From the NCBI GenBank assembly GCA_964389675.1, contig CAYMEV010000013.1, positions 1-64,000 on the forward strand: a stretch of 64,000 bases of DNA. Reading direction: 5' to 3'. This stretch comes from an uncultured Candidatus Sumerlaeota bacterium (GTDB lineage Bacteria > CAYMEV01). Position numbers and translations under genes: made by a program. Below the pieces are notes generated by a model, which worked only from the letters and a program-made list of their open reading frames with translations, ran no database searches and was not told where the DNA came from. Position 1 is the first letter of the stretch; every line of letters begins with the position of its first letter. Shown here piece by piece: positions 1 through 64,000 of the stretch.

Positions 1-1
1 C

Positions 2-916
2 AGTATAACAACAGACTCCGCTGTACTGAACGGCATAGGCAATCCGCAGGGCTGTTCTGCAAATGTATATTTTCAGTGGGGCACGACCAGCTACAGCAAT
101 ACAACGTCAGTTGAGTCCATAGGCTCAGGGACATCCAATGTAGCATTTAATGCCTCAATAACAGGCCTTTTGCCAAATACCACATATAATTACAGAACAG
201 TCATAGTATCTGACGGAGGTACTGTTTACGGCTCAAATGTAAGTTTTACCACACAATCATCAGGAGGCAATTTCACCAGGGATGTCCTTATAGTTAATGG
301 TGATAAGAACGCGGACTATACAAGCCATTTCATATCAGCAGTACAGTCAGCCGGCTATGACCCTGACACATGGGTATATCAGACTTCAGGCGCGCCTTCA
401 GCTGATGATCTGTTAGAATACAGGGTAGTTGTATGGACCACAGGTAATGATTACGGTTCCACTACATTCACGGATGATGAGGAAAATGCCCTGTCTGCAT
501 ACCTTGATGAGGGCGGGGCCCTTTATTTCTCAAGCCATGACTATCTATATGCAGAGTATGGTTCCGGCAGCTCAGGGCCTTCAGTATCAGGCCAGTTTGC
601 CAGGGATTACCTGCTTATTGATACATGGGACCATGATGAGAATTATACTTCCGTTACAGGTGTATCAGGAGATATTATCGGAGACGGCCTGAGCATAGCA
701 ATAAGCTCAGGGGCATTTACCAATTATGCTGATTATATAAACCCTGCAAGCCAGGCAGCAGCATTCCTGAAGGCAGGTACGTCGAATGCAGCCATAAGGG
801 ATAACGGCAGTCTCGGTTTCAGGGTCGTTACCACCGGTTTTGCCTTTGAGAACATAACCACCACGACAAATAAGAATCTATTGATGCAGAGGATACTTGA
901 TTATCTGATGCCGTAG
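2..916 (+). CDS. 3' part of a large secreted modular protein: FN3-like domain followed by a class I glutamine amidotransferase-like alpha/beta domain; 5'-truncated by the window edge
   Basis: The frame is open from nt 2 (SITTDSAVLNGIGNPQG...YFQWGTTSY...ITGLLPNTTYNYR, FN3-like), so the start at 170 is not the true start. C-terminal VLIVNGD...RVVVWTTG...ALSAYLDEGGALYFS pattern. Confidence 0.6.
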   Translation, partial: SITTDSAVLNGIGNPQGCSANVYFQWGTTSYSNTTSVESIGSGTSNVAFNASITGLLPNTTYNYRTVIVSDGGTVYGSNVSFTTQSSGGNFTRDVLIVNGDKNADYTSHFISAVQSAGYDPDTWVYQTSGAPSADDLLEYRVVVWTTGNDYGSTTFTDDEENALSAYLDEGGALYFSSHDYLYAEYGSGSSGPSVSGQFARDYLLIDTWDHDENYTSVTGVSGDIIGDGLSIAISSGAFTNYADYINPASQAAAFLKAGTSNAAIRDNGSLGFRVVTTGFAFENITTTTNKNLLMQRILDYLMP

Positions 917-929
917 ATGAAATAACCCC

Positions 930-964
930 AAAAGAGGAGCCCTCATAATGAGGGCTCCTCTTTT
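930..964. terminator. Rho-independent terminator, probably bidirectional
   Basis: AAAAGAGGAGCCCTCA-TAA-TGAGGGCTCCTCTTTT perfect 16-bp inverted repeat just after the stop at 916. Confidence 0.9.
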
Positions 965-1099
965 ATCTCTATACATTCCCATTAATTCTAAATTATGATG
1001 AAGATATTTCTCGCCTGTTTTTCAGGTATTATCTTTTGTACCGATATTTACAATATATTTGAATATATTAATTAAGAAAAATTCTATATATAATAAAAA

Positions 1100-1127
1100 T
1101 TGACATTTTAATATAAAATTATAAACT
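1100..1127 (+). promoter_or_regulatory. Putative sigma70 promoter
   Basis: TTGACA (1100-1105), 16-nt spacer, TAAACT (1122-1127) in an AT-rich intergenic region. Confidence 0.5.
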
Positions 1128-1228
1128 TTTCATATGCATATGATATCAATGGAATCTTCATGGTTAGCATTATATTCAGCATGGAAAACCAATATTTTCA
1201 TAAAAAAAAACAAAAAGGAGGTATTATC

Positions 1229-3355
1229 TTGAAAAAGATTTTTTCATTTTTAGCAATCATGGTGATTGCGGGGTTCATTACAGTTTCAGCACAGGAGGCA
1301 CTGCCATTTTCGGAGAGCTTTGACGGAAGCGGTATGCCTGTTGGCTGGTCGACTGAGACTGGTGCTGCCGATCCAGTATGGGAGATCAGCCTGACAAGTA
1401 ATGCCGGCGGAACTGCAAATGAGCTGATGGGAAGGTGGAGAAGCTATGACGGTACATCAAGGTGCTATACACCCGCACTTGATACGACCGGTATAAGTAT
1501 GGTAGTCCTTAATTTCCGCCAGTATTATGATGATTACGGTGCTGGTGTTACGATCAAGGTCCAGTACAGCACAGACGGGACGACATGGATTGACAGCGGA
1601 TGGGAGATACTTGGAGGAAGCGGAGATACAGGCCCGTCAGAAGAAGAGGTCTATATTCCCAGTACAGCAGATACGCTCTATATTGCATGGGTAGTTGACG
1701 GTAATCATTTCCAGATCAACTACTGGTATATTGATGATGTTGTCGTAACAGAATTTGACGGTATCCTGTTCCCATGGACAGAGACATTTGAAGATGATTC
1801 AGCAACAAGGGATGACTGGACGCAGATATACGAAGTCGGTACTGGCGACTGGACATGGGCATTAGGTTCAAGCGGGGGCCTTATAACTACAGCTCACAAT
1901 GGCGTGCTGAATGCAAGGTATGTAAGTGCATCCGGTACCAATGACCCAGTAACAAAGCTTGTTACACCGGTGCTTGATATTTCAGGCATGACCAACCCGA
2001 CACTGGAATTCTGGTACGGCCAGGATGACTGGGCAGGGGACCAGAACACTCTTGAGGTTTATTACAGGGTTTCAGAGGCAGACCCATGGGTATCGATCTG
2101 GTTCTCAGATGCAAATGTTGATGTATGGACAGAGGTGATACTTGAGCTTCCTGACCAGTCAGCAGACTACCAGATAGCATTCGAGGCTGCAAACAACTGG
2201 GGTTATGCAAATGTACTGGATGATGTTTCAGTCTATGATGTTGAATGCTATCTTCAGGACGGCCTTGACAATCCTGACCTTGAATGGACGACAAGCACCT
2301 GGCCTGAAGGCCTGAATGAATGGTACTGCCAGACAGAGCATTATTACTACGGCGGTTCCGCTGCACAGAGCGGAGCAATACTGGATAATCAGTCAACGTC
2401 AATCCATACCAGCGTAACAGGCCCTGGATACTTAGGCTGGTGGTGGATGGTAGACTCACCCTATGGCTATCTGGAATTATACTTAAACGGAATTTTCCAG
2501 ACCTTTATAAGCGGGACTACCAGCTGGAATGATTATGGATTATTGCTGCCTGCTGGCGAACATGCTATTACATGGACATTTTCTAAGATTATAAATAAGG
2601 GTGATGGTTCAAAACAGACCGATGACAGCGCCCTTCTTGATTATTTCATCTGGATTCCTATGAGTGATGGCCCTGATGCATCAATAAATGAGTCTGACAT
2701 AAGTTATTCCCCGTCTGCACCAATGCCGGGCGATACAGTGACAATTAGTGCAATTGTACGCAATTTGGAATTCCCTGTAGAAGAACCTGCAAAGGATGTT
2801 ATGTCAGGAAATGCAAGCTTCTACTACAGCCTTGAACCTGGCGTGGACCTTCAGCTGATCGAGACAGTAGCTTTCGGCCAGATCCTTCCGCAGGAATTTG
2901 TTGAGGTTTCTGTAGACTGGGTAACAGATCCAGGTATGGACCCGAGGACATATGTCATTACCGTTGTGCTTACCGATATTCTGCCTGAGGATGTTGACCC
3001 GAGCAATAATGAAGCTTCAATTGACCTTGCACTGCCCGTCATACTCGGATACTTCACAGCCAATGGCATGGGAAACAGGGTTAATGTACAATGGCAGACA
3101 TTGTCTGAAGTAAATAACCTTGGCTTCAATCTCTACAGGATGAAAGGGGATAAGGTAAGCCCGTTTATATCATTTACACCTGTAAAGCTGAATGATACAC
3201 TGATACAGGGGCAGGGCAACTCATCAAGCCCCAGTTTCTACAGCTTTATTGACAGTGTAAAGAATGGCGGCAACTATATCTATATCCTTGAATCAGTATC
3301 AACGATAGATATGGAAACTGAAGAGTACAGAACCAAGCTTGAGTGGCTGTTCTAA
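1229..3355 (+). CDS. Secreted multidomain adhesin-like protein: two MAM/cleaved-adhesin-like beta-sandwich domains, a third beta domain, a CARDB-like Ig domain and a C-terminal 'LPV.L..F.A' Ig-like domain
   Basis: AAGGAGG RBS precedes TTG at 1229, a better start than 1160. Signal peptide ends VSA/Q. Domains end in WYIDDV and ANVLDDV. CARDB-like GDTVTISAIVRN...SNNEAS. Confidence 0.7.
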   Translation: MKKIFSFLAIMVIAGFITVSAQEALPFSESFDGSGMPVGWSTETGAADPVWEISLTSNAGGTANELMGRWRSYDGTSRCYTPALDTTGISMVVLNFRQYYDDYGAGVTIKVQYSTDGTTWIDSGWEILGGSGDTGPSEEEVYIPSTADTLYIAWVVDGNHFQINYWYIDDVVVTEFDGILFPWTETFEDDSATRDDWTQIYEVGTGDWTWALGSSGGLITTAHNGVLNARYVSASGTNDPVTKLVTPVLDISGMTNPTLEFWYGQDDWAGDQNTLEVYYRVSEADPWVSIWFSDANVDVWTEVILELPDQSADYQIAFEAANNWGYANVLDDVSVYDVECYLQDGLDNPDLEWTTSTWPEGLNEWYCQTEHYYYGGSAAQSGAILDNQSTSIHTSVTGPGYLGWWWMVDSPYGYLELYLNGIFQTFISGTTSWNDYGLLLPAGEHAITWTFSKIINKGDGSKQTDDSALLDYFIWIPMSDGPDASINESDISYSPSAPMPGDTVTISAIVRNLEFPVEEPAKDVMSGNASFYYSLEPGVDLQLIETVAFGQILPQEFVEVSVDWVTDPGMDPRTYVITVVLTDILPEDVDPSNNEASIDLALPVILGYFTANGMGNRVNVQWQTLSEVNNLGFNLYRMKGDKVSPFISFTPVKLNDTLIQGQGNSSSPSFYSFIDSVKNGGNYIYILESVSTIDMETEEYRTKLEWLF

Positions 3356-3370
3356 AGCATAGTTATAAAG

Positions 3371-3415
3371 AAAACAGTAAAGGGGCCGGCATGATACGGC
3401 CCCTTTACTGTTTTT
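3371..3415. terminator. Rho-independent terminator
   Basis: AAAACAGTAAAGGGGCCG / CGGCCCCTTTACTGTTTT 18-bp inverted repeat. Confidence 0.9.
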
Positions 3416-3502
3416 AAAGCCTCATATGACCTCCTCTGGATTTTGTTAAAACATCAGGATCATAGCCTTAAAAATATTAATAGTTTTATCTTAGAAAATG
3501 CC

Positions 3503-3531
3503 TTGACCTGTTTTCTCTAATGGTGTATCAT
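3503..3531 (+). promoter_or_regulatory. Putative sigma70 promoter
   Basis: TTGACC, 17-nt spacer, TATCAT. Confidence 0.55.
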
Positions 3532-3644
3532 GGATAATTATGATGCCATTAGTCTACATTATTATTGCATTTATTAATAATTATGCATCATTACCTGATC
3601 CAGAAAATAATTTTCTATTATAACCAAATAAGGAGGTATTTATT

Positions 3645-6600
3645 TTGAAGAGGTTTTTATCCTTTTTTGTAATCATGCTGATGGCAGGCTTAATCTCTGC
3701 TTATGCACAGGAAACACTGCCTTTTTCTCAAAGCTTTGACGATGCCGGATGGCCTTTGGGATGGGGAGTTGTAGATCCTCAGGGGGCTATATGGTCCGTT
3801 AATGCTTCAAATAGTGCCGGAGGAACAGCTAATGAGATGAGAGCAAGGTGGCAGAGCGGAACATGGACAACCCGCGTAGAGACACCTGTTATTACTGTAA
3901 CAGGAGTGTCAGAGCTTAATGTCAGTTTCAAGCATTACTGGGACGACTACGGTGCAGGGGTTACTGGCAAAGTTCAATACAGCACAGATGGAAGTATCTG
4001 GACAGACACAGGCTGGGAAATTGTCTCAGGCAGCGGTAGTGTAGGGCCGGAGACAGCAAATATCGTAATTAATGTTCCCACCAAGGCTGATAATATTTAT
4101 ATTGCATGGGTAACCGACGGAGATCATTACCAGTTTAACTACTGGTACATAGATGATGTGCTTATACAGGAAGTTGCTGCCTATGCAGTCCAGCTTACCC
4201 AGATCACCCCGGACGGCCAGGGCGAACCGGGAAGCACACTCTATTATCAGCTTCAGGTTGAAAATACAGGAGGAAGTGATGACAGCTATACATTTGCCCT
4301 TTCAAAGGCATGGGCTGTCGGCGTATATGCAGATACATCAGATACACCTCTTCCGGATCCGTTTACAGTTCTGGCAGGAAACACTGCAGATGTCTATCTG
4401 AAGGTTAATATACCATCAGGGGCTGCTTCCGGAGATTATTCGGATGATATTGTCCAGGTATCGGGTACCGGGGTCTCGGACTCCGTTACCGTCAGGACAA
4501 CCGCACAGGGGCCTGTTACCACATTTCCGTGGACAGAGACCTTTGAAGACGCTTCAGCAACAAGGGATGCATGGACGCAGATATATGAAGATGGAACAGG
4601 TGACTGGACATGGCAGACAGGAAGCAACGGAGTGATCACAACTGCCCACAACGGCACTCTTAATGCACGCTTTGTAAGCATGTCAGGTACCAACAGCCCG
4701 ATCACAAAGCTTGTATCGCCTGTACTTGACCTCTCAGCATATAGTGCCGTTCAGCTTGAATTCTATTACGGACAGCCTGAATGGTACGGCGACCAGAACA
4801 CGATGGAGGTCTATTACAGGACATCAGAGGCCGGAAGCTGGACATCTATCTGGTCATCAACTGTCAGCGTAACTGACTGGACTCTGGTACAGCTCTCGCT
4901 TCCAAACCCAACCGCTACATATCAGATAGCATTCGAGGGTGTGAACAACTACGGTTATGCAAATGTAGTAGATGATGTACTGGTTCAGGAGGCTCCTGAA
5001 TACGGTGTTGACCTGACACAGATAACACCTGACAGCCAGGGCGAACCTGGTGATACTATCTATTATCAGCTTCAGGTTGAAAATACCGGAGGTGTTGATG
5101 ACAGCTATACATTTGCACTATCAAAGGCATGGGCAGAAGGGGTTTATGCAGATACATCAGATACACCTCTTCCGGATCCGTTTACAGTTACAGCAGGAAA
5201 TACTGCTGATGTATATCTGAAGGTCAATATCCCGTTATCAGCGGTCAGCTTTGAGACTTCTGCAGATATAGTCCAGGTTAACGGGACCGGCGTATCAGAC
5301 AGTGTTACTGTTACAACCATGGCAATTGCACCAGCCAGCCTTCCATACACACAGAGTTTTGATACAGCAGACTGGCCGGCAGGATGGACAGTTACAGACC
5401 CGCACGGTGCAATCTGGTCAATAAACGATTCTGCCTCCGCTGGAGGAGCTGCGTATGAAATGAGGGCAAGGTACCAGTCCGGCACCTATACAACGATGGT
5501 ATCCACACCGATGTTTGATACAGCAGGGGTTACAGCAGTCAACCTTAGTTTCAAGCATTTCTGGGATGACTATGGTGCAGGTATCACCGGTAAAGTCCAG
5601 TACAGCACAGATGGAAGCATCTGGACTGATACAGGCTGGGAAATTATCTCAGGCAGCGGCGATGTTGGGCCTGAAACTGCAAATATCGTAATTACCGTTC
5701 CCGTCAAGGCTGATAATCTCTATATTGCATGGGTAACCGACGGAGATCACTATCAGTATGACTACTGGTACATAGATGATGTAACGGTTGCTGAAGCCCT
5801 TGAATACGATGTTTCTTTGGCAAAAGTAACTCAGGATTCAATGGATGAACCCGGAGTAACACTGTATTATCAGATGCTGGTAAGCAATAACGGGACAAGT
5901 GCAGACAGCTATACATTCAATCTTTCAAAGGCATGGGCTGTCGGAGTCTATGCAGATACATCAGACACAGCACTTCCTGACCCGTTTACCATTGCAGGAG
6001 GAGGGACAGCGGATGTTTACCTGAAGGTTAGCATACCCTCGGGAGCAGCATTAGGAGACCAGGGTGTTGAAAATGTAGAGATCGTAGGAAACGGGGTTTC
6101 TGACAGCGTTGTCATCACCACCACGGCAATTGACCTTCTCTTTGAGGAGCATTTTAATACAGAAATACCTGCAACATGGACAATCTATGAGATGGGCGAT
6201 ACTACAGATCCTACTGTGCTCTGGCACTGGGTAGATGATACAGCAGGAGGAGGGTATGTCCGTCATACATGGACTGCGGTTGGAGTATGGGCTGACAACT
6301 GGCTTGTATCACCTCAGGTACCCATAACAGCAAAGGCTGATGGATCTGTATGGCTCGGTTTCCTCGAAATGGGCCCGAACCCTGTAGAGGATGGCTTCTA
6401 TGAATACCATGGCGTGTGGATATCCGAAGGCAGTGGAGATCCGAATGACGGAGAGTTCATAGAGCTTTCAGAGATACTGCCGCTGGGCCAGGATGCCGGA
6501 TGGCAGTGGTACAGCATTGACCTGGCTGCTTATGTGGGTAAGAGCATCTATTTTGCATTTGTCTATACTGGTGAGGATATGGATGCATGGCTGATAGATA

Positions 6601-7940
6601 TGGCAACGATATACAATGACGGCTATGTCCCGCCTGTAACATATTCAGTAAGCCTGTATGCAAATCCTTCTGATATTGGTGTTGTGCTCACAGGAGCAGG
6701 GGATTATGAGGCAGCAGAAACAGTAAATATTGCAGCAGATCTTCCTTCAAAGGGATATGAATTCCTTGAATGGACAGGCCTGCCAGAAGATATAGCCCTT
6801 CTCGATGATCCGTATTCATCATCAGCATCCTTTACCATGCCGGAGAGGAATGTAGAATTTACAGCAAATTATGAGGAAGTGGGGGATTATATACCCGCAT
6901 ATATAAGCATAGAAAATGAAATGATAATGGGCCTCTGGAAATGGCAGTACACAGTAAGCAAGGGTTCAGTATGGCAAAGGCTGGTTGAAGAGACTATTGC
7001 AACAAAGATGCTGACAGGTGATATTTCCGGGGATGGACTGCTGGATATAGTAGCATTGTTCCCTGACAGTTCACTCTGGTATTATGATGTCAATGCAAAC
7101 AGCTGGGGACTGCTCCTGGCAGCTGAAACCGGTGTAATTGATTTCACCCTTGCATCAACAGGAACGGGAAATCCTGACCTTCTTGTACTGTCCAATGCAA
7201 ATGACGGATACAAGATATCAAAGGGTATTAATTACCTTGAAGTAGGTGTAGGCTACCAGCTGATCTCCACTGTTACGGCTGATGTAATGTCCGCCGGCGA
7301 CCTAACAAATGATCATGTAGATGAGCTTATCATTGCTTTTACCGGTGTCGAGGGTATGTACCTGTATGATTTTGCTGCAGAGACCACCACAAAGATCGCC
7401 CTTTCAAGCCCTTCACAGGTAATCAGGGCGGATGTGACAGGTGACGGATACAGGGAAGCGGTAGCAGTTATAGATGGCCTTGGAGTCTATCTGATAAGAT
7501 ATATACCTGATAAGAACCTGGTAATTCAGATGGCAGGCAAGGATCCTTTTGACCTTGTCAGGGATATTCCTGAAAACTCTGTATGGGTATCAAAGAACAA
7601 GGGAGGAAAGGGCCTGCAGTTCAACAGGATCACCTGGGGTACTCCTGATACAGGTACCCTTATCTCATACGGGGATATCGTATCAGGTGTCGGTGAAGAG
7701 GTATTCATTGTGCATCAGAACAGGACATACTATTACAACTATGATTCATCATCATGGTCAACACTTCTCTATGCATCGCTTAAGAGGATAATCTCAGGAA
7801 AATTTACGGGAAGGACAAAAGACGACCTGGTAGTATGCGATACATATTCATATGATATATATCTCTATCATACATACACCGATTCCTGGGAAAGGACCTT
7901 GATCGGCGGCAACACTAATGCTATGACAACTCTTGAATAA
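3645..7940 (+). CDS. Large secreted modular surface protein: repeated adhesin-like and Ig-like domains, a cleaved-adhesin (choice-of-anchor J)-like domain, an InlB B-repeat-like domain and a C-terminal FG-GAP/VCBS-like propeller
   Basis: AAGGAGG + TTG start; signal peptide AYA/Q; internal repeats; ADNWLVSP motif; GAGDY...GYEFLEWTG...FTMP motif; GDISGDGLLDI, GDLTNDHVDEL and ADVTGDGYREA motifs. Confidence 0.75.
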   Translation: MKRFLSFFVIMLMAGLISAYAQETLPFSQSFDDAGWPLGWGVVDPQGAIWSVNASNSAGGTANEMRARWQSGTWTTRVETPVITVTGVSELNVSFKHYWDDYGAGVTGKVQYSTDGSIWTDTGWEIVSGSGSVGPETANIVINVPTKADNIYIAWVTDGDHYQFNYWYIDDVLIQEVAAYAVQLTQITPDGQGEPGSTLYYQLQVENTGGSDDSYTFALSKAWAVGVYADTSDTPLPDPFTVLAGNTADVYLKVNIPSGAASGDYSDDIVQVSGTGVSDSVTVRTTAQGPVTTFPWTETFEDASATRDAWTQIYEDGTGDWTWQTGSNGVITTAHNGTLNARFVSMSGTNSPITKLVSPVLDLSAYSAVQLEFYYGQPEWYGDQNTMEVYYRTSEAGSWTSIWSSTVSVTDWTLVQLSLPNPTATYQIAFEGVNNYGYANVVDDVLVQEAPEYGVDLTQITPDSQGEPGDTIYYQLQVENTGGVDDSYTFALSKAWAEGVYADTSDTPLPDPFTVTAGNTADVYLKVNIPLSAVSFETSADIVQVNGTGVSDSVTVTTMAIAPASLPYTQSFDTADWPAGWTVTDPHGAIWSINDSASAGGAAYEMRARYQSGTYTTMVSTPMFDTAGVTAVNLSFKHFWDDYGAGITGKVQYSTDGSIWTDTGWEIISGSGDVGPETANIVITVPVKADNLYIAWVTDGDHYQYDYWYIDDVTVAEALEYDVSLAKVTQDSMDEPGVTLYYQMLVSNNGTSADSYTFNLSKAWAVGVYADTSDTALPDPFTIAGGGTADVYLKVSIPSGAALGDQGVENVEIVGNGVSDSVVITTTAIDLLFEEHFNTEIPATWTIYEMGDTTDPTVLWHWVDDTAGGGYVRHTWTAVGVWADNWLVSPQVPITAKADGSVWLGFLEMGPNPVEDGFYEYHGVWISEGSGDPNDGEFIELSEILPLGQDAGWQWYSIDLAAYVGKSIYFAFVYTGEDMDAWLIDMATIYNDGYVPPVTYSVSLYANPSDIGVVLTGAGDYEAAETVNIAADLPSKGYEFLEWTGLPEDIALLDDPYSSSASFTMPERNVEFTANYEEVGDYIPAYISIENEMIMGLWKWQYTVSKGSVWQRLVEETIATKMLTGDISGDGLLDIVALFPDSSLWYYDVNANSWGLLLAAETGVIDFTLASTGTGNPDLLVLSNANDGYKISKGINYLEVGVGYQLISTVTADVMSAGDLTNDHVDELIIAFTGVEGMYLYDFAAETTTKIALSSPSQVIRADVTGDGYREAVAVIDGLGVYLIRYIPDKNLVIQMAGKDPFDLVRDIPENSVWVSKNKGGKGLQFNRITWGTPDTGTLISYGDIVSGVGEEVFIVHQNRTYYYNYDSSSWSTLLYASLKRIISGKFTGRTKDDLVVCDTYSYDIYLYHTYTDSWERTLIGGNTNAMTTLE
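3924..4160 (+). repeat. Intragenic domain repeat A, copy 1 (copy 2 at about 5547-5783; more diverged copy in the upstream gene at about 1510-1745)
   Basis: Near-identical DNA at offset 1623, e.g. TATATTGCATGGGTAACCGACGGAGATCA in both copies. Confidence 0.9.
4241..4411 (+). repeat. Intragenic Ig-like domain repeat C, copy 1 (copy 2 at about 5060-5230; copy 3 at about 5864-6030)
   Basis: Near-identical DNA at offset 819, e.g. GCAGATACATCAGATACACCTCTTCCGGATCCGTTTACAGTT; LSKAWA.GVYADTSDT occurs three times. Confidence 0.9.
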
Positions 7941-7958
7941 GCAGTTATAATATTATAT

Positions 7959-7991
7959 AAGGGCAGTGCAATGCACTGCCCTTTTTTTTTT
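7959..7991 (+). terminator. Rho-independent terminator
   Basis: AAGGGCAGTGC-AAT-GCACTGCCCTT followed by a T tract. Confidence 0.92.
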
Positions 7992-8042
7992 ACATTAAGA
8001 TAAATTTCTAAACTTATTTTTTTGTTATGATATAAAGGTAGT

Positions 8043-11000
8043 ATGAGAAGCCCAATGATAATCCACAACCGCTATGCAGTGGCAGAGAAGATAGGTGAGG
8101 GCGGTATGGGCAATGTATACAGGGTCAGGGACACCCTCCAGAATAATATTGATTTTGCCTTAAAAGCAGTCAAGAGATCTGTGTTTTCAAAGGGAGATCC
8201 AGATGTACTGCTGAGATTTAAGAAAGAATTTGATATAATGACCAGGCTGAAACACCCCAATCTTGTAAGAGTACACGATTTTCTGACAGACATCGAGGAA
8301 AATTCATATATTGTCATGGAATATGTTCCCGGAATTACCCTTGGAAAACTTCTTAAGAGGGAAAATACCATTGCCAGAGGCCAGGCAGTTGAGATCATTG
8401 TGCATATGCTAAGAGCTCTCGGGTTTATACATTCAAGGAATATAATATACCGTGATATAAAGCCGGATAATATTATAATAAGCATAAGCGGAAAAACTGC
8501 AAAGCTGTCAGATTTTGGCATATCAGACATTGGCTGCGCTGAAAGTGAAAGGATAAAGGGGACACTGCTGTACATGGCTCCTGAAGTGCTTGAGGGTGAT
8601 ATTACACCCCAGATCGATATCTTTTCACTCGGGATTGTCCTTTTGCAGATGACAACCGGTAAGCCCTTCTATAAGGGTGAAAACTATAATATGAGCACAA
8701 TAGTTGATATACTCAAGGACAGCAGTCATTATGAAAGCATTAGGAACAGGGAGTTTGCTGAAGTTGCTGATAAGGGCCTGAGGCATATAATTGAAAAGAT
8801 GACAGCTTTTGACAGGCATGAAAGATACCAGTCATGTGCAGAAGCTATAATGGCCATCAATAAGCATTTGTCCATGGATTATGAAATAGAGACAAAAGCC
8901 ACAAAGGAAAGCTATGTGCTTGGTGCGCCCTTTATTAACAGGCGCAGTGAGTATAAGGAACTTATCAGGCCTCTTGAAGCAGATAGCGTATTTTGTATAA
9001 AAATGCTGCGCGGATCACAGGGTTCAGGGAAGAGCAGGCTGCTTTCCGAGCTGAAAAAGCACTGCCAGCTGAATAATGTACTCTTTGTTGATGCCTGCTG
9101 CCCTAAGCAAGGGGAAAGGCCATTCGGTGTGTTTCTGCCTCTGCTTAAAAGGATATTCCTGCATATTGACAGAAAAAGTATATTAAAGTATGCCCCGTAT
9201 TTAAAGAGGATTATGCCGAAGGAGAAGATCTTTGACCAAATAAGCCTCCCCGGCGTTCAGGATTTCGAAAAAGAGATGACGGCAGTCTGTGATTCAATAG
9301 TAAGGATCATATTTGATTTTGTAAGCTCCCTGCAAAAACAGGCTGTCATAGCAATCGATGATATATCCTATGCTGACAGCTGGAGCATTAAGGTCCTATG
9401 TGCACTTATCAGGGAAGTGAGGACAGATGAGATCAGCAATATACCTGTTAAGGCTTTTTACTTCACAATATCAGATGAGGCAGGAATGGAAGATATCAGC
9501 CCTGAATGCGATATAAATGCAGAAGAGATTGCTCTAAAACCATTTACAGAGAAGGATGTAACAGAGTATATTGAATGCATTTTTGGTGAGAATAACCTTG
9601 ATGAGAGCCTGATAAGCGAGATTGATAGTATAAGGGAGCAGGCAGGAGGAAATCCCTATTTTCTGGAAGAGTATATTAAGACCCTTGTGCAGTCTGATAT
9701 TATACAAAGGAAAAGCAGAATGTGGTCGATCCAGAAGATTGATAGAAAATTTCATGGTCTGGACCATCTAAAAGCCATAATTGAACAAAGGATAGAAAAT
9801 ACCGGGTTTAACAAAGAACAGAAGGAAGCTGTATCCATGATATCCCTTATTGGGAAAGAGCTTTCCCTGGAGAATATCAGCTCCCTTCTGAGCAATTTCA
9901 GTACAGAATTTATGAACAGTTTCGTAAGGGAGCTTGAAAGGCTTGAATTCCTTACAGTTTTAAGGAGTGCAGACGAAATTAAGTACAGGGTATCCAATAA
10001 TCTTATAAGGCAGGCCTTTCTGAAGGATACTAAAGACTTAAGAAGCAGGCATGCTTATCTTGCAGAAAGGTTCGAAAATGTATTTGATGACAGTCTTGAA
10101 GATTTTTATGAAGAGATCGCGTATCATTTTTCTGAAGCAGGCAATTCAGGAAAGGCTGTTTTTTACCTGGAACTTGCGGGTTATAAAGCTTCAAGGAACT
10201 ATCATTACTCTGATTCAGTCAAATACTATGATAAGGCAATCTCATTGGAGAATCCGTACACAAAGAATTATTATAACCTTATCCTTAAGAAGACAGAAAC
10301 TATGGCACAGAATAACCAGTGGAAAGAATCATTTGCCATCCTTAGGTCAGTAGAGGGTAAAATCACTGATACTGAACAGCTGGGGCAGATGTACTACAAC
10401 CTCAGCCTTGACTATTTTCTAACAGCTGACTATCCGAGGGCAGCTGATGCAGCAGATAAATCGCTGAAATACAGGGTCCTTGCTTTCGGCCCGCTGGATA
10501 AAAAGGTAATAGAATCAATAACGCAGACCGCCTCTGCATATTATTACAGGGGGGAGTATAACAGTGCCCTTGCTGAATTCAGGAGAGCCCTTGACCTTCA
10601 GATTAGAGTTTCAGGTGAGGCTGATGTTTCTGCAGCAGAACTGTATAATGATATAGGTGTTATCTTCTGGTGCAAAGGGGATTATGACAATGCCCTTGAA
10701 AATATAAAAAAATCCCTGGATCTTAAGATAAAACTGCTTGGAGTAACAAGTCCGGATGTTTCAGTAGGATATAATAATCTTGGATTGATCTATTCAAAAA
10801 TGAATAAATACGAGAAGGCACTTGTCTATTATGAAAAAAGCATGGAAATTGCTGTGAGCCTTTTTGGCAGAAAACACCTCAGTGTTTCAACAGAACTTCA
10901 TAATATCGGCATGATCTATGAAAAAATGGCAGATTATGACCAAGCAATAAAGCTTTACAAGGAATCCATATCGATCAGGAAGCGTTATTATCATGAAAAC

Positions 11001-11573
11001 CACCCCGATATTGCAAATTCCTACCATAATATAGGCGGGATTTATGTCAGGACCAACAGAAATGAAAAGGGGCTGTATTATATTACAAAGGCCATGAACA
11101 TATGGCTTAAGTTTTATGGAGAGGAGCACCCCAATATTGCTTCATCCTATAACCATCTGGGATACCTGTACAGCAATCTCGGAAAGTACAGGGAAGCTTT
11201 TGATTACCATAACAAAGCTCTAAGTATAAGGCTGAAGGTATTTGAAGAAGGACATCAGGACATATCAGGATCATACTATAATCTTGCCGATACCTGCTTT
11301 AAGATGAAAGATTTCAGCAGGGCACTTTATTATTATGAGAAGGTGATGAATTATGAGTCCAATAATAAAAACAGGGATGAAAAATACTATATTAATATAA
11401 ATAAAAATATGGGGATCATATATAAAAATCTGGGGGACAGGGCAAATGCAGAAAAACACCTTAAAGAGGCACTTGATATATCCAGGTCTGTTTATGGAAA
11501 AATAAGCTCCAAAACTGAGGAAATAAATGATATAATCAAAGAACTGAAAAGAAAGGACCCTGCTGAAGGATGA
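8043..11573 (+). CDS. Hanks-type Ser/Thr kinase fused to a P-loop (AAA_16/STAND-like) ATPase and C-terminal TPR repeats
   Basis: GEGGMG, ALK, YRDIKPDN, DFG, APE; Walker A GSQGSGKS; Walker B IAIDD; GGNPYF motif; tandem TPRs of about 42 aa (HP.IA.SY.N.G). Confidence 0.85.
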   Translation: MRSPMIIHNRYAVAEKIGEGGMGNVYRVRDTLQNNIDFALKAVKRSVFSKGDPDVLLRFKKEFDIMTRLKHPNLVRVHDFLTDIEENSYIVMEYVPGITLGKLLKRENTIARGQAVEIIVHMLRALGFIHSRNIIYRDIKPDNIIISISGKTAKLSDFGISDIGCAESERIKGTLLYMAPEVLEGDITPQIDIFSLGIVLLQMTTGKPFYKGENYNMSTIVDILKDSSHYESIRNREFAEVADKGLRHIIEKMTAFDRHERYQSCAEAIMAINKHLSMDYEIETKATKESYVLGAPFINRRSEYKELIRPLEADSVFCIKMLRGSQGSGKSRLLSELKKHCQLNNVLFVDACCPKQGERPFGVFLPLLKRIFLHIDRKSILKYAPYLKRIMPKEKIFDQISLPGVQDFEKEMTAVCDSIVRIIFDFVSSLQKQAVIAIDDISYADSWSIKVLCALIREVRTDEISNIPVKAFYFTISDEAGMEDISPECDINAEEIALKPFTEKDVTEYIECIFGENNLDESLISEIDSIREQAGGNPYFLEEYIKTLVQSDIIQRKSRMWSIQKIDRKFHGLDHLKAIIEQRIENTGFNKEQKEAVSMISLIGKELSLENISSLLSNFSTEFMNSFVRELERLEFLTVLRSADEIKYRVSNNLIRQAFLKDTKDLRSRHAYLAERFENVFDDSLEDFYEEIAYHFSEAGNSGKAVFYLELAGYKASRNYHYSDSVKYYDKAISLENPYTKNYYNLILKKTETMAQNNQWKESFAILRSVEGKITDTEQLGQMYYNLSLDYFLTADYPRAADAADKSLKYRVLAFGPLDKKVIESITQTASAYYYRGEYNSALAEFRRALDLQIRVSGEADVSAAELYNDIGVIFWCKGDYDNALENIKKSLDLKIKLLGVTSPDVSVGYNNLGLIYSKMNKYEKALVYYEKSMEIAVSLFGRKHLSVSTELHNIGMIYEKMADYDQAIKLYKESISIRKRYYHENHPDIANSYHNIGGIYVRTNRNEKGLYYITKAMNIWLKFYGEEHPNIASSYNHLGYLYSNLGKYREAFDYHNKALSIRLKVFEEGHQDISGSYYNLADTCFKMKDFSRALYYYEKVMNYESNNKNRDEKYYININKNMGIIYKNLGDRANAEKHLKEALDISRSVYGKISSKTEEINDIIKELKRKDPAEG

Positions 11574-12982
11574 TTAAGAAAAAGAGATTCCCTGATACCC
11601 TTTCGATAATATTTGCCCTGATGGTTATCTTTGTGATACTTACCTGGACTGTCCCAGCCGGTGAATTTGAAAGAACGGAAGAAAACGGGAGGGAGGTCAT
11701 AGTTGCGGGCTCATACAAAAGGGTTGAAGCAAATCCTCAATCCATAGAATTCTTTACAGCGCCCATAAAGGGGTTTGTATCAGCTGCAGAGATTATTGCA
11801 TTTGTATTTATAGTAGGGGGGGTGTTTTCCATAATTAATATGACCGGGGCTGTAAATGCACTGATCTTCAGTATTATTAATATTACAGCAAAAAGACCGT
11901 CATTAAAGGGTCTTATAATACCATTGACAATGATACTCTTCAGTCTGGGAGGTGCTACTTTCGGCATGTCTGAAGAGACGCTGGTATTTATCATGATAAC
12001 GATACCTCTTGCTGTTTCCCTCGGGTACGATCCGATTGTAGGAGTTTCCATAGCTTTTGTGGGGGCTGGCCTGGGATTTGCAGGGGCTTTTCTCAATCCA
12101 TTCACTGTCGGCATTGCACAGGGGATAGCCGGCATAAGCCTTTTCAGCGGGCAGGAATACAGGCTGATAGTATGGTCTGTGCTGACCTTTATTGGAATAG
12201 CGTATGTATGCAGGTATGCCAGGAGAATTGAAAAAAAACCTGAAAAAAGCCTTGTAAAAGATATATCCTTTGACTGCAAGCTCTCCGGTGAAAAAAAAGA
12301 GGATATGAAGCTTACAAAAAGAAGGATGCTGGTCGTGATATCTCTGGTATTGGCGCTTTCAGCTATTATTCTGGGAGTTCAGGGCAAAGACCATATCATA
12401 TCAGGCATGTCCGGATGGTATATCGAAGAGATAAGCGCTGTTTTTCTGGGACTGGGTATTGTTTCTGCCATTATCTGCGGTTTTTCACCCGGGAGAACAG
12501 TCAGGGCATTTTCAGAAGGGGTCAGAGATATGGCAATGCCAGCTGTCATCATAGGGTTTGCGAGGAGCATCCTTATCATTGCAGAACAGGGAAGGATAAT
12601 TGATACGCTTCTCTATTATGCAGGTTATATCGGGGGAGGGGTGCATTCGGTGTTCAGTGTCCAGATAATGTTTATCCTGCAGACATTTATAAACTTTTTT
12701 ATTCCGTCAGGGTCAGGTCAGGCTGCCCTTACAATGCCCATAATGGCTCCCTTAAGCGATGCCCTTGGGTTTACAAGGCAGACTGCAGTGCTGGCATACC
12801 AGCTTGGGGACGGGATTACAAACATGATAATCCCGACCAGCGCTGTACTGATGGGTGTTTTGGAGATTGCCAGAATACCATATGATAAATGGTTCAGGTT
12901 CATTCTGCCCCTGATAATACTGCTTTCTGCAGCAGGCATGATAATGCTTGCTTTTCCTGCTGTAGTGTTTCAATGGAACTGA
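11570..12982 (+). CDS. yfcC: YfcC/DcuC-like C4-dicarboxylate or basic amino acid transporter
   Basis: LTWTVPAGEF, GMSEE, NPFTVGIAQGIA, FFIPSGSGQA, AYQLGDG; many TM segments; ATGA overlap with the kinase gene. Confidence 0.85.
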   Translation: MIKKKRFPDTLSIIFALMVIFVILTWTVPAGEFERTEENGREVIVAGSYKRVEANPQSIEFFTAPIKGFVSAAEIIAFVFIVGGVFSIINMTGAVNALIFSIINITAKRPSLKGLIIPLTMILFSLGGATFGMSEETLVFIMITIPLAVSLGYDPIVGVSIAFVGAGLGFAGAFLNPFTVGIAQGIAGISLFSGQEYRLIVWSVLTFIGIAYVCRYARRIEKKPEKSLVKDISFDCKLSGEKKEDMKLTKRRMLVVISLVLALSAIILGVQGKDHIISGMSGWYIEEISAVFLGLGIVSAIICGFSPGRTVRAFSEGVRDMAMPAVIIGFARSILIIAEQGRIIDTLLYYAGYIGGGVHSVFSVQIMFILQTFINFFIPSGSGQAALTMPIMAPLSDALGFTRQTAVLAYQLGDGITNMIIPTSAVLMGVLEIARIPYDKWFRFILPLIILLSAAGMIMLAFPAVVFQWN

Positions 12983-12992
12983 CAGAAGGCAG

Positions 12993-15158
12993 ATGATGGA
13001 AAAACTGCTTATTGATATTGCTATTAAGGGGCCATTTTTTAAGGGATTCACATATTATACGGATATAAGGTACAAAGAATGCATTTTCCCGGGACAGCTT
13101 GCAGAGGTGAGCTTCGGAAAAAGGATTGAGACTGGATATGTCATGGGCTTTTCCGGGAGTAAAACTGAAGACTATCCGGGCATAAAGCCAATTATAGATA
13201 TTGTAAACATCAGTCAGACATGCGATGATCATATTCTTTCAGTCATAAATTTCATAGCAGAATATTATCACTCCCCTCCAGGGGCAGTATATTCATTTGC
13301 TGTCTGCAATTATGAAAGAATACTAAGGATTGCAGCAAAAAAGGACAGCGGTCCCGCGGATAATTCCCTGAATACCCGGGAGGCTGAAATTCTCAGCTAT
13401 ATCAGGAGCAAAAAGAATACTGCATTATCTTCTCTGAAACACAGGCTTAAGGATTGCAGCATGCTTAAGCTTGCTCTGTCCCTGCTTTGGAAAAGGGGGT
13501 TTATTGATATTGTTTTTGATGATTGCAGGTCAGCAGAAATTGAAAGGAAAATGAAGGACTTCAGCCTCAGTGAAAAGCAGAATGCTGTATATAATGCTAT
13601 ATTTTCAGAACTCGAAAAGGGATTCAGTACGCACCTCATATACGGGATCACCGGCTCGGGGAAAACGTTTATATACCTAAGGCTGATACAGGATATTATA
13701 AAGGCAGGCAAACAGGCATTGATCCTTGTCCCTGAGATAGGCTTAAGCATACACCTGGAGAAGATGTTCCGGGAGTTCATTCCGGGAACAGAAATGCTGC
13801 ATTCTTCCGTGGGAAAGAGGCAGAAAAGGTATATACTGCAGAAGGCCAGGGACGGCAGGATAGACCTTATAATAGGCCCAAGGAGTGCTCTTTTCATACC
13901 ATTTCACAGGCTCGGCATAATCATTATTGATGAAGAGCATGACAAATCATACAAGCAGGAGAGCATTCCATGCTATAATGCCAGGGATGCAGGGATATTC
14001 AGGGCAAAAGCACAGGATGTGCCGATAGTGCTGGGGAGTGCTACGCCAAGTATTGAGTCCTATTACAATGCGAGGATAAAGAACAAGTACATGTTCCATG
14101 AACTTACTGAGAGATACGGGGAATCCAGGCTTCCTGAATTATTTCTTGTTGACCTGAAGGAGGAAAAGGCAAAGAAGAGGTCTACAATCATCAGCCAGCT
14201 TCTCCTTGAAAACCTGAAGGAGATGTTTGAAAAGGGGGACCAGGGGATACTCTTCATTAACAGGAGAGGGTTCTATTCAGCAATAATATGCCTGAAATGC
14301 GGTTCCAGCATAAGATGCACAAGATGTTCCGTGTCCATGTCATATCATCAGGAGATAGACAGGCTGGTATGCCATCAGTGCGGAAGGCAAAGGCGGATGC
14401 CAGACAGATGCCCCTACTGCGGAAGCGAAAAGCAATCCAGCTTCGGATTCGGGACAGAACATGTGGAAGAACTGATTAGATCATATATACCCGGGATCAG
14501 GATATTGAGGTTTGATTCGGACAATATCAGGCAGCGGGATAAGGACAAAAGGCTCTTTGAGTTTGGCATGCATGAATATGATATTATCGTAGGTACACAG
14601 ATGATAACCAAAGGATTTGATTTTCCGAAAGTAAACCTTGTAGGTGTGATACAGGCTGATGAAAGCCTTTATATGCCTGATTTCAGGGGGGCAGAAAGAA
14701 CATACCAGATCATCAACCAGGTCAGCGGAAGGTCAGGAAGAAGGAATAAGGTTGGCAGGGTCATTATACAGACATATCTTCCTGAACACTATTCAATACA
14801 GTACAGCCTGAAGAATGATTATTACGGTTTTGCAGAGAAGGAGCTTAAATCAAGGAAGAAATTCGGATACCCGCCTTACAGAAGACTGTGCATGATATCT
14901 TCTTCGGGCTATAAGAAGGAAAGGGTGCTTGACCTTATATCAAAGATCTATGAAAGGCTGTGCAGAGTGAAAACAGGGGATATCTCAATTATCGGCCCAG
15001 TTTCTGCATTTGTTGAAAAAAGAAAGAATATGTACCGATGGAACATACTCCTCCAGGGGAGCATAGGGCAGATAAACAGAATGCTTTCTGATATCTCGGA
15101 AATATACCTGTCCAACAGCTCAGCAGTGACTATAGATATGGACCCTTACACCTTTTAG
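12993..15158 (+). CDS. priA: Primosomal protein N' (replication restart helicase)
   Basis: GITGSGKT, LVPEI, IIDEEHD.SYKQ, GSATPS, four CxxC pairs, GTQMITKG. Confidence 0.97.
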   Translation: MMEKLLIDIAIKGPFFKGFTYYTDIRYKECIFPGQLAEVSFGKRIETGYVMGFSGSKTEDYPGIKPIIDIVNISQTCDDHILSVINFIAEYYHSPPGAVYSFAVCNYERILRIAAKKDSGPADNSLNTREAEILSYIRSKKNTALSSLKHRLKDCSMLKLALSLLWKRGFIDIVFDDCRSAEIERKMKDFSLSEKQNAVYNAIFSELEKGFSTHLIYGITGSGKTFIYLRLIQDIIKAGKQALILVPEIGLSIHLEKMFREFIPGTEMLHSSVGKRQKRYILQKARDGRIDLIIGPRSALFIPFHRLGIIIIDEEHDKSYKQESIPCYNARDAGIFRAKAQDVPIVLGSATPSIESYYNARIKNKYMFHELTERYGESRLPELFLVDLKEEKAKKRSTIISQLLLENLKEMFEKGDQGILFINRRGFYSAIICLKCGSSIRCTRCSVSMSYHQEIDRLVCHQCGRQRRMPDRCPYCGSEKQSSFGFGTEHVEELIRSYIPGIRILRFDSDNIRQRDKDKRLFEFGMHEYDIIVGTQMITKGFDFPKVNLVGVIQADESLYMPDFRGAERTYQIINQVSGRSGRRNKVGRVIIQTYLPEHYSIQYSLKNDYYGFAEKELKSRKKFGYPPYRRLCMISSSGYKKERVLDLISKIYERLCRVKTGDISIIGPVSAFVEKRKNMYRWNILLQGSIGQINRMLSDISEIYLSNSSAVTIDMDPYTF

Positions 15159-15169
15159 GATTGATTGGT

Positions 15170-16183
15170 TCAGTACTCGGAAATTATGGCCTTTATAAGT
15201 TCTATAAGGCTGAAGTAATCATCCTTTGATATTATAGAATTGGGTGAGTGCATGGCAAATGCGGGCAGTGCAAGGCCTATGCCGTCCGACTCCAGTTCAT
15301 AGCATAATTTGCCGAGTTCACCATTTCCGGCCCTTGATATCATGTCCTGATACTTAATACTGTTTTTCTCTGCAATCTCAATTATCCTTTTGCTGATCTG
15401 GGGGTTTGAAACATATGAATTATCCATATGAGCGATCACAACACCCTTGCCGATCTCTGCGCCGGTTGGCATTACAAAGGGAGCTAAAGTCCCCGGGCAT
15501 ATTTCAATATTGATAAAAAGATCCGGTTTCAGCTTATGCTCCCTGAAAGCTGACCCTATCTCCCTGTGAGGCCAGAATGTTGTTTCCTCTCTTGCTGAAA
15601 AAACGGCAACTGTCTTATTTGATGTTTTTTCAAGAAGATGGCTGGAGTGCATAGCAGATACAATCGCTGCAATGGCTGCCCTGGCGTCAAAAGCCTTTCC
15701 AAAGATCTTGCTTTCCCTGACTTCGACAGAATTTTTTGCCGAACCTGCTGAATATACAGGGACAAGCCTTTCTGCATCCTCTTTATTTGATACTCCTATA
15801 TCCACATAGTATGTCCGGTTCTTATCCTCTTTTCTGACTGTAAGGATCCCCGAAATATTGCCCGGATTAAATATGATCTTCTGATTATTGAAGTCATCAG
15901 AGATAACTGAAATAGGAAGGACCTCGATCAGGCCGTTATCAAGGTATCTTCTAGGCTTGATCCCAAGCTCGTCCATATGGCTTTGAAAGACTATGGTCCT
16001 GCCTGATTTGTTTTTATCTGATGGATTAAAGACAACAAGATTTTTATGGGGAGTGACATAATGGAAAAATGACTGCCCAAGTATCTGCTGTATTATGTCA
16101 AGAATGTCATCTTCGCAGGAGGAAGGACCGAATGCATCGCAAAGTGTCTTCAGGACTTTCATGTTAAAACTCTGTTCGTTCAT
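15170..16183 (-). CDS. M42 family (TET/endoglucanase-like) metallopeptidase, divergent
   Basis: HMDELG, GKAFD, REE and MHSP motifs; start moved to MNEQ behind a GAAGG RBS. Confidence 0.7.
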   Translation of the reverse strand: MNEQSFNMKVLKTLCDAFGPSSCEDDILDIIQQILGQSFFHYVTPHKNLVVFNPSDKNKSGRTIVFQSHMDELGIKPRRYLDNGLIEVLPISVISDDFNNQKIIFNPGNISGILTVRKEDKNRTYYVDIGVSNKEDAERLVPVYSAGSAKNSVEVRESKIFGKAFDARAAIAAIVSAMHSSHLLEKTSNKTVAVFSAREETTFWPHREIGSAFREHKLKPDLFINIEICPGTLAPFVMPTGAEIGKGVVIAHMDNSYVSNPQISKRIIEIAEKNSIKYQDMISRAGNGELGKLCYELESDGIGLALPAFAMHSPNSIISKDDYFSLIELIKAIISEY

Positions 16184-16347
16184 ATAAATACCTTCTATTA
16201 TCTTTTTCTCTGATTTAAGCATATAAAAAGCATTTAGCAAAGCAAAAAATCCTTAAGCAGGCATAAATTCATTCAATGCATGAAGCAAAGAAGCATTGTC
16301 TGAGAATTCCAGGGAGACCACAACACCGGCTAAAAGTAATTTTTAGG

Positions 16348-16375
16348 TTGAGAATGAAAAAAATGGGTTTATAAT
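16348..16375 (+). promoter_or_regulatory. Putative sigma70 promoter of the Rrf2 gene
   Basis: TTGAGA, 16-nt spacer, TATAAT. Confidence 0.6.
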
Positions 16376-16400
16376 AAAAATATATGCAAAGAGGAATAGA

Positions 16401-16802
16401 ATGAAGCTTACTGTAAAATCAGAATATGCATGCCTTGCAATGATAGATATGGCTGAGAACTACGATAAGGGGTATATCAAGATAGGCGACATAAGTAAAA
16501 GGAAAGAAATACCAAAAAAATTCCTTGAGAGCATACTGCTGACCCTTAAGACTTCAGGCTACTGCATAAGCAAAAGGGGAGGAGATGGAGGCTATATGCT
16601 GGCAAAAAGCCCTGATAAAATAAGCCTGGCTGAAATTATGAGGATTATGGACGGTGCCCTGGCACCGGTTGAATCAGTCAGTATGTTCTTTTACAGGCAT
16701 ACACCGATTGAAAAGAACCCCAAGCTCAAGCTTATATTAAGGGAAATACGTGATTATATAGCACTTAAACTTGAAAATATAACATTTGCAGATTTAATTT
16801 GA
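16401..16802 (+). CDS. Rrf2 family transcriptional regulator, CymR-like (no C-terminal Fe-S Cys triad)
   Basis: MKLTVKSEYA, IPKKFLESIL, SKRGGDGGYMLAK.P..ISLAEI. Confidence 0.92.
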   Translation: MKLTVKSEYACLAMIDMAENYDKGYIKIGDISKRKEIPKKFLESILLTLKTSGYCISKRGGDGGYMLAKSPDKISLAEIMRIMDGALAPVESVSMFFYRHTPIEKNPKLKLILREIRDYIALKLENITFADLI

Positions 16803-16811
16803 TTTTTTTTA

Positions 16812-16851
16812 TTGACTTTATATATATTGTCTATAGATTTAGTAGAGAAAT
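16812..16851 (+). promoter_or_regulatory. Promoter overlapped by a putative Rrf2-type operator
   Basis: TTGACT (16812-16817), 16-nt spacer, TAGATT; imperfect palindrome TCTA-N9-TAGA (16830-16846) covers the -10 element. Confidence 0.55.
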
Positions 16852-16871
16852 GATGAAAAAGGAGATTTTGT

Positions 16872-17837
16872 ATGAAAAGATCTTTATTTATCCTGATTCC
16901 GATATTAATAATGTTTTATTTAACAGGCATATGCTGTAAGCCTTCAGAAAAGCAGTCAGAATCCGGAGGGCTGGAAGGCACAATCAGCATATCAGGTGCA
17001 TGGGCGCTTTATCCTCTTGCTGTCTCCTGGGCTGACCAGTTCAAGCAGCTGCACCCCGGCGTAAGGATAGAGATATCAGCAGGCGGAGCAGGGAAGGGAA
17101 TGGCAGATGTGCTTTCAGATCTTGTCGACCTTGCAATGGTATCCAGGGAAATATATCCGCAGGAAATTGAGCAGGGGGCATTTTATGTACCTGTAGCCAT
17201 TGACGCGGTAGTTCCTGTAATAAACGCAGAAAATCCAGTTATAGGCCTTGTAAAATCAAAGGGAATAAAGAGAGAAATATTTGAAAAAATATGGATACAG
17301 GGTGAAAGCCTTGACTGGGGCAATATATATGATGAAGCATCTGCAGGCAGGATAAATGTATATACCCGGTCAGATGCATGCGGAGCTGCTGCTACATTTG
17401 CAGCATTTATGGGTAAAAAGCAGGAGGACATGTTAGGAACCGGAATATTTGGAGATCCAGGTATGGTTACAGCTGTCAAGGATGACACTCTCGGCATCGG
17501 GTACAACAATATAAATTTTGTTTATGACAGAAATACTAAAAACCCTGTAGATGGTGTTTCAGTAATTCCAATAGACTTAAACGGAAACGGGATACTGGAT
17601 GAGAATGAGGATTTTTATGAAAACATAGACCTTATAGTCAAGGCAATCTCAGAGGGGAATTATCCTTCACCGCCGGCAAGGGAGCTCTATTTTGTCACAA
17701 AGGGGAAACCCCCGGAAGGGTTAGTAAAAGAATTTTTGGAATATGTGCTTTCCGAGGGACAGGCTCTTACATCTGAGGCAGGGTATGTGAATATATCCCA
17801 GGACAAGATTGATACAAGCCTTGATAAACTAAGATAA
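16872..17837 (+). CDS. pstS: PstS-family (PBP_like_2) substrate-binding lipoprotein with a non-canonical ligand site
   Basis: Lipoprotein-like N-terminus (TGICC); ISGAWALYP, GGAGKG, MVSRE, RSDACGA, YPSPPARELY; first gene of a pstCAB-like operon. Confidence 0.75.
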   Translation: MKRSLFILIPILIMFYLTGICCKPSEKQSESGGLEGTISISGAWALYPLAVSWADQFKQLHPGVRIEISAGGAGKGMADVLSDLVDLAMVSREIYPQEIEQGAFYVPVAIDAVVPVINAENPVIGLVKSKGIKREIFEKIWIQGESLDWGNIYDEASAGRINVYTRSDACGAAATFAAFMGKKQEDMLGTGIFGDPGMVTAVKDDTLGIGYNNINFVYDRNTKNPVDGVSVIPIDLNGNGILDENEDFYENIDLIVKAISEGNYPSPPARELYFVTKGKPPEGLVKEFLEYVLSEGQALTSEAGYVNISQDKIDTSLDKLR

Positions 17838-17847
17838 TCAGACATTT

Positions 17848-18738
17848 ATGAGAACCAGAAGAAAAAGAATAGACAATACTGCAAGAATTCTGATGGTTAT
17901 TACAACTGTTGCAGTAAATATTGTCCTGCTGTTCATAATATTCGGGCTGTTTTCAAAGTCCAGGCCCATCTTTGAACACCATAATATACTTAAGCTGGTA
18001 TTTTCTTCTGAATGGTTTCCTTTAAGAGGATGCTTCGGGCTTTTCAATTTTATTTTCGGGACATTTATTGTAACAGCCCTTTCCATAATTATAGCTGCTC
18101 CATTATGCATACTGACATCAATATACCTTTCAGAGTATGCTTCAAAGAGGATTCTTTACTGGGCGAAGCTTTTTATAGACCTTCTGGCCGGTATTCCTGC
18201 TGTTGTATATGGTGTCTGGGGGATACTCGTCATTGTTCCGGTCATAAGGGACTATATAGCCCCGTTCTTCAGCAGAACGACAACAGGATACAGCCTGCTG
18301 GCAGGAGGCATAGTGCTTTCAATAATGGTCTCTCCCATAATTATTTCTGTCCTTCTCGAGATCTTTGCATCAATAGAGGCTGAACTGAAAGAATCTTCCC
18401 TGGCACTGGGAGCAACAAAATGGCAGACAATAAAGTTCGTCATACTCAAAAAATCATTCAGCGGAATAATATCAGGTATAATCCTCGGTGTGTCAAGAGC
18501 ACTGGGAGGCACAATGGCAGTGCTTATGGTCACAGGCAATGTCGCAATAATACCAGAGAGCATATTTGAGCCGATATATACAATACCTTCTCTGATAGCC
18601 AATAATTACGGCGAAATGCTTTCAATACCCCTCTATGATTCAGCCCTTATGTTTGCAGGCTTTATTCTTCTGCTCATAATACTTGTCTTTAACATAGCCT
18701 CAAGGCTCATGCTTATGAAATATCACAGGATGACATGA
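17848..18738 (+). CDS. pstC: PstC-like ABC permease
   Basis: LLAGIPAVVYGVWG, SLALGATKWQT, SRALGGTMAV. Confidence 0.85.
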   Translation: MRTRRKRIDNTARILMVITTVAVNIVLLFIIFGLFSKSRPIFEHHNILKLVFSSEWFPLRGCFGLFNFIFGTFIVTALSIIIAAPLCILTSIYLSEYASKRILYWAKLFIDLLAGIPAVVYGVWGILVIVPVIRDYIAPFFSRTTTGYSLLAGGIVLSIMVSPIIISVLLEIFASIEAELKESSLALGATKWQTIKFVILKKSFSGIISGIILGVSRALGGTMAVLMVTGNVAIIPESIFEPIYTIPSLIANNYGEMLSIPLYDSALMFAGFILLLIILVFNIASRLMLMKYHRMT

Positions 18739-18741
18739 TAA

Positions 18742-19593
18742 ATGGACAAAAGATCAATTGAAGAAGGTATTTTCAAAATACTTATGAAGATCAGCACAGG
18801 GCTTATCTTTTTAGCGCTTCTGGCTATTATAGGTACCATACTGTACAGAGGGATAGGCTCTTTGAGCTTTTCTATGATAACACAGCTTCCAAAGGGGGGG
18901 TATTACCTTGGCAAAGAGGGAGGAATACTGAATGCCATCATAGGAAGCCTGATGATAGGGGGATTCTCTACATTGCTTGCTCTCATGCTGGCTCTTCCGA
19001 TAACCTTTTATATAAATATATACAGAAGGGGAAAATCAAGGTTTGCATATTATACAAGGTTCTCACTTGATGTGCTTACGGGTGTCCCCAGCATTGTCTA
19101 TGGCCTTTACGGTTTTATAATACTGAGATTTCTCGGTATAAGGGCATCCCTTCTCGGCGGGGTTTTTGCCGTAGCACTGCTTATCCTTCCCCTCATGTGC
19201 AGGACTATTGACGAGGTTATAAGGCTTGTGCCAAAGGATCTTATGGATACTGCATACAGCCTGGGCTCCACGAAATTTGAAACTATCATCCATGTAGTGG
19301 TAAAGCAGATTTCCGGCGGAATCATCATGGCTGTAATGATTGCTTTCGGCAGGGGAATAGGCGATGCAGCTTCAGTGCTTTTTACGGCCGGGTTTTCTGA
19401 TTATATTCCGACATCTTTATTTCAGCCTGTTGCAACACTGCCTCTGGCCATATTCTTCCAGCTCCAGAGCCCTTTGCCTGAGGTTCAGGAGAGGGCTTAT
19501 GCATCAGCATTCATACTTACTGCTATCATACTGGTAATTAGCGTGGTGATAAGGCTGATCGGAAAGAAATTCTCAAAACATGTTATAAGGTAA
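18742..19593 (+). CDS. pstA: PstA-like ABC permease
   Basis: GGILNAIIGS, GVPSIVYGLYG, AYSLGSTKFET, GRGIGDAA. Confidence 0.85.
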   Translation: MDKRSIEEGIFKILMKISTGLIFLALLAIIGTILYRGIGSLSFSMITQLPKGGYYLGKEGGILNAIIGSLMIGGFSTLLALMLALPITFYINIYRRGKSRFAYYTRFSLDVLTGVPSIVYGLYGFIILRFLGIRASLLGGVFAVALLILPLMCRTIDEVIRLVPKDLMDTAYSLGSTKFETIIHVVVKQISGGIIMAVMIAFGRGIGDAASVLFTAGFSDYIPTSLFQPVATLPLAIFFQLQSPLPEVQERAYASAFILTAIILVISVVIRLIGKKFSKHVIR

Positions 19594-19603
19594 AGGTGGA
19601 AAA

Positions 19604-20365
19604 ATGACAGAACATCCGTTTATTGAAATCTCGAATCTTAATCTGTATATAGGAAATGACAGGATACTTGAGGATATAAGCATAAAGATACCTGGCAACA
19701 GGATAACGGCAATAATAGGACCTTCAGGCTGCGGGAAGACAAGCCTGCTGAAGTGTTTCAACAGGCTTGTTGATACAATTGAGGGTTCCCGGGTTACCGG
19801 CAGAATACTGGTGGATAATGAAGACATATTTGACAGTAAAGCAGATATATCTGAGATAAGAAGGAAAATGGGGCTTCTTCTGCAGAAGCCGTATCCTCTG
19901 CCAATGTCAATATTTGATAATGTTGCATACGGGCCAAAGATCAATGGGATGAAAGACAAAAAAAGGCTGAGTGAGATAGTGGAGCACCAGTTGAAGCAGG
20001 TTGGCTTGTGGGAAGAGGTAAAAGGGAAACTGCAATCACCTGCCGCAGCGCTTTCTGTAGGCCAGCAGCAGAGATTATGCCTTGCAAGGGGCCTCGCTGT
20101 CGAACCGGAGATAATCCTGGCAGATGAATCCACATCAGCTCTCGATCCTATCTCAAGCGCACGTATAGAATCAAGGTTCGCAGCACTGAAAGAAAAATAT
20201 ACAATTATAATGGTTACTCATATACTCAGGCAGGCAAAAAGGCTCGCGGATTATGTGATCTTCATGTATTACGGGAAAGCCCTGGAAGCTGGCCCTGCAA
20301 AAGAGATCTTCGAAAATCCCAGAAATGAAATCACAAGGCAGTATATAAACGGAGTCATAAGCTGA
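19604..20365 (+). CDS. pstB: PstB-like ABC ATPase
   Basis: GPSGCGKT, QKPYP.PMSIFDNVAYG, LSVGQQQRLC, DESTSALDPIS, VTH. Confidence 0.9.
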   Translation: MTEHPFIEISNLNLYIGNDRILEDISIKIPGNRITAIIGPSGCGKTSLLKCFNRLVDTIEGSRVTGRILVDNEDIFDSKADISEIRRKMGLLLQKPYPLPMSIFDNVAYGPKINGMKDKKRLSEIVEHQLKQVGLWEEVKGKLQSPAAALSVGQQQRLCLARGLAVEPEIILADESTSALDPISSARIESRFAALKEKYTIIMVTHILRQAKRLADYVIFMYYGKALEAGPAKEIFENPRNEITRQYINGVIS

Positions 20366-20477
20366 GTTTCACAAAAATTGTGTGATTTCTGTCAGACGCC
20401 TTGCCTTTCAGGTATATATAATCGTCTGCTTTCAAATATTTACTGATGAATCTGCACCCTGTCAGGGAGCCTATAAA

Positions 20478-21971
20478 TTATGGAATTTTTGAGTTTTTTG
20501 ACCTGCCTCTGTAAAATCTTCTTCTGGTACCCTTTTTATCACCGATGCCCTTATTTATCCTGTAGCCGGGTGAAAGGAGGCCGACCTTTCTGAAATAGAC
20601 CATAAGGACCAGTGTGATTACCGCCATCAGTATGAGTACGAATGGATATCCGTAAACCCAGTAAAGCTCAGGCATATTCCACCAGGAGCGGATAATAAAA
20701 GCAGGATCCCTGAATGCCTGGAAGTTCATCCCATAGATGCCGGCAATTAGTGTCAAAGGAAGAAAAATTACGGAAAATACCGTAAGTACCCGCATGGCTT
20801 CATTTATCCTGAAGGTTGCTTTTTCACTCAGGGTGCTTGCAAGAGCACGAATATTATTTATCTCTTCCCCAAGTGTGCGGATTGACCTTTCAGTCCTTGA
20901 AAGGCGCTGGTCCAGGTTGTCAAAAAGGCCCCTGATATACCCGTATTGCTCGATATTGAAGTTTTCTGCTGTTTTGGCTATATCACTGCTTTTGATCCAT
21001 GAATCTATTGCTTCTTTATCCCTTGTCAGGCTTTCCGGAACAGATATAAGAAGTACCTGCTCTGCGCTGAGTTCGCTCAGCCGGAGCTGGACATGCATAA
21101 TTTCTTCACTGTCCTGCCTGCGTATTATTTTTTCCTGGTCATTAAGGCAGTCCCAGGACCAGGAAATCCATCCCTGAAGATTGGATGTGAACATGATTAT
21201 ACAGTTCATCATGCTGTAGCCCACCAGGAAGTTCTCCAGCGGTGCTGAATCAGCAGATATCAGCAGCATGCCGTGCTCTCCTGTTATTATGAATTCATCT
21301 TTGCATAATGTATTGGCACTGATAATGTCAAGATGGCCAAGAACCTGGGTAAGCTCAGCAGAATAGCCATCATCAGAAAGGGCATCGTTCATGCTTAAGC
21401 TTTTCCCTCCGCTATTTTCAAGTTTTTCCGCAATTATCACCAGAGACTTGTCACGGTGAAGGCTCTCGTGGCAGAAGACAATATCCAGCAATTTACGCTG
21501 ATAGGAATTGAACAGGGTATTCATGACCTTGCTGGAATCAACGATTAGGTCAGCAATTATGTGGGAGATATCATCAAGGCTCTGCCTTCCCTCAAGTTCA
21601 ATACCATAGCTTATCTTCCCGTCACTGGATATTTCAATTCCAATAATCTCACTCTGCAGGTCGCCTCCCGTCTCAGCAATGTCAACATTGCTTTCCAGCC
21701 TGATGTATTCCATGTGTTTATAATCAATGACACGCATGCTGATCTCCGTTTTCCCCGACTCTATAACTGCAGCATTAGGAAGCTGGTCTATCTCTTTTGT
21801 TATGTAAAAATTCCTGCCTGAAGATGTTCCCTTAACACCAGGCTTGTATGCGGATTGATGACAGCGAAGCTTTTTCTGAAGAGTGTAAATAAAATGAGCG
21901 CCTATGGGTACCCATTCTGTCAGGACTATCCTGACTTTCCCGTTTAAAAATGCCAGGTTTTTGCTATCCAT
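20478..21971 (-). CDS. CorA-family divalent cation transporter with an atypical, long N-terminal region
   Basis: C-terminal INEAMRVLT...PLTLIAGIYGMNF...MPEL.W.YGY with two TM helices; start at MDSK behind GGAGG. Confidence 0.8.
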   Translation of the reverse strand: MDSKNLAFLNGKVRIVLTEWVPIGAHFIYTLQKKLRCHQSAYKPGVKGTSSGRNFYITKEIDQLPNAAVIESGKTEISMRVIDYKHMEYIRLESNVDIAETGGDLQSEIIGIEISSDGKISYGIELEGRQSLDDISHIIADLIVDSSKVMNTLFNSYQRKLLDIVFCHESLHRDKSLVIIAEKLENSGGKSLSMNDALSDDGYSAELTQVLGHLDIISANTLCKDEFIITGEHGMLLISADSAPLENFLVGYSMMNCIIMFTSNLQGWISWSWDCLNDQEKIIRRQDSEEIMHVQLRLSELSAEQVLLISVPESLTRDKEAIDSWIKSSDIAKTAENFNIEQYGYIRGLFDNLDQRLSRTERSIRTLGEEINNIRALASTLSEKATFRINEAMRVLTVFSVIFLPLTLIAGIYGMNFQAFRDPAFIIRSWWNMPELYWVYGYPFVLILMAVITLVLMVYFRKVGLLSPGYRINKGIGDKKGTRRRFYRGRSKNSKIP

Positions 21972-22599
21972 TATGTGACCCTCCAAAAAAATAGGGTTTG
22001 CATTTATATTCAACACTGCCTATTGAGAAGAAATCCTCTATGATAAATTCTTCCATATGGCCAGCCTTGAACCAGAGGTCATTCTCAAGATGACTGCCTT
22101 TTGAATAACAGTTGCAGGCTTTGGTAATAATCAGGTGAACTGACGGGTAATCCTTGCGCCCGACAGCAAAATCCATCAGCTTGCCGCATTTTGGACATTT
22201 TAGAATTTTGTCCAGTTTTTTTAATTCATCTTCTGATAGGATCTTTAATTTCTGAATAAGGTCCATACCCTTGTCTGATATACGTGTTGCCGTCATTGAT
22301 GCATAATAACGGGTATTTAATATTATGCGCTCTATCAGTTTATTCCTGAAAAGTACCTCCGAATCACGGACGGCTTCCTGGCTGACCAGAGCGAACATCT
22401 TTATGCCCCGGAAGTCTATTATGCTTGGTGCGAGGTCGTAATTCTCAAAAAGGCCAGCTCTAACGCATAAATGAACTATAATGCTGATATTAAAGTCTTT
22501 CAGCCAGGGCCTCGCATTGCAACCGGTATAAAGGCTGACCAGAAATAGAAGCCTTAAGGCATCTCTTGAAAAGGGATATTCCTGCTGGTCTGATTTCAT
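21964..22599 (-). CDS. Uncharacterised cytoplasmic protein with a Cys-rich, Zn-ribbon-like C-terminus; translationally coupled to the CorA-like gene
   Basis: AAAGGAG RBS before MKSDQ (22599); CPKC...CNC; stop overlaps the CorA start. Confidence 0.75.
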   Translation of the reverse strand: MKSDQQEYPFSRDALRLLFLVSLYTGCNARPWLKDFNISIIVHLCVRAGLFENYDLAPSIIDFRGIKMFALVSQEAVRDSEVLFRNKLIERIILNTRYYASMTATRISDKGMDLIQKLKILSEDELKKLDKILKCPKCGKLMDFAVGRKDYPSVHLIITKACNCYSKGSHLENDLWFKAGHMEEFIIEDFFSIGSVEYKCKPYFFGGSHNG

Positions 22600-22652
22600 G
22601 ATTCTCTCCTTTATCTCATGCATTTTGCAGAAAATTATAACAGCTTTATATT

Positions 22653-22895
22653 TTATATATGCTTTATCTTTTCCTGTTTGATATAGGGCTGTATTTTCCT
22701 TAATGAAGGATTGGGACTGCCTTTTATCAGGATTGCCATAATCATCAGAACAGCAAATATTATGAATAGAATGGAGTAGAAGCCGAGTTTTTTTCTTTTT
22801 CCCTTCAGGTAAAATCCGCAATAGGGGCAGTTCCGCTGATCGCCAAGTATATAACCCCTGCACTCAGGGCAGATCTTTGACAGCTGATCATTCAT
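22653..22895 (-). CDS. Small Zn-ribbon membrane protein
   Basis: CPEC...CPYC followed by a basic patch and one TM helix; overlaps the upstream stop. Confidence 0.7.
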   Translation of the reverse strand: MNDQLSKICPECRGYILGDQRNCPYCGFYLKGKRKKLGFYSILFIIFAVLMIMAILIKGSPNPSLRKIQPYIKQEKIKHI

Positions 22896-23847
22896 CAGTC
22901 AGCTCCTTAACCATGAACATCTGCGTTTCTACTTCATCAAAGCCCTCTTTCTGATACCATGAACAGGCATTCCTGTTACTGGATGCAACATCAAGCAAAA
23001 TTCTTCTTTTACCCAGTTTCTGGGTAAATTCATATATGTTTTCAATCAGTATTTTTCCCAGGCCCCTTTTCTGAAAAGCATTATCAACGGCAATTGCAAG
23101 AAGATAGACCGTATCATCGTTCATGTATCTGCTGTGATAGTATTTCCTAAAATATTCATTATCATAAAAAAGCCAGTAGAAGCCAATTATCTTATCCTTA
23201 TGCTCCAGTACTCTTGCGGTATTGTTTTTTCTGAAGAGCATGTCAAAATCAGAGTCCCTCAATCCCTGCTTCTCTACCAGCCCCTTCTGGTTCAGCGTCG
23301 AGTCGTTTATCATTTTTATAGGCTTTATATCTTCCTTCCTGCAGTTCCTGATTATGAAAAGCCCTTCCTTCAGTTTCATCTCTTTTGAATAATCATCCTG
23401 CCCGTTTCTGAACCTTCCTTTTGCTGCTTCATTTGCAAGCCTGTCCACCATTATGTTAAGCGGGTCATCACTGTGAGCTTTGACCTTTACCCACATAATG
23501 TCGTGCTTTTTGGCCAGGGCTGAAAGCTTTTCCCATAGATCCCTGTTCTTAACAGGATTTCCTGTGCTGTTCCGGTAGCTGTTTTTTTCCCAGCTGTAGA
23601 GCCATTTCTTCATGAATGCATTATAAATATACTCGCTGTCAGTGTGAATGGTAAGGGGAAGAGGCTTTTTGATCGACTCAAGAGCTTTAATGACAGCTGT
23701 GAGCTCCATTCTGTTGTTCGTGGTTTCTTTCTCGCTTCCTGATGCATTCAGCTCCTTATCCCTGTATTCCAGATGATAGGCCCAGCCTCCCGGCCCCGGG
23801 TTTTTAAGGCATGAACCGTCAGTATAGATTATTATTCTATCTTCCAT
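22888..23847 (-). CDS. rnhA: Ribonuclease HI fused to a C-terminal GNAT acetyltransferase
   Basis: YTDGSC..NPGPGGW, TTNNRMEL, TDSEY, WVKVKAH, VDRLA; then IAVDNAFQKRGLGK and N..A..WY.K.GF. Confidence 0.88.
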   Translation of the reverse strand: MEDRIIIYTDGSCLKNPGPGGWAYHLEYRDKELNASGSEKETTNNRMELTAVIKALESIKKPLPLTIHTDSEYIYNAFMKKWLYSWEKNSYRNSTGNPVKNRDLWEKLSALAKKHDIMWVKVKAHSDDPLNIMVDRLANEAAKGRFRNGQDDYSKEMKLKEGLFIIRNCRKEDIKPIKMINDSTLNQKGLVEKQGLRDSDFDMLFRKNNTARVLEHKDKIIGFYWLFYDNEYFRKYYHSRYMNDDTVYLLAIAVDNAFQKRGLGKILIENIYEFTQKLGKRRILLDVASSNRNACSWYQKEGFDEVETQMFMVKELTDE

Positions 23848-24079
23848 AAAACAAATATATACATAAAATGTTAAATATTAAAGAATAAAATAATTGCCTG
23901 CAGAGATCAAAAAAGGGGCTTGAAATTATAATTATAAGGTGTTTTGTTTCATTATTTTTGACTTTTTATGCCATGGGTCATTATAATATCTACCAGGTCA
24001 GATATGAGCAGAATAGAATTTTCAGCAGGTAAATTGGACTCTATTTATTATAGAATAAAGACCAGAGGAGTATACATAA

Positions 24080-26059
24080 ATGCAGAGGATATTGATTATT
24101 GCTTTAATTGCATTATTTTGTTTTTCTGTCAGCGCGCAGACTTCCATAGAACCCGGAGGTTCAGGGACAGAAGATGACCCCTACAGGATTTCAAACCTCA
24201 ATGAGCTTTACTGGATAGCAGAGAAACCGGAAAGGTGGGTTTTCAGCTATGTTCAGACAGCTGACATTGATGCAGGGCAGACAAATTCCTGGTTTAATAA
24301 CGGGGATAAAGCCAAAAGCCAGGGCTGGAAGCCCATAGGAAATCATGATTTTATGTTTACAGGCTCATATGACGGGCTTGGGCATAAAATAGATAATCTT
24401 TACATCAACAGGCCCGGGGAGGATAATATCGGCCTTTTTGGCTATATTCTCAACCCTGCAGTGGTAGCAAATATTGCTCTTACAAATGCGGATATAACAG
24501 GCGGCAGATGTGTAGGTGCCGTTGCAGGAAGGGCAAGGTCAGTACCTTCCATTTCTGGCTGTCACTGTACCGGTTCTGTAAAGGGAGATCGCCTGGTGGG
24601 AGGCATTGTGGGATATGCTACATACACCCATATTGACAGAAGCTATAATGAAAGCAGTGTCAGCGGGATATACGATACAGGGGGCCTTGCGGGTGAGATT
24701 CTATCTTCAACTGTATCATACTGCTATAATACCGGTTCAGTTACCTCCTCAGAAAGCAGAGCAGGGGGGCTGACAGGGACTGCTGACGGTTCAACCTTTA
24801 CATACTGCTACAATGCAGGAAAAGTAAAGAGCAAAAAAGACAGAGGCGGGCTTGTCGGCCAGCCTTACTGGTCAGATATTGCAAGCTCCTACTGGGATAT
24901 TGGTATAACAGAAATAGAAACAGGCCAGGGGGGTGAAGGCAGGCGCACTGAGGAAATGGTATACCCTTATTCAAAAAACTCATATGAGGGATGGGATTTT
25001 GAATGGACCTGGACTGCAGACATTCAGAAAAAGAATAAAGGTTATCCGTTCCTCTCCCTTACTAAAGAAAAAAACATAGAGTTCAGGATAAAGGATATAA
25101 ACGGCTCAGGCATTCCTGGAGCACGCATAAGCATATACGACCCTGAAAAAAAGGTTAAGCTGGCACTGGATACTGATGAAGAGGGGGCTGTTTCTGCTGC
25201 ACTTCCTGATGGAGAATTCCAGTATTCTGTCAGCTGCAGGTGTTATGGCAGTATTACTGAAAACATACTTTCAATACCGGAAGATAGAATTAAAGAGCAT
25301 ACTCTTACCCGGTCAGAATACAGGGTGACAATAAGCATTGACAATATAGATACCTACCTTATGGAAGGAATTAATTTACGTGTATTGAATGAAAAAGACC
25401 CTGATGCCCTTATTTCCGACAGCGAAACAGATGGGGAAGGGAGAAGCATATTCATGCTCCCATGCGGAGAATACAGGCTTGAAGTAAAGGATAGTTCAGG
25501 ATGTAATAAGGAATATTCGGACACCTTTTCAGTTATTGGTTCTGATGTGAATTTAAGCCTGAACCTTTCAGCGGTAGCTTTTGATGCTGTCTTTACCCTG
25601 TCTGATGAATATCGTGAACCTGTTAACGGAGCGAAGATTATCATCTTTAAAGAGGATTTGAAGGATATCCCGCTTCATGTCATATATTCAGCAAACGGCA
25701 CTGCCGGCATATCCCTGCCATGCGGCAGCTATTCATATTCAATTACACACCGTTATTATGAAACTGTTAATGGGAATATTACCATAGGCGAAGGAAGCGG
25801 GGAACAGGCAAAAAGAAAAAGCATTATCAACAGCAGGAAACAGAAAAAATCCTACAGTATTAACCATACCATGGTAATTAAGCCTTCTTCCGGCAGGGAC
25901 GATTCTGATACCGGTGAGGACTGGGGAATTCCAGAGGAGACCAGAAGCGAGAGCAGGCCTTCTCCTGAGAGGCCGAGGCAGCCTGATGACTATCAGGTTG
26001 AGAGGTACTCTGTCGATGATCTGAGGCCTGAGACAGGCACATATACAGGAACCAGATAG
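24080..26059 (+). CDS. Secreted protein with GLUG-motif beta-helix repeats and three carboxypeptidase-regulatory-like beta-sandwich repeats
   Basis: AGGAG RBS; signal peptide; GSGTEDDPYRI, FTGSYDG.GH.I.NL, repeated VGG.VG; N.GYP.L; TD.EG repeats. Confidence 0.75.
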   Translation: MQRILIIALIALFCFSVSAQTSIEPGGSGTEDDPYRISNLNELYWIAEKPERWVFSYVQTADIDAGQTNSWFNNGDKAKSQGWKPIGNHDFMFTGSYDGLGHKIDNLYINRPGEDNIGLFGYILNPAVVANIALTNADITGGRCVGAVAGRARSVPSISGCHCTGSVKGDRLVGGIVGYATYTHIDRSYNESSVSGIYDTGGLAGEILSSTVSYCYNTGSVTSSESRAGGLTGTADGSTFTYCYNAGKVKSKKDRGGLVGQPYWSDIASSYWDIGITEIETGQGGEGRRTEEMVYPYSKNSYEGWDFEWTWTADIQKKNKGYPFLSLTKEKNIEFRIKDINGSGIPGARISIYDPEKKVKLALDTDEEGAVSAALPDGEFQYSVSCRCYGSITENILSIPEDRIKEHTLTRSEYRVTISIDNIDTYLMEGINLRVLNEKDPDALISDSETDGEGRSIFMLPCGEYRLEVKDSSGCNKEYSDTFSVIGSDVNLSLNLSAVAFDAVFTLSDEYREPVNGAKIIIFKEDLKDIPLHVIYSANGTAGISLPCGSYSYSITHRYYETVNGNITIGEGSGEQAKRKSIINSRKQKKSYSINHTMVIKPSSGRDDSDTGEDWGIPEETRSESRPSPERPRQPDDYQVERYSVDDLRPETGTYTGTR

Positions 26060-26234
26060 GAAATATTTTTTTATGTCCGCCTTCAATGTTTTTATCCAGG
26101 CTGTCTTAAATCAGCCTTGAATATTATTATTTGAATTATATTATTATAATTACAGGAATGATATTTAAAGATTTAAGAATGAAAGCAGGATTGATAAAGA
26201 AATATAAAAATCCAGAACTAAAAGGAGTTGAAAA

Positions 26235-26531
26235 ATGAAGACCTTTATTCTAATGACCAAACTGTCGCCGGAGATTTCAAAACGAATGAAAGAGAGAAAA
26301 GAGATAGGAAGAATGTGGCTCGATGAGGTCAGCGAGAAATGTCCTGAAGTCAAGTTCATTGCCCATTATGCTCTTCTGGGTTCATTTGATTTTATGGACA
26401 TATATGAAGCACCTGATGAAGAAAGTGCGGCAAAAGTCTCCATGATAAGCCTCCAGAACGGGGCATTATGTTCTGAAAGCTGGTTTGCCATACCTTATAA
26501 CAGGTTTCTTAAACTGACCAATGAGATCTGA
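26235..26531 (+). CDS. GYD domain protein
   Basis: HYALLGSFDFMDIYEAPDEE; 98 aa; AAGGAG RBS. Confidence 0.8.
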   Translation: MKTFILMTKLSPEISKRMKERKEIGRMWLDEVSEKCPEVKFIAHYALLGSFDFMDIYEAPDEESAAKVSMISLQNGALCSESWFAIPYNRFLKLTNEI

Positions 26532-26749
26532 TATTTTGATGATACTTTAGTTTTTTCTGGTTTTATCAGGCCTTTTCATAATGACTGGTATATGATATTT
26601 CAAATTTACTCTGAACCTGTATAAACCGGCCTGGGAAAAGTACCTTTCAGCTGTATTATTTAATATGGTTTTTTTCCAGTTCAGTAAAACAAAGGGCTAT
26701 TTATTATCGTATAGATCTTATATAATATATAAATAGTTGAGAGAATGGA

Positions 26750-27034
26750 ATGATTATAATAATTATTGTTTCAGGTGATCTTCAGGAGCTTTTAATAAAC
26801 AATCTGAGAAAGCAAAAAAGCATTCATTTTACGTTCTTCAGCCCTGTTTTTGGCAAAGGCAGCAGCGGTATCAGGTTTGGGAAAGATTTTGCGCCAGGTG
26901 AAAACTCACTTTTTCTCATAGATACTTCTGACAGTGATGAGATTGCTGCAGTAAGAACAATAGTCGATGAAATAAGGGAGAAAAAGAAGCCAAAACAGGG
27001 TGTTCATGCCATATTTATGCCCTTCACGGGATAA
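26750..27034 (+). CDS. PII/GlnB-like small protein
   Basis: FT....VFGKGSSG.R.G....PG.N pattern; 94 aa. Confidence 0.6.
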   Translation: MIIIIIVSGDLQELLINNLRKQKSIHFTFFSPVFGKGSSGIRFGKDFAPGENSLFLIDTSDSDEIAAVRTIVDEIREKKKPKQGVHAIFMPFTG

Positions 27035-27670
27035 TTATCTTTTTCTTTCATTTCCCCAGAGGATTTTGTGAAGCTGAACCTGCAGCCTAACAGGAATATT
27101 ATCGTTTATGACCCATTCTGCGAGAGTTTTTGGATCAAGGCAGGGAATTGCCGGACTGAATATTACTTCCCCTCTGAAGCAGGACAGGTGGCTGTTAATG
27201 AATGATTTTGCATATTCATAGTCCTGTAATGAAGATATGACAAATTTTATTTCATCTGAATCTCTCAGGCGATCCAGGTTATCAGTCAGGAAAGAACCTG
27301 ATTCACCGCTTCCGGGGCATTTTACATCAATAATTCTTTTCTGGGCACGGCTGATTGAACTTATATCAAGGCTGCCGTTTGTTTCAACAGATACGGAGTA
27401 TTCAAGAAATGTTAGCCTTTCGATCAGGTCACACAGGTCAGCCTGCAGGAGGGGTTCTCCTCCTGTAATAAGTATATTTTTTAATTTATGGGATGAGAGG
27501 ATCTCAATAATCCTGTCTATGCTGAAGACTTCAGGTTTTCCTTCCCTTGCAAACTCAGTATCGCAGAAAGAGCAGTTCAGATTACAGCCCCATGTCCGGA
27601 GTATAATTACAGGATAGCCCTGCATGGATGATTCGCCGTTGATACTTTTGTAGATCTCACATATATTCAA
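27035..27670 (-). CDS. queE: 7-carboxy-7-deazaguanine synthase (radical SAM)
   Basis: EIYKSINGE, GCNLNCSFCDT, TGGEP, ETNG, LQVQLHK. Confidence 0.92.
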   Translation of the reverse strand: MNICEIYKSINGESSMQGYPVIILRTWGCNLNCSFCDTEFAREGKPEVFSIDRIIEILSSHKLKNILITGGEPLLQADLCDLIERLTFLEYSVSVETNGSLDISSISRAQKRIIDVKCPGSGESGSFLTDNLDRLRDSDEIKFVISSLQDYEYAKSFINSHLSCFRGEVIFSPAIPCLDPKTLAEWVINDNIPVRLQVQLHKILWGNERKR

Positions 27671-27688
27671 GACAGATGGCCCCGGTAA

Positions 27689-28231
27689 TCATACAAAGGA
27701 ATCCGGCTTGCTTCTGTAGATAAATGGAGCAATGATACTCATCAGATGCTCTGTATTGTCAATATCAGTTTCTGTAAAATCCCTTCCTGATTCCTCAAGG
27801 CTTGGCCCCCTCCTGCTGATCCACAGCACTGCAAGAACAGAATCACTGTATTTCACAGGGATGCTGATAAACTTCTGTATAGGCATGGGCTTTTTCTGGG
27901 CTGCCCTTGCCATCTCGTAGAATGACAGGCGGTATACCTTGGCTGCATTATTTGACATTACCGGCCTGCCCTTCTCAAAAACATCCTTTGTAACTGTTGC
28001 TTTGCTTATCGGGAATGAATTCCCTTTGCTAAGGAATGTGATAGGCAGTACAAATGAAGAGAACCTGTCTCTGTCCTTCATTATAAGGGCAATTTCATCG
28101 CTGTAGACAGAGAAAAGCTCTGCAAGGTAATCCCTCATTGCTGTGAGTACTGACTTAAAGAGCATATCCCTGTCATCTATGTGCTTCTGTTCGAGTGCCT
28201 TAAAGCTTTCTAACAGCTGTTTTAAGTTCAT
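27689..28231 (-). CDS. Stand-alone GAF-like protein
   Basis: PIQKFISIP...LAVLWISRRG....DFT..D. Confidence 0.6.
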   Translation of the reverse strand: MNLKQLLESFKALEQKHIDDRDMLFKSVLTAMRDYLAELFSVYSDEIALIMKDRDRFSSFVLPITFLSKGNSFPISKATVTKDVFEKGRPVMSNNAAKVYRLSFYEMARAAQKKPMPIQKFISIPVKYSDSVLAVLWISRRGPSLEESGRDFTETDIDNTEHLMSIIAPFIYRSKPDSFV

Positions 28232-28240
28232 TTTTTTCTC

Positions 28241-28810
28241 CTATTCAGGATTCTCCGGCTTTTCCTCTTTATCCTCTGTAATGACCTCAGGCTGCTTTTT
28301 GAAAATAAGCCCGGCTATAAGGCTTCCTACAGATGTAAAGATAATGGACATTATCAATGCTGTAAGCCCGTGTTTTATAATGGTCCCGATTGTCTGGTTC
28401 TTTGCCATTTCAATAGCTTCATTGAATTTTTCATTCATCTCAATAGCAGCTTCAGGAGGAAGATCCATCTTCTCAAAGAAGGCCATCATCTTTTCCATGA
28501 AGTGAACCTGCTGATTGAAGCCAAGAAGATACAGGATAATATCAATTATTTTTGAAACAAGCCCTATCACAAAACCAGTGATAACGCCGATAACAAGACT
28601 GTCCGAAAGCCTGAGGACATTGCTCCTTTTATTGAATAGATAAACCGCAATGAATCCGGCACCGAGGTATCCGAGGAAACAGCAGTTAATAAGGTTAATA
28701 TACGGGATGCCTATGATAATTCCAGCAACCAGTCCTGTCATGATACTTACATTTAAATGGACATTGCTGTAAGTAGAAGGATTCTGAATGTTCGGTAAAT
28801 TTTGATCCAT
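28241..28810 (-). CDS. Four-TM membrane protein (DUF4199/DUF5518-like)
   Basis: IPYINLINCC motif, Gly-rich TM helices, AAGGAG RBS. Confidence 0.65.
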   Translation of the reverse strand: MDQNLPNIQNPSTYSNVHLNVSIMTGLVAGIIIGIPYINLINCCFLGYLGAGFIAVYLFNKRSNVLRLSDSLVIGVITGFVIGLVSKIIDIILYLLGFNQQVHFMEKMMAFFEKMDLPPEAAIEMNEKFNEAIEMAKNQTIGTIIKHGLTALIMSIIFTSVGSLIAGLIFKKQPEVITEDKEEKPENPE

Positions 28811-28821
28811 ATTGTAACTCC

Positions 28822-29292
28822 TTAACTATTTTTTAGTATGCTGTTTAATGCTTCGAGAAGCAGTATCGGTATAAGAATCCCAAACAGGAATCCTCCGGCG
28901 AACCTGATGTACCTGTTAAAATCGATGGAGAAAAACTTCAGCATAATCTGAATTATAAACGGAAAAAGCAAAAATAAAAGATATTTTTTTGATCTGATAA
29001 AACTAAATTTTATTAGATATACCCAGTAGACTGCAAGGAAACACAATGCACCGGCAAAGATCCCGGCGCATCTTGCACAGACAGGCGTGTAAATGCTGTT
29101 TATCAGAAAACCTCTTTCCGGGTTATTACTGCAGACAGGGCTGAAAAAGGATTTTGAGAATATATACAGGTCAGCATTATCTGAAAAACCCGGAAGATAT
29201 ATAAGAAGATTAAGGGTGAAAAACAGCAGGAATATAAATATATAAGCAGGAAAAAAAGCCTTATGCAGATGACCTGTTGCTATAGGATCTAT
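28822..29292 (-). CDS. DUF2085-like membrane protein; apparently starts at a non-canonical codon (ATA at 29292 or 29283)
   Basis: The frame is open well upstream of the listed TTG and encodes FSPVCSNNPERGF...PVCARCAGIFAG. There is no in-frame ATG/GTG/TTG upstream of these motifs. Confidence 0.7.
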   Translation of the reverse strand: MDPIATGHLHKAFFPAYIFIFLLFFTLNLLIYLPGFSDNADLYIFSKSFFSPVCSNNPERGFLINSIYTPVCARCAGIFAGALCFLAVYWVYLIKFSFIRSKKYLLFLLFPFIIQIMLKFFSIDFNRYIRFAGGFLFGILIPILLLEALNSILKNS

Positions 29293-29714
29293 TCTCCCAT
29301 TATTTTGATAATAATATGCCTGTCCCGGCTCCTGTTGTCAAAATCGATCATGACTATCTGCTGCCATGTCCCCAGCATAAGGCTGTTTGCAGATACCGGT
29401 ACAGAGAGAGAGGCTTTAAAAAAGCTTGCGCGGACATGAGAGAAGCCATTTCCGTCACCCCATCTCGAATTATGCTCATATGCTATATTCTGGGGAATCA
29501 GCTTTTCGACAAATTTCTGAAGGTCCCTTATTACACCTGTTTCATTTTCAATTGTTGTTATTGCTGCTGTTGACCCGGGTATAAAGATAAGGCATATTCC
29601 TTCATTGATACCGCTTTCTTTCAGTGCTGATGAGACATCAGGAGTTATATCAGCTATATCACAGAATCCTTTGGTCTTCTTAAAAATATCTTTCTGGTAT
29701 ATCATAAATTTCAT
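29289..29714 (-). CDS. yjbQ: YjbQ/UPF0047 family protein
   Basis: GSTAAITTIE, YEHN..WGDGNGFSH, LGTWQQI...DFD. Confidence 0.92.
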   Translation of the reverse strand: MKFMIYQKDIFKKTKGFCDIADITPDVSSALKESGINEGICLIFIPGSTAAITTIENETGVIRDLQKFVEKLIPQNIAYEHNSRWGDGNGFSHVRASFFKASLSVPVSANSLMLGTWQQIVMIDFDNRSRDRHIIIKIMGE

Positions 29715-30892
29715 TCTCTCTTAAGATCATAGAGCAAATTGTCTTTATTATAGATGAATAATGGTCTGCTGCCATAATTTAAAAGACTGCCCTCAATATA
29801 ACCTTTGCTTGCAAGTTCTTCAAGTATATCAGGATAGGTATTATTTATAAGATAATATAATCTCAGGGATTCCCGGACATAATTCTCTTTTATCCCAGTT
29901 TCAATGCTTTTAATCCCTTTATTTTCTAAGGATGATGATATGTTTCCGGACAGGTTCATGCCGGATGAAATAAAAAATATGCTGATAAACACGGTTATTA
30001 TAAGATAGGCTATGACAGGAATGGCTTCCTTAAGCGAAAAGCCTGGCTTCATATGGGCCTGGATGATCTTTATTGGCTCTTCAAGTTCTGGCCTTATTAC
30101 TATGTCTGATTTCTCAATAAGGTACATTTTTTCAAGTTCAACTATTGCTTTGCAGGTCTCAAACTCATTATATGGACTGGTCTCTATTATTGCATTAATG
30201 TCCTTTGAACCGTCTATCAGGTCATAGATCTTTGATTGACGGGGGTCGAGGTTTTTAAGCCTTGCATCATCATCGGGCGCATCCATTTCATTTATGATAT
30301 CATCCGTATCAACAAGGTATTTTTCTGATACCTTTTCAAGCTTGTCCTTTTCGACCATAACCTTCTTGAATACTATATCATATGTCGGGATCACCTGCTC
30401 TATAAGGGGCCATTCATCCAGCATCCTGATGCCTTCCATAAGGATCTTTTCAGCTGGTGTCGGTTCTATGAAATCCCGGTTATAGTCAACAGCATTCTTG
30501 GTATAGAACTCATATTCCCCGCTTTTCCACCGGAACATCCTGTAGATTATCTGCAGTATCTGTTTCTGAAGTGCTTCTTTAAGCTCAGGAAGGGTTATCA
30601 TATCATTCTCAATCAGAACATAACCAAGCTGCTGAAGAGTTTCCTTCTGAATTGCAAGCGCTCTTGCCAGCTGTTCCCTGGTTATCTTCCCTGATCTTAC
30701 AAGAAGCTGTCCTATCCTGTCTTCAATCTTTTTCAGCCTTGAATCAGCACCCACTATCATGCCCTTATCGAACAGAATCTTTATTTCATCAAGCTCATCC
30801 CTCAGTACAAGAATCCCGATCTTTTTCTGGAGGCCTATAAGCTGAAATATATCAGCAAGTGAAAAGTCTTTCAATGATCCCTGTAAAGGCAT
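29711..30892 (-). CDS. DUF4388 (PatA-N-like) domain membrane protein with an MshEN-like insert
   Basis: LQGSLKDFSLADIFQLI, RIGQLLV..G.IT.EQL..AL..Q, W..G.YEF, LMEG.R..DEW; C-terminal TM helix. Confidence 0.8.
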   Translation of the reverse strand: MPLQGSLKDFSLADIFQLIGLQKKIGILVLRDELDEIKILFDKGMIVGADSRLKKIEDRIGQLLVRSGKITREQLARALAIQKETLQQLGYVLIENDMITLPELKEALQKQILQIIYRMFRWKSGEYEFYTKNAVDYNRDFIEPTPAEKILMEGIRMLDEWPLIEQVIPTYDIVFKKVMVEKDKLEKVSEKYLVDTDDIINEMDAPDDDARLKNLDPRQSKIYDLIDGSKDINAIIETSPYNEFETCKAIVELEKMYLIEKSDIVIRPELEEPIKIIQAHMKPGFSLKEAIPVIAYLIITVFISIFFISSGMNLSGNISSSLENKGIKSIETGIKENYVRESLRLYYLINNTYPDILEELASKGYIEGSLLNYGSRPLFIYNKDNLLYDLKRE

Positions 30893-30895
30893 ATC

Positions 30896-32848
30896 CTATT
30901 TCTCCGAGTGGTATTTTTGTGATAGCTTATCCATGGATTTAATGCTATTGAATAATATAATTAGCATAATAAAACCCAAAAAGATCTTCCCAAGCATGTA
31001 ATCAGTAACAAAAGGAAGTTTATAGCCTGGAAATATTGGGACAATGCCAAATAGAAGAATAAATACTGAAATATAGAAAAAGATAAGAAAGAACCCCTTA
31101 AATACTTTATCAAAAAGAATATAGCCTCCTCCAAGGGTAAGAACAGTCAATAACCTTGAAAGCAGGAGCTTGTTCTTTTTATATTTATCAATATTTATGA
31201 TCTTCTCAACCCTGACTTTTGGGTGTATGCCCTTCTTGATGATAAATACCTGATGACAGCTTGGGCACATTGTTTCGGAAAAGAATTTTGTCGAACATCT
31301 GCTGCAGAATATTTTGCCGCATCTTCTGCACTTAAATGCAAGGTCCATCCTTATCCTGAAAAGATTGACAATCAGTATGAAAACTAATGACAGGGTGCCT
31401 ATATATGGCATCTGATCAGGGTTCATGCCAAAAACAGAAATATGTACAGCTCTATCCTGTTTCTGCATTTCAGACTGCATATGCTCAAATAAAAGCTCTG
31501 CAGGAAGCCCCGTGCTTATAATTAGGTTGATATGCTTGTGGGAGATCTTCTGATACAGGTCTACCAGGTCAGGAGAATACTCCTTCGTCAGATCAAAGTA
31601 TTTGTGGGTATCCTGTGAAAAAGTAAGCTTCTCCAGGGACATCTGCGCAAGGTTGAATGATGCTAAGCCCTGCAGCTCAGATTTATCCGTCACCTTTTCA
31701 TAATAGGACTGCGCTTTGTAATAATCATTCAGGATATAATAGAGGTTTCCTATATTTATGTACAGCTCCGGGAAGGTCCTCTTCTGTTCAATTGCATTAT
31801 ACAGAGTGAGGGCAGGAAATATCTTGCCCTTCCTGCTGTAATAATTTGCAAGTGTAAAATTAACAGCAGTATTGTCATTATGCTTTTTCTGGTATTCTTC
31901 AAGTATAAGAACTGAATAAGGGTCATACTCTATTGAATAGCTGTTTATAAGTGCCTTTGTTATATCTGATTCCGATAATAGAGCATATTTGCTGAAGTAG
32001 TCGAAAGTAAGTATGGATAATATAAGGCTGAAAAAACATAATATGATGATGGCCCTTTCAAAATTATTTGTGTAGACGAATATTAGAGCTGTAAGAAATA
32101 TCATTGAGGGTATCATTCCTGCATAAAACCAGAAAGCGGTTATACCTATCGCGGCAAGAATGAAAAACCTGCTGACCGGTGTAATATGAAGGATTTCATG
32201 AGCTTCGTGCACAAGGAGAGGAATATACTTGATCAGAAGAATGATAAAGAAGATGAAGCCTGATAAAAAGGCAGCAAAATGTATATAATATATCAGTGAT
32301 GGTATATATATGCTTATATCATCAACCAGCGCAAAATTTGCAAGCAGTCCCTTGATATAATAATAGATCGCAGGGATAAAATAGATAATGCTTTTTTTCA
32401 GTGTAATTTTTGATTTAAGAGTATGTGCCTCAGCTGAGTATGGGTCTACTACAAGGATCTTGTCAATGTTTTCATCCAGGTGATTTATCTCATCCCTGGA
32501 AAGGTTGCTGTTTATGATAAATTTAGAGATATGATAGCAGAGAGCTTTGGAAAAATCCGGTATCCTGTTCAATCCCTTTTTCAGCTTGAGCATAATAAGG
32601 TCATTGAGAAAATCCGAGAGGTCAAAGTTCTCGCTTCCGTATGTTGATGACCACAGGCTGTCAATGCTGGAGGCATAGAGCCTCTTCTCCGCGAAAGCGG
32701 CATCTTCGTACTGCTCTAAATCCTTTGTTCTGGTAAATAAAGGACTCAGGTCAAGTGTAGGGATTGAGTCCTGAGCTATACCCATTAGTGAGAAAATCAA
32801 TATAGCAAAGGATAAAAGTAAAAATCTATTTCTTAATGGTTTGAACAT
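30896..32848 (-). CDS. Polytopic membrane protein with TPRs and a Cys-rich Zn-finger
   Basis: Signal peptide, TM bundle, TPRs (YINIGNLYY), CRRC...CSRC...CPSC. Confidence 0.7.
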   Translation of the reverse strand: MFKPLRNRFLLLSFAILIFSLMGIAQDSIPTLDLSPLFTRTKDLEQYEDAAFAEKRLYASSIDSLWSSTYGSENFDLSDFLNDLIMLKLKKGLNRIPDFSKALCYHISKFIINSNLSRDEINHLDENIDKILVVDPYSAEAHTLKSKITLKKSIIYFIPAIYYYIKGLLANFALVDDISIYIPSLIYYIHFAAFLSGFIFFIILLIKYIPLLVHEAHEILHITPVSRFFILAAIGITAFWFYAGMIPSMIFLTALIFVYTNNFERAIIILCFFSLILSILTFDYFSKYALLSESDITKALINSYSIEYDPYSVLILEEYQKKHNDNTAVNFTLANYYSRKGKIFPALTLYNAIEQKRTFPELYINIGNLYYILNDYYKAQSYYEKVTDKSELQGLASFNLAQMSLEKLTFSQDTHKYFDLTKEYSPDLVDLYQKISHKHINLIISTGLPAELLFEHMQSEMQKQDRAVHISVFGMNPDQMPYIGTLSLVFILIVNLFRIRMDLAFKCRRCGKIFCSRCSTKFFSETMCPSCHQVFIIKKGIHPKVRVEKIINIDKYKKNKLLLSRLLTVLTLGGGYILFDKVFKGFFLIFFYISVFILLFGIVPIFPGYKLPFVTDYMLGKIFLGFIMLIILFNSIKSMDKLSQKYHSEK

Positions 32849-33221
32849 ATTTCATTCTTAGGTCATATAGAATGTCACCGAGTATCTTCTCCTCATTTTC
32901 ATCAAGATTGCCCTTTGTTTTCTTCTGAATCAGCTCCATCAGATCTATGATGTATTTGGCAGAAGGAATATCCTTTTCAATCTTCTTTGTTACAGGGTTT
33001 TCTATTAATCCGAGAGAAAAAAACGCCTGAGTTGCAAGAGAAAGAATATACCTGTCAAATGATACCTCATAGGCTTCTTCTTTAGGGGGCTGTTCACTTT
33101 TTTTCTTTTCTTCTTCAGCCTGTTCTTTTTTATCAGGTTTATCTGCGGGTTTATCTCCGGTTTCTTCAGAATTGGCTTTTCTTTTATCTACTATCTTGAA
33201 TTCCTCTTCAGTTCTGCCCAT
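32826..33221 (-). CDS. DUF1844 domain protein
   Basis: FKIVDKR, LG.IENP, AKY.ID.....KKTKGNL..E...L...LYDLRMKYV; GGAGG RBS before MGRT. Confidence 0.85.
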   Translation of the reverse strand: MGRTEEEFKIVDKRKANSEETGDKPADKPDKKEQAEEEKKKSEQPPKEEAYEVSFDRYILSLATQAFFSLGLIENPVTKKIEKDIPSAKYIIDLMELIQKKTKGNLDENEEKILGDILYDLRMKYVQTIKK

Positions 33222-33430
33222 AAAAACCTCCATTACCAATTAAGATTTACTTTTGTCTTCAAAGTGAGATTAAATCATAACAGCTATAATATCCCACAAT
33301 TACAAATACTAATAATATTTTATTAATACGACGCGGTCAAGTAAAAGTATAAAAAAATCTTAGCTTTACAAATCTGGCATAAATGGTAGATTATTGGATA
33401 ATAATTATTCATGCAAAAATGAGGTGATTT

Positions 33431-34657
33431 ATGATAACACTTATTTATAACCCAAAACAGATAGCCACTCCTTTTGATATCTATCCGGCAAGGGGTTCAG
33501 GCCTCTCAAGGCTGAGGATAATAGAGGACTGCCATATACTGATAGAAAATGACAGGATAAAGAGCTTTATAAAAAAGAATGAAAGCCTTCCCCCTGTGAT
33601 TGACAGCTTTATAAACTGTACCGGAAAAACGGTAATTCCAGGCTTGATAGATTCGCATACCCATCTTGTCTGGGGAGGGTACAGGGAAGATGAATTTGAA
33701 ATGAGGGCAACCGGGGTCCCATATGAACAGATAGCAAGATCGGGAGGAGGTATTGCAAACACTGTCAGAAAAACAAGGAAAGCAAGTTTTGAGGATCTGC
33801 TTAAAGATTCCGCAAAGAGGATGGAGAGGGTCATCAGGAACGGCACGACATCCATTGAGATAAAAAGCGGATACGGGCTGAGTTTTGAAGATGAGGTAAA
33901 GATGCTTAATGTTATAAAACAGCTTAAGAAGCATTTTCCGGCAACAATCAGGGCTACATTCCTTGGAGCCCACGATATACCCGTGGAATACAGGAAGGAC
34001 AGAGAAGGATATATCAGGAAAATTATGGATGAAATGCTTCCATATGTTCAGGAGAATGAGCTCGCAGACTTTGTGGATGTGTTCTGTGATACAATTGCAT
34101 TCTCCTATGATGAAACTGAAAGGATTATCAGGAGAGCGGCAGAACTTGGGCTGAAAATAAGGCTTCATGCGGATGAGATTGATAATACGATGGGTGCTGA
34201 ACTGGCAGTCAGATACGGAGCAAAAAGCGCAGACCACCTTATAAAGATTTCAGATAGCGGGATAAAAGCTGTTTCAGGTTCAGATACGGCTGCTGCACTT
34301 CTGCCTGGAACCTCATTTTATCTGAAAAAGCCCTTTGCCCCTGCAAGGAAGCTTATTGAAGAAAACTGTATCGTGACCATATCCACTGACCTGAATCCTG
34401 GAAGCAGTGTACTGGAGAGGATGCCGATGGCAATGTTCCTTGGAGTATGGGGATATGGCATGAATATAAATGAGGTTTATAATGCTGCAACTGTCAATGC
34501 CGCCTACTCACTGGATATATCACCGGAAAGGGGATGCATTGATGAGGGCAAGAAGGCTGACCTTCTTATTCTGGACTGTGACAACTACAAGCATCTGATA
34601 TACAACTACTCAGCCAATCTTGTCGAAAAGGTCATGATAAACGGAGTATTATTCTAA
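33431..34657 (+). CDS. hutI: Imidazolonepropionase
   Basis: PGLIDSHTH, GGGI..TV, EIKSGYGL, DVFC, HADE, SADHL, STDLNPG. Confidence 0.95.
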   Translation: MITLIYNPKQIATPFDIYPARGSGLSRLRIIEDCHILIENDRIKSFIKKNESLPPVIDSFINCTGKTVIPGLIDSHTHLVWGGYREDEFEMRATGVPYEQIARSGGGIANTVRKTRKASFEDLLKDSAKRMERVIRNGTTSIEIKSGYGLSFEDEVKMLNVIKQLKKHFPATIRATFLGAHDIPVEYRKDREGYIRKIMDEMLPYVQENELADFVDVFCDTIAFSYDETERIIRRAAELGLKIRLHADEIDNTMGAELAVRYGAKSADHLIKISDSGIKAVSGSDTAAALLPGTSFYLKKPFAPARKLIEENCIVTISTDLNPGSSVLERMPMAMFLGVWGYGMNINEVYNAATVNAAYSLDISPERGCIDEGKKADLLILDCDNYKHLIYNYSANLVEKVMINGVLF

Positions 34658-34690
34658 CCCAAGATCCAGCAAAGGTTGTCAGCAGAAGGA

Positions 34691-35026
34691 TCAGTTTCTC
34701 AGATACCTGATCCCTTCCGGGGTATAAACCTCATAGTAATTGTTCCAAAGCCTTGATGAAATAAATACCGGATTGGAAAACAGTGAATCAAACTGGGTTT
34801 CCATAAGGTATTTTTTATGTATATATACGATAAAGACATCATCAGGCCCCGGCGAGATATACAGCTTAAATGATTTATCAGTTTCAGAAACAGCTGCTAC
34901 TGAGCCGTAAAAGCAGCATTTATCCAGGGGCTGAAGACACCTGTCATAGGTAAATATTATACCTGCTGTGGACAGAAATACAGGGAAAAAGGCAATTATG
35001 ACAAGAATTGCTAATTTTCTTTCCAA
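34691..35026 (-). CDS. Small exported protein, possibly OB-fold-like
   Basis: Hydrophobic N-terminus, beta-rich body; overlaps the end of the PLD gene. Confidence 0.45.
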   Translation of the reverse strand: MERKLAILVIIAFFPVFLSTAGIIFTYDRCLQPLDKCCFYGSVAAVSETDKSFKLYISPGPDDVFIVYIHKKYLMETQFDSLFSNPVFISSRLWNNYYEVYTPEGIRYLRN

Positions 35027-35541
35027 AGCCTTTCAAATTCCTCCATGTATTCCTCGATCACATGACAGGACTTCAGAATAAGTATATTCTCATAATTCTT
35101 TGCTATTGCTGAGGCTGTCCAGTTAAGGGAACCTGTTATGAGTATTTTGCCGTCAATAATTGCAAACTTATTGTGCATTATCCCATCCCAGTCATTGGGG
35201 TTTTCAGCTTTCAGACCTGTAACTGTTTTTACTTTGATACCGTTAGCCATCAGGAAACCGCCCTTTGCATACTGGTTGTTCTCATTGCTTTTATGATCCA
35301 GTATTACCCTTATATTAACCCCTCTCTTCTTTGCATTGATCAGTGAATATGCCAGTTTGCGGTTTGTGAATGTATACATGCAGACAGATATGCTTTCTTC
35401 AGCATTGTCCAGCTCATCTATTACAGATTCCAGAAGCTCCAGGGAGGGTGAGAAAAAAGCCCTTATTTCACATGAATGGGAAGAATAACAGGATATTATT
35501 AAAATCAGAAGAAAAATTATAGATATCTTACTATTCTCCAT
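35011..35541 (-). CDS. Exported single-HKD phospholipase D family nuclease (Nuc-like)
   Basis: FSP, MYTFT, MHNKFAIID....TGSLNW, NYEN; start moved to MENSK. Confidence 0.88.
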   Translation of the reverse strand: MENSKISIIFLLILIISCYSSHSCEIRAFFSPSLELLESVIDELDNAEESISVCMYTFTNRKLAYSLINAKKRGVNIRVILDHKSNENNQYAKGGFLMANGIKVKTVTGLKAENPNDWDGIMHNKFAIIDGKILITGSLNWTASAIAKNYENILILKSCHVIEEYMEEFERLWKEN

Positions 35542-35576
35542 TCTAATTAGCTTAGATATATTGCACTGATTGTCAA
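35541..35576 (-). promoter_or_regulatory. Promoter of a putative leaderless transcript
   Basis: TTGACA, 16 nt, TAAGCT, 7 nt, ATG; no SD sequence. Confidence 0.55.
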
Positions 35577-35662
35577 AGATATTTTTCATGGACAAGATTG
35601 TTTTTTTATTTATCATCTGTTTATCATAAATTTTCGCTATCATCTGAAAGGAGGCGCATAAA

Positions 35663-36109
35663 ATGAGAGTCAGAGTAAGTGCAGTTTATGAAAATGACGG
35701 TAAAATACTATGCATGAAGTATATCTACGGAGGGAAAGAAGTGTACGGCATTCCCGGCGGAGGTGTGGATAAGGACGTATCTGTCCTTAATTCGCTCAAT
35801 GACGAGTGGAAGAATGAACTCGGAGTCAAGATAGAAGCAGATGATATAATTTTTGTGGGCGAAGCGCAATCAACGAAGAGGCACCCTCAGACCATACATA
35901 TAGTTTTTTTAGCTACTGAGATACACGGAAACCCTAAAATCAGGCCGGAGAATACCCATTCCATTGAAACAGCCTGGCTTGATATTGATGATATAAAGAA
36001 AAAGTACCTTTATCCCGATATAGGAGAATATCTGTATCAATATTTCAGGGGAAACAGGAAAAAGGCAGTTCCCTTCATACAAAACTGCATGGAAAGGGGT
36101 TTCTTTTAA
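35663..36109 (+). CDS. Nudix-fold protein with a degenerate Nudix box
   Basis: RVRVSAV...KIL, IPGGGVD...EWKNELG; AAGGAGG RBS. Confidence 0.75.
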   Translation: MRVRVSAVYENDGKILCMKYIYGGKEVYGIPGGGVDKDVSVLNSLNDEWKNELGVKIEADDIIFVGEAQSTKRHPQTIHIVFLATEIHGNPKIRPENTHSIETAWLDIDDIKKKYLYPDIGEYLYQYFRGNRKKAVPFIQNCMERGFF

Positions 36110-36144
36110 TATGAGAATAATAATCAAAGGAGGAAAATATAAAA

Positions 36145-37593
36145 ATGTGTCAAATCTGCTCACTTAAACCAGAAAGGCTATGGTTTTATTTTAATGAAAT
36201 ATCAAAGATCCCAAGAACATCTCTTGATGAAAAGAGGGTAATTGACTATATTGCAGAGGTCGCTGAAGGTCTGCAACTCGAGAACAAGATAGATTCTGTA
36301 AATAATCTTATAGTTTATAAGAAGGCTTCCAAAGAAAGCAGAAGCGGAAAGATCCTTACTCTTCAGAGCCATGTTGATATGGTTGGAGTAAAAAACTCAG
36401 ATTCAAAGCATGATTTCAGCAGTGACCCGATCGATATATTTTACGAGGATGGATATGTAAAGGCAAAAGGTACTACACTTGGAGCTGACAATGGTATTGG
36501 CGTAGCTCTAATGATGGCACTGATGGAAGAGGATTTTGAAAATACTGACCTGGAATTCCTGTTTACAATAAATGAAGAATCAGGTATGACAGGTGCAAGG
36601 AATCTTAAGGAAGATTTTGTCAGGGGAAGAATGCTTCTAAACCTTGATTCTGAAGAATGGGGGTATATATATGTATCATGTGCCGGGGCTTCAGATTCTG
36701 TAATCAGTTTTCCAAAGGGTGAGTATATATCATTCAGCGGGTTTATCCCTGTTGCAGTATCTGTTGATAACCTTCTTGGAGGACATTCAGGAATAGAGAT
36801 CCATTCAGGGAAAAGGAATTCAAACAAACTTCTGGCAAGAATTTTAAGGGCCATATCAAAAGAAACGAAAATATCTGTCTCAGATTTTACAGGAGGGACA
36901 AAAAGAAATGCAATTCCATCATCAGCAAGAGCTGTAATACTGATAAAAGAAGATGCATACAATAAGGCAGAAGAAGTATGCAGGGACTGCCTGAGCATTT
37001 TCAGAACAGAATTCGGAGATATTGAAAAGAACTTCAATATTGATATCACCATACTCGATTCTGAGGGTGTGAAGGGTATGTCCATTGAAAGATCAGATGA
37101 GCTTATCAGGCTTCTTATGGCTCTGCCAAATGGTGTTATTGCAATGAGCCCAAGCATTGAAGGGCTTGTCGAGACATCTACGAACCTTGGAGTCGTTGAA
37201 TCCAGGGAAGATGCTTTCATTATCCGTATGCTGAGCAGGTCATCCATCGATACATCTGTTGATGAGCTTAATGACCGGATCAACATTATATCAGGGCTGT
37301 GCGGTGCAAAAGTTGAGCTTTCACCAGGATATCCGGGCTGGAAACCGAATTTAAAATCCGAACTGCTTAACAGGGCAAAAGAAGCCTATAAATCCATGTA
37401 TGGGAAATATCCTGAAATACAGGCAATACATGCAGGACTTGAAACAGCCATAATAGGCAAGAAATTTGATAATATGGATATGATCTCAATAGGGCCGAAC
37501 CTCTATCATCCTCATTCACCTGATGAAAAGGTCTGCGTTGAGACTGTTGAAAAACTCTTTGATTTTGCGAAAAAAATAATTAATTCACTTTAA
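36145..37593 (+). CDS. pepD: Aminoacyl-histidine dipeptidase (M20C)
   Basis: LQSHVDMV, TTLGADNGIG, EESGMTGA, NLDSEE, GGHSG, IHAGLE, HSPDE. Confidence 0.95.
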   Translation: MCQICSLKPERLWFYFNEISKIPRTSLDEKRVIDYIAEVAEGLQLENKIDSVNNLIVYKKASKESRSGKILTLQSHVDMVGVKNSDSKHDFSSDPIDIFYEDGYVKAKGTTLGADNGIGVALMMALMEEDFENTDLEFLFTINEESGMTGARNLKEDFVRGRMLLNLDSEEWGYIYVSCAGASDSVISFPKGEYISFSGFIPVAVSVDNLLGGHSGIEIHSGKRNSNKLLARILRAISKETKISVSDFTGGTKRNAIPSSARAVILIKEDAYNKAEEVCRDCLSIFRTEFGDIEKNFNIDITILDSEGVKGMSIERSDELIRLLMALPNGVIAMSPSIEGLVETSTNLGVVESREDAFIIRMLSRSSIDTSVDELNDRINIISGLCGAKVELSPGYPGWKPNLKSELLNRAKEAYKSMYGKYPEIQAIHAGLETAIIGKKFDNMDMISIGPNLYHPHSPDEKVCVETVEKLFDFAKKIINSL

Positions 37594-37595
37594 GA

Positions 37596-37648
37596 AAAAG
37601 CATGCACAGGGGCTGTGCGGGATAAAGCCGGCACAGCCCCTGCTTTTC
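37596..37648. terminator. Rho-independent terminator between convergent genes
   Basis: CAGGGGCTGTGC / GCACAGCCCCTG 12-bp stem flanked by A and T tracts. Confidence 0.8.
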
Positions 37649-37749
37649 CCCTTCGATTATGACACAGTAATCAAGTAAGGCCTGGTTTTCCAGCCTTCTT
37701 TCAGTAATTTATATATCCTGTTATGACAGGCCTGTCAGGAATTCATGTT

Positions 37750-39261
37750 TTAATCAATGTATCCAAGGGACCTCAGGGCATCCAGTGAGTCTTCCCGGCA
37801 ATTATCTGACCTTTCATCTGAAATGAATTCAGCTGAAATATTATCATAAAATATTTGAAGCCTTTTTGTCCTTTTATCAATAAAACCTGAATAGAGTTTG
37901 ACCGAATCTGGATAATCCTGTGCGATATTGTTTGTTTCTGCCGGGTCCTGCTTTATATTGTAAAAGAGAGGTACATTATCCTGGAAGTCAATAATAAGCT
38001 TGTAATCGCCTTGTGTAAAGCTTCGTTTGGTACCTCCGTAAAGGACACCTTCCTGAAAAACATCAAGGCTGATGTTCTTATCTTCCAATAAGCACATAAG
38101 GCTTGTTCCCTCAAAGCATGAGGAATCCGGGTACTTAACAGATGCAATATCAAGGACAGTAGGAAGGATATCGATTGTCCGGACATTGTTTTCTATTCTG
38201 CAATGAGGCAGAACTCCGGGGTATGAAAGTATCAGAGGGATATGTGTGACCTCAGCATGCAGGCTGTGCCCGTGTTCTAAAAGACCGTGATCCATGAATT
38301 CCTCACCATGGTCAGATGCAAGTATTATCAGAGAGTCCTGCAGCCCTGCATAATTCTTTATATAGCTTATTATTTTGCCGACTATTGAATCAGCTGCCCT
38401 TATTTCACCGTCATATAATGCTGATGCTTCAGAGATGACGTCAGAGCATGGATTTGCGGGCATATACCTTTCAGGGGGGCAATAGGGCATGTGCGGCGTA
38501 AGTATATGTATCCAGGCAAAGACAGGGCGGTTTCCATTATCCTTAAGCCAGCCACCGAATTCTTCTGCAAGCAGTGTGTCAACCCTGAATGCCTCGTTAG
38601 TAAAATCCCATGACTGGGGAAAGACATCTTCTTTGTTTTTCCTCTTTTGGATCCTGTCAGCAGAAACGGGATAAAAATAGCTGGTAAAACCCTTCCCATA
38701 GCTTATGTTCTGGTTCAATGCAGGCTGGTTGACAAATGCTGCGGTCATGTAGCCGGATTCACTCAGTATCTGCGCCAGGGTTGGAACCGTATCCGGTATT
38801 CTTCTTCTGAGTTCCTCCCGTTTTTCACGAGGAGCATATATTTTGCCGCCTTCAGATGGTTTTTCAATCAGGCCTAACTGGCGCGGGTACATTGAGGTCA
38901 AAATGGACCCAATGCTGGGCCTTGTCCAGCTGGCAACGCTCATTGCCCTGCTGAAGAGAATTCCATCCTGAGCAATACTGTCGATTGCAGGGGTCTGATG
39001 AGATTGGTACCCGTAACATGATAATCTGTCAGCCCTTAGTGTATCAACGATTATAAGAAATATGTTTTTGGGCTTATTTTTATGATTAATAGAAAAGTCT
39101 AATTCATCTCTCTGTATTTTCTCTGATTTTTTTTCCGGCCCGCAGGCGATAATGAAGATGCTAATTGATAAAAAAATGCAGACAAATAATGAAAGCCTTG
39201 ATTTATTTATTTGTTTATTAAAAGAATTGTTTATTTGAAAGACTTTTGCAGAAAAAAGCAT
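37750..39261 (-). CDS. Exported sulfatase-like protein (alkaline phosphatase superfamily)
   Basis: NIFLIIVDTLRAD, SWTRPS, PHMPY, YDGEI, SDHGEEF..HG...HG, C-terminal LRSLGY. Confidence 0.88.
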   Translation of the reverse strand: MLFSAKVFQINNSFNKQINKSRLSLFVCIFLSISIFIIACGPEKKSEKIQRDELDFSINHKNKPKNIFLIIVDTLRADRLSCYGYQSHQTPAIDSIAQDGILFSRAMSVASWTRPSIGSILTSMYPRQLGLIEKPSEGGKIYAPREKREELRRRIPDTVPTLAQILSESGYMTAAFVNQPALNQNISYGKGFTSYFYPVSADRIQKRKNKEDVFPQSWDFTNEAFRVDTLLAEEFGGWLKDNGNRPVFAWIHILTPHMPYCPPERYMPANPCSDVISEASALYDGEIRAADSIVGKIISYIKNYAGLQDSLIILASDHGEEFMDHGLLEHGHSLHAEVTHIPLILSYPGVLPHCRIENNVRTIDILPTVLDIASVKYPDSSCFEGTSLMCLLEDKNISLDVFQEGVLYGGTKRSFTQGDYKLIIDFQDNVPLFYNIKQDPAETNNIAQDYPDSVKLYSGFIDKRTKRLQIFYDNISAEFISDERSDNCREDSLDALRSLGYID

Positions 39262-39268
39262 ACAGAGT

Positions 39269-40732
39269 CTAATGCTTTCCCATCCAGATATTTCTCATAA
39301 TGGAATTCTTAATCAGTGAAAAAGTGCTGTTAAAGATGCTGGCTTTTTCAGGGAGGTCTCTTATTATACGATAGGCTCTCTTCGGGTTATAATAGAATCT
39401 CTGATACATCCTCTTGATTATCGGATTAAGGTCAATTCCGGTAATCTCCTGGTAAAAGGATTTTCCAGAAAAGAAAAGATACCTGTCGTCATATTCATAA
39501 TCAGGATTTATCTCTCTTGCCATATCATAGAGGTCTGTGCCAGGGAACGGAACTACCTGAAAGGCAGCCATTGCATGAAGATCTGATTTTAATGCAAAAT
39601 CAATAGTCATATTAATTTCTTCAATGGTTTCAGTAGGGAACCCGAGCATGAAAAAGCCCTGTGTAAAGATACCCCTTTTTGAAGTATAACTTATTATTTC
39701 CATCAGCTTGTCAAGCTTTGCATATTTATGGATAAGGTCCTGGATTCTGCGTGATCCTGTCTCCACAGCATATCTGATAAAATATGTACCTGCCTGTTTA
39801 AGCAGGTCAATATCATCAAAATCCAGCTGATCCCCTCTTAATCCATTAGGAAAGCCTATTGACAGAGACATTCTATTATCGATAATAAGCTGGCAGATCT
39901 TCCTCATCCTTTCTTTTGCAAGGTTGAATGCATCATCAAGTATATGCAATTCCCTTACGCCGTGATTTTCATATAGATCTGCTATTTCACTGAAAAAATT
40001 TTCAGCTGAGCGAACCCTTAAGGTTTTTCCGAACATTTTATGGCAATATGCGCATTGGTATGGACATCCTCTGCTAGAAAACAGCGGTACCGATCTGCTT
40101 TTCTTTCTGAAATAATTGGTGGGCCTTATCCTGCTGTTATTATAGGAATCTATATCAATTATATCCCACGCAGGGTGAGGAATAGAATCAAGGTTTTTTA
40201 TAAAGGCTGCTTTTTCCTTTATGCAGGTTTTGCCGTCCTTATTATAGGCAATCCCATCTATACTTTCAGTACTGCTGTTTGAGGTTAATGCATTCAAAAG
40301 CTCTGGAAATCGCTCTTCACCCTCTCCCATAAAGATAAAATCTGCTTTTGGGTTGTCTTTCAGTGCAAGCTCAGTTGATGCTGAGGCATAAGGTCCTCCT
40401 ATTACTACAGGAATACCAGGATCGCTTTCTTTCAGGCTGGATACAATGCTGCTGACTATATGCCTTTCACTTGTAAATGCTGAAATCCCTACTATATCGC
40501 TGTTAAGCCTTTTAATTTCGGCATGGGCTTTTGCAGGAGACATTGAATCTTTCTGCATATCAATTATATTGTATCTGTATTTTCCAGGATATTTATCCCT
40601 GAGTGATGATATAAGAAAAAGAATACCTATAGGCAATTCCAGCGTATGATTCGGTTCAGGCTTATAAGTCCTTATAAGAGTAAGATTAAGGGTGCCCTTT
40701 TTGCTGAGATCTGGATATTTTGCAGTGCTCAT
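39269..40732 (-). CDS. Cobalamin-binding radical SAM enzyme (class B methyltransferase-like)
   Basis: PIG.L, VGIS, GGPYAS, GEGE, SRGCPYQCAYC, FMLGFPTET, PFPGT. Confidence 0.92.
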   Translation of the reverse strand: MSTAKYPDLSKKGTLNLTLIRTYKPEPNHTLELPIGILFLISSLRDKYPGKYRYNIIDMQKDSMSPAKAHAEIKRLNSDIVGISAFTSERHIVSSIVSSLKESDPGIPVVIGGPYASASTELALKDNPKADFIFMGEGEERFPELLNALTSNSSTESIDGIAYNKDGKTCIKEKAAFIKNLDSIPHPAWDIIDIDSYNNSRIRPTNYFRKKSRSVPLFSSRGCPYQCAYCHKMFGKTLRVRSAENFFSEIADLYENHGVRELHILDDAFNLAKERMRKICQLIIDNRMSLSIGFPNGLRGDQLDFDDIDLLKQAGTYFIRYAVETGSRRIQDLIHKYAKLDKLMEIISYTSKRGIFTQGFFMLGFPTETIEEINMTIDFALKSDLHAMAAFQVVPFPGTDLYDMAREINPDYEYDDRYLFFSGKSFYQEITGIDLNPIIKRMYQRFYYNPKRAYRIIRDLPEKASIFNSTFSLIKNSIMRNIWMGKH

Positions 40733-41439
40733 TTATATTTCTCCATTTTAAAAAAATCTATATCTTTAGGTTTCATGAATGAATCTATTTTCTTCTTCAT
40801 GATTGCCTTTTTATGAAGCTCTGGATACCTTACCAGTATGCTTTCAAAGATGCGGCCTGTATTTTCCCCCTTAAGAAGATCTTCAGGCCCTGTAAGATGA
40901 AAATTTATTGTCATTATTATTTGCTGGCCGTAGTATTTTGAAAGGTCAATGTTTATATTCCTTTCTATATATTTTGATTTTCTGCTGTAGGGAATATCAA
41001 TAATGTTCTGAAGCCTCTGCAGTTCATCAAAAATATGTACCCTGAAACTGTATGTAGGTTCTGAAGGGCCAATTTTGCGTTTTACCTGCTTGTTCTGCCT
41101 TATGAGAGTGTTGATGTATCCATCCTCCGGTACAGTGAATGATATGAAAAATGAGCTGTTGCGGTGCAGTTCAACAAATTTTCTGGTACCAACGGCAACA
41201 GTTTTATTGCCATTCAGTGCTATATTTGCCGGGAAAAGGTTTGCGGATACCGGGACAATGGTTTCTGCCTTTTTTATCCTGATCTGAGTATAATGGGATC
41301 TTACTGCTAAAATTCCCGAAATACAGATCAGGATCAGGACAGATCTTTTAAGGTCAGAGATCTTTGAAAGGTATATTGCTGATACAGCTAAAATGGCAAA
41401 CAAAGCACAATAGAGAATGCTATTCATAATAATCACCAT
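40729..41439 (-). CDS. Hypothetical protein with two N-terminal TM helices and a soluble beta-rich domain
   Basis: Overlaps both neighbours in the operon; hydrophobic N-terminus. Confidence 0.55.
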   Translation of the reverse strand: MVIIMNSILYCALFAILAVSAIYLSKISDLKRSVLILICISGILAVRSHYTQIRIKKAETIVPVSANLFPANIALNGNKTVAVGTRKFVELHRNSSFFISFTVPEDGYINTLIRQNKQVKRKIGPSEPTYSFRVHIFDELQRLQNIIDIPYSRKSKYIERNINIDLSKYYGQQIIMTINFHLTGPEDLLKGENTGRIFESILVRYPELHKKAIMKKKIDSFMKPKDIDFFKMEKYK

Positions 41440-42811
41440 AATTTGCAGATATGGCTATATATATAATAAAAAAGAGCCCTATTACTGATATATAGAAAAT
41501 ATGCTGAAACAGCGCAATGAAAATTATTGAAACAAGGCTGGCTTTTATCATCATTGAGAACAGGGATACCGATCTTTTAAAAACAGCAAGGGCAAGCAGG
41601 ATTGTGAAGGGGAGAAAGAGTAAAAGCCCTCCCTCTGCAAGTATGTTGAGGTATGTATTGTGAGCTGTTGAATGATAATATTTTACAATCATGGGGGTAT
41701 CTTCCGTAAAAAGCTGTCGGGCATTAACAGCATATTTTCCTATACCGCAGCCTTTTACTGGATTATCCAGGAATATCTTTACCGCATATCTGTACAGATA
41801 GAGCCTTGGGTTATTGCTTAGATGTGCTTTAATATCAATATTCTCATAAATATAAAAAGCAGAAGCTGAAAGGATAATCAATACTATGAAAATTAAAGCG
41901 GTTCTATAAAGATGGCCTTTTTTTCTGAGATGCCTGCAAGAAAAAGAAGCAAGCATTAATAGCGTGACAGCAAGAAATGAGATATAAGCTGCCCTGGCAA
42001 TGGTTAAAACAAGGCTTAAGATAATGCACAGGGCAGAAATAGAGAAGAATATTCTGTGAAAAAGACTCTTGCCCTTTATGATGAAGAATATGGACGGGAA
42101 AAGGATAAAAAGGAGAAACTGCCCGTACCAACCTGGATTTGCAAAGAAAGCTGAAAGCCTGGGAATATTCAGATATGAATAGTTGCTTTCATAAAATAAA
42201 GGCAGGTCAATATGAGTATAATATTTTATCAGTCCAAGCATTACAAGCAGGGACGAAATAATTATAAAGTGCCTTATAATGGTCTCAATGCGCCTGTTTT
42301 TTATAATATTGACAGTATAAAAATAAATGCAGGCAGAGGAATAGAAAAGCATCATTAGAGAAAGAGGATACAGCTCACTGTTTTCCTGTGCAAAGAGTAT
42401 CATGCCCGGGTAGCTGATTATGCCCTGAAGTGATTTGTGAAATACATGGCTGAAGGATGAAATAATGATCGAAAGAAAAGAAACCAGTGCTGTAAATATC
42501 AAAAAGAGCAGATTTGCTATATTTAAAAGTGTCTTTTTATGGCTTCTGATCAGGAAAGGAATTGAAGTAAATCCTGAAAAGAGAGAAATAATGATTAAAA
42601 GAGGAATGAAATCATTGCCGGGATTATTGCCTGTAAAAGGTATCAGAAAGAATATGCAGTATATGAGCAGGTCAGGTTTTGCCAGTGCTGTCAGGATTAT
42701 GGATATAAGTATGCAGAGCTCTGCTTCAGTGCATACAGCTCCATAGGACAGAGTAAAGAATGCTGTAAGGGTTATATGAAGAGCCAGGAAAGCTCCGGTA
42801 ATATATCTCAT
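41420..42811 (-). CDS. O-antigen ligase / O-oligosaccharyltransferase family (Wzy_C) protein
   Basis: RLSAFFANP, LT.AR.A, NP..G.G.G.Y, TAHNTYL..LAE.G; about 12 TM helices. Confidence 0.85.
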   Translation of the reverse strand: MRYITGAFLALHITLTAFFTLSYGAVCTEAELCILISIILTALAKPDLLIYCIFFLIPFTGNNPGNDFIPLLIIISLFSGFTSIPFLIRSHKKTLLNIANLLFLIFTALVSFLSIIISSFSHVFHKSLQGIISYPGMILFAQENSELYPLSLMMLFYSSACIYFYTVNIIKNRRIETIIRHFIIISSLLVMLGLIKYYTHIDLPLFYESNYSYLNIPRLSAFFANPGWYGQFLLFILFPSIFFIIKGKSLFHRIFFSISALCIILSLVLTIARAAYISFLAVTLLMLASFSCRHLRKKGHLYRTALIFIVLIILSASAFYIYENIDIKAHLSNNPRLYLYRYAVKIFLDNPVKGCGIGKYAVNARQLFTEDTPMIVKYYHSTAHNTYLNILAEGGLLLFLPFTILLALAVFKRSVSLFSMMIKASLVSIIFIALFQHIFYISVIGLFFIIYIAISANYGDYYE

Positions 42812-42884
42812 AGGAATAAGCTTATAATCATGTTTTCTTTATTGTCAAAAATAAATTGACACCAGCTCCAATACTATATATTAA
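42811..42884. promoter_or_regulatory. Back-to-back divergent promoters
   Basis: TTGACA on the minus strand (42848-42843), 18 nt, TAAGCT, 7 nt, ATG; TTGACA on the plus strand (42856-42861) followed by a TA-rich -10 region. Confidence 0.55.
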
Positions 42885-42892
42885 AAATAGGA

Positions 42893-44191
42893 ATGTACAG
42901 GAAAAGCCATGTAATAATCATATCTTTTTTTATTGCCTTCCAGATAAGCCTTCTGATCTTTACTGAAATAAAATTCTTTGAGGATGACGAATGGACCTTT
43001 TACTTTGCAGCTGAGAACTACTCAAAAGGGAGATTTTCCATAACAGGTGAAGAATACCTTGCACAGCAAGCAATAGCCAGGGTAAGGTCTGAAAAATACA
43101 ACAGCGATAATTTTACTCAATACAGGCAAAGAAAGGACGGCTTCTGGGTATCAGAAAAACCGCCCGGATACCCTCTCATACTTTCGGTGTTTCATTACCA
43201 CTCCATACCCAAATTACCCAATATCCTGCTTTTCATTGCAATGGGCTATGCCTTCTATTTTATTAAAAATGATTACCTTTCAGTCAGGGAAAGGTTCTAT
43301 ACCTCTGTTCTTGTCATGACATGCCCTCTGGTGCTGATAGCTTCATCGCGGTTTTATATGGTTGATTTCTTTTCATTTTCCCTGTCGGGCCTTGGGTTTG
43401 CCACTTTCCTGGGTGCTGTTTCATTATATAAGAACAGGCTGTATAATATTCTGCTTGGTTTTGCATCAGGTATCTTTATATCTCTTTCTTCCTTCAGCAG
43501 GATAACGGGGTATGGAAATGCCATTTTTATTGCTGTATTTATTCTTCTTTTTATAAGAAAGGCAGGCCGGAAAAGGATAATCACAATACTTATATTCTTT
43601 ATAATAGGTGTCATGGTTTTCCTTATTCCAAATGCAGTTTATAATTACAGGGTACTGGGGGGTGTGTTCCAGAACTCTTATTTCATAGGGGATATGCCCC
43701 TTAAAATCCCTAAAAACTGCTTCAGTTTCCAGTATCTGTTCAGTGGAGAGCCTCCACATCCATTCTTTTATGTTTTCAGAAATATTATCACATCTCCCCA
43801 GATAATAATGGTTGCCATGCCCGCAATTTTATTCATGTTTCCCGGTATCTGCACTTTTTTCAGGAAAAAGGATAAAAGGATAATGCTTTTTCTCTTACTC
43901 GTCTTCGGGGCTATATTTGGCCTTTATCTTCAGTTCTACAGAGTAAGCACGGTCAATTATCTATGGAATGCAAGGCCATATCTCCAGGGTTTTTTCCCGG
44001 TAGCTGTCTTTTCCGGTGTGTTTCTGTCAAGGCTAAGGAGGGATTACCGGGTCATAATACTGATCACTCTGATATTTATCGGTTATGGCCTTTTCTTTGA
44101 TTTTCTTTACAATAATAATCAGGACCCGTATTATCTGGGGATTAAAAATCTGTGGCATATAGACCAGCGAACAAGGACGAATGATAATTGA
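42893..44191 (+). CDS. GT-C fold (ArnT/PMT-like) membrane glycosyltransferase
   Basis: Acidic DDE after TM1, KPPGYP.IL, late RPY motif, about 11 TM helices. Confidence 0.65.
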   Translation: MYRKSHVIIISFFIAFQISLLIFTEIKFFEDDEWTFYFAAENYSKGRFSITGEEYLAQQAIARVRSEKYNSDNFTQYRQRKDGFWVSEKPPGYPLILSVFHYHSIPKLPNILLFIAMGYAFYFIKNDYLSVRERFYTSVLVMTCPLVLIASSRFYMVDFFSFSLSGLGFATFLGAVSLYKNRLYNILLGFASGIFISLSSFSRITGYGNAIFIAVFILLFIRKAGRKRIITILIFFIIGVMVFLIPNAVYNYRVLGGVFQNSYFIGDMPLKIPKNCFSFQYLFSGEPPHPFFYVFRNIITSPQIIMVAMPAILFMFPGICTFFRKKDKRIMLFLLLVFGAIFGLYLQFYRVSTVNYLWNARPYLQGFFPVAVFSGVFLSRLRRDYRVIILITLIFIGYGLFFDFLYNNNQDPYYLGIKNLWHIDQRTRTNDN

Positions 44192-44919
44192 GATACCTTT
44201 TCAACATAGCGTATGACGGAACAGATTTCAATGGCTGGCAATCCAATCCGAACGGCAGGACAGTCCAGGACACTGTGGAGGCTGCCTTGAAGAAGCTTAT
44301 CAAGAGGCCTGTAAGGATTACCGGGGCTTCCAGAACGGATTCCGGCGTGCATGCGATGGATCAGTATGCACATTTTGATTCAGAGAAAAGACTGCCTTTT
44401 AATATGCTTTTTGACGGAATGAACTCAGCCCTTCCATCAGATGTCAGGATAAAGGGAGTAAGGGAGGTTCCTGAGGAATTTCATTCAAGATATTCTGCAT
44501 TATTTAAGATATATGCATATATAATTACATCAATGCCGGTATATTTGCCGATATTAAACAGATATTCGCTGAATATACGGAAAAAGCTCAATCTTGAAAG
44601 GATGGAGAGGGCTATGGAATTATTCAAAGGTAAAAAGGATTTCAGTTCATTCAGGGCTTCAGGGTGCATAGCCAAATCTCCTGTTATAACGGTTGAAAAT
44701 GCTGATATGATAAGAAAAGGCGATAAAATATACCTTGTTTTCAGGGCAAAGAGCTTCCTTCAGCATATGATAAGAAATATTGTCGGCTGTCTGATATATG
44801 CCGGACTGGAAAAGATTGATAATGATCAGATAAATCATATATTTAATAAAAAGGACAGGAGGATTGCCCCGCCTACTGCAAAGCCGAACGGGCTTTTCCT
44901 CATTAGAATAGGGTATTAG
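44188..44919 (+). CDS. truA: tRNA pseudouridine(38-40) synthase
   Basis: YDGTDFNGWQ, ASRTDSGVHA, FL.HMIR.IVG, TA...GL.L. Confidence 0.97.
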   Translation: MRYLFNIAYDGTDFNGWQSNPNGRTVQDTVEAALKKLIKRPVRITGASRTDSGVHAMDQYAHFDSEKRLPFNMLFDGMNSALPSDVRIKGVREVPEEFHSRYSALFKIYAYIITSMPVYLPILNRYSLNIRKKLNLERMERAMELFKGKKDFSSFRASGCIAKSPVITVENADMIRKGDKIYLVFRAKSFLQHMIRNIVGCLIYAGLEKIDNDQINHIFNKKDRRIAPPTAKPNGLFLIRIGY

Positions 44920-44922
44920 AAT

Positions 44923-45690
44923 ATGTCAAAACCTGTTATATTGCTGACAAACGATGATGGCATACATTCACTGAGCTGGAAATTCATGATTAAATGCCTT
45001 TCGGGGTGGGCTGATGCAGTAGCAATTGTTCCTGAATACGAACAAAGCGGGAAAGCTGTTTCCATAACGCTTAATGACCCGTTGAGGGTCAGAAAGCATG
45101 AAGAAAGGCTTTTTTCAACCAACGGGACCCCGGCTGACTGTGTAAATTTAGGGATAAGCATTCTTCTTGACGGGGAAAAGCCGGATTATATCGTGTCAGG
45201 CATAAACAAGGGATTGAATGTCGCTCAGGACATTCTGTATTCAGGCACATTCGGGGCTGCGATTGAGGGTTTTACAAAAGGCATTACATCATTTGCATTG
45301 TCGCTTGATTATAAAAGAGGGGATGATTATGCTGATTATGAAAAGGCTTCAGAAATATGCAATCAGATCATACTTTTCATAACTGAAAGGATAAGGAAAC
45401 CCTATCTTTACAATATCAATCTGCCATTTGATTCAAAATACTATCGAATGGACAGAATAAGAACAACAAGGCTCGGCAACAGAGAATATGATGACATGGT
45501 AATAAAAAGAAAAGATCCCAGAAAAAGGCCCTATTACTGGTATTCCGGGGTGAAAAAACGAATTAAAAAAGATCAATTATCCGATATACACATGATAAGC
45601 AATGGTTATATATCAGTTACTCCCATAAGGGTTTTAGCAGAGGATACGGATGCAGATACAGAACTGAGAAAAATTTTTGAGGGTTCTTGA
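44923..45690 (+). CDS. surE: 5'/3'-nucleotidase SurE
   Basis: LLTNDDG, GTPADCV, VSGIN.G.N, YSGT, ISVTPI. Confidence 0.96.
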   Translation: MSKPVILLTNDDGIHSLSWKFMIKCLSGWADAVAIVPEYEQSGKAVSITLNDPLRVRKHEERLFSTNGTPADCVNLGISILLDGEKPDYIVSGINKGLNVAQDILYSGTFGAAIEGFTKGITSFALSLDYKRGDDYADYEKASEICNQIILFITERIRKPYLYNINLPFDSKYYRMDRIRTTRLGNREYDDMVIKRKDPRKRPYYWYSGVKKRIKKDQLSDIHMISNGYISVTPIRVLAEDTDADTELRKIFEGS

Positions 45691-45692
45691 TT

Positions 45693-46328
45693 ATGGATGA
45701 TTTCAACAGGAAGATCATGGCCAAGAAAATGGTCGATTCTATGGTAGACGGCTGTTCTATAATCAGCCAGCGAGTAATCGACGCATTTCTCAAGGTCCCC
45801 AGGGACAGGTTTGTCCTTAAGGGTTTTGAGAAGGAGGCATATGTTGACAAACCTCTTTATATAGGGTCCAACCAGACTACATCCAGGCCATCTATAGTAG
45901 GCTATATTATTGAACAGGCCGAAATTAAGCCGGATGACAGGGTCCTGGAGATCGGGACGGGGAGCGGATATCAGACAGCTCTGCTGGCAGAGCTTGCAGG
46001 AGAGGTATTTTCTATTGAGCAGATTCCTGAACTTGCTGAATTTGCAAAGAACAATCTAAAGATGTTTGGATACGATAATATAACAATAACAACAGGGGAT
46101 GGAAGGGATGGATGGAAAATATACTCCCCTTTCAATGCAATCATTGTATGTGCGGTAGCAGAAAACCTGGTAAAGAATTTAGTTGACCAGTTATCGCTTT
46201 CCGGTAGATTAATCATTCCTGTTGAAAATGAAGAAAGCCAGCAGATAATCAAGATCGTGAAGCACAGATATTTTACCGAGAGAACAACTCTTAAGGAATG
46301 CCATTTTGTAAAGCTGAACAGGGGGTAA
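45693..46328 (+). CDS. pcm: Protein-L-isoaspartate O-methyltransferase
   Basis: VPRDRFV, VLEIGTGSGYQTA, GDG..GW, GRLIIPV; follows surE. Confidence 0.93.
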   Translation: MDDFNRKIMAKKMVDSMVDGCSIISQRVIDAFLKVPRDRFVLKGFEKEAYVDKPLYIGSNQTTSRPSIVGYIIEQAEIKPDDRVLEIGTGSGYQTALLAELAGEVFSIEQIPELAEFAKNNLKMFGYDNITITTGDGRDGWKIYSPFNAIIVCAVAENLVKNLVDQLSLSGRLIIPVENEESQQIIKIVKHRYFTERTTLKECHFVKLNRG

Positions 46329-46337
46329 TAAAAAATC

Positions 46338-46928
46338 GTGTTTAGAATCCTTAGAAGGTTATATGATTGGGTATTGACCTGGGGGGACAGTCCTTACGGT
46401 CCTACTGCCTTATTCTGCCTTGCCATTGTTGAGGCTTTCTTTTTCCCTGTACCACCGGATGTTCTGCTTATTGCACTCTGTATTTCAATTCCGGGAAAAT
46501 CCTTCAGATTTGGATTGATCTGCACCGCAGGCAGCCTGCTTGGCGGTACAGCTGGTTATTTCATCGGCAAATACGGTTATGATCTCATTGGATCAAGGAT
46601 AATTGAATACTATGGCAGGCAGGAGCTTATGGAAAAGGTAAATATACTATATCAGAAATACGGGTTTTACGGTGTTCTCACAGCTGCACTAACCCCTCTC
46701 CCATATATGGTTTTTACCATAGCCAGCGGTTTCTTTTCATTTTCATTCCATAAGTTTTTAATAGCAAGTGTTATAGGGAGATCACTGCGGTTTATGGCAG
46801 TTGCAACCCTGATATATTTTTTTGGAGCACCTATCAAAAAGTTTATTGACAGGTATTTTAATGTCCTGTCAGTAGCATTCGTATCCCTGCTTATACTGGG
46901 CTTTTTGGCAATGAATCTTATCAAATAA
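46338..46928 (+). CDS. yqaA: YqaA/DedA (VTT domain) membrane protein
   Basis: EAFFFPVPPDVLL, TPLPY.VFTIASG, GRSLRF. Confidence 0.88.
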   Translation: MFRILRRLYDWVLTWGDSPYGPTALFCLAIVEAFFFPVPPDVLLIALCISIPGKSFRFGLICTAGSLLGGTAGYFIGKYGYDLIGSRIIEYYGRQELMEKVNILYQKYGFYGVLTAALTPLPYMVFTIASGFFSFSFHKFLIASVIGRSLRFMAVATLIYFFGAPIKKFIDRYFNVLSVAFVSLLILGFLAMNLIK

Positions 46929-46993
46929 AGAATAATCTGCGCCTGATAAGGATTTCAGGTTCCATAATATAATATGGGAAAATCATATATCTT

Positions 46994-47605
46994 ATGAAAT
47001 TAAGCTGTCTTATAAGGGATGATCTGTTTTATCTCGTGTCCAGCAGCCCCAGAAGAAGCTGGCTGATGTCATATCTCCCTGTCCCTTTTAAGGTGCTGAA
47101 GGCTGACAATGACTGCAATGAGCTGAAAGAGAAAAAAACCATCTGCCCTCACAGGCTCGCGAGGGTCAATTCATACCTGAAAGCTCAAAGGGCAGAGGCC
47201 ATAGTCCATGATGGATACATTATAGGCTGTGATACCGTTGTATTCATGGGGGGAAAGGTATACAGCAAACCTGCAGATGCTGGCGAAATTTACCATTCCT
47301 TAAGAAGCCTTTCAGGCAATACGCATTTTGTTGTTTCAGGAATCACCATTATTGATGCTGAAAATAAAAAACACTGGACAGAGTCGGAAGAAAGCCTGGT
47401 GAGATTCAGAGAGATCAGCGATAAAGAAATCAGGTCCTATATAGAGTCAGGCGAGCCATTCGGAAAAGCCGGGTCATATGCATTGCAGGGCTATGCAGTA
47501 AATTTCCTGGCCCAGTTGAAAGGAACAAGGAGCAATGTATACGGCCTTCCTTTGAAAACACTCATTTCAATGATAATAAAAATAAAATCAGAAAAAATCT
47601 GTTAA
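46994..47605 (+). CDS. maf: Maf family nucleoside triphosphate pyrophosphatase
   Basis: SSSPRR, GCDTVV, KP, LSG..H, KAGSY..QG, NVYGLP. Confidence 0.93.
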   Translation: MKLSCLIRDDLFYLVSSSPRRSWLMSYLPVPFKVLKADNDCNELKEKKTICPHRLARVNSYLKAQRAEAIVHDGYIIGCDTVVFMGGKVYSKPADAGEIYHSLRSLSGNTHFVVSGITIIDAENKKHWTESEESLVRFREISDKEIRSYIESGEPFGKAGSYALQGYAVNFLAQLKGTRSNVYGLPLKTLISMIIKIKSEKIC

Positions 47606-47704
47606 TACAGGCCATATATTATTTCTTTTCTTTTTGTCAAATTATGGTAAGAAAGATCTATGGTTTTTAGCGTATATATAAAAAAATAAAATAAGGTAAG
47701 AATT

Positions 47705-48439
47705 ATGAGTATTGATAAAGTTCTTTCAGATTATAAGGGTGGCAGAATCAGCCTGGAAGAAGCAAAAAAGAAGCTGTCCCTTGACTGGATTCAGACATCA
47801 GAGAACCATATTATCGACATAAACAGGCAAAACCGGCTCGGTATACCTGAAATAATATATGCCGAACACAAGACTCCTGATCAGGTTATTGATATTGCTG
47901 ACGAGATGCGCAAAAAACAGCTGAATGTGATAATATCGAGGTCCAATGACAACAGGTTTATCTGCGATCACTTCAAGGACACTTCAGAGACTGCCTGCGG
48001 GGAAAGGATTGCAGTCATCGGCAAATTTCCAAAACCCTCCTTTAATATACTTGTAATAAGCGGCGGGTCTTCCGACAGGCCTGTTGTTGAAGAAATAGAG
48101 CTGACCATTAAGGCTCTCGGGGCTTTTCCTCTGATATTTGAAGACAGGGGTATAGCTCATCCATCCAGGGTTCTGGAGGCTATAAAGGCTGGCATAGAAA
48201 ATGAATGCAGGGCATGTGTCGTGGTTGCAGGAATGGAGGCTTCGCTTGCAACATTTGCAAGCTCTCTTCTGCCTCTTCCGGTGATAGGCGTACCAACGTC
48301 AATAGGCTATGGCTATAGAAACGGAGAAACAGCACTGATCTCAATGCTTGCCTCATGTACCCCCAATCTTGCTGTTGTAAATATTGACGGGGGTATAAGG
48401 GCAGCTATTATATCTTATATGATTGGAGCAGGAAAATGA
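47705..48439 (+). CDS. larB: LarB-like nickel-pincer cofactor carboxylase (PurE fold), divergent
   Basis: R..R.GIPE.IY...KT, VAGME, PVIGVPTSIGYG, ML.SC, VVNIDG. Confidence 0.82.
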   Translation: MSIDKVLSDYKGGRISLEEAKKKLSLDWIQTSENHIIDINRQNRLGIPEIIYAEHKTPDQVIDIADEMRKKQLNVIISRSNDNRFICDHFKDTSETACGERIAVIGKFPKPSFNILVISGGSSDRPVVEEIELTIKALGAFPLIFEDRGIAHPSRVLEAIKAGIENECRACVVVAGMEASLATFASSLLPLPVIGVPTSIGYGYRNGETALISMLASCTPNLAVVNIDGGIRAAIISYMIGAGK

Positions 48440-49233
48440 AAAAACTGATAATAGACCCGAGAGGAGGGCTTTCAGGTGATATGTTCGCCGCAGGGCTGAT
48501 AAGCATATGCAGGGATAAAAGAAGTGTCATAAATGCAATGACAGAAGCAGGTAAAACACTCGGAGAATGCAGTATTGAATACAGCAGAGACGGGGAAGGA
48601 TCAGCAAGGCTCAATATAGACATATCATCAAAACACCATTCTATTTCTGAGGATGAGGCTTTTAATATCATAGAGGACATATTTAAAAGATTTGACATAG
48701 ACGAATATTACAGCAAAACAGGTTTCAGGATCCTTGATATACTGGTAAATGCCGAGAAGGAAGCCCATGCAAAGTATGATTTCTTCAAGAAGGGAAAGAT
48801 AAAAAAACTGCAGCATGTTCATCATCATAATCATGAAAGTGATAAAGCGTACCTGCATGAAGCTCAGGACATTGTCATAGATATAACAGGTGCAGTCATG
48901 GGCCTGCAGATGCTTGAAGCTGAAGATTCAGCAGCTGCATTATATCCTGTTTCTGCAGGCGGGGGAAAGATTGAGTTCTCTCACGGCCTGCTTTTTGTCC
49001 CTGCCCCTGCAACAAGCATCATTATCAAGAAATATAATATTCCATGGGTGAGAGGGCCAGTTGACCATGAGCTTTTTACCCCGACCGGTGCATCGATCAT
49101 GGCGGGTTTAGGTACTGTGCTTGATGAGAATGCAGTTATTCATGATCCATCAGGGCTGGGCATTTCAAGGGGAAGCAAAGACTATCCTGTCCCTCCCCTG
49201 AAAATATACCTTATGCAGTCAAATCAGGCCTGA
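48436..49233 (+). CDS. larC: LarC N-terminal (DUF111) nickel-insertion domain only
   Basis: GLSGDM, AE...H, His-rich HVHHHNH, LHE, HG...VPAPAT, ELFTPTGA; ends at 265 aa. Confidence 0.8.
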   Translation: MKKLIIDPRGGLSGDMFAAGLISICRDKRSVINAMTEAGKTLGECSIEYSRDGEGSARLNIDISSKHHSISEDEAFNIIEDIFKRFDIDEYYSKTGFRILDILVNAEKEAHAKYDFFKKGKIKKLQHVHHHNHESDKAYLHEAQDIVIDITGAVMGLQMLEAEDSAAALYPVSAGGGKIEFSHGLLFVPAPATSIIIKKYNIPWVRGPVDHELFTPTGASIMAGLGTVLDENAVIHDPSGLGISRGSKDYPVPPLKIYLMQSNQA

Positions 49234-49255
49234 CATTGAGTCTAGGAGCTGAAAT

Positions 49256-51268
49256 ATGAAGAGATACCTGCTTAAGTATTTTTATGCCTGGATTTTCATT
49301 CTCTGCCTCATCATTGAAAGAACTGAATCGTTAGGAGACATAATCCCTCTATATATCACAAGGCCCCTGCTTTTAGTATGCGGGATTATCATTATTGTAA
49401 AGATTTCCCTGTGGGTATACAGCAAGCTGTTTTACAAGGTAAGGAACAGGATACTGGGGATATTTCTCTTTACAGGTCTTATTCCTATATTCTTCCTGAT
49501 AATCCTTTTTATGATTATATTCTACATATTTATAATGCAGGCCGTCAGCCTGGACCTGGACTATGCCATGCTGCAGGAGATCTCAGCATTAAAAGAGCTT
49601 TCCCTGGATATAAATGCTCTATTTCTGCAAAAAGACAAACTGGACCATGACTCGTTGAACGGTTATATAGAAACAAATAAGGGTTATTTTGATAATCTTA
49701 TACTCACTGTCTACAATGACGATATGGCTGTTAAATACCATTATGGCAAGCAGTCGGTCCCTTTTCCGGAATCCCGGGGGCTTGAGGAATACACCTATTT
49801 TATCTATGATGAAAGACCCTTTTTAGTACTGGTTTTTGACAGGAATATCTCCGGTGTTTATAAATATAATTATCTTGCTGCAGTTCCGCTTGAAAAGCCA
49901 TATATAGATAATCTTTCGGACAGGCTGGGCGGGCAGATATTTTTCAGTTATATCGGATTCGATGAGGAAGTTCTGGAGGAAGATGACAGGAATGTGGATA
50001 TAAAAATATCCCGGGATGATAAAGGCGAGATTGCGATTAAAACTCCTGAGGGTGTTGATATATCTTTTCTGAATAGCCAGAAAGAGGGGTACAGGGAATG
50101 GAAAAAAAGCCTCAACAGCGGCTGGAAATACTTTAAGACAGCCCTCTATAAAAGATCAGTCGTTATTGATGAAAGCGGCAAGGTGAAAGACGCAATGGTA
50201 CTGGGTATATTTCAGGCCAATTTCGGCGCAGTTATCGATAAATACCTTAAGGGGACAATCTCATATTTTATTCCCAAGAATACCATAGTCATAATTATTG
50301 CCATTATAGCAGGAATGGTACTGGCTGCACTGATGGTTTCCCTCATTATAAGCCTTTTCTTTTCAGTATCAATAACAAGCATAATCAGCCAGCTCCATAA
50401 AAAAGCAAAAAGAATAGCAAAGGGGAATTTCCCTCCGCCGATAAACTCCAGGCGCAAGGACCAGTTAGGAGAACTGACGAGGACATTTGATAAAATGTCT
50501 TTTGAGATACAGGAGCTTTTAAGCAAGGTTAAGGAGAATGAAAAGCTTGAAAATGAGATTTCAATTGCACAGATGGTTCAAAACACATTTTTCCCAAAAA
50601 AATTTCCTGATATAAAGGGAGCTGAAATCTATGGCAAATGTATACCGGCAAGGATGGTAAGCGGTGATTTTTATGATTTTTCTCCTCAGCATGATGATAT
50701 GTTCGATCTCTGCATTGGTGATATAAGCGGAAAGGGTATATCGGCATCTCTTCTAATGGCATCATCACTTACCTTTCTCAGGATGGAGTCTCTGAAAAGG
50801 CCGATACAGGATATTGACCGGATACTCGACAGCTTCAATACATATCTGTATGAATACAGTGCCAGGAACCAGTTCTGTTCATTGATATACAGCAGAATAT
50901 ATACTGAAAGCCTTAAAATGGAATATATAAATGCAGGCCATCCTTCTCCCATAATTATAAGAGGAGAGAATGCCCTGCCGCTTGAATCAAATAATCTGGT
51001 CGCCGGCGTATTCAAAGACCAGAAGTATGAAAGAGTAATGCTGGAACTTCAGAAGGGTGATATTGTCTTTATGTTTACTGACGGATTTGTCGAGATTATG
51101 ACGAATAAAGGCTACAGATACAGCTATGATGATCTGGTAAGGGAGATAATCCCTTTAAGAAAAGAACCTCTCGAGTTGATTTACGAAAGGCTTATATTGT
51201 GGGTAAAGGACCTTTCATCTGAAAACAGCATATCTGACGATATGACAGCTGTACTTATAAGGATATAG
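49256..51268 (+). CDS. Membrane sensor with HAMP and PP2C/SpoIIE (RsbU-like) phosphatase domains
   Basis: DQLGEL...F..M HAMP; VSGDFYDF, GDISGKG, NAGHP, FTDG, DDMT. Confidence 0.92.
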   Translation: MKRYLLKYFYAWIFILCLIIERTESLGDIIPLYITRPLLLVCGIIIIVKISLWVYSKLFYKVRNRILGIFLFTGLIPIFFLIILFMIIFYIFIMQAVSLDLDYAMLQEISALKELSLDINALFLQKDKLDHDSLNGYIETNKGYFDNLILTVYNDDMAVKYHYGKQSVPFPESRGLEEYTYFIYDERPFLVLVFDRNISGVYKYNYLAAVPLEKPYIDNLSDRLGGQIFFSYIGFDEEVLEEDDRNVDIKISRDDKGEIAIKTPEGVDISFLNSQKEGYREWKKSLNSGWKYFKTALYKRSVVIDESGKVKDAMVLGIFQANFGAVIDKYLKGTISYFIPKNTIVIIIAIIAGMVLAALMVSLIISLFFSVSITSIISQLHKKAKRIAKGNFPPPINSRRKDQLGELTRTFDKMSFEIQELLSKVKENEKLENEISIAQMVQNTFFPKKFPDIKGAEIYGKCIPARMVSGDFYDFSPQHDDMFDLCIGDISGKGISASLLMASSLTFLRMESLKRPIQDIDRILDSFNTYLYEYSARNQFCSLIYSRIYTESLKMEYINAGHPSPIIIRGENALPLESNNLVAGVFKDQKYERVMLELQKGDIVFMFTDGFVEIMTNKGYRYSYDDLVREIIPLRKEPLELIYERLILWVKDLSSENSISDDMTAVLIRI

Positions 51269-51338
51269 AATTTTTTCCAGTTCCGGAGATACAGTTTCTT
51301 CGTGAAATACAAAAGATAGTATAATGCCGGTTCAGGTA

Positions 51339-52061
51339 TTAAACAAAAGCATCCAGCCTGTAAAGGATATAGGAGCATAACAGGACTATACCGTAAATCA
51401 TGAACACATACAGGAATACCGCAGGGCTTCTGTGATATTCATCCTTATGCCTTGAAAATCTGTAGGGCCTGATGAAAAGCAGATAGGAAATCAGAGAGAG
51501 TACCAATCCTCCTATTCCATCAAGAAAGGTATGGGCTTTGACATAGACTATGCTTATTCCTATAAGGCCTGCTACTATTAGCGGGATTATTGAATCCTTT
51601 TTATTCAGCCTGTAAATAGCTAAGGCAATACTTATGGAGCAGGCCATGTGCAGGGAGGGAAAACAGTTATAAGGCTTATCAATCATGTGATTGAGATAGA
51701 CCATCCAGTTAAGGAAGCTGTCAGGTTCAACGCCGACCCTTACCATTTTAACCGGATAGAGAAGGAACACTACATAACCGCTCAGGTATTGAAACATGAT
51801 AACCTTGGCTATAAGCTCAATATACCTGTTGTCTTTTATGTAAAAAACAGCAAAGAAAGGAAAGAGGAATATGAATATGTACCATAGCTGGAAAAATGGA
51901 ACAAATGGTATCATTTCATCAATAAAGATGGAATTCAGGCTGAATCTGCCTGCATTGTGAGTATAGATATTAACAGGATAATAAAGAAGATAGACCATAT
52001 ATGCGATAAACAGATAGTACAGTTTTGTGTATTTGTGCTTGAATGCAAGGACTATGTTCAT
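51339..52061 (-). CDS. PAP2 superfamily membrane phosphatase/phosphotransferase
   Basis: IDEMIPF.P, D.PYNCFPSLH, KAH...D. Confidence 0.85.
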   Translation of the reverse strand: MNIVLAFKHKYTKLYYLFIAYMVYLLYYPVNIYTHNAGRFSLNSIFIDEMIPFVPFFQLWYIFIFLFPFFAVFYIKDNRYIELIAKVIMFQYLSGYVVFLLYPVKMVRVGVEPDSFLNWMVYLNHMIDKPYNCFPSLHMACSISIALAIYRLNKKDSIIPLIVAGLIGISIVYVKAHTFLDGIGGLVLSLISYLLFIRPYRFSRHKDEYHRSPAVFLYVFMIYGIVLLCSYILYRLDAFV

Positions 52062-52064
52062 ATT

Positions 52065-52838
52065 TTAGAGAAAGTATTCTACTGCATTCTTCATTATCCG
52101 GGTACCCAGGGGGAATTCCTGAAAATCCTGCCTCTTATAATAGGGATTATTGGCAGGGTGGTTGAATGCTTCAGGGTGAGGCATAAGGCCGAATATCCTG
52201 CCTGTTTTGTCACAGAGACCGGCTATGTTGCTGACAGATCCATTTGGATTGTAAGGATAACGGGCATCCTCCCCTGATGGTGATGTATATGCAAGACAGT
52301 CTGAATTATTTTCTTCAATAGTCTCCAGGATTTTCCTGTCCTTTATTACGAGCTTTCCTTCCATATGGCGTACTGGAAGGAACATCCTTGTTATTCCCCT
52401 GAGAAAAATGCACGGGTTGTCCTTTTTTGCCAATAAATAAACCCACCTGTCTTCAAAAATACTTGAATCATTTATGCACAATGAAGCCTGCTGGGTCATT
52501 GCAGGATATCCGGGAAGAAGCCCGAGCCTTATTAATACCTGAAAACCATTGCAAATTCCGATTATAAGCCTGTCTTTGTCCATAAATTCCCTCAGAACAT
52601 CCAGCAGTACAAATTTAAGCTTATTGGCAAGTATTTTCCCGGATGCAATATCATCAGCAAAGCTGAATCCACCTGGAATGGCAAAAATATGTGCATGACC
52701 CAGGATATCCCTGTTTTTGGAAAGTTCATTGAAATGCACTCTTTTTGCATCAGCCCCTGCAGTTTTAAAGCTATATTCCGTTTCATAATCGCAATTTATG
52801 CCATAGCCTGTAAGAATAATTGCCAAGGGTTTTTTCAT
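52065..52838 (-). CDS. purQ: FGAM synthase glutaminase subunit
   Basis: GINCD.E, PGGFSFAD, GICNGFQ, NPNGS, MPHPE; AGGAG RBS before MKKP. Confidence 0.96.
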   Translation of the reverse strand: MKKPLAIILTGYGINCDYETEYSFKTAGADAKRVHFNELSKNRDILGHAHIFAIPGGFSFADDIASGKILANKLKFVLLDVLREFMDKDRLIIGICNGFQVLIRLGLLPGYPAMTQQASLCINDSSIFEDRWVYLLAKKDNPCIFLRGITRMFLPVRHMEGKLVIKDRKILETIEENNSDCLAYTSPSGEDARYPYNPNGSVSNIAGLCDKTGRIFGLMPHPEAFNHPANNPYYKRQDFQEFPLGTRIMKNAVEYFL

Positions 52839-52849
52839 TTCCAAACTCC

Positions 52850-55816
52850 TTAAAAGATTAGTGATTTGCAGAATCCATCCTTAAGCTTATCCAGGGAGTA
52901 TTTAAATACCCCGGCGCCTGATGTGAAAACAATGTTTCTGCTGCTGCTAACCCTGCCTATTACAGCAAAGTGCGATCCTTTCATTATATCAAGGATTGAA
53001 CTCATGTTTTCTTCCTGAAAGCTTAAGATGAACCTTCCCGGAGATTCCGAGAACATGATCCTTGCAGGATTCATCTTTTCTGATACTGGAACCTTTTCCA
53101 GATCAGCATTGAATCCAGTGTTTCCTCCTATTGCTGATTCAGCAAGGGCACATGCAATACCTCCGTCAGAAACGTCATGGATTGACAGAAGCAGGCCCTG
53201 CGCTATGATCCTGTGTATCTTTTTGAAAAGGGCCTTATTTGAGATAAAATCAACTTTTGGTATGTGCCCGTTTTCTATTCCATAGTATTCATAAAGCTGG
53301 CTGTTTCGGAGCTCATTTGCAGTAAGGCCAGCTACTGCAATCAGGGATCCCGGTTTTTTGAAATCTGTTGTCTGGGCATTTTCAATATTACTAACCTTGC
53401 CTATAGCAGTAAACAAAAGCGTAGGAAGTATGCTTATTTTATCAATGCCTTTGCCATAATCATTTTTCATTGAATCCTTGCCGCTTATAAGAGGTATCTC
53501 ATATTCCTGAGTAATGTCAAAAAGAGCCTGAAGCGACCTTACAAGCTGTGCAAGTTTAAATTTCCCATCTGGTGTCTTTTCACTTTCAACCGGGTCAGGC
53601 CAGCAGAAATTATCCAGCCCGTAGAACTGTTCCGGGTCGGCACCAGTGCAGATCAGATTCCTTACTGCTTCATCCACTGAATTGGTCACCATATGATATG
53701 TGTCAAATTTTGAATATCTTGGTATAATCCCCAAACCGATACCTATGCCTGTATCAAGGCCAAAGGCAGTTCTGATGGAAGTTCCATCCGAAGGCCCGTT
53801 CAGGTTTTCTCCAACAAATGGCTTTATTATGCTCAACCCCTGCACTTCGTGGTCAAACTGCCTTACCCAGTATTCCTTGCTTGCAATATTCCAGCTTGCC
53901 ATTAATTCCGGCAGTGCTTTTTCAGGATTTGGGAGCTCCCCGTCACTGATGAATCCTTCATCTTTAGCTGACCATTCTGCTTTCAGTGTCATTTTAGGAA
54001 GCCCGTCATGAAGGAATGACAGAGGAAGGCACAGGACAGGGATTGAGCCGTATACTACCTTAAGATAACCGTCATCTGTGAACTTTCCCAGTACCGTGGC
54101 TTCTGTGTCCATTAGCTTTGCAAGCTTCATGAATTCGTCAAGGCTGTCGTCAGGGACGGAAAGAGTCATCCTTTCCTGTGATTCGGAAAGGAATATTTCC
54201 CAGGGCATCAGGCCGGAATATTTTAGAGGGGCATCAGAAAGGTCTACACAGGCACCATTGGAAGAAAGAGCCATTTCGCCCACACTTGAGGATAAGCCTC
54301 CTGCTCCGTTATCTGTAATATTGTTATAGAGCCCGAGATCGCGGGCTTTCATGATAAAATCACTCATCTTTTTCTGGGTAAAGGGGTCTCCGATCTGGAC
54401 AGCGCTGGATGGGCTCTCTGATGTAAGCTCTGCAGAAGAAAATGTGGCTCCGTGTATTCCATCCTTTCCTATCCTGCCTCCAAGCATTACAATATTGTCT
54501 CCAGCTATTGACCTTTTAATATAGCTGGGCCCTTTGGGGGTTTTGCTGGGAAGGATCCCGCATGTTCCGCAAAACACAAGAGGTTTTCCTATATAACTGC
54601 TGTCAAATACTATTGCTCCGTTTACTGTAGGTATTCCACTTCTGTTTCCGCCGTGTTCTATGCCTTTGTGAACACCCCTGAACACTGTTTTGGGATGAAA
54701 GAGGTTATCAGGCAATGTGCCTGAAAAGTCAGGCGGGCCAAAGCAGAATATATCTATATTGAATAATGGCCTTGCCCCCAAACCACAGCCGAGAATGTCC
54801 CTGTTGACGCCAACAATTCCTGTTATCGCGCCCCCGTAAGGATCGAGGGCGGAAGGGCTGTTGTGAGTTTCAACTTTCATGGCTACTGCGCAGTCGTCAC
54901 CCCAGTCAACTATGCCTGCATTGTCGGAAAAAACTGTCAGAAGAGCTTTCTGCTTTTCAGTCAGGAGCTTTGTAGTCCTTTTAATATATGTGTTGAACAG
55001 GGAGTCTATTCTTTGTACCTTAAAACCGTCATGGTAATCAATTGCAGCATTGAATATCTTATGTTTGCAGTGTTCAGACCAGGTCTGTGCAAGACATTCT
55101 ATTTCACAGTCTGTTATATCCTCAGTGATTCCGAAATCTTTTCTTGCTTTTTGAAACTTATCATCCTCATAGTATTTCTTTATCGCTTCAATCTCTTCAG
55201 CTGTCAGAAAGAGGTGGTTCTTTTCTGAAAACTCTAAAATATCAGATGTGGCTGATTTCCTGGAAATAGATGATACAACGGGATCTGAAGGTAATTCAAC
55301 AGGATTTAAGGGGAGGAAAACATTGGAAATCTGCTCGCCGGGACTGTATTTGAGTATTTTCCAGCGGTTGATCAGGGGGGTTCCAATCTCGTTTTTAATA
55401 ATTTTATCCAGCAGAGCATCATCCCTTATGCCTTTGAATATATACTGCCTGGATGTTGATATATAGAGGCAGTCCCTGTCCAGGAAAGGAAAAAGGTCCA
55501 GCAGAGCATCCTTTGAGGTATCAGCCAGATTATCCTTTACGCCTTTCTTAAACCCCATTTCAACTATAAAATCAAAGGCAAATCGGTCAGCGATGGGTTT
55601 ATCAACACTGTATTCCTCAATTATAGGGTCACAGAAAATTTCTTTGGCTGCTTTATCAATATCAGATTTTGCTAACTGCTTTGAACTGATAATGTATACA
55701 TCAACCATAGCCATATACTCCAGCCGGCATGAAATGTCTGCTTCAATCTGCCTGCTAAGTATGCCTGCCTGAGTCTGGTATTCATTTAATTTCGCCACTT
55801 CAATCCTGTAATTCAT
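52850..55816 (-). CDS. purL: FGAM synthase synthetase subunit with a PurS-like N-terminal extension
   Basis: QTWSEHCKHK, DNAG, ETHNSPSA, RDILG, DNGAGG, SESQERM, GKDS, HDVSDGG; AGGAG RBS before MNYR. Confidence 0.96.
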   Translation of the reverse strand: MNYRIEVAKLNEYQTQAGILSRQIEADISCRLEYMAMVDVYIISSKQLAKSDIDKAAKEIFCDPIIEEYSVDKPIADRFAFDFIVEMGFKKGVKDNLADTSKDALLDLFPFLDRDCLYISTSRQYIFKGIRDDALLDKIIKNEIGTPLINRWKILKYSPGEQISNVFLPLNPVELPSDPVVSSISRKSATSDILEFSEKNHLFLTAEEIEAIKKYYEDDKFQKARKDFGITEDITDCEIECLAQTWSEHCKHKIFNAAIDYHDGFKVQRIDSLFNTYIKRTTKLLTEKQKALLTVFSDNAGIVDWGDDCAVAMKVETHNSPSALDPYGGAITGIVGVNRDILGCGLGARPLFNIDIFCFGPPDFSGTLPDNLFHPKTVFRGVHKGIEHGGNRSGIPTVNGAIVFDSSYIGKPLVFCGTCGILPSKTPKGPSYIKRSIAGDNIVMLGGRIGKDGIHGATFSSAELTSESPSSAVQIGDPFTQKKMSDFIMKARDLGLYNNITDNGAGGLSSSVGEMALSSNGACVDLSDAPLKYSGLMPWEIFLSESQERMTLSVPDDSLDEFMKLAKLMDTEATVLGKFTDDGYLKVVYGSIPVLCLPLSFLHDGLPKMTLKAEWSAKDEGFISDGELPNPEKALPELMASWNIASKEYWVRQFDHEVQGLSIIKPFVGENLNGPSDGTSIRTAFGLDTGIGIGLGIIPRYSKFDTYHMVTNSVDEAVRNLICTGADPEQFYGLDNFCWPDPVESEKTPDGKFKLAQLVRSLQALFDITQEYEIPLISGKDSMKNDYGKGIDKISILPTLLFTAIGKVSNIENAQTTDFKKPGSLIAVAGLTANELRNSQLYEYYGIENGHIPKVDFISNKALFKKIHRIIAQGLLLSIHDVSDGGIACALAESAIGGNTGFNADLEKVPVSEKMNPARIMFSESPGRFILSFQEENMSSILDIMKGSHFAVIGRVSSSRNIVFTSGAGVFKYSLDKLKDGFCKSLIF

Positions 55817-56034
55817 AAAAAATCTCCTATTGATTTTCAAAAATATATCATACGTATATTGGTATTATGTCAATAATTATCATTGCTGGATCATCACGGT
55901 TCAGGATATTTGCATAAGGTCTGCAGACAAGGCATTATTTTGCAAAGCTGATATGTATATTTAAAAATTTACAGATCTTATTTGTTCATTTAGTATTTAC
56001 AGAAATATATGAGTATTCCTGAAAGGAGACAGGG

Positions 56035-57906
56035 ATGGATTTTTTAAGATACCTTGATGAGAAAGGGATAGTATTATGCGACGGAGCAATGGGAACAATG
56101 ATATACAACAAGGGCATATACATTAACAGATGTTACGATGAGCTGAACATCTCTAATCCGGAAATTATTTCAGGGATACATCAGGAATATGTACAGGCAG
56201 GGGCTGAAATTATTGAGACAAATACATTCGGTGCTAACAGATATAAACTAAAATCCTATAATCTTGATAAAAAGGTGCAGGAGATTAATTACAAGGCAGT
56301 CAAGATAGCAAAAAAGGCTTCGGGGGATAGTGTTTTTGTAGCTGGTTCTATTGGGCCTTTAGGCATAAAAATAGAACCATGGGGCCCGACAAGCAGGGAA
56401 GAAGCCAGGGCAGCCTTCAAAGAGCAGGCAGAAGCTCTTCTGGATGGAGGGGTCAGCCTTATGGCCATTGAAACATTTACAGATATCTCAGAAATTGAAC
56501 AGGCAATCAGGGCAGTAAAGGACCTCGACAGCAATATACCCGTAATTGCGATGATGACAGTTGGTATAGATGGAACATCTCTCTATGGGACGACTCCGGA
56601 GATATTCACAAATAGGATTGATCAGTGGGGTGCAGACATTATAGGGCTTAATTGCGGTGAAGGCCCGAAGGTTCTTCTCGAGACCTCGCTGAAGATGCTT
56701 AAATGCACATCAAAGCCCATTTGTGTTATGCCGGAAGCTGGACGGCCCCGGAATGTAAATGGCAGAAATATATATATCTGTACGCCTGAATATATTGCTG
56801 AATATACAAAAAGGTATATTAATGCCGGAGTTAGAATTATAGGAGGATGCTGCGGTACTACGCCTGAACACACGAGGCAGATGGCAAAAACAGTGAAGTC
56901 CCTCTCAAGATCAGTAAAGGTACATGGATACAGACCTGAGAAGGCGGTAGAGTGCATAAAAGATGAAACGGCCAGGGCTTCCAGAGAAGTGCCGGCAGAG
57001 AATAGATCAGAGCTTGCAAAAAAGATAAAAAACGGTAAATTTGTGATATCCGTCGAGATTCTTCCACCCAGGGGAACAAAGATTGATAAGGCATTAAGTA
57101 CTTCAAAAAAGCTTAAGTCACTGAATATTGATGCATTCAATATACCTGACGGACCAAGGGCCTCTGCAAGGATGTCAGCCCTTGCTTCTGCTGTATTGCT
57201 GCAAAAAAATACAGCAGTAGAGACTATTCTCCATTATACATGCCGGGACAGGAATATACTGGGCATGCAGTCGGATATGCTCGGAGCCCATGCCCTGGGC
57301 ATAAAGAATCTCCTGCTTATTACAGGGGACCCTCCAAAAATGGGGACTTATCCGGATGCGACGGCAGTATTCGATATAGACTCAGTTGGCTTGACCAATA
57401 TGGTCAAAACGCTTAACCGGGGACTGGACCTGGGCAAAAACAGCATCGGGAAACCGACCGGTTTTTTTGTAGGCGTAGGAGCAAATCCCGGTGCACTGAA
57501 TATAGATTTTGAGCTGGAAAGATTCTACTGGAAGGTGGATGCCGGTGCGGAATTTGCAATAACCCAGCCTGTTTTTGATTTGAACCTGCTGTTCAGTTTT
57601 CTTGAAAGCATTGATAAGAGAAATATAAAGGTGCCTGTTCTGGCCGGCATATGGCCATTAACAAGCCAGGCTAATGCTGATTTTATGAGAAATGAAATAC
57701 CCGGCGCATGGGTGCCTGACGAGATGTATGAACGGATCAGCATGGCAGGAACAAATGAAGAAGCTGTCAGGACAGGGATAGACATAGCTGTGGAAATTAT
57801 CAATAATATCAGGAAATATGTGCAGGGTATACAGATCAGCATGGTCGGGAGCAAGTTAAGCAGTATTTCAGAGCTCATAGGATCAATTCAGAAAAAAAAT
57901 CCATGA
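56035..57906 (+). CDS. yitJ: Bifunctional homocysteine S-methyltransferase / methylenetetrahydrofolate reductase
   Basis: DGAMGT, ETNTFGAN, GLNC, GGCCGTTP; then EI.PP, H.TCRDRN, TGDP, TQP.F. Confidence 0.93.
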   Translation: MDFLRYLDEKGIVLCDGAMGTMIYNKGIYINRCYDELNISNPEIISGIHQEYVQAGAEIIETNTFGANRYKLKSYNLDKKVQEINYKAVKIAKKASGDSVFVAGSIGPLGIKIEPWGPTSREEARAAFKEQAEALLDGGVSLMAIETFTDISEIEQAIRAVKDLDSNIPVIAMMTVGIDGTSLYGTTPEIFTNRIDQWGADIIGLNCGEGPKVLLETSLKMLKCTSKPICVMPEAGRPRNVNGRNIYICTPEYIAEYTKRYINAGVRIIGGCCGTTPEHTRQMAKTVKSLSRSVKVHGYRPEKAVECIKDETARASREVPAENRSELAKKIKNGKFVISVEILPPRGTKIDKALSTSKKLKSLNIDAFNIPDGPRASARMSALASAVLLQKNTAVETILHYTCRDRNILGMQSDMLGAHALGIKNLLLITGDPPKMGTYPDATAVFDIDSVGLTNMVKTLNRGLDLGKNSIGKPTGFFVGVGANPGALNIDFELERFYWKVDAGAEFAITQPVFDLNLLFSFLESIDKRNIKVPVLAGIWPLTSQANADFMRNEIPGAWVPDEMYERISMAGTNEEAVRTGIDIAVEIINNIRKYVQGIQISMVGSKLSSISELIGSIQKKNP

Positions 57907-57914
57907 TCAGGTCT

Positions 57915-59252
57915 TTAAGTTACCAGGGCGTTTTTCCAGAGTACATGAGAGCCTGATTTTTCAAACCAGTCAACCCCTTCCATTACCAGGTCAAATTTGA
58001 ATGTGAATAGCCCCTGCCTTTCAATAGGGGGTATCTTGATATCTATGGTGTCCTTTTCCCCCGGCATTATGGATTTGTTCAGATAAGCTCTTGCAAAATT
58101 TAGATCAAGCAATTCCATTTTTTTAGAATAGAGCTGAATCCCAAGCCTGACAAACCTCCTCCCCAGCGGGGCTTCATTATAAAAGGGCGTTTCTGATATA
58201 TTCCTGACAGATACAGCAAGCTCTTTTGGCCTGTTTTTGCTTAAAACAACCGGTAAAAACCTGTTTATTCCTGTAAGCCTTATTTCAGCTTTCGGTGTGT
58301 ATCCTGGAATTGCATTCCCAAGCCCTTTATCCCAGGTTTCAAATTTAATGGACTTATATGAATCAGTTCCCGGGGCATATTTCCTGGAGAAGGCATCTTC
58401 TGGATGGTCTGTTATTTCCCATGTCAGCCTGTCTACACCAATTTTTTTTGCAATTTTTACAGCCTTCTGCATTTCATCATCACTGTCATTCCAATTAAAA
58501 AGGATATATCGCCAGCTTATATAAGGAAGCCTCAGGTTCTTTTCGTTTCTGCGGGAAACCAGAAAACTCAGGTTCGACAGGGCCTTTTCAATGCTACCCC
58601 CTATCCTGTATTTCCCATAGCTTTCCTGAGTTGCCCCGTCAATGGAAAAGGTGATCTCATCTATACCCGAATCAATGAGTTTTATCATTGACTGTTCAGT
58701 AAAGGCAAGCCCATTTGTGCTTGAGAAAAGATATATAGAGGGATACTCATCCTTTATATATGAGCACATACCTACAGCATTTTTATTAAGGAATGTTTCT
58801 CCATAATTAAAAAGGTCTATTCTTATCAGGTGTTTCCCGGTTTCATCAATGATCTCCCTGAAATGACTGAAGTCCAGGAAATGTGAATTTCTGTGTAACA
58901 ATATTTCTGAGCTTTTTCCACAGCATGCTTTATAGCATGAAAGATTGCATAGAGAAGACGGCTCAATGAATAGCCTGGAGGGATATGGGGGAGGTTTTCC
59001 GTTATCCACCGGAAGCTCTCCCTCTTTAAGGAAGTCTTTAAGCGGGCATCCCTCGCAAAATTCTGAATAGCCGTCAATTGAGATCTGATTTCTCAGCCTG
59101 GTTATTTTTTCCCCGTTCCAGATATCGTGAATACTCTCTTTATTTGAATCACCCAATATCTTTTGAGCATAGGGGTCACCGCACCCGCATACCACTTTTC
59201 CGTCACTAAGTATTACAAGCGTCGTCCATGGCCAGGTACATCTGTATTTCAT
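57915..59252 (-). CDS. Radical SAM enzyme with an N-terminal SPASM/Twitch-like domain and a C-terminal Ig-like domain
   Basis: CTWPW...DGKVVCGC...IWNG...CEGC; CNLSCYKACC; NYGE, STNG, SIDG; start at 59252 or 59261. Confidence 0.8.
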   Translation of the reverse strand: MKYRCTWPWTTLVILSDGKVVCGCGDPYAQKILGDSNKESIHDIWNGEKITRLRNQISIDGYSEFCEGCPLKDFLKEGELPVDNGKPPPYPSRLFIEPSSLCNLSCYKACCGKSSEILLHRNSHFLDFSHFREIIDETGKHLIRIDLFNYGETFLNKNAVGMCSYIKDEYPSIYLFSSTNGLAFTEQSMIKLIDSGIDEITFSIDGATQESYGKYRIGGSIEKALSNLSFLVSRRNEKNLRLPYISWRYILFNWNDSDDEMQKAVKIAKKIGVDRLTWEITDHPEDAFSRKYAPGTDSYKSIKFETWDKGLGNAIPGYTPKAEIRLTGINRFLPVVLSKNRPKELAVSVRNISETPFYNEAPLGRRFVRLGIQLYSKKMELLDLNFARAYLNKSIMPGEKDTIDIKIPPIERQGLFTFKFDLVMEGVDWFEKSGSHVLWKNALVT

Positions 59253-59253
59253 T

Positions 59254-61215
59254 TTAGTCATGAATATCCTTATTATATTGCCTGTTTTCTTTGACAAGAA
59301 AAAGGTATGTCTGCATATGCGATTCAGCATATTCTTTCATTTCTTCCACTATGCTGCTGCAGTCAGCTGAATAGTCGCGGGTGTCTTTTTCCCTGTATTT
59401 ATATAAGGAGAGTGTCCCGTCATTTCTTGCTATTAAAAACCAGTCATCATTTATTACTCCGAATTTATCATATTCGCAGAAAAAGCTGTATGCCCTTGAC
59501 CATGAAAGAAGGTCCATACCAAGTGCATTGTTTATATAAGGGATTTTCAAAATCCCCATGATGGTAGGAAATATATCCATTTGTGTTGCATAATTCTCAA
59601 ATATGCGAGGTTCTTTAATTATTGAAGGAGCATAAAATATAAGTGGTGTATGGTGATAATCGAGTGAGAGGTCATAGTCAGACTCAAGAGGGAGCCCATG
59701 GTCAGCGACAAAAACGAAAAGGGTGTTCTCAAACCAGGGTTCCTGCATGCAGAGAGCAATAAATTTCTGAAGTGAATAATCTGCATATTCAACTATCTGA
59801 TTCTTAATGTGACTTGTTTTTGGTTTGAAATATTCAGGTATATAGTAAGGCTTATGATCGCTTGTTGTGAGAAAAACAGCAAAAAAGGGTTTATTTTTCT
59901 GATGCAGATCATTTAGAAATGGCATGCTGAATTCAAACATATAGTCATCAGGAACACCAAAAGCGGTCTTCCTGGCGCTCAGCGGGTAATCATGCTTTGA
60001 TATTACCTGGTCAAAATCATTGGCGCGCAGAAATCCCTCGATATTATCAAATTGCCCGTCATGTGTGGTAAAGTATATTGTCGAATAGCTGTTTTTCTTT
60101 AGAGTGGACGCAATTCCGTCATATTTAAGCATTGAGACATTTTTCATTGCATGCCTTTTATATATGGCCGGGAAGGAAAAAAGAGTGCTGAAGATGCCGT
60201 GATGTGTGCTTACCCCTGCTGTATAAGCATTCTCGAAATAAAGGCCTTCATCTGCAATTCTGTCAAGAAAGGGAGTAATATCATACCTGTTTCCATGTCT
60301 TTTCATTTTTGCTGCCTGCATGCTTTCCATAATTATAATAATTACATTATAGTTTTGAGGTGATGAGTTACCGAATTCAACTTTCCGCATAATGGGGTAC
60401 TCGGCGGAAATGGGATTAATATTAAAATATCCCTGTACATTGTGTACAGCTTTATTGCTGTCCATTATATAATAATCCCTGTTTTCTTCATTGAATTTAT
60501 CAACAATGCTCCTCATAAGTGTATAGGTTGGATTAAGCCCGAGCTGATTAAGGAATCCGTTGGTTGAAAAATAGGCTGTCCCGACCCTTATAGGGGATGT
60601 GAACTCCAGTCTGCCCCTGATGCCAACGACAAAAAACCCCAGAAAAAGGAGGCAGATCAAAGCCTGAGACACTATTACAGATGCGTTGCTCCTGAGGAAA
60701 TGATCCTGCTTTTTCATAGAGAACCCCGATGAGAAAAAACTGAAAGCCATGATTGATATAATAAATGGCACTATTGCAATCCAGTAGCTTTTTTCCCTGA
60801 TTATCATGGTAAAGACAACTGCAGGGCTGTCCAGCCATTGAAAGGCAGCTACTGATAACCTTGAAAAGAAGTGATTGAAATAGGGAAGGTCAACTGCGGA
60901 AATAAAGAAAGATGTGCAGAAAAGGACTATTATATAGAGGTAGATAATTTTGCTGACAGCCGGCTTATTCTGCCTGAAAAAGTAGAGTAATGTAAGGATT
61001 AAATATGGGATTATAAGAATGGAGCATATGATAACACTGTCAAATCTTATTCCAATCAGAAATGCTACTGCAATATCAGTAACATCCATATTAAGAGAAA
61101 CCTTGTCTGACTGAGTCAGGAGAAGGATCAGCCTGTATGCTGTAAAAATAGCCAGTGCCTGGAAATAGATTACTGCAATTCTCTTTACAGGCGGAATATT
61201 TACAATGTTTTTCAT
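59254..61215 (-). CDS. LTA synthase family (LtaS/phosphoglycerol transferase-like) protein
   Basis: Five N-terminal TM helices, IRG, IIMES, catalytic Thr region GVST, H.PY, Y.D, ADHG. Confidence 0.88.
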   Translation of the reverse strand: MKNIVNIPPVKRIAVIYFQALAIFTAYRLILLLTQSDKVSLNMDVTDIAVAFLIGIRFDSVIICSILIIPYLILTLLYFFRQNKPAVSKIIYLYIIVLFCTSFFISAVDLPYFNHFFSRLSVAAFQWLDSPAVVFTMIIREKSYWIAIVPFIISIMAFSFFSSGFSMKKQDHFLRSNASVIVSQALICLLFLGFFVVGIRGRLEFTSPIRVGTAYFSTNGFLNQLGLNPTYTLMRSIVDKFNEENRDYYIMDSNKAVHNVQGYFNINPISAEYPIMRKVEFGNSSPQNYNVIIIIMESMQAAKMKRHGNRYDITPFLDRIADEGLYFENAYTAGVSTHHGIFSTLFSFPAIYKRHAMKNVSMLKYDGIASTLKKNSYSTIYFTTHDGQFDNIEGFLRANDFDQVISKHDYPLSARKTAFGVPDDYMFEFSMPFLNDLHQKNKPFFAVFLTTSDHKPYYIPEYFKPKTSHIKNQIVEYADYSLQKFIALCMQEPWFENTLFVFVADHGLPLESDYDLSLDYHHTPLIFYAPSIIKEPRIFENYATQMDIFPTIMGILKIPYINNALGMDLLSWSRAYSFFCEYDKFGVINDDWFLIARNDGTLSLYKYREKDTRDYSADCSSIVEEMKEYAESHMQTYLFLVKENRQYNKDIHD

Positions 61216-61310
61216 GATAAATAAATCTCTTTTGGGTTTTATTACAGAAAAACTCCGACAGGTCAATAAAATCTTGGGATTGATGGCTAATTAATAGTAT
61301 TCTGAGAGCT

Positions 61311-62477
61311 TTATCTTTTCATGAAATAATCAAGTTTTTTATGGAAAAGCTGGGAAGTTTCCTCATCAATTTTCAACTTTTCAGCTTTATTAAGGTATTT
61401 TTGCGCAAGGTCGAATCTTTTTATCATTATAAAATATTTTACATAAAGAAGATAAATATCTGATATATCAGGATCAAGCTTTTCTGCTGTCCTGATATTT
61501 TTCAGGAAATTTTCATAATCCAGGTTAATGAGATCCTGGCCGGCAAGCTGTATAAAATAATATGGATTGGTATTCTTCATTTCCTCAAGCCTGGTTTTAT
61601 AAAACATGAGCTTATCATGCTTCTGCAAATATTCACTCAAAAAGACCAGATTGGTAAGAATACTTATATTTTCATCGTTATACTCATATCCCTTTTCATA
61701 ATATTCATATGCCTTTTCAAATTCCTTTTTTCTGCTATGAGAAACACCAAGGTTATTATATACTTTATCAGATGCCCTGTTCAGCCTTAAAATGTTCTCA
61801 AACAGCTTTATTGCTTTATCTGTCTCATTCTCCCTCAGCAGTTCAACACCCAGATTATTATAGAAGTAGGCAATAGCCAAGAGATCATCAATTGCTTCAA
61901 GCTTTCTGTATGTCTTCGGCCTTGAGGGGTAAAAATCCACCGTTATATAACCAGAAGGGACACCACCCCTTATCTTAAGCTTATAGAAGTTCATTCCGGC
62001 AATTATATGTCCGTTATTCATTATGATATCCCCGTCGGATGTCCATGCTATGTGGTCAAGAACCTCAATGAAAAAGGTTTCCAGACGGGCAAATCTTGAC
62101 AGGGCGATAAACATATTTGTCAGTGAAAGACAGTTTCCGGTCCTTGTCTGGAATGTCTGGATTGCTGTATTTGTCTTTCTTTCATCGTATATGATCTGTT
62201 CATTGCTGTCGAAAATGGCGTCCACGAGGCTGTTGAACATGGCTTCAGGTGTCTGGTATGCTTTTATGTTATCATCAACAAAAACCTTCATCTCATCATT
62301 TATTTCAAACGGGTTTAAGATGGGAACAGGAAAATCCTCGTCAAAAGTATCATTAAGGAGAGCCAGGATCTGACGGTCACTCATAATTTCAGCCTTATGC
62401 CTGCTTTTTATGCCGGAACAGGCTGCCATTGATATTATTATAAATAAAGCCAGAAACAGTACTGCTGTTTTTTTCAT
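61311..62477 (-). CDS. Lipoprotein with a transglutaminase-like domain and TPR repeats
   Basis: Lipobox MAAC; GNCLS, GHI and VDF putative Cys-His-Asp triad; YNNLGV TPRs; AAGGAGG RBS. Confidence 0.8.
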   Translation of the reverse strand: MKKTAVLFLALFIIISMAACSGIKSRHKAEIMSDRQILALLNDTFDEDFPVPILNPFEINDEMKVFVDDNIKAYQTPEAMFNSLVDAIFDSNEQIIYDERKTNTAIQTFQTRTGNCLSLTNMFIALSRFARLETFFIEVLDHIAWTSDGDIIMNNGHIIAGMNFYKLKIRGGVPSGYITVDFYPSRPKTYRKLEAIDDLLAIAYFYNNLGVELLRENETDKAIKLFENILRLNRASDKVYNNLGVSHSRKKEFEKAYEYYEKGYEYNDENISILTNLVFLSEYLQKHDKLMFYKTRLEEMKNTNPYYFIQLAGQDLINLDYENFLKNIRTAEKLDPDISDIYLLYVKYFIMIKRFDLAQKYLNKAEKLKIDEETSQLFHKKLDYFMKR

Positions 62478-62608
62478 AAATCCCTCCTTAGAAAGCTCAG
62501 CGAACAAAAATATATAATATATAAAACGTAGAAAAGCTGAATAAAGTTTGAAGATTCTAGCGCTTTCCGCCAGCCAGGCCCGGTATGCAGAGTAAAGCTG
62601 TATACTTC

Positions 62609-63685
62609 TTAAAGAATCTGTTTATTAGTATTGTTCAGCATGTAGATTATCTCATCCACATCGAGGGAAATTGTGGAAAGGTCATTCTCAATTATTGCTC
62701 TCGGCATTCCATATACGATACACGAATCTTTTTTTTGGGCCACCGTTATACCACCCTCCCTTTTCTGTTTTCTGGAAGCTGCCAGTCCATCATCCCCCAT
62801 GCCTGTAAGAATAATACTCAAAACCTTGTCATAATAGATATCAATACAGGAAGAAAGAAGTGCATCCAGGGATGGTATGTATTTGGATGCCCCTGCTTTT
62901 TCCAGCTTTATTGCGGTCTTAAGTCCGTCTTTTTCCAAAAACATATCATATCCGCCTTTGCTGACAATAACAGAATTGCTGTTGACTGTCATATTGTTTT
63001 CAGCTTCACAGACTACCATATCTGTTGCTGAATCAAGCCTTTCTGCAAATGTTTTTGTAAAAATAGGGGGCATATGGATCCCTATTAATATTGGAACCGG
63101 GAAAGGTGTCTTTATATTCTTTATTATCTCTGCTATTATGCCTGGCCCTCCTGTGGATGCGCCAATGAATACAATTTCAAACCTTTTCGATGATATGATC
63201 CCATTTATCGAATTGATCTCAGTCTTTTTAGTATCAGGGTCAATGGCTGATTTACCATGAATAGTATTCTTGTTGATCTTGAGATCTGATACAAAATCAA
63301 TCTTGGCAATAAGGCGATCCCTTATAGGTATGAACAGGTTTTGTTTTTTAGCAGATGTAAAATCAGGCTTAGGTATGAAATCTATGGCCCCTAGTTCGAA
63401 TGATCTTATAATGTTTTCCCTCTTATCCGTGCTGGATATTATAATTGTCGGTACTGGATGGTTTTTCATCAGCCATGACAGGAACGCAAAACCGTTCATT
63501 TCGGGCATTTCCAGATCAAGGAATACAATATCAGGCTTGTATCTCATAGTCAGGTACATTGCATCGGTACCATCGGGAGCAAAGTTTACAGATTGAATTC
63601 TTTCAAAGCTGTTCAGGATCTGGTACAGACTTCTTCTTATTAATGCTGAATCATCAACAATAAGTGCCTTGAGCTTACCTGTCAT
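62609..63685 (-). CDS. cheB: Chemotaxis response regulator / protein-glutamate methylesterase
   Basis: IVDDS, LDLEMP receiver domain; GASTGGP, HMP, TGMGDDG, YGMP. Confidence 0.95.
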   Translation of the reverse strand: MTGKLKALIVDDSALIRRSLYQILNSFERIQSVNFAPDGTDAMYLTMRYKPDIVFLDLEMPEMNGFAFLSWLMKNHPVPTIIISSTDKRENIIRSFELGAIDFIPKPDFTSAKKQNLFIPIRDRLIAKIDFVSDLKINKNTIHGKSAIDPDTKKTEINSINGIISSKRFEIVFIGASTGGPGIIAEIIKNIKTPFPVPILIGIHMPPIFTKTFAERLDSATDMVVCEAENNMTVNSNSVIVSKGGYDMFLEKDGLKTAIKLEKAGASKYIPSLDALLSSCIDIYYDKVLSIILTGMGDDGLAASRKQKREGGITVAQKKDSCIVYGMPRAIIENDLSTISLDVDEIIYMLNNTNKQIL

Positions 63686-63706
63686 CCTTACCGTCAGGCA
63701 GTCCTT

Positions 63707-64000
63707 CTAATCCTCCATGCTTCTTCCAAACTGCTTTCCATAGGCTATATTACTCCAGAATTCATTCACATCAAGTGCATAAATAATCAGGTCTTTCTTG
63801 CGATCAACTATATCCCGGGCAAAACCCTTTAAAACACAGTTTTTCCTGAAACCAAGAGGTTCAAGTGCTTCAGAGGAACTGGAGTCATCCTCGATAGTCC
63901 TTATGATCAGTGTCATGATATCTTCATTTTCGGCAAGGGATACCCTGAAAATTGCATGAAGAAGCTTTTTGGCAATTCCCAGTTTCCTGAAATCAGGATG
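63707..64000 (-). CDS. GNAT acetyltransferase, C-terminal part (5'-truncated by the window edge)
   Basis: Frame open to the window end: HPDFRKLGIAKKLL (motif A) ... LGF. Confidence 0.7.
   Translation of the reverse strand, partial: HPDFRKLGIAKKLLHAIFRVSLAENEDIMTLIIRTIEDDSSSSEALEPLGFRKNCVLKGFARDIVDRKKDLIIYALDVNEFWSNIAYGKQFGRSMED

Follow-up and report, generated by a model that had tools for sequence, protein, structure and literature searches.

The DNA analysed here, referred to as the window, is a 64,000-nucleotide stretch from an uncultured Candidatus Sumerlaeota bacterium (assembly GCA_964389675.1, contig CAYMEV010000013.1, positions 1 to 64,000). The original prediction described a Pst-like ABC importer at 16401-20365, preceded by an Rrf2-family gene and devoted to a non-phosphate ligand. 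All five open reading frames were recovered at these coordinates on the + strand, and none contained stops or frameshifts. The genes and the associated features are as follows:

16348..16375, + strand, sigma-70-like promoter match TTGAGA-16-TATAAT before the Rrf2 gene (consensus scan 11/12, pattern only)
16401-16802, + strand, Rrf2-family regulator gene (133 aa; ORF confirmed)
16812..16839, + strand, sigma-70-like promoter match TTGACT-16-TAGATT before the SBP gene (consensus scan 9/12, pattern only)
16830..16846, no strand, candidate Rrf2 operator, 17-bp inverted repeat TCTA-N9-TAGA (comparison of related loci)
16872-17837, + strand, substrate-binding protein (SBP) gene, PstS-fold (321 aa; ORF confirmed)
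17848-18738, + strand, PstC-like permease gene (296 aa; ORF confirmed)
18742-19593, + strand, PstA-like permease gene (283 aa; ORF confirmed)
19604-20365, + strand, PstB-like ATPase gene (253 aa; ORF confirmed)

As previously noted, neither phoU nor phoBR is present at this locus, and no sulfur genes were found adjoining it within the window. Another contig of the same genome carries a canonical phoB-phoR-porin-pstS-pstC-pstA-pstB-phoU locus, of the kind represented by E. coli PstSCAB-PhoU (D-type PstS, TIGR00975), the subunits of which are homologous to those described here. The window locus is therefore a second, diverged system. The canonical proteins display all the expected motifs (GATFPYP, GSGGG and RSDGSGTT in PstS, RALGET in PstC, RISGET in PstA and LSGGQ in PstB); their identity to the window proteins is 24% for SBP/PstS, 38% for PstC, 30% for PstA and 44% for PstB.

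Gene products were scored with Pfam and NCBIfam profile models, using equivalog cut-offs. The SBP, which carries a probable lipoprotein signal, matched PF12849 (116.6 bits) and fell below both PstS models, with about half of the family cut-off for TIGR02136 (119.2 versus 206.6 bits) and 59.3 versus 205 bits for TIGR00975. Its AlphaFold2 model (mean pLDDT 93.7) was compared with the PDB using Foldseek; every named match at ranks 1-46 was a phosphate-binding protein of the PstS or DING type, with at most 24% identity. In an 89-row FastTree phylogeny, three canonical S-type rows lay just outside the 85-row group holding the SBP family (support 90). The fold and the SBP-PstC-PstA-PstB architecture are those of S-type PstS proteins and their PstCAB partners (C. 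perfringens PBP-1, PDB 4Q8R; Synechocystis SphX; TIGR02136), and we propose that the importer derives from an S-type ancestor among the phosphate-specific Pst systems and has changed substrate. Fold and family would equally suit a second Pst that still imports phosphate, with a lower affinity or a different regulation, and with a receptor binding its ligand in an unusual way. Considering the evidence described below, we regard this as improbable.

The anion pocket was mapped by profile alignment to solved PstS structures, including 4Q8R, using the PBP-1 ligand list in the accessible part of PMC5381212. The motifs GAWALYP, GGAGKG and RSDACGAA were found as originally read, within S41-G-A-W-A-L-Y-P48, A70-G-G-A-G-K-G76 and T165-R-S-D-A-C-G-A-A173. 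Measured against that list, S11, T12, S13, S41, S129 and T131 of PBP-1 are replaced by A43, W44, A45, A73, C170 and A172, and 3 of the 9 ligand positions are retained by alignment: S59 as Ser91, R125 as Arg166 (with its partner Asp168) and G130 as Gly171. The replaced residues were confirmed both by this alignment and by alignment to the genome's own canonical Pst proteins. Unlike S-type PstS, the SBP has thus lost 5 of the 6 hydroxyl ligands (now Ala43, Trp44, Ala73, Cys170 and Ala172), and none is supplied from other aligned positions. The accessible part of PMC13614923 proposes that the proton acceptors of S-type receptors lie at the positions of PBP-1 S13 and T131; in the 20-sequence family alignment both acceptor positions for HPO4(2-) are invariant Ala, the Ser being replaced by Ala45 in the window protein. 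The same text reports that a single change, Thr17Ala, abolishes phosphate binding by SphX and that Thr148Ala strongly reduces it, which argues against a phosphate receptor. Compared with E. coli PstS, the Asp56-type low-barrier hydrogen-bond acceptor is also missing. This position, listed among the phosphate ligands in the original prediction, holds Ser, then Arg, and is not diagnostic because canonical S-type PstS proteins have the same pair after the VDxGM strand, along with the Arg-x-Asp also found here. According to the accessible part of PMC5381212, S-type receptors bind phosphate without the classical Asp, a point in favour of phosphate. The system may indeed retain residual phosphate binding, since Arg166, Asp168, Ser91 and the Asp-Arg pair D111/R270 are kept by alignment and the PstC-like permease passes its equivalog cut-off.

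The motif changes are not restricted to the window. SGAWALYP, AGGAGKG and TRSDACGAA showed little or no variation across 20 homologues (50-65% identical) drawn from several phyla, and therefore do not reflect chance drift. The homologue search returned 7997 matches, of which the best 120 were at least 50% identical to the window SBP, and at least 531 motif-bearing stretches were present in the species-representative genome set. The SBP family is therefore large, cross-phylum and constrained. With the helix-end backbone NH donors presumably kept along with the fold, the loss of the hydroxyl ligands and of both proton-acceptor Ser/Thr would leave a pocket made mainly of hydrogen-bond donors. As judged from the alignments, such a donor-only geometry, like that of the classical sulfate-binding protein, would suit a tetrahedral anion in its fully ionised state. 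Sbp and CysP form the sulfate/thiosulfate receptor pair of E. coli. Sbp, studied by Pflugrath and Quiocho, reportedly holds its ligand with backbone NH groups, the hydroxyl of one Ser and the indole of a Trp, and we propose that the window SBP shares this recognition logic; unlike Sbp, it keeps a charged Arg in the pocket.

The substitutions reported for the other subunits (RALGGT in PstC, RGIGDA in PstA, LSVGQ and ADEST in PstB) were all present. Those in PstA and PstB are family-wide: the PstA R-x-I-G-D-A motif (Asp-Ala for the Glu-Thr of S-type systems) has Asp in 61/61 members and Ala in 60/61, and the PstB signature is LS[I/V/L]GQ in 53/57, with Gly kept in 3. In PstC, the Glu-to-Gly change is lineage-specific and not a family trait, as Glu is found in 58/59 family proteins. 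The PstC-like protein passed its equivalog cut-off (TIGR02138, 269 bits versus 196), as expected of a phosphate system; the PstA-like (TIGR00974, 178.5 versus 193.45) and PstB-like (TIGR00972, 328 versus 343.2) proteins did not. The altered PstC charge pair, the departure from LSGGQ and the two sub-threshold scores could also indicate a decaying system or a non-transport role, for example with the receptor acting as a sensor. This is highly improbable: the four transporter genes are intact, with 46-85% identity across phyla in an unchanged order, the window genes are free of stops and frameshifts, all 57 of 57 family PstB proteins have an intact Walker A and Walker B Asp-Glu, and the LS[I/V/L]GQ variant is itself conserved. 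In our main reading, the loaded receptor would dock on the PstC-like/PstA-like heterodimer and import would be driven by the PstB-like ATPase.

Genomic neighbourhoods were surveyed by tblastn at 80 related loci. PhoU and PhoR were found at 0/80 and PhoB-like proteins at 2/80, so that the family, unlike S-type Pst systems, shows no PhoU/PhoBR link. CysD, CysN, CysH or sulfite reductase was encoded at 21/80 loci (18/50 among those of at least 12 kb), and no sulfur gene was found within the fetched flanks of the other 59. Judging from record titles, the loci with sulfur genes include some from Bacteroidota, Ignavibacteriales, a betaproteobacterium and two ANME-1-type archaea. In the cultured Dysgonomonas capnocytophagoides DSM 22835, the transporter lies inside a complete sulfate-reduction operon. 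This single same-strand run starts with genes for the PstB-like ATPase, a NirA-type sulfite reductase with TusA, MoeB/ThiF, JAB and a porin-like protein, and continues with SBP, PstC-like, PstA-like, HemC/uroporphyrinogen methyltransferase/HemD, HemB, CysD, CysN and CysH; no other transporter was found in it. The occurrence of the transporter inside sulfate-reduction operons further argues against phosphate as the cargo.

These neighbours also bear on whether another oxyanion (thiosulfate, sulfite, selenate, molybdate or tungstate) is the main substrate and sulfate no more than a side substrate. A softer, larger pocket than sulfate requires is suggested by the invariant Cys170 and by the aromatic residue 44; Cys170, which sulfate leaves unexplained, could indicate thiosulfate or a different soft ligand. 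Pairs of tandem receptor genes in some Bacteroidales recall the Sbp/CysP pair, and the adjoining sulfite reductase carries a fused TusA domain. Promiscuity is frequent among oxyanion transporters, as quoted in the accessible part of PMC6286981. Against this, the recurrent neighbours CysD and CysN act on sulfate and occur with CysH, sulfite reductase and siroheme synthesis, CysDN is unnecessary for thiosulfate use, and no molybdenum-cofactor, selenium-specific or tungsten genes were found among the annotated recurrent neighbour clusters. We consider another main substrate rather unlikely.

Co-occurrence was analysed in 50 genomes bearing the SBP family. A separate canonical PstS was present in 41/50, scoring 218-302 bits on TIGR02136 versus 107-138 for family members, which further argues against a phosphate role. 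No other PstS exceeded the cut-off in 9/50 (completeness not given), as would be expected if the family supplied phosphate there. A strong PAPS_reduct match (E < 1e-20, stricter than the model cut-off) was found in 30/50 genomes and Sat in 19/50. The union of these ATP sulfurylase markers reached 46/50, a figure without a measured background since PF01507 at its own cut-off matches 14/14 control genomes; both markers were missing in 4/50. Among 201 sampled Bacteroidales genomes, 68 carried the family. CysD was detected in 61/68 of these (no match in 7/68) versus 78/133 without the family (odds ratio 6.1, Fisher p 4e-6, kinship ignored). SulP showed no association with CysD in the same 201 genomes (odds ratio 0.69, p 0.28), and no anticorrelation between the family and SulP was seen among CysD-positive Bacteroidales (both 24, family only 37, SulP only 35, neither 43).

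Collectively, the pocket, the neighbourhoods and the separate canonical Pst support the original proposal of a Pst paralogue that evolved to carry something other than phosphate, probably a sulfur oxyanion. Because the phosphate-holding residues are lost and the system sits in sulfate-assimilation operons in many other microbes, we consider it likely to be a Pst-derived importer of sulfate or a close sulfur oxyanion. The lipid-anchored, PstS-fold SBP would be the sulfate receptor and sulfate the likeliest cargo, possibly along with an anion such as thiosulfate. Databases label the system a phosphate importer; if our reading is correct, an unrecognised kind of sulfate importer has been filed under that label. 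The proposed substrate and the cysDN and cysH linkage are shared with Sbp/CysP-CysUWA (TC 3.A.1.6), to which there is no family-level homology: the SBP had no match to TIGR00971, and against the CysT and CysW models (cut-offs of at least 246) the permeases reached only 21-49 bits. Our literature search found no description of such a Pst-derived importer. There is a precedent for the recruitment of a phosphate-transporter lineage for sulfate: CysP of Bacillus subtilis is a PiT-family protein that acts as a sulfate permease and has lost phosphate-critical residues (accessible part of PMC5840216). Unlike the binding-protein-dependent ABC importer described here, CysP is a secondary carrier, and its fold is unrelated.

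At 93.8% completeness, the window's genome encodes CysD, a CysN/CysC fusion and a sulfotransferase-domain protein. No match was found in it for Sbp/CysP, SulP, Sat or NIR_SIR. Since neither sulfite reductase nor CysH was found in this genome, we propose that CysD and CysN/CysC would convert the imported sulfate to PAPS for sulfation.

The regulator belongs to the Rrf2 winged-helix family (PF02082, 97.3 bits; TIGR00738, 106.5 bits, cut-off 73.3), and its adjoining gene would take the place of the PhoBR and PhoU of E. coli Pst. It had been described as CymR-like, a label that the CymR model did not bear out (73.8 bits versus 195); the sole resemblance is the absence of the three Fe-S cysteines, with S92, T101 and P107 where homologues have Cys. 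These cysteines, as in IscR, are carried by 20/28 family-linked Rrf2 proteins. The window protein is not IscR either (68 bits, cut-off 207). An Rrf2 gene lies at most three genes from the SBP gene at 25/73 related loci with an SBP ORF called. The candidate operator, derived from locus comparison and not from any known regulon, overlaps the promoter match at 16812..16839 and ends 25 nt upstream of the SBP start codon. Binding of Rrf2 to this 17-bp repeat, and so across the promoter-like site of the receptor gene, would probably repress the operon. No such site was found at cysDN of the window's genome. The exact TCTA-N9-TAGA repeat occurs beside the Rrf2 gene at 9/25 Rrf2-bearing loci, from several phyla, versus 1/48 loci without Rrf2. 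In total, the repeat was present 14 times in the 1.01 Mb covered by all 80 related loci and 19 times in the window's genome, where only 3 sites are intergenic.

The locus comprises an Rrf2 regulator gene and a set of Pst-like transporter genes, with an inverted repeat ahead of the receptor gene (16401-20365, plus strand):

Rrf2 regulator, 133 aa, plus strand
PstS-like receptor, 321 aa, same strand
PstC-like permease, 296 aa, same strand
PstA-like permease, 283 aa, same strand
PstB-like ATPase, 253 aa, same strand
16830-16846: inverted repeat TCTA-N9-TAGA, 17 bp, ending 25 nt before the receptor start codon and overlapping a promoter-like match

Gene content, motifs and profile scores confirmed the original prediction of a rewired PstSCAB-like locus, and every motif it had read by eye was found in the window proteins. 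Comparison with NCBIfam models indicated that the receptor lies below the PstS cut-offs (119.2 against 206.6 bits for TIGR02136 and 59.3 against 205 bits for TIGR00975). In 50 other genomes, TIGR02136 gave 107-138 bits for members of the receptor family and 218-302 bits for true PstS proteins. The PstA-like (178.5 against 193.45 bits) and PstB-like (328 against 343.2 bits) proteins also scored below their cut-offs; the PstC-like permease, with 269 against 196 bits, was the only Pst subunit of the locus to pass.

An AlphaFold2 model of the receptor (mean pLDDT 93.7, input alignment of 94 rows) had the PstS-type periplasmic binding-protein fold. Foldseek searches of the PDB gave a best E-value of 4.7e-24, with TM-scores of at most 0.72 (query-normalised) and 0.90 (target-normalised). 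Among the named matches listed to rank 46, all were phosphate-binding proteins sharing no more than 24% identity with the receptor, those of the PstS type first and those of the DING type from rank 41. Profile alignment and Foldseek indicated that the nearest solved relatives are S-type receptors (4JWO, 4GD5/4Q8R and others). Neither Sbp nor ModA was among the PDB matches listed, so there is no fold-level convergence with either to report.

The anion pocket was mapped by an ungapped, high-confidence profile alignment to the chain of 4Q8R, the Clostridium perfringens phosphate receptor PBP-1. The PBP-1 ligands described in the available part of its report are the backbone NH groups of Thr12, Ser13, Ser41, Gly130 and Thr131, the hydroxyls of Ser11, Thr12, Ser41, Ser59, Ser129 and Thr131, and Arg125 (PMC5381212). 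According to the alignment, Ser11, Thr12, Ser13, Ser41, Ser129 and Thr131 are replaced by Ala43, Trp44, Ala45, Ala73, Cys170 and Ala172 in the window receptor, and Ser59, Arg125 and Gly130 are kept as Ser91, Arg166 and Gly171. Five of the six hydroxyl ligands thus appear to be lost and the arginine retained, which bears out the earlier claim that phosphate-coordinating hydroxyls had been replaced around a conserved Arg. The serine aligned with E. coli Asp56, Ser91, is not diagnostic: canonical S-type PstS receptors also have Ser at this position, followed as here by Arg, which led us to reject a derived replacement of Asp56 by Ser91-Arg92.

PstS proteins combine hydroxyl ligands with a proton acceptor for HPO4(2-), which is Asp in D-type and a Ser/Thr pair in S-type receptors. 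For the latter, the accessible part of a 2026 study of the Synechocystis receptor SphX proposed Thr17 and Thr148 (PBP-1 Ser13 and Thr131), activated by an Asp-Arg pair; the Thr17Ala substitution abolished phosphate binding and Thr148Ala strongly reduced it (PMC13614923). Both positions were invariant Ala in an alignment of 20 members of the core family, the receptors sharing the SGAWALYP, AGGAGKG and TRSDACGAA motifs, so that the window receptor appears to lack both the hydroxyl set and the acceptor pair. Helices in the model start at residues 47, 73 and 171. The remaining pocket would be made of donors: backbone NH groups at these three helix N-termini, together with Ser91, Arg166 and, newly, the aromatic NH of Trp44. 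The ligands of the classical sulfate-binding protein are five backbone NH groups, one Ser and one Trp. With its geometry taken from the alignment, a donor-type pocket of this kind would follow the recognition logic of that protein.

The permeases and the ATPase were compared using family subunits from 80 related loci, filtered at ≥45% identity and ≥80% of query length. The PstA motif R-x-I-G-D-A, in place of R-x-x-G-E-T, proved to be a family trait (Asp in 61/61 and Ala in 60/61), as did the PstB signature LS[I/V/L]GQ (53/57), with Walker A and the Walker B Asp-Glu intact in all 57 proteins. PstC did not follow this pattern. Its Glu is retained in 58/59 members, so the RALGGT of the window PstC is a peculiarity of its lineage, and we rejected the view that the Glu-to-Gly exchange belongs to a set of changes coordinated across the family. 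The altered motifs proposed for the membrane and ATPase subunits therefore hold across the family for PstA and PstB and only in the window lineage for PstC.

A separate canonical pst-phoU locus, whose presence the original prediction had suggested checking, was found in the same genome (3.57 Mb, 58 contigs, 93.8% complete), outside the window on contig C11 (L011 1-16001). It encodes phoB, phoR, a porin, pstS, pstC, pstA, pstB and the phoU of this genome, with the canonical motifs GATFPYP, GSGGG, RSDGSGTT, RALGET, RISGET and LSGGQ. The window receptor, PstC, PstA and PstB share 24, 38, 30 and 44% identity with these paralogues. We therefore consider the window locus a second, diverged system and not the Pho-regulated phosphate importer. 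In agreement with the earlier observation, ORF calls and Pfam searches found neither phoU nor phoBR in the window locus. Of the 50 family-bearing genomes, 41 carried a separate canonical PstS above the NCBIfam cut-off. The system belongs to the Pst lineage by descent, yet fails on the features that define a phosphate-specific one; that phosphate is nevertheless its substrate is, in our judgement, very improbable. Directly adjoining phoU on contig C11 lies a gene for a 211-aa sulfotransferase-domain protein (PF00685, 44.8 bits; L011 5666-6301, minus strand), a possible PAPS consumer.

The receptor belongs to a large and widespread family. A word-indexed search with the window receptor returned 7997 matches, the best 120 at ≥50% identity and drawn from Phycisphaerae, Acidobacteria, Fidelibacterota, Bacteroidota and others; their source names were phosphate-binding, the automatic annotation that had been anticipated. 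In the 20 aligned members, S-G-A-W-A-L-Y-P, A-G-G-A-G-K-G, V-S-R and T-R-S-D-x-C-G-A-A were invariant or nearly so. With a single genome taken for each species, a scan for the motif pattern detected at least 599 stretches, at least 531 of them encoding a relative. In a profile search, 68 of the 201 Bacteroidales genomes sampled proved to carry the family. Within the phylum of the window genome the system occurred in both species genomes of the GTDB set; since these two are the only ones, the lineage is very sparsely sampled.

Exhaustive phmmer searches defined 196 clusters (50% identity) at E ≤1e-30. In an alignment of 99 of the 150 phmmer proteins listed (length 280-380 aa), the core signature grades into other signatures and finally into the canonical S-T-T, G-S-G, S-G-T. 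A FastTree phylogeny of 89 rows, made after removal of 12 seemingly partial or frameshifted rows, set the three canonical S-type rows apart from a group of 85 rows (support 90); the core family was not recovered as one clade. The zero-hydroxyl-ligand label required 13 changes on this tree, a number as low in only 6 of 500 shuffles. PstS-derived receptors whose pockets carry different signatures form a wide radiation around the core family (P0121-P0270). In one group the ligand positions read A-Y-A, T, S-R, S and A, and a conserved Cys pair (GxCN, LCR) is present; in another the pocket Arg is replaced by Leu. These groups may hold further anion specificities. Some Bacteroidales genomes (G075, G134, G145 and G198) encode two tandem receptors, the second scoring ~230-290 bits on the family profile, an arrangement reminiscent of the Sbp/CysP sulfate/thiosulfate pair.

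To describe gene neighbourhoods, the 80 related loci were fetched with up to 8 kb of flanking sequence at either end. The order SBP (receptor), PstC, PstA, PstB was conserved. Scanning of cluster representatives identified recurrent sulfur-related neighbours, namely PAPS_reduct proteins (CysD, CysH), a GTP_EFTU protein (CysN) and NIR_SIR with TusA, besides ThiF, JAB, a HemC/TP_methylase/HemD fusion, ALAD, a LuxR regulator, Porin_O_P (25/80 loci) and a second, alginate-export-like porin (11/80). For the tabulation of sulfur against Pho genes that had been recommended, tblastn matches were counted at E ≤1e-6 and ≥40% query alignment. CysD, CysN, CysH or sulfite reductase was detected in 21/80 loci (18/50 among loci of ≥12 kb), PhoU and PhoR each in 0/80, and a PhoB-like regulator in 2/80. 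The lineages with sulfur-gene neighbours were, as labelled, Bacteroidota, an Ignavibacteriales genome, a betaproteobacterium and two ANME-1-type archaea.

The link was plainest in the cultured Dysgonomonas capnocytophagoides DSM 22835 (L057), where the genes follow one another on a single strand, with short gaps or overlaps between them and the receptor at L057 8001-8957. The run reads PstB-like, NirA-type sulfite reductase with TusA, MoeB/ThiF, JAB, porin-like, SBP, PstC-like and PstA-like, then HemC/uroporphyrinogen methyltransferase/HemD, HemB, CysD, CysN and CysH, the last three scoring 455, 559 and 278 bits against cut-offs of 195, 336 and 154. Its predicted gene content is that of a complete assimilatory sulfate-reduction operon in which the Pst-like system is the sole transporter. 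In two ANME-1-type loci (L041 and L083), the transporter genes have directly after them a gene of 272-274 aa with a PAPS-reductase domain (L041 11499-12317) and then a gene of ~404 aa; an ANME-1b "unknown APS/PAPS reductase" has been reported in metaproteomes (PMC6286981). In a betaproteobacterial MAG (L071; G027 contig C6, ~629000-630300), the PAPS_reduct genes beside the transporter are in pieces with in-frame TGA stops, reflecting either an assembly artefact or decay.

Co-occurrence with sulfate activation was assessed in genomes of 50 of the 80 loci, labelled as 32 non-Bacteroidota and 18 Bacteroidota. A strong PAPS_reduct match (E <1e-20) was present in 30/50 and a Sat-type ATP sulfurylase in 19/50; the union, 46/50, depends on this stricter E-value line because PF01507 matches 14/14 control genomes at its own cut-off. 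Four genomes, one of them of 1 Mb, were without either ATP-sulfurylase marker. Among the 201 Bacteroidales, CysD (NF003587) was found in 61 of 68 genomes with the family versus 78 of 133 without it (odds ratio 6.1, Fisher p 4e-6, kinship ignored). SulP, the usual "sulfate permease" annotation, was not associated with CysD in the same genomes (odds ratio 0.69, p 0.28). The 139 CysD-positive Bacteroidales comprised 37 with the family only, 35 with SulP only, 24 with both and 43 with neither; the 24 genomes carrying both led us to reject mutual exclusion of SulP and the family. The proposal that another oxyanion is the main substrate, rather than sulfate or a close sulfur oxyanion, is an unlikely one.

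The window genome itself encodes CysD and a CysN/CysC fusion, adjoining a polysaccharide repeat-unit polymerase gene. At 93.8% completeness it gave no match for NIR_SIR, Sat, Sbp/CysP or SulP, and none for PAPS_reduct other than CysD. Sulfate uptake in this organism would serve the formation of PAPS for sulfation and not reduction to sulfide. A search covering importers of the Sbp/CysP and SulP types left the Pst-like system as the only candidate.

The regulator belongs to the Rrf2 superfamily (TIGR00738, 106.5 against 73.3; PF02082, 97.3 against 30), and by score it is neither CymR, to which it had been likened (NF047409, 73.8 against a cut-off of 195), nor IscR. In 25 of the 73 loci with a called receptor ORF, an Rrf2 gene was found at most three genes away from that of the receptor. 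Three cysteines of the Fe-S type (C-x8-C-x5-C; aligned positions 92, 101 and 107) were present in 20 of 28 transporter-linked Rrf2 proteins and lost in the window Rrf2 and seven others, as labelled mostly from planctomycetes, the rest being from an Omnitrophota genome and the close relative of the window genome. The same operon is therefore paired with cluster-bearing and cluster-less regulators. We propose the TCTA-N9-TAGA repeat as a candidate Rrf2 operator: exact copies beside the Rrf2 gene were found in 9/25 Rrf2-bearing loci versus 1/48 loci without Rrf2, out of 14 sites in the 1.01 Mb of all 80 loci. A genome-wide pattern scan of the window genome found 19 sites, 3 of them intergenic, and none at cysDN; the intergenic sites besides that of the window are found ahead of a kinase/phosphatase gene and close to a GDSL lipase gene.

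Collectively, the interpretation of the locus as a Pst paralogue adapted to a non-phosphate, sulfur-type ligand gained support from independent lines: the pocket has lost ligands and acceptors, the changes are conserved, the operon context is seen in four distant lineages, the family co-occurs with sulfate activation, and the same genomes carry a canonical paralogue. We infer that the locus probably imports sulfate or a close sulfur oxyanion. It differs from SulT (Sbp/CysP-CysUWA): the receptor does not match TIGR00971, and the window permeases reach 21-49 bits on CysT/CysW models with cut-offs of 246 to 415. The Pst-like system would work like Sbp/CysP-CysUWA without belonging to that family. 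The full-text literature searched, a scope ending short of subscription journals and supplements, held no description of a Pst-type sulfate transporter. In the available text of a comparative review of sulfate transporters, the families named are SulP, CysP/PiT and DASS, with 0 occurrences of "PstS" or "Pst" (PMC5840216); the corresponding portions of the ANME sulfur paper mention only "putative sulfate transporters" (PMC6286981), and those of a study of M. thermolithotrophicus propose DASS/SulP-type carriers (PMC10322725).

We lean, by a narrow measure, towards a broader hypothesis in which the family is an unrecognised group of prokaryotic sulfate importers, derived from S-type Pst by stripping of hydroxyl ligands and proton acceptors, equipped with a dedicated Rrf2 regulator and TCTA-N9-TAGA operator, and annotated everywhere as a phosphate transporter. 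The family would be the means by which a third of the sampled Bacteroidales, and many anaerobes (among them planctomycetes, Aminicenantes, Clostridia and ANME archaea), take in sulfate. Sulfur assimilation and sulfation both begin with sulfate entry, and the family would fill a gap in genomes that have CysDN or Sat and no known importer, the window genome among them. If the hypothesis is correct, a systematic mis-annotation as phosphate-binding would be corrected; given that annotation, phosphate uptake would be over-called and sulfate uptake under-called in thousands of genomes. The family would also be a natural example of a switch between two isosteric tetrahedral oxyanions through removal of proton acceptors, bearing on the long-studied discrimination of phosphate and sulfate, and the wider PstS-derived radiation would hold further anion specificities. 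The cultured carrier D. capnocytophagoides DSM 22835 and recombinant protein make the sulfate reading directly testable.

Elsewhere in the window, a CorA-like protein of 512 aa (20478-22016, minus strand) matches the CorA family only over residues 314-477, its N-terminal 300 residues being without a Pfam match. A 319-aa ORF (22888-23847, minus strand) fuses an RNase H domain (4-142) to a GNAT acetyltransferase domain (197-303). A protein of 1176 aa (8043-11573, plus strand) combines a Ser/Thr kinase domain, an AAA_16 ATPase domain and many TPR repeats, and the flanking ORFs at 1160-3355 and 3645-7940 encode MAM domains.
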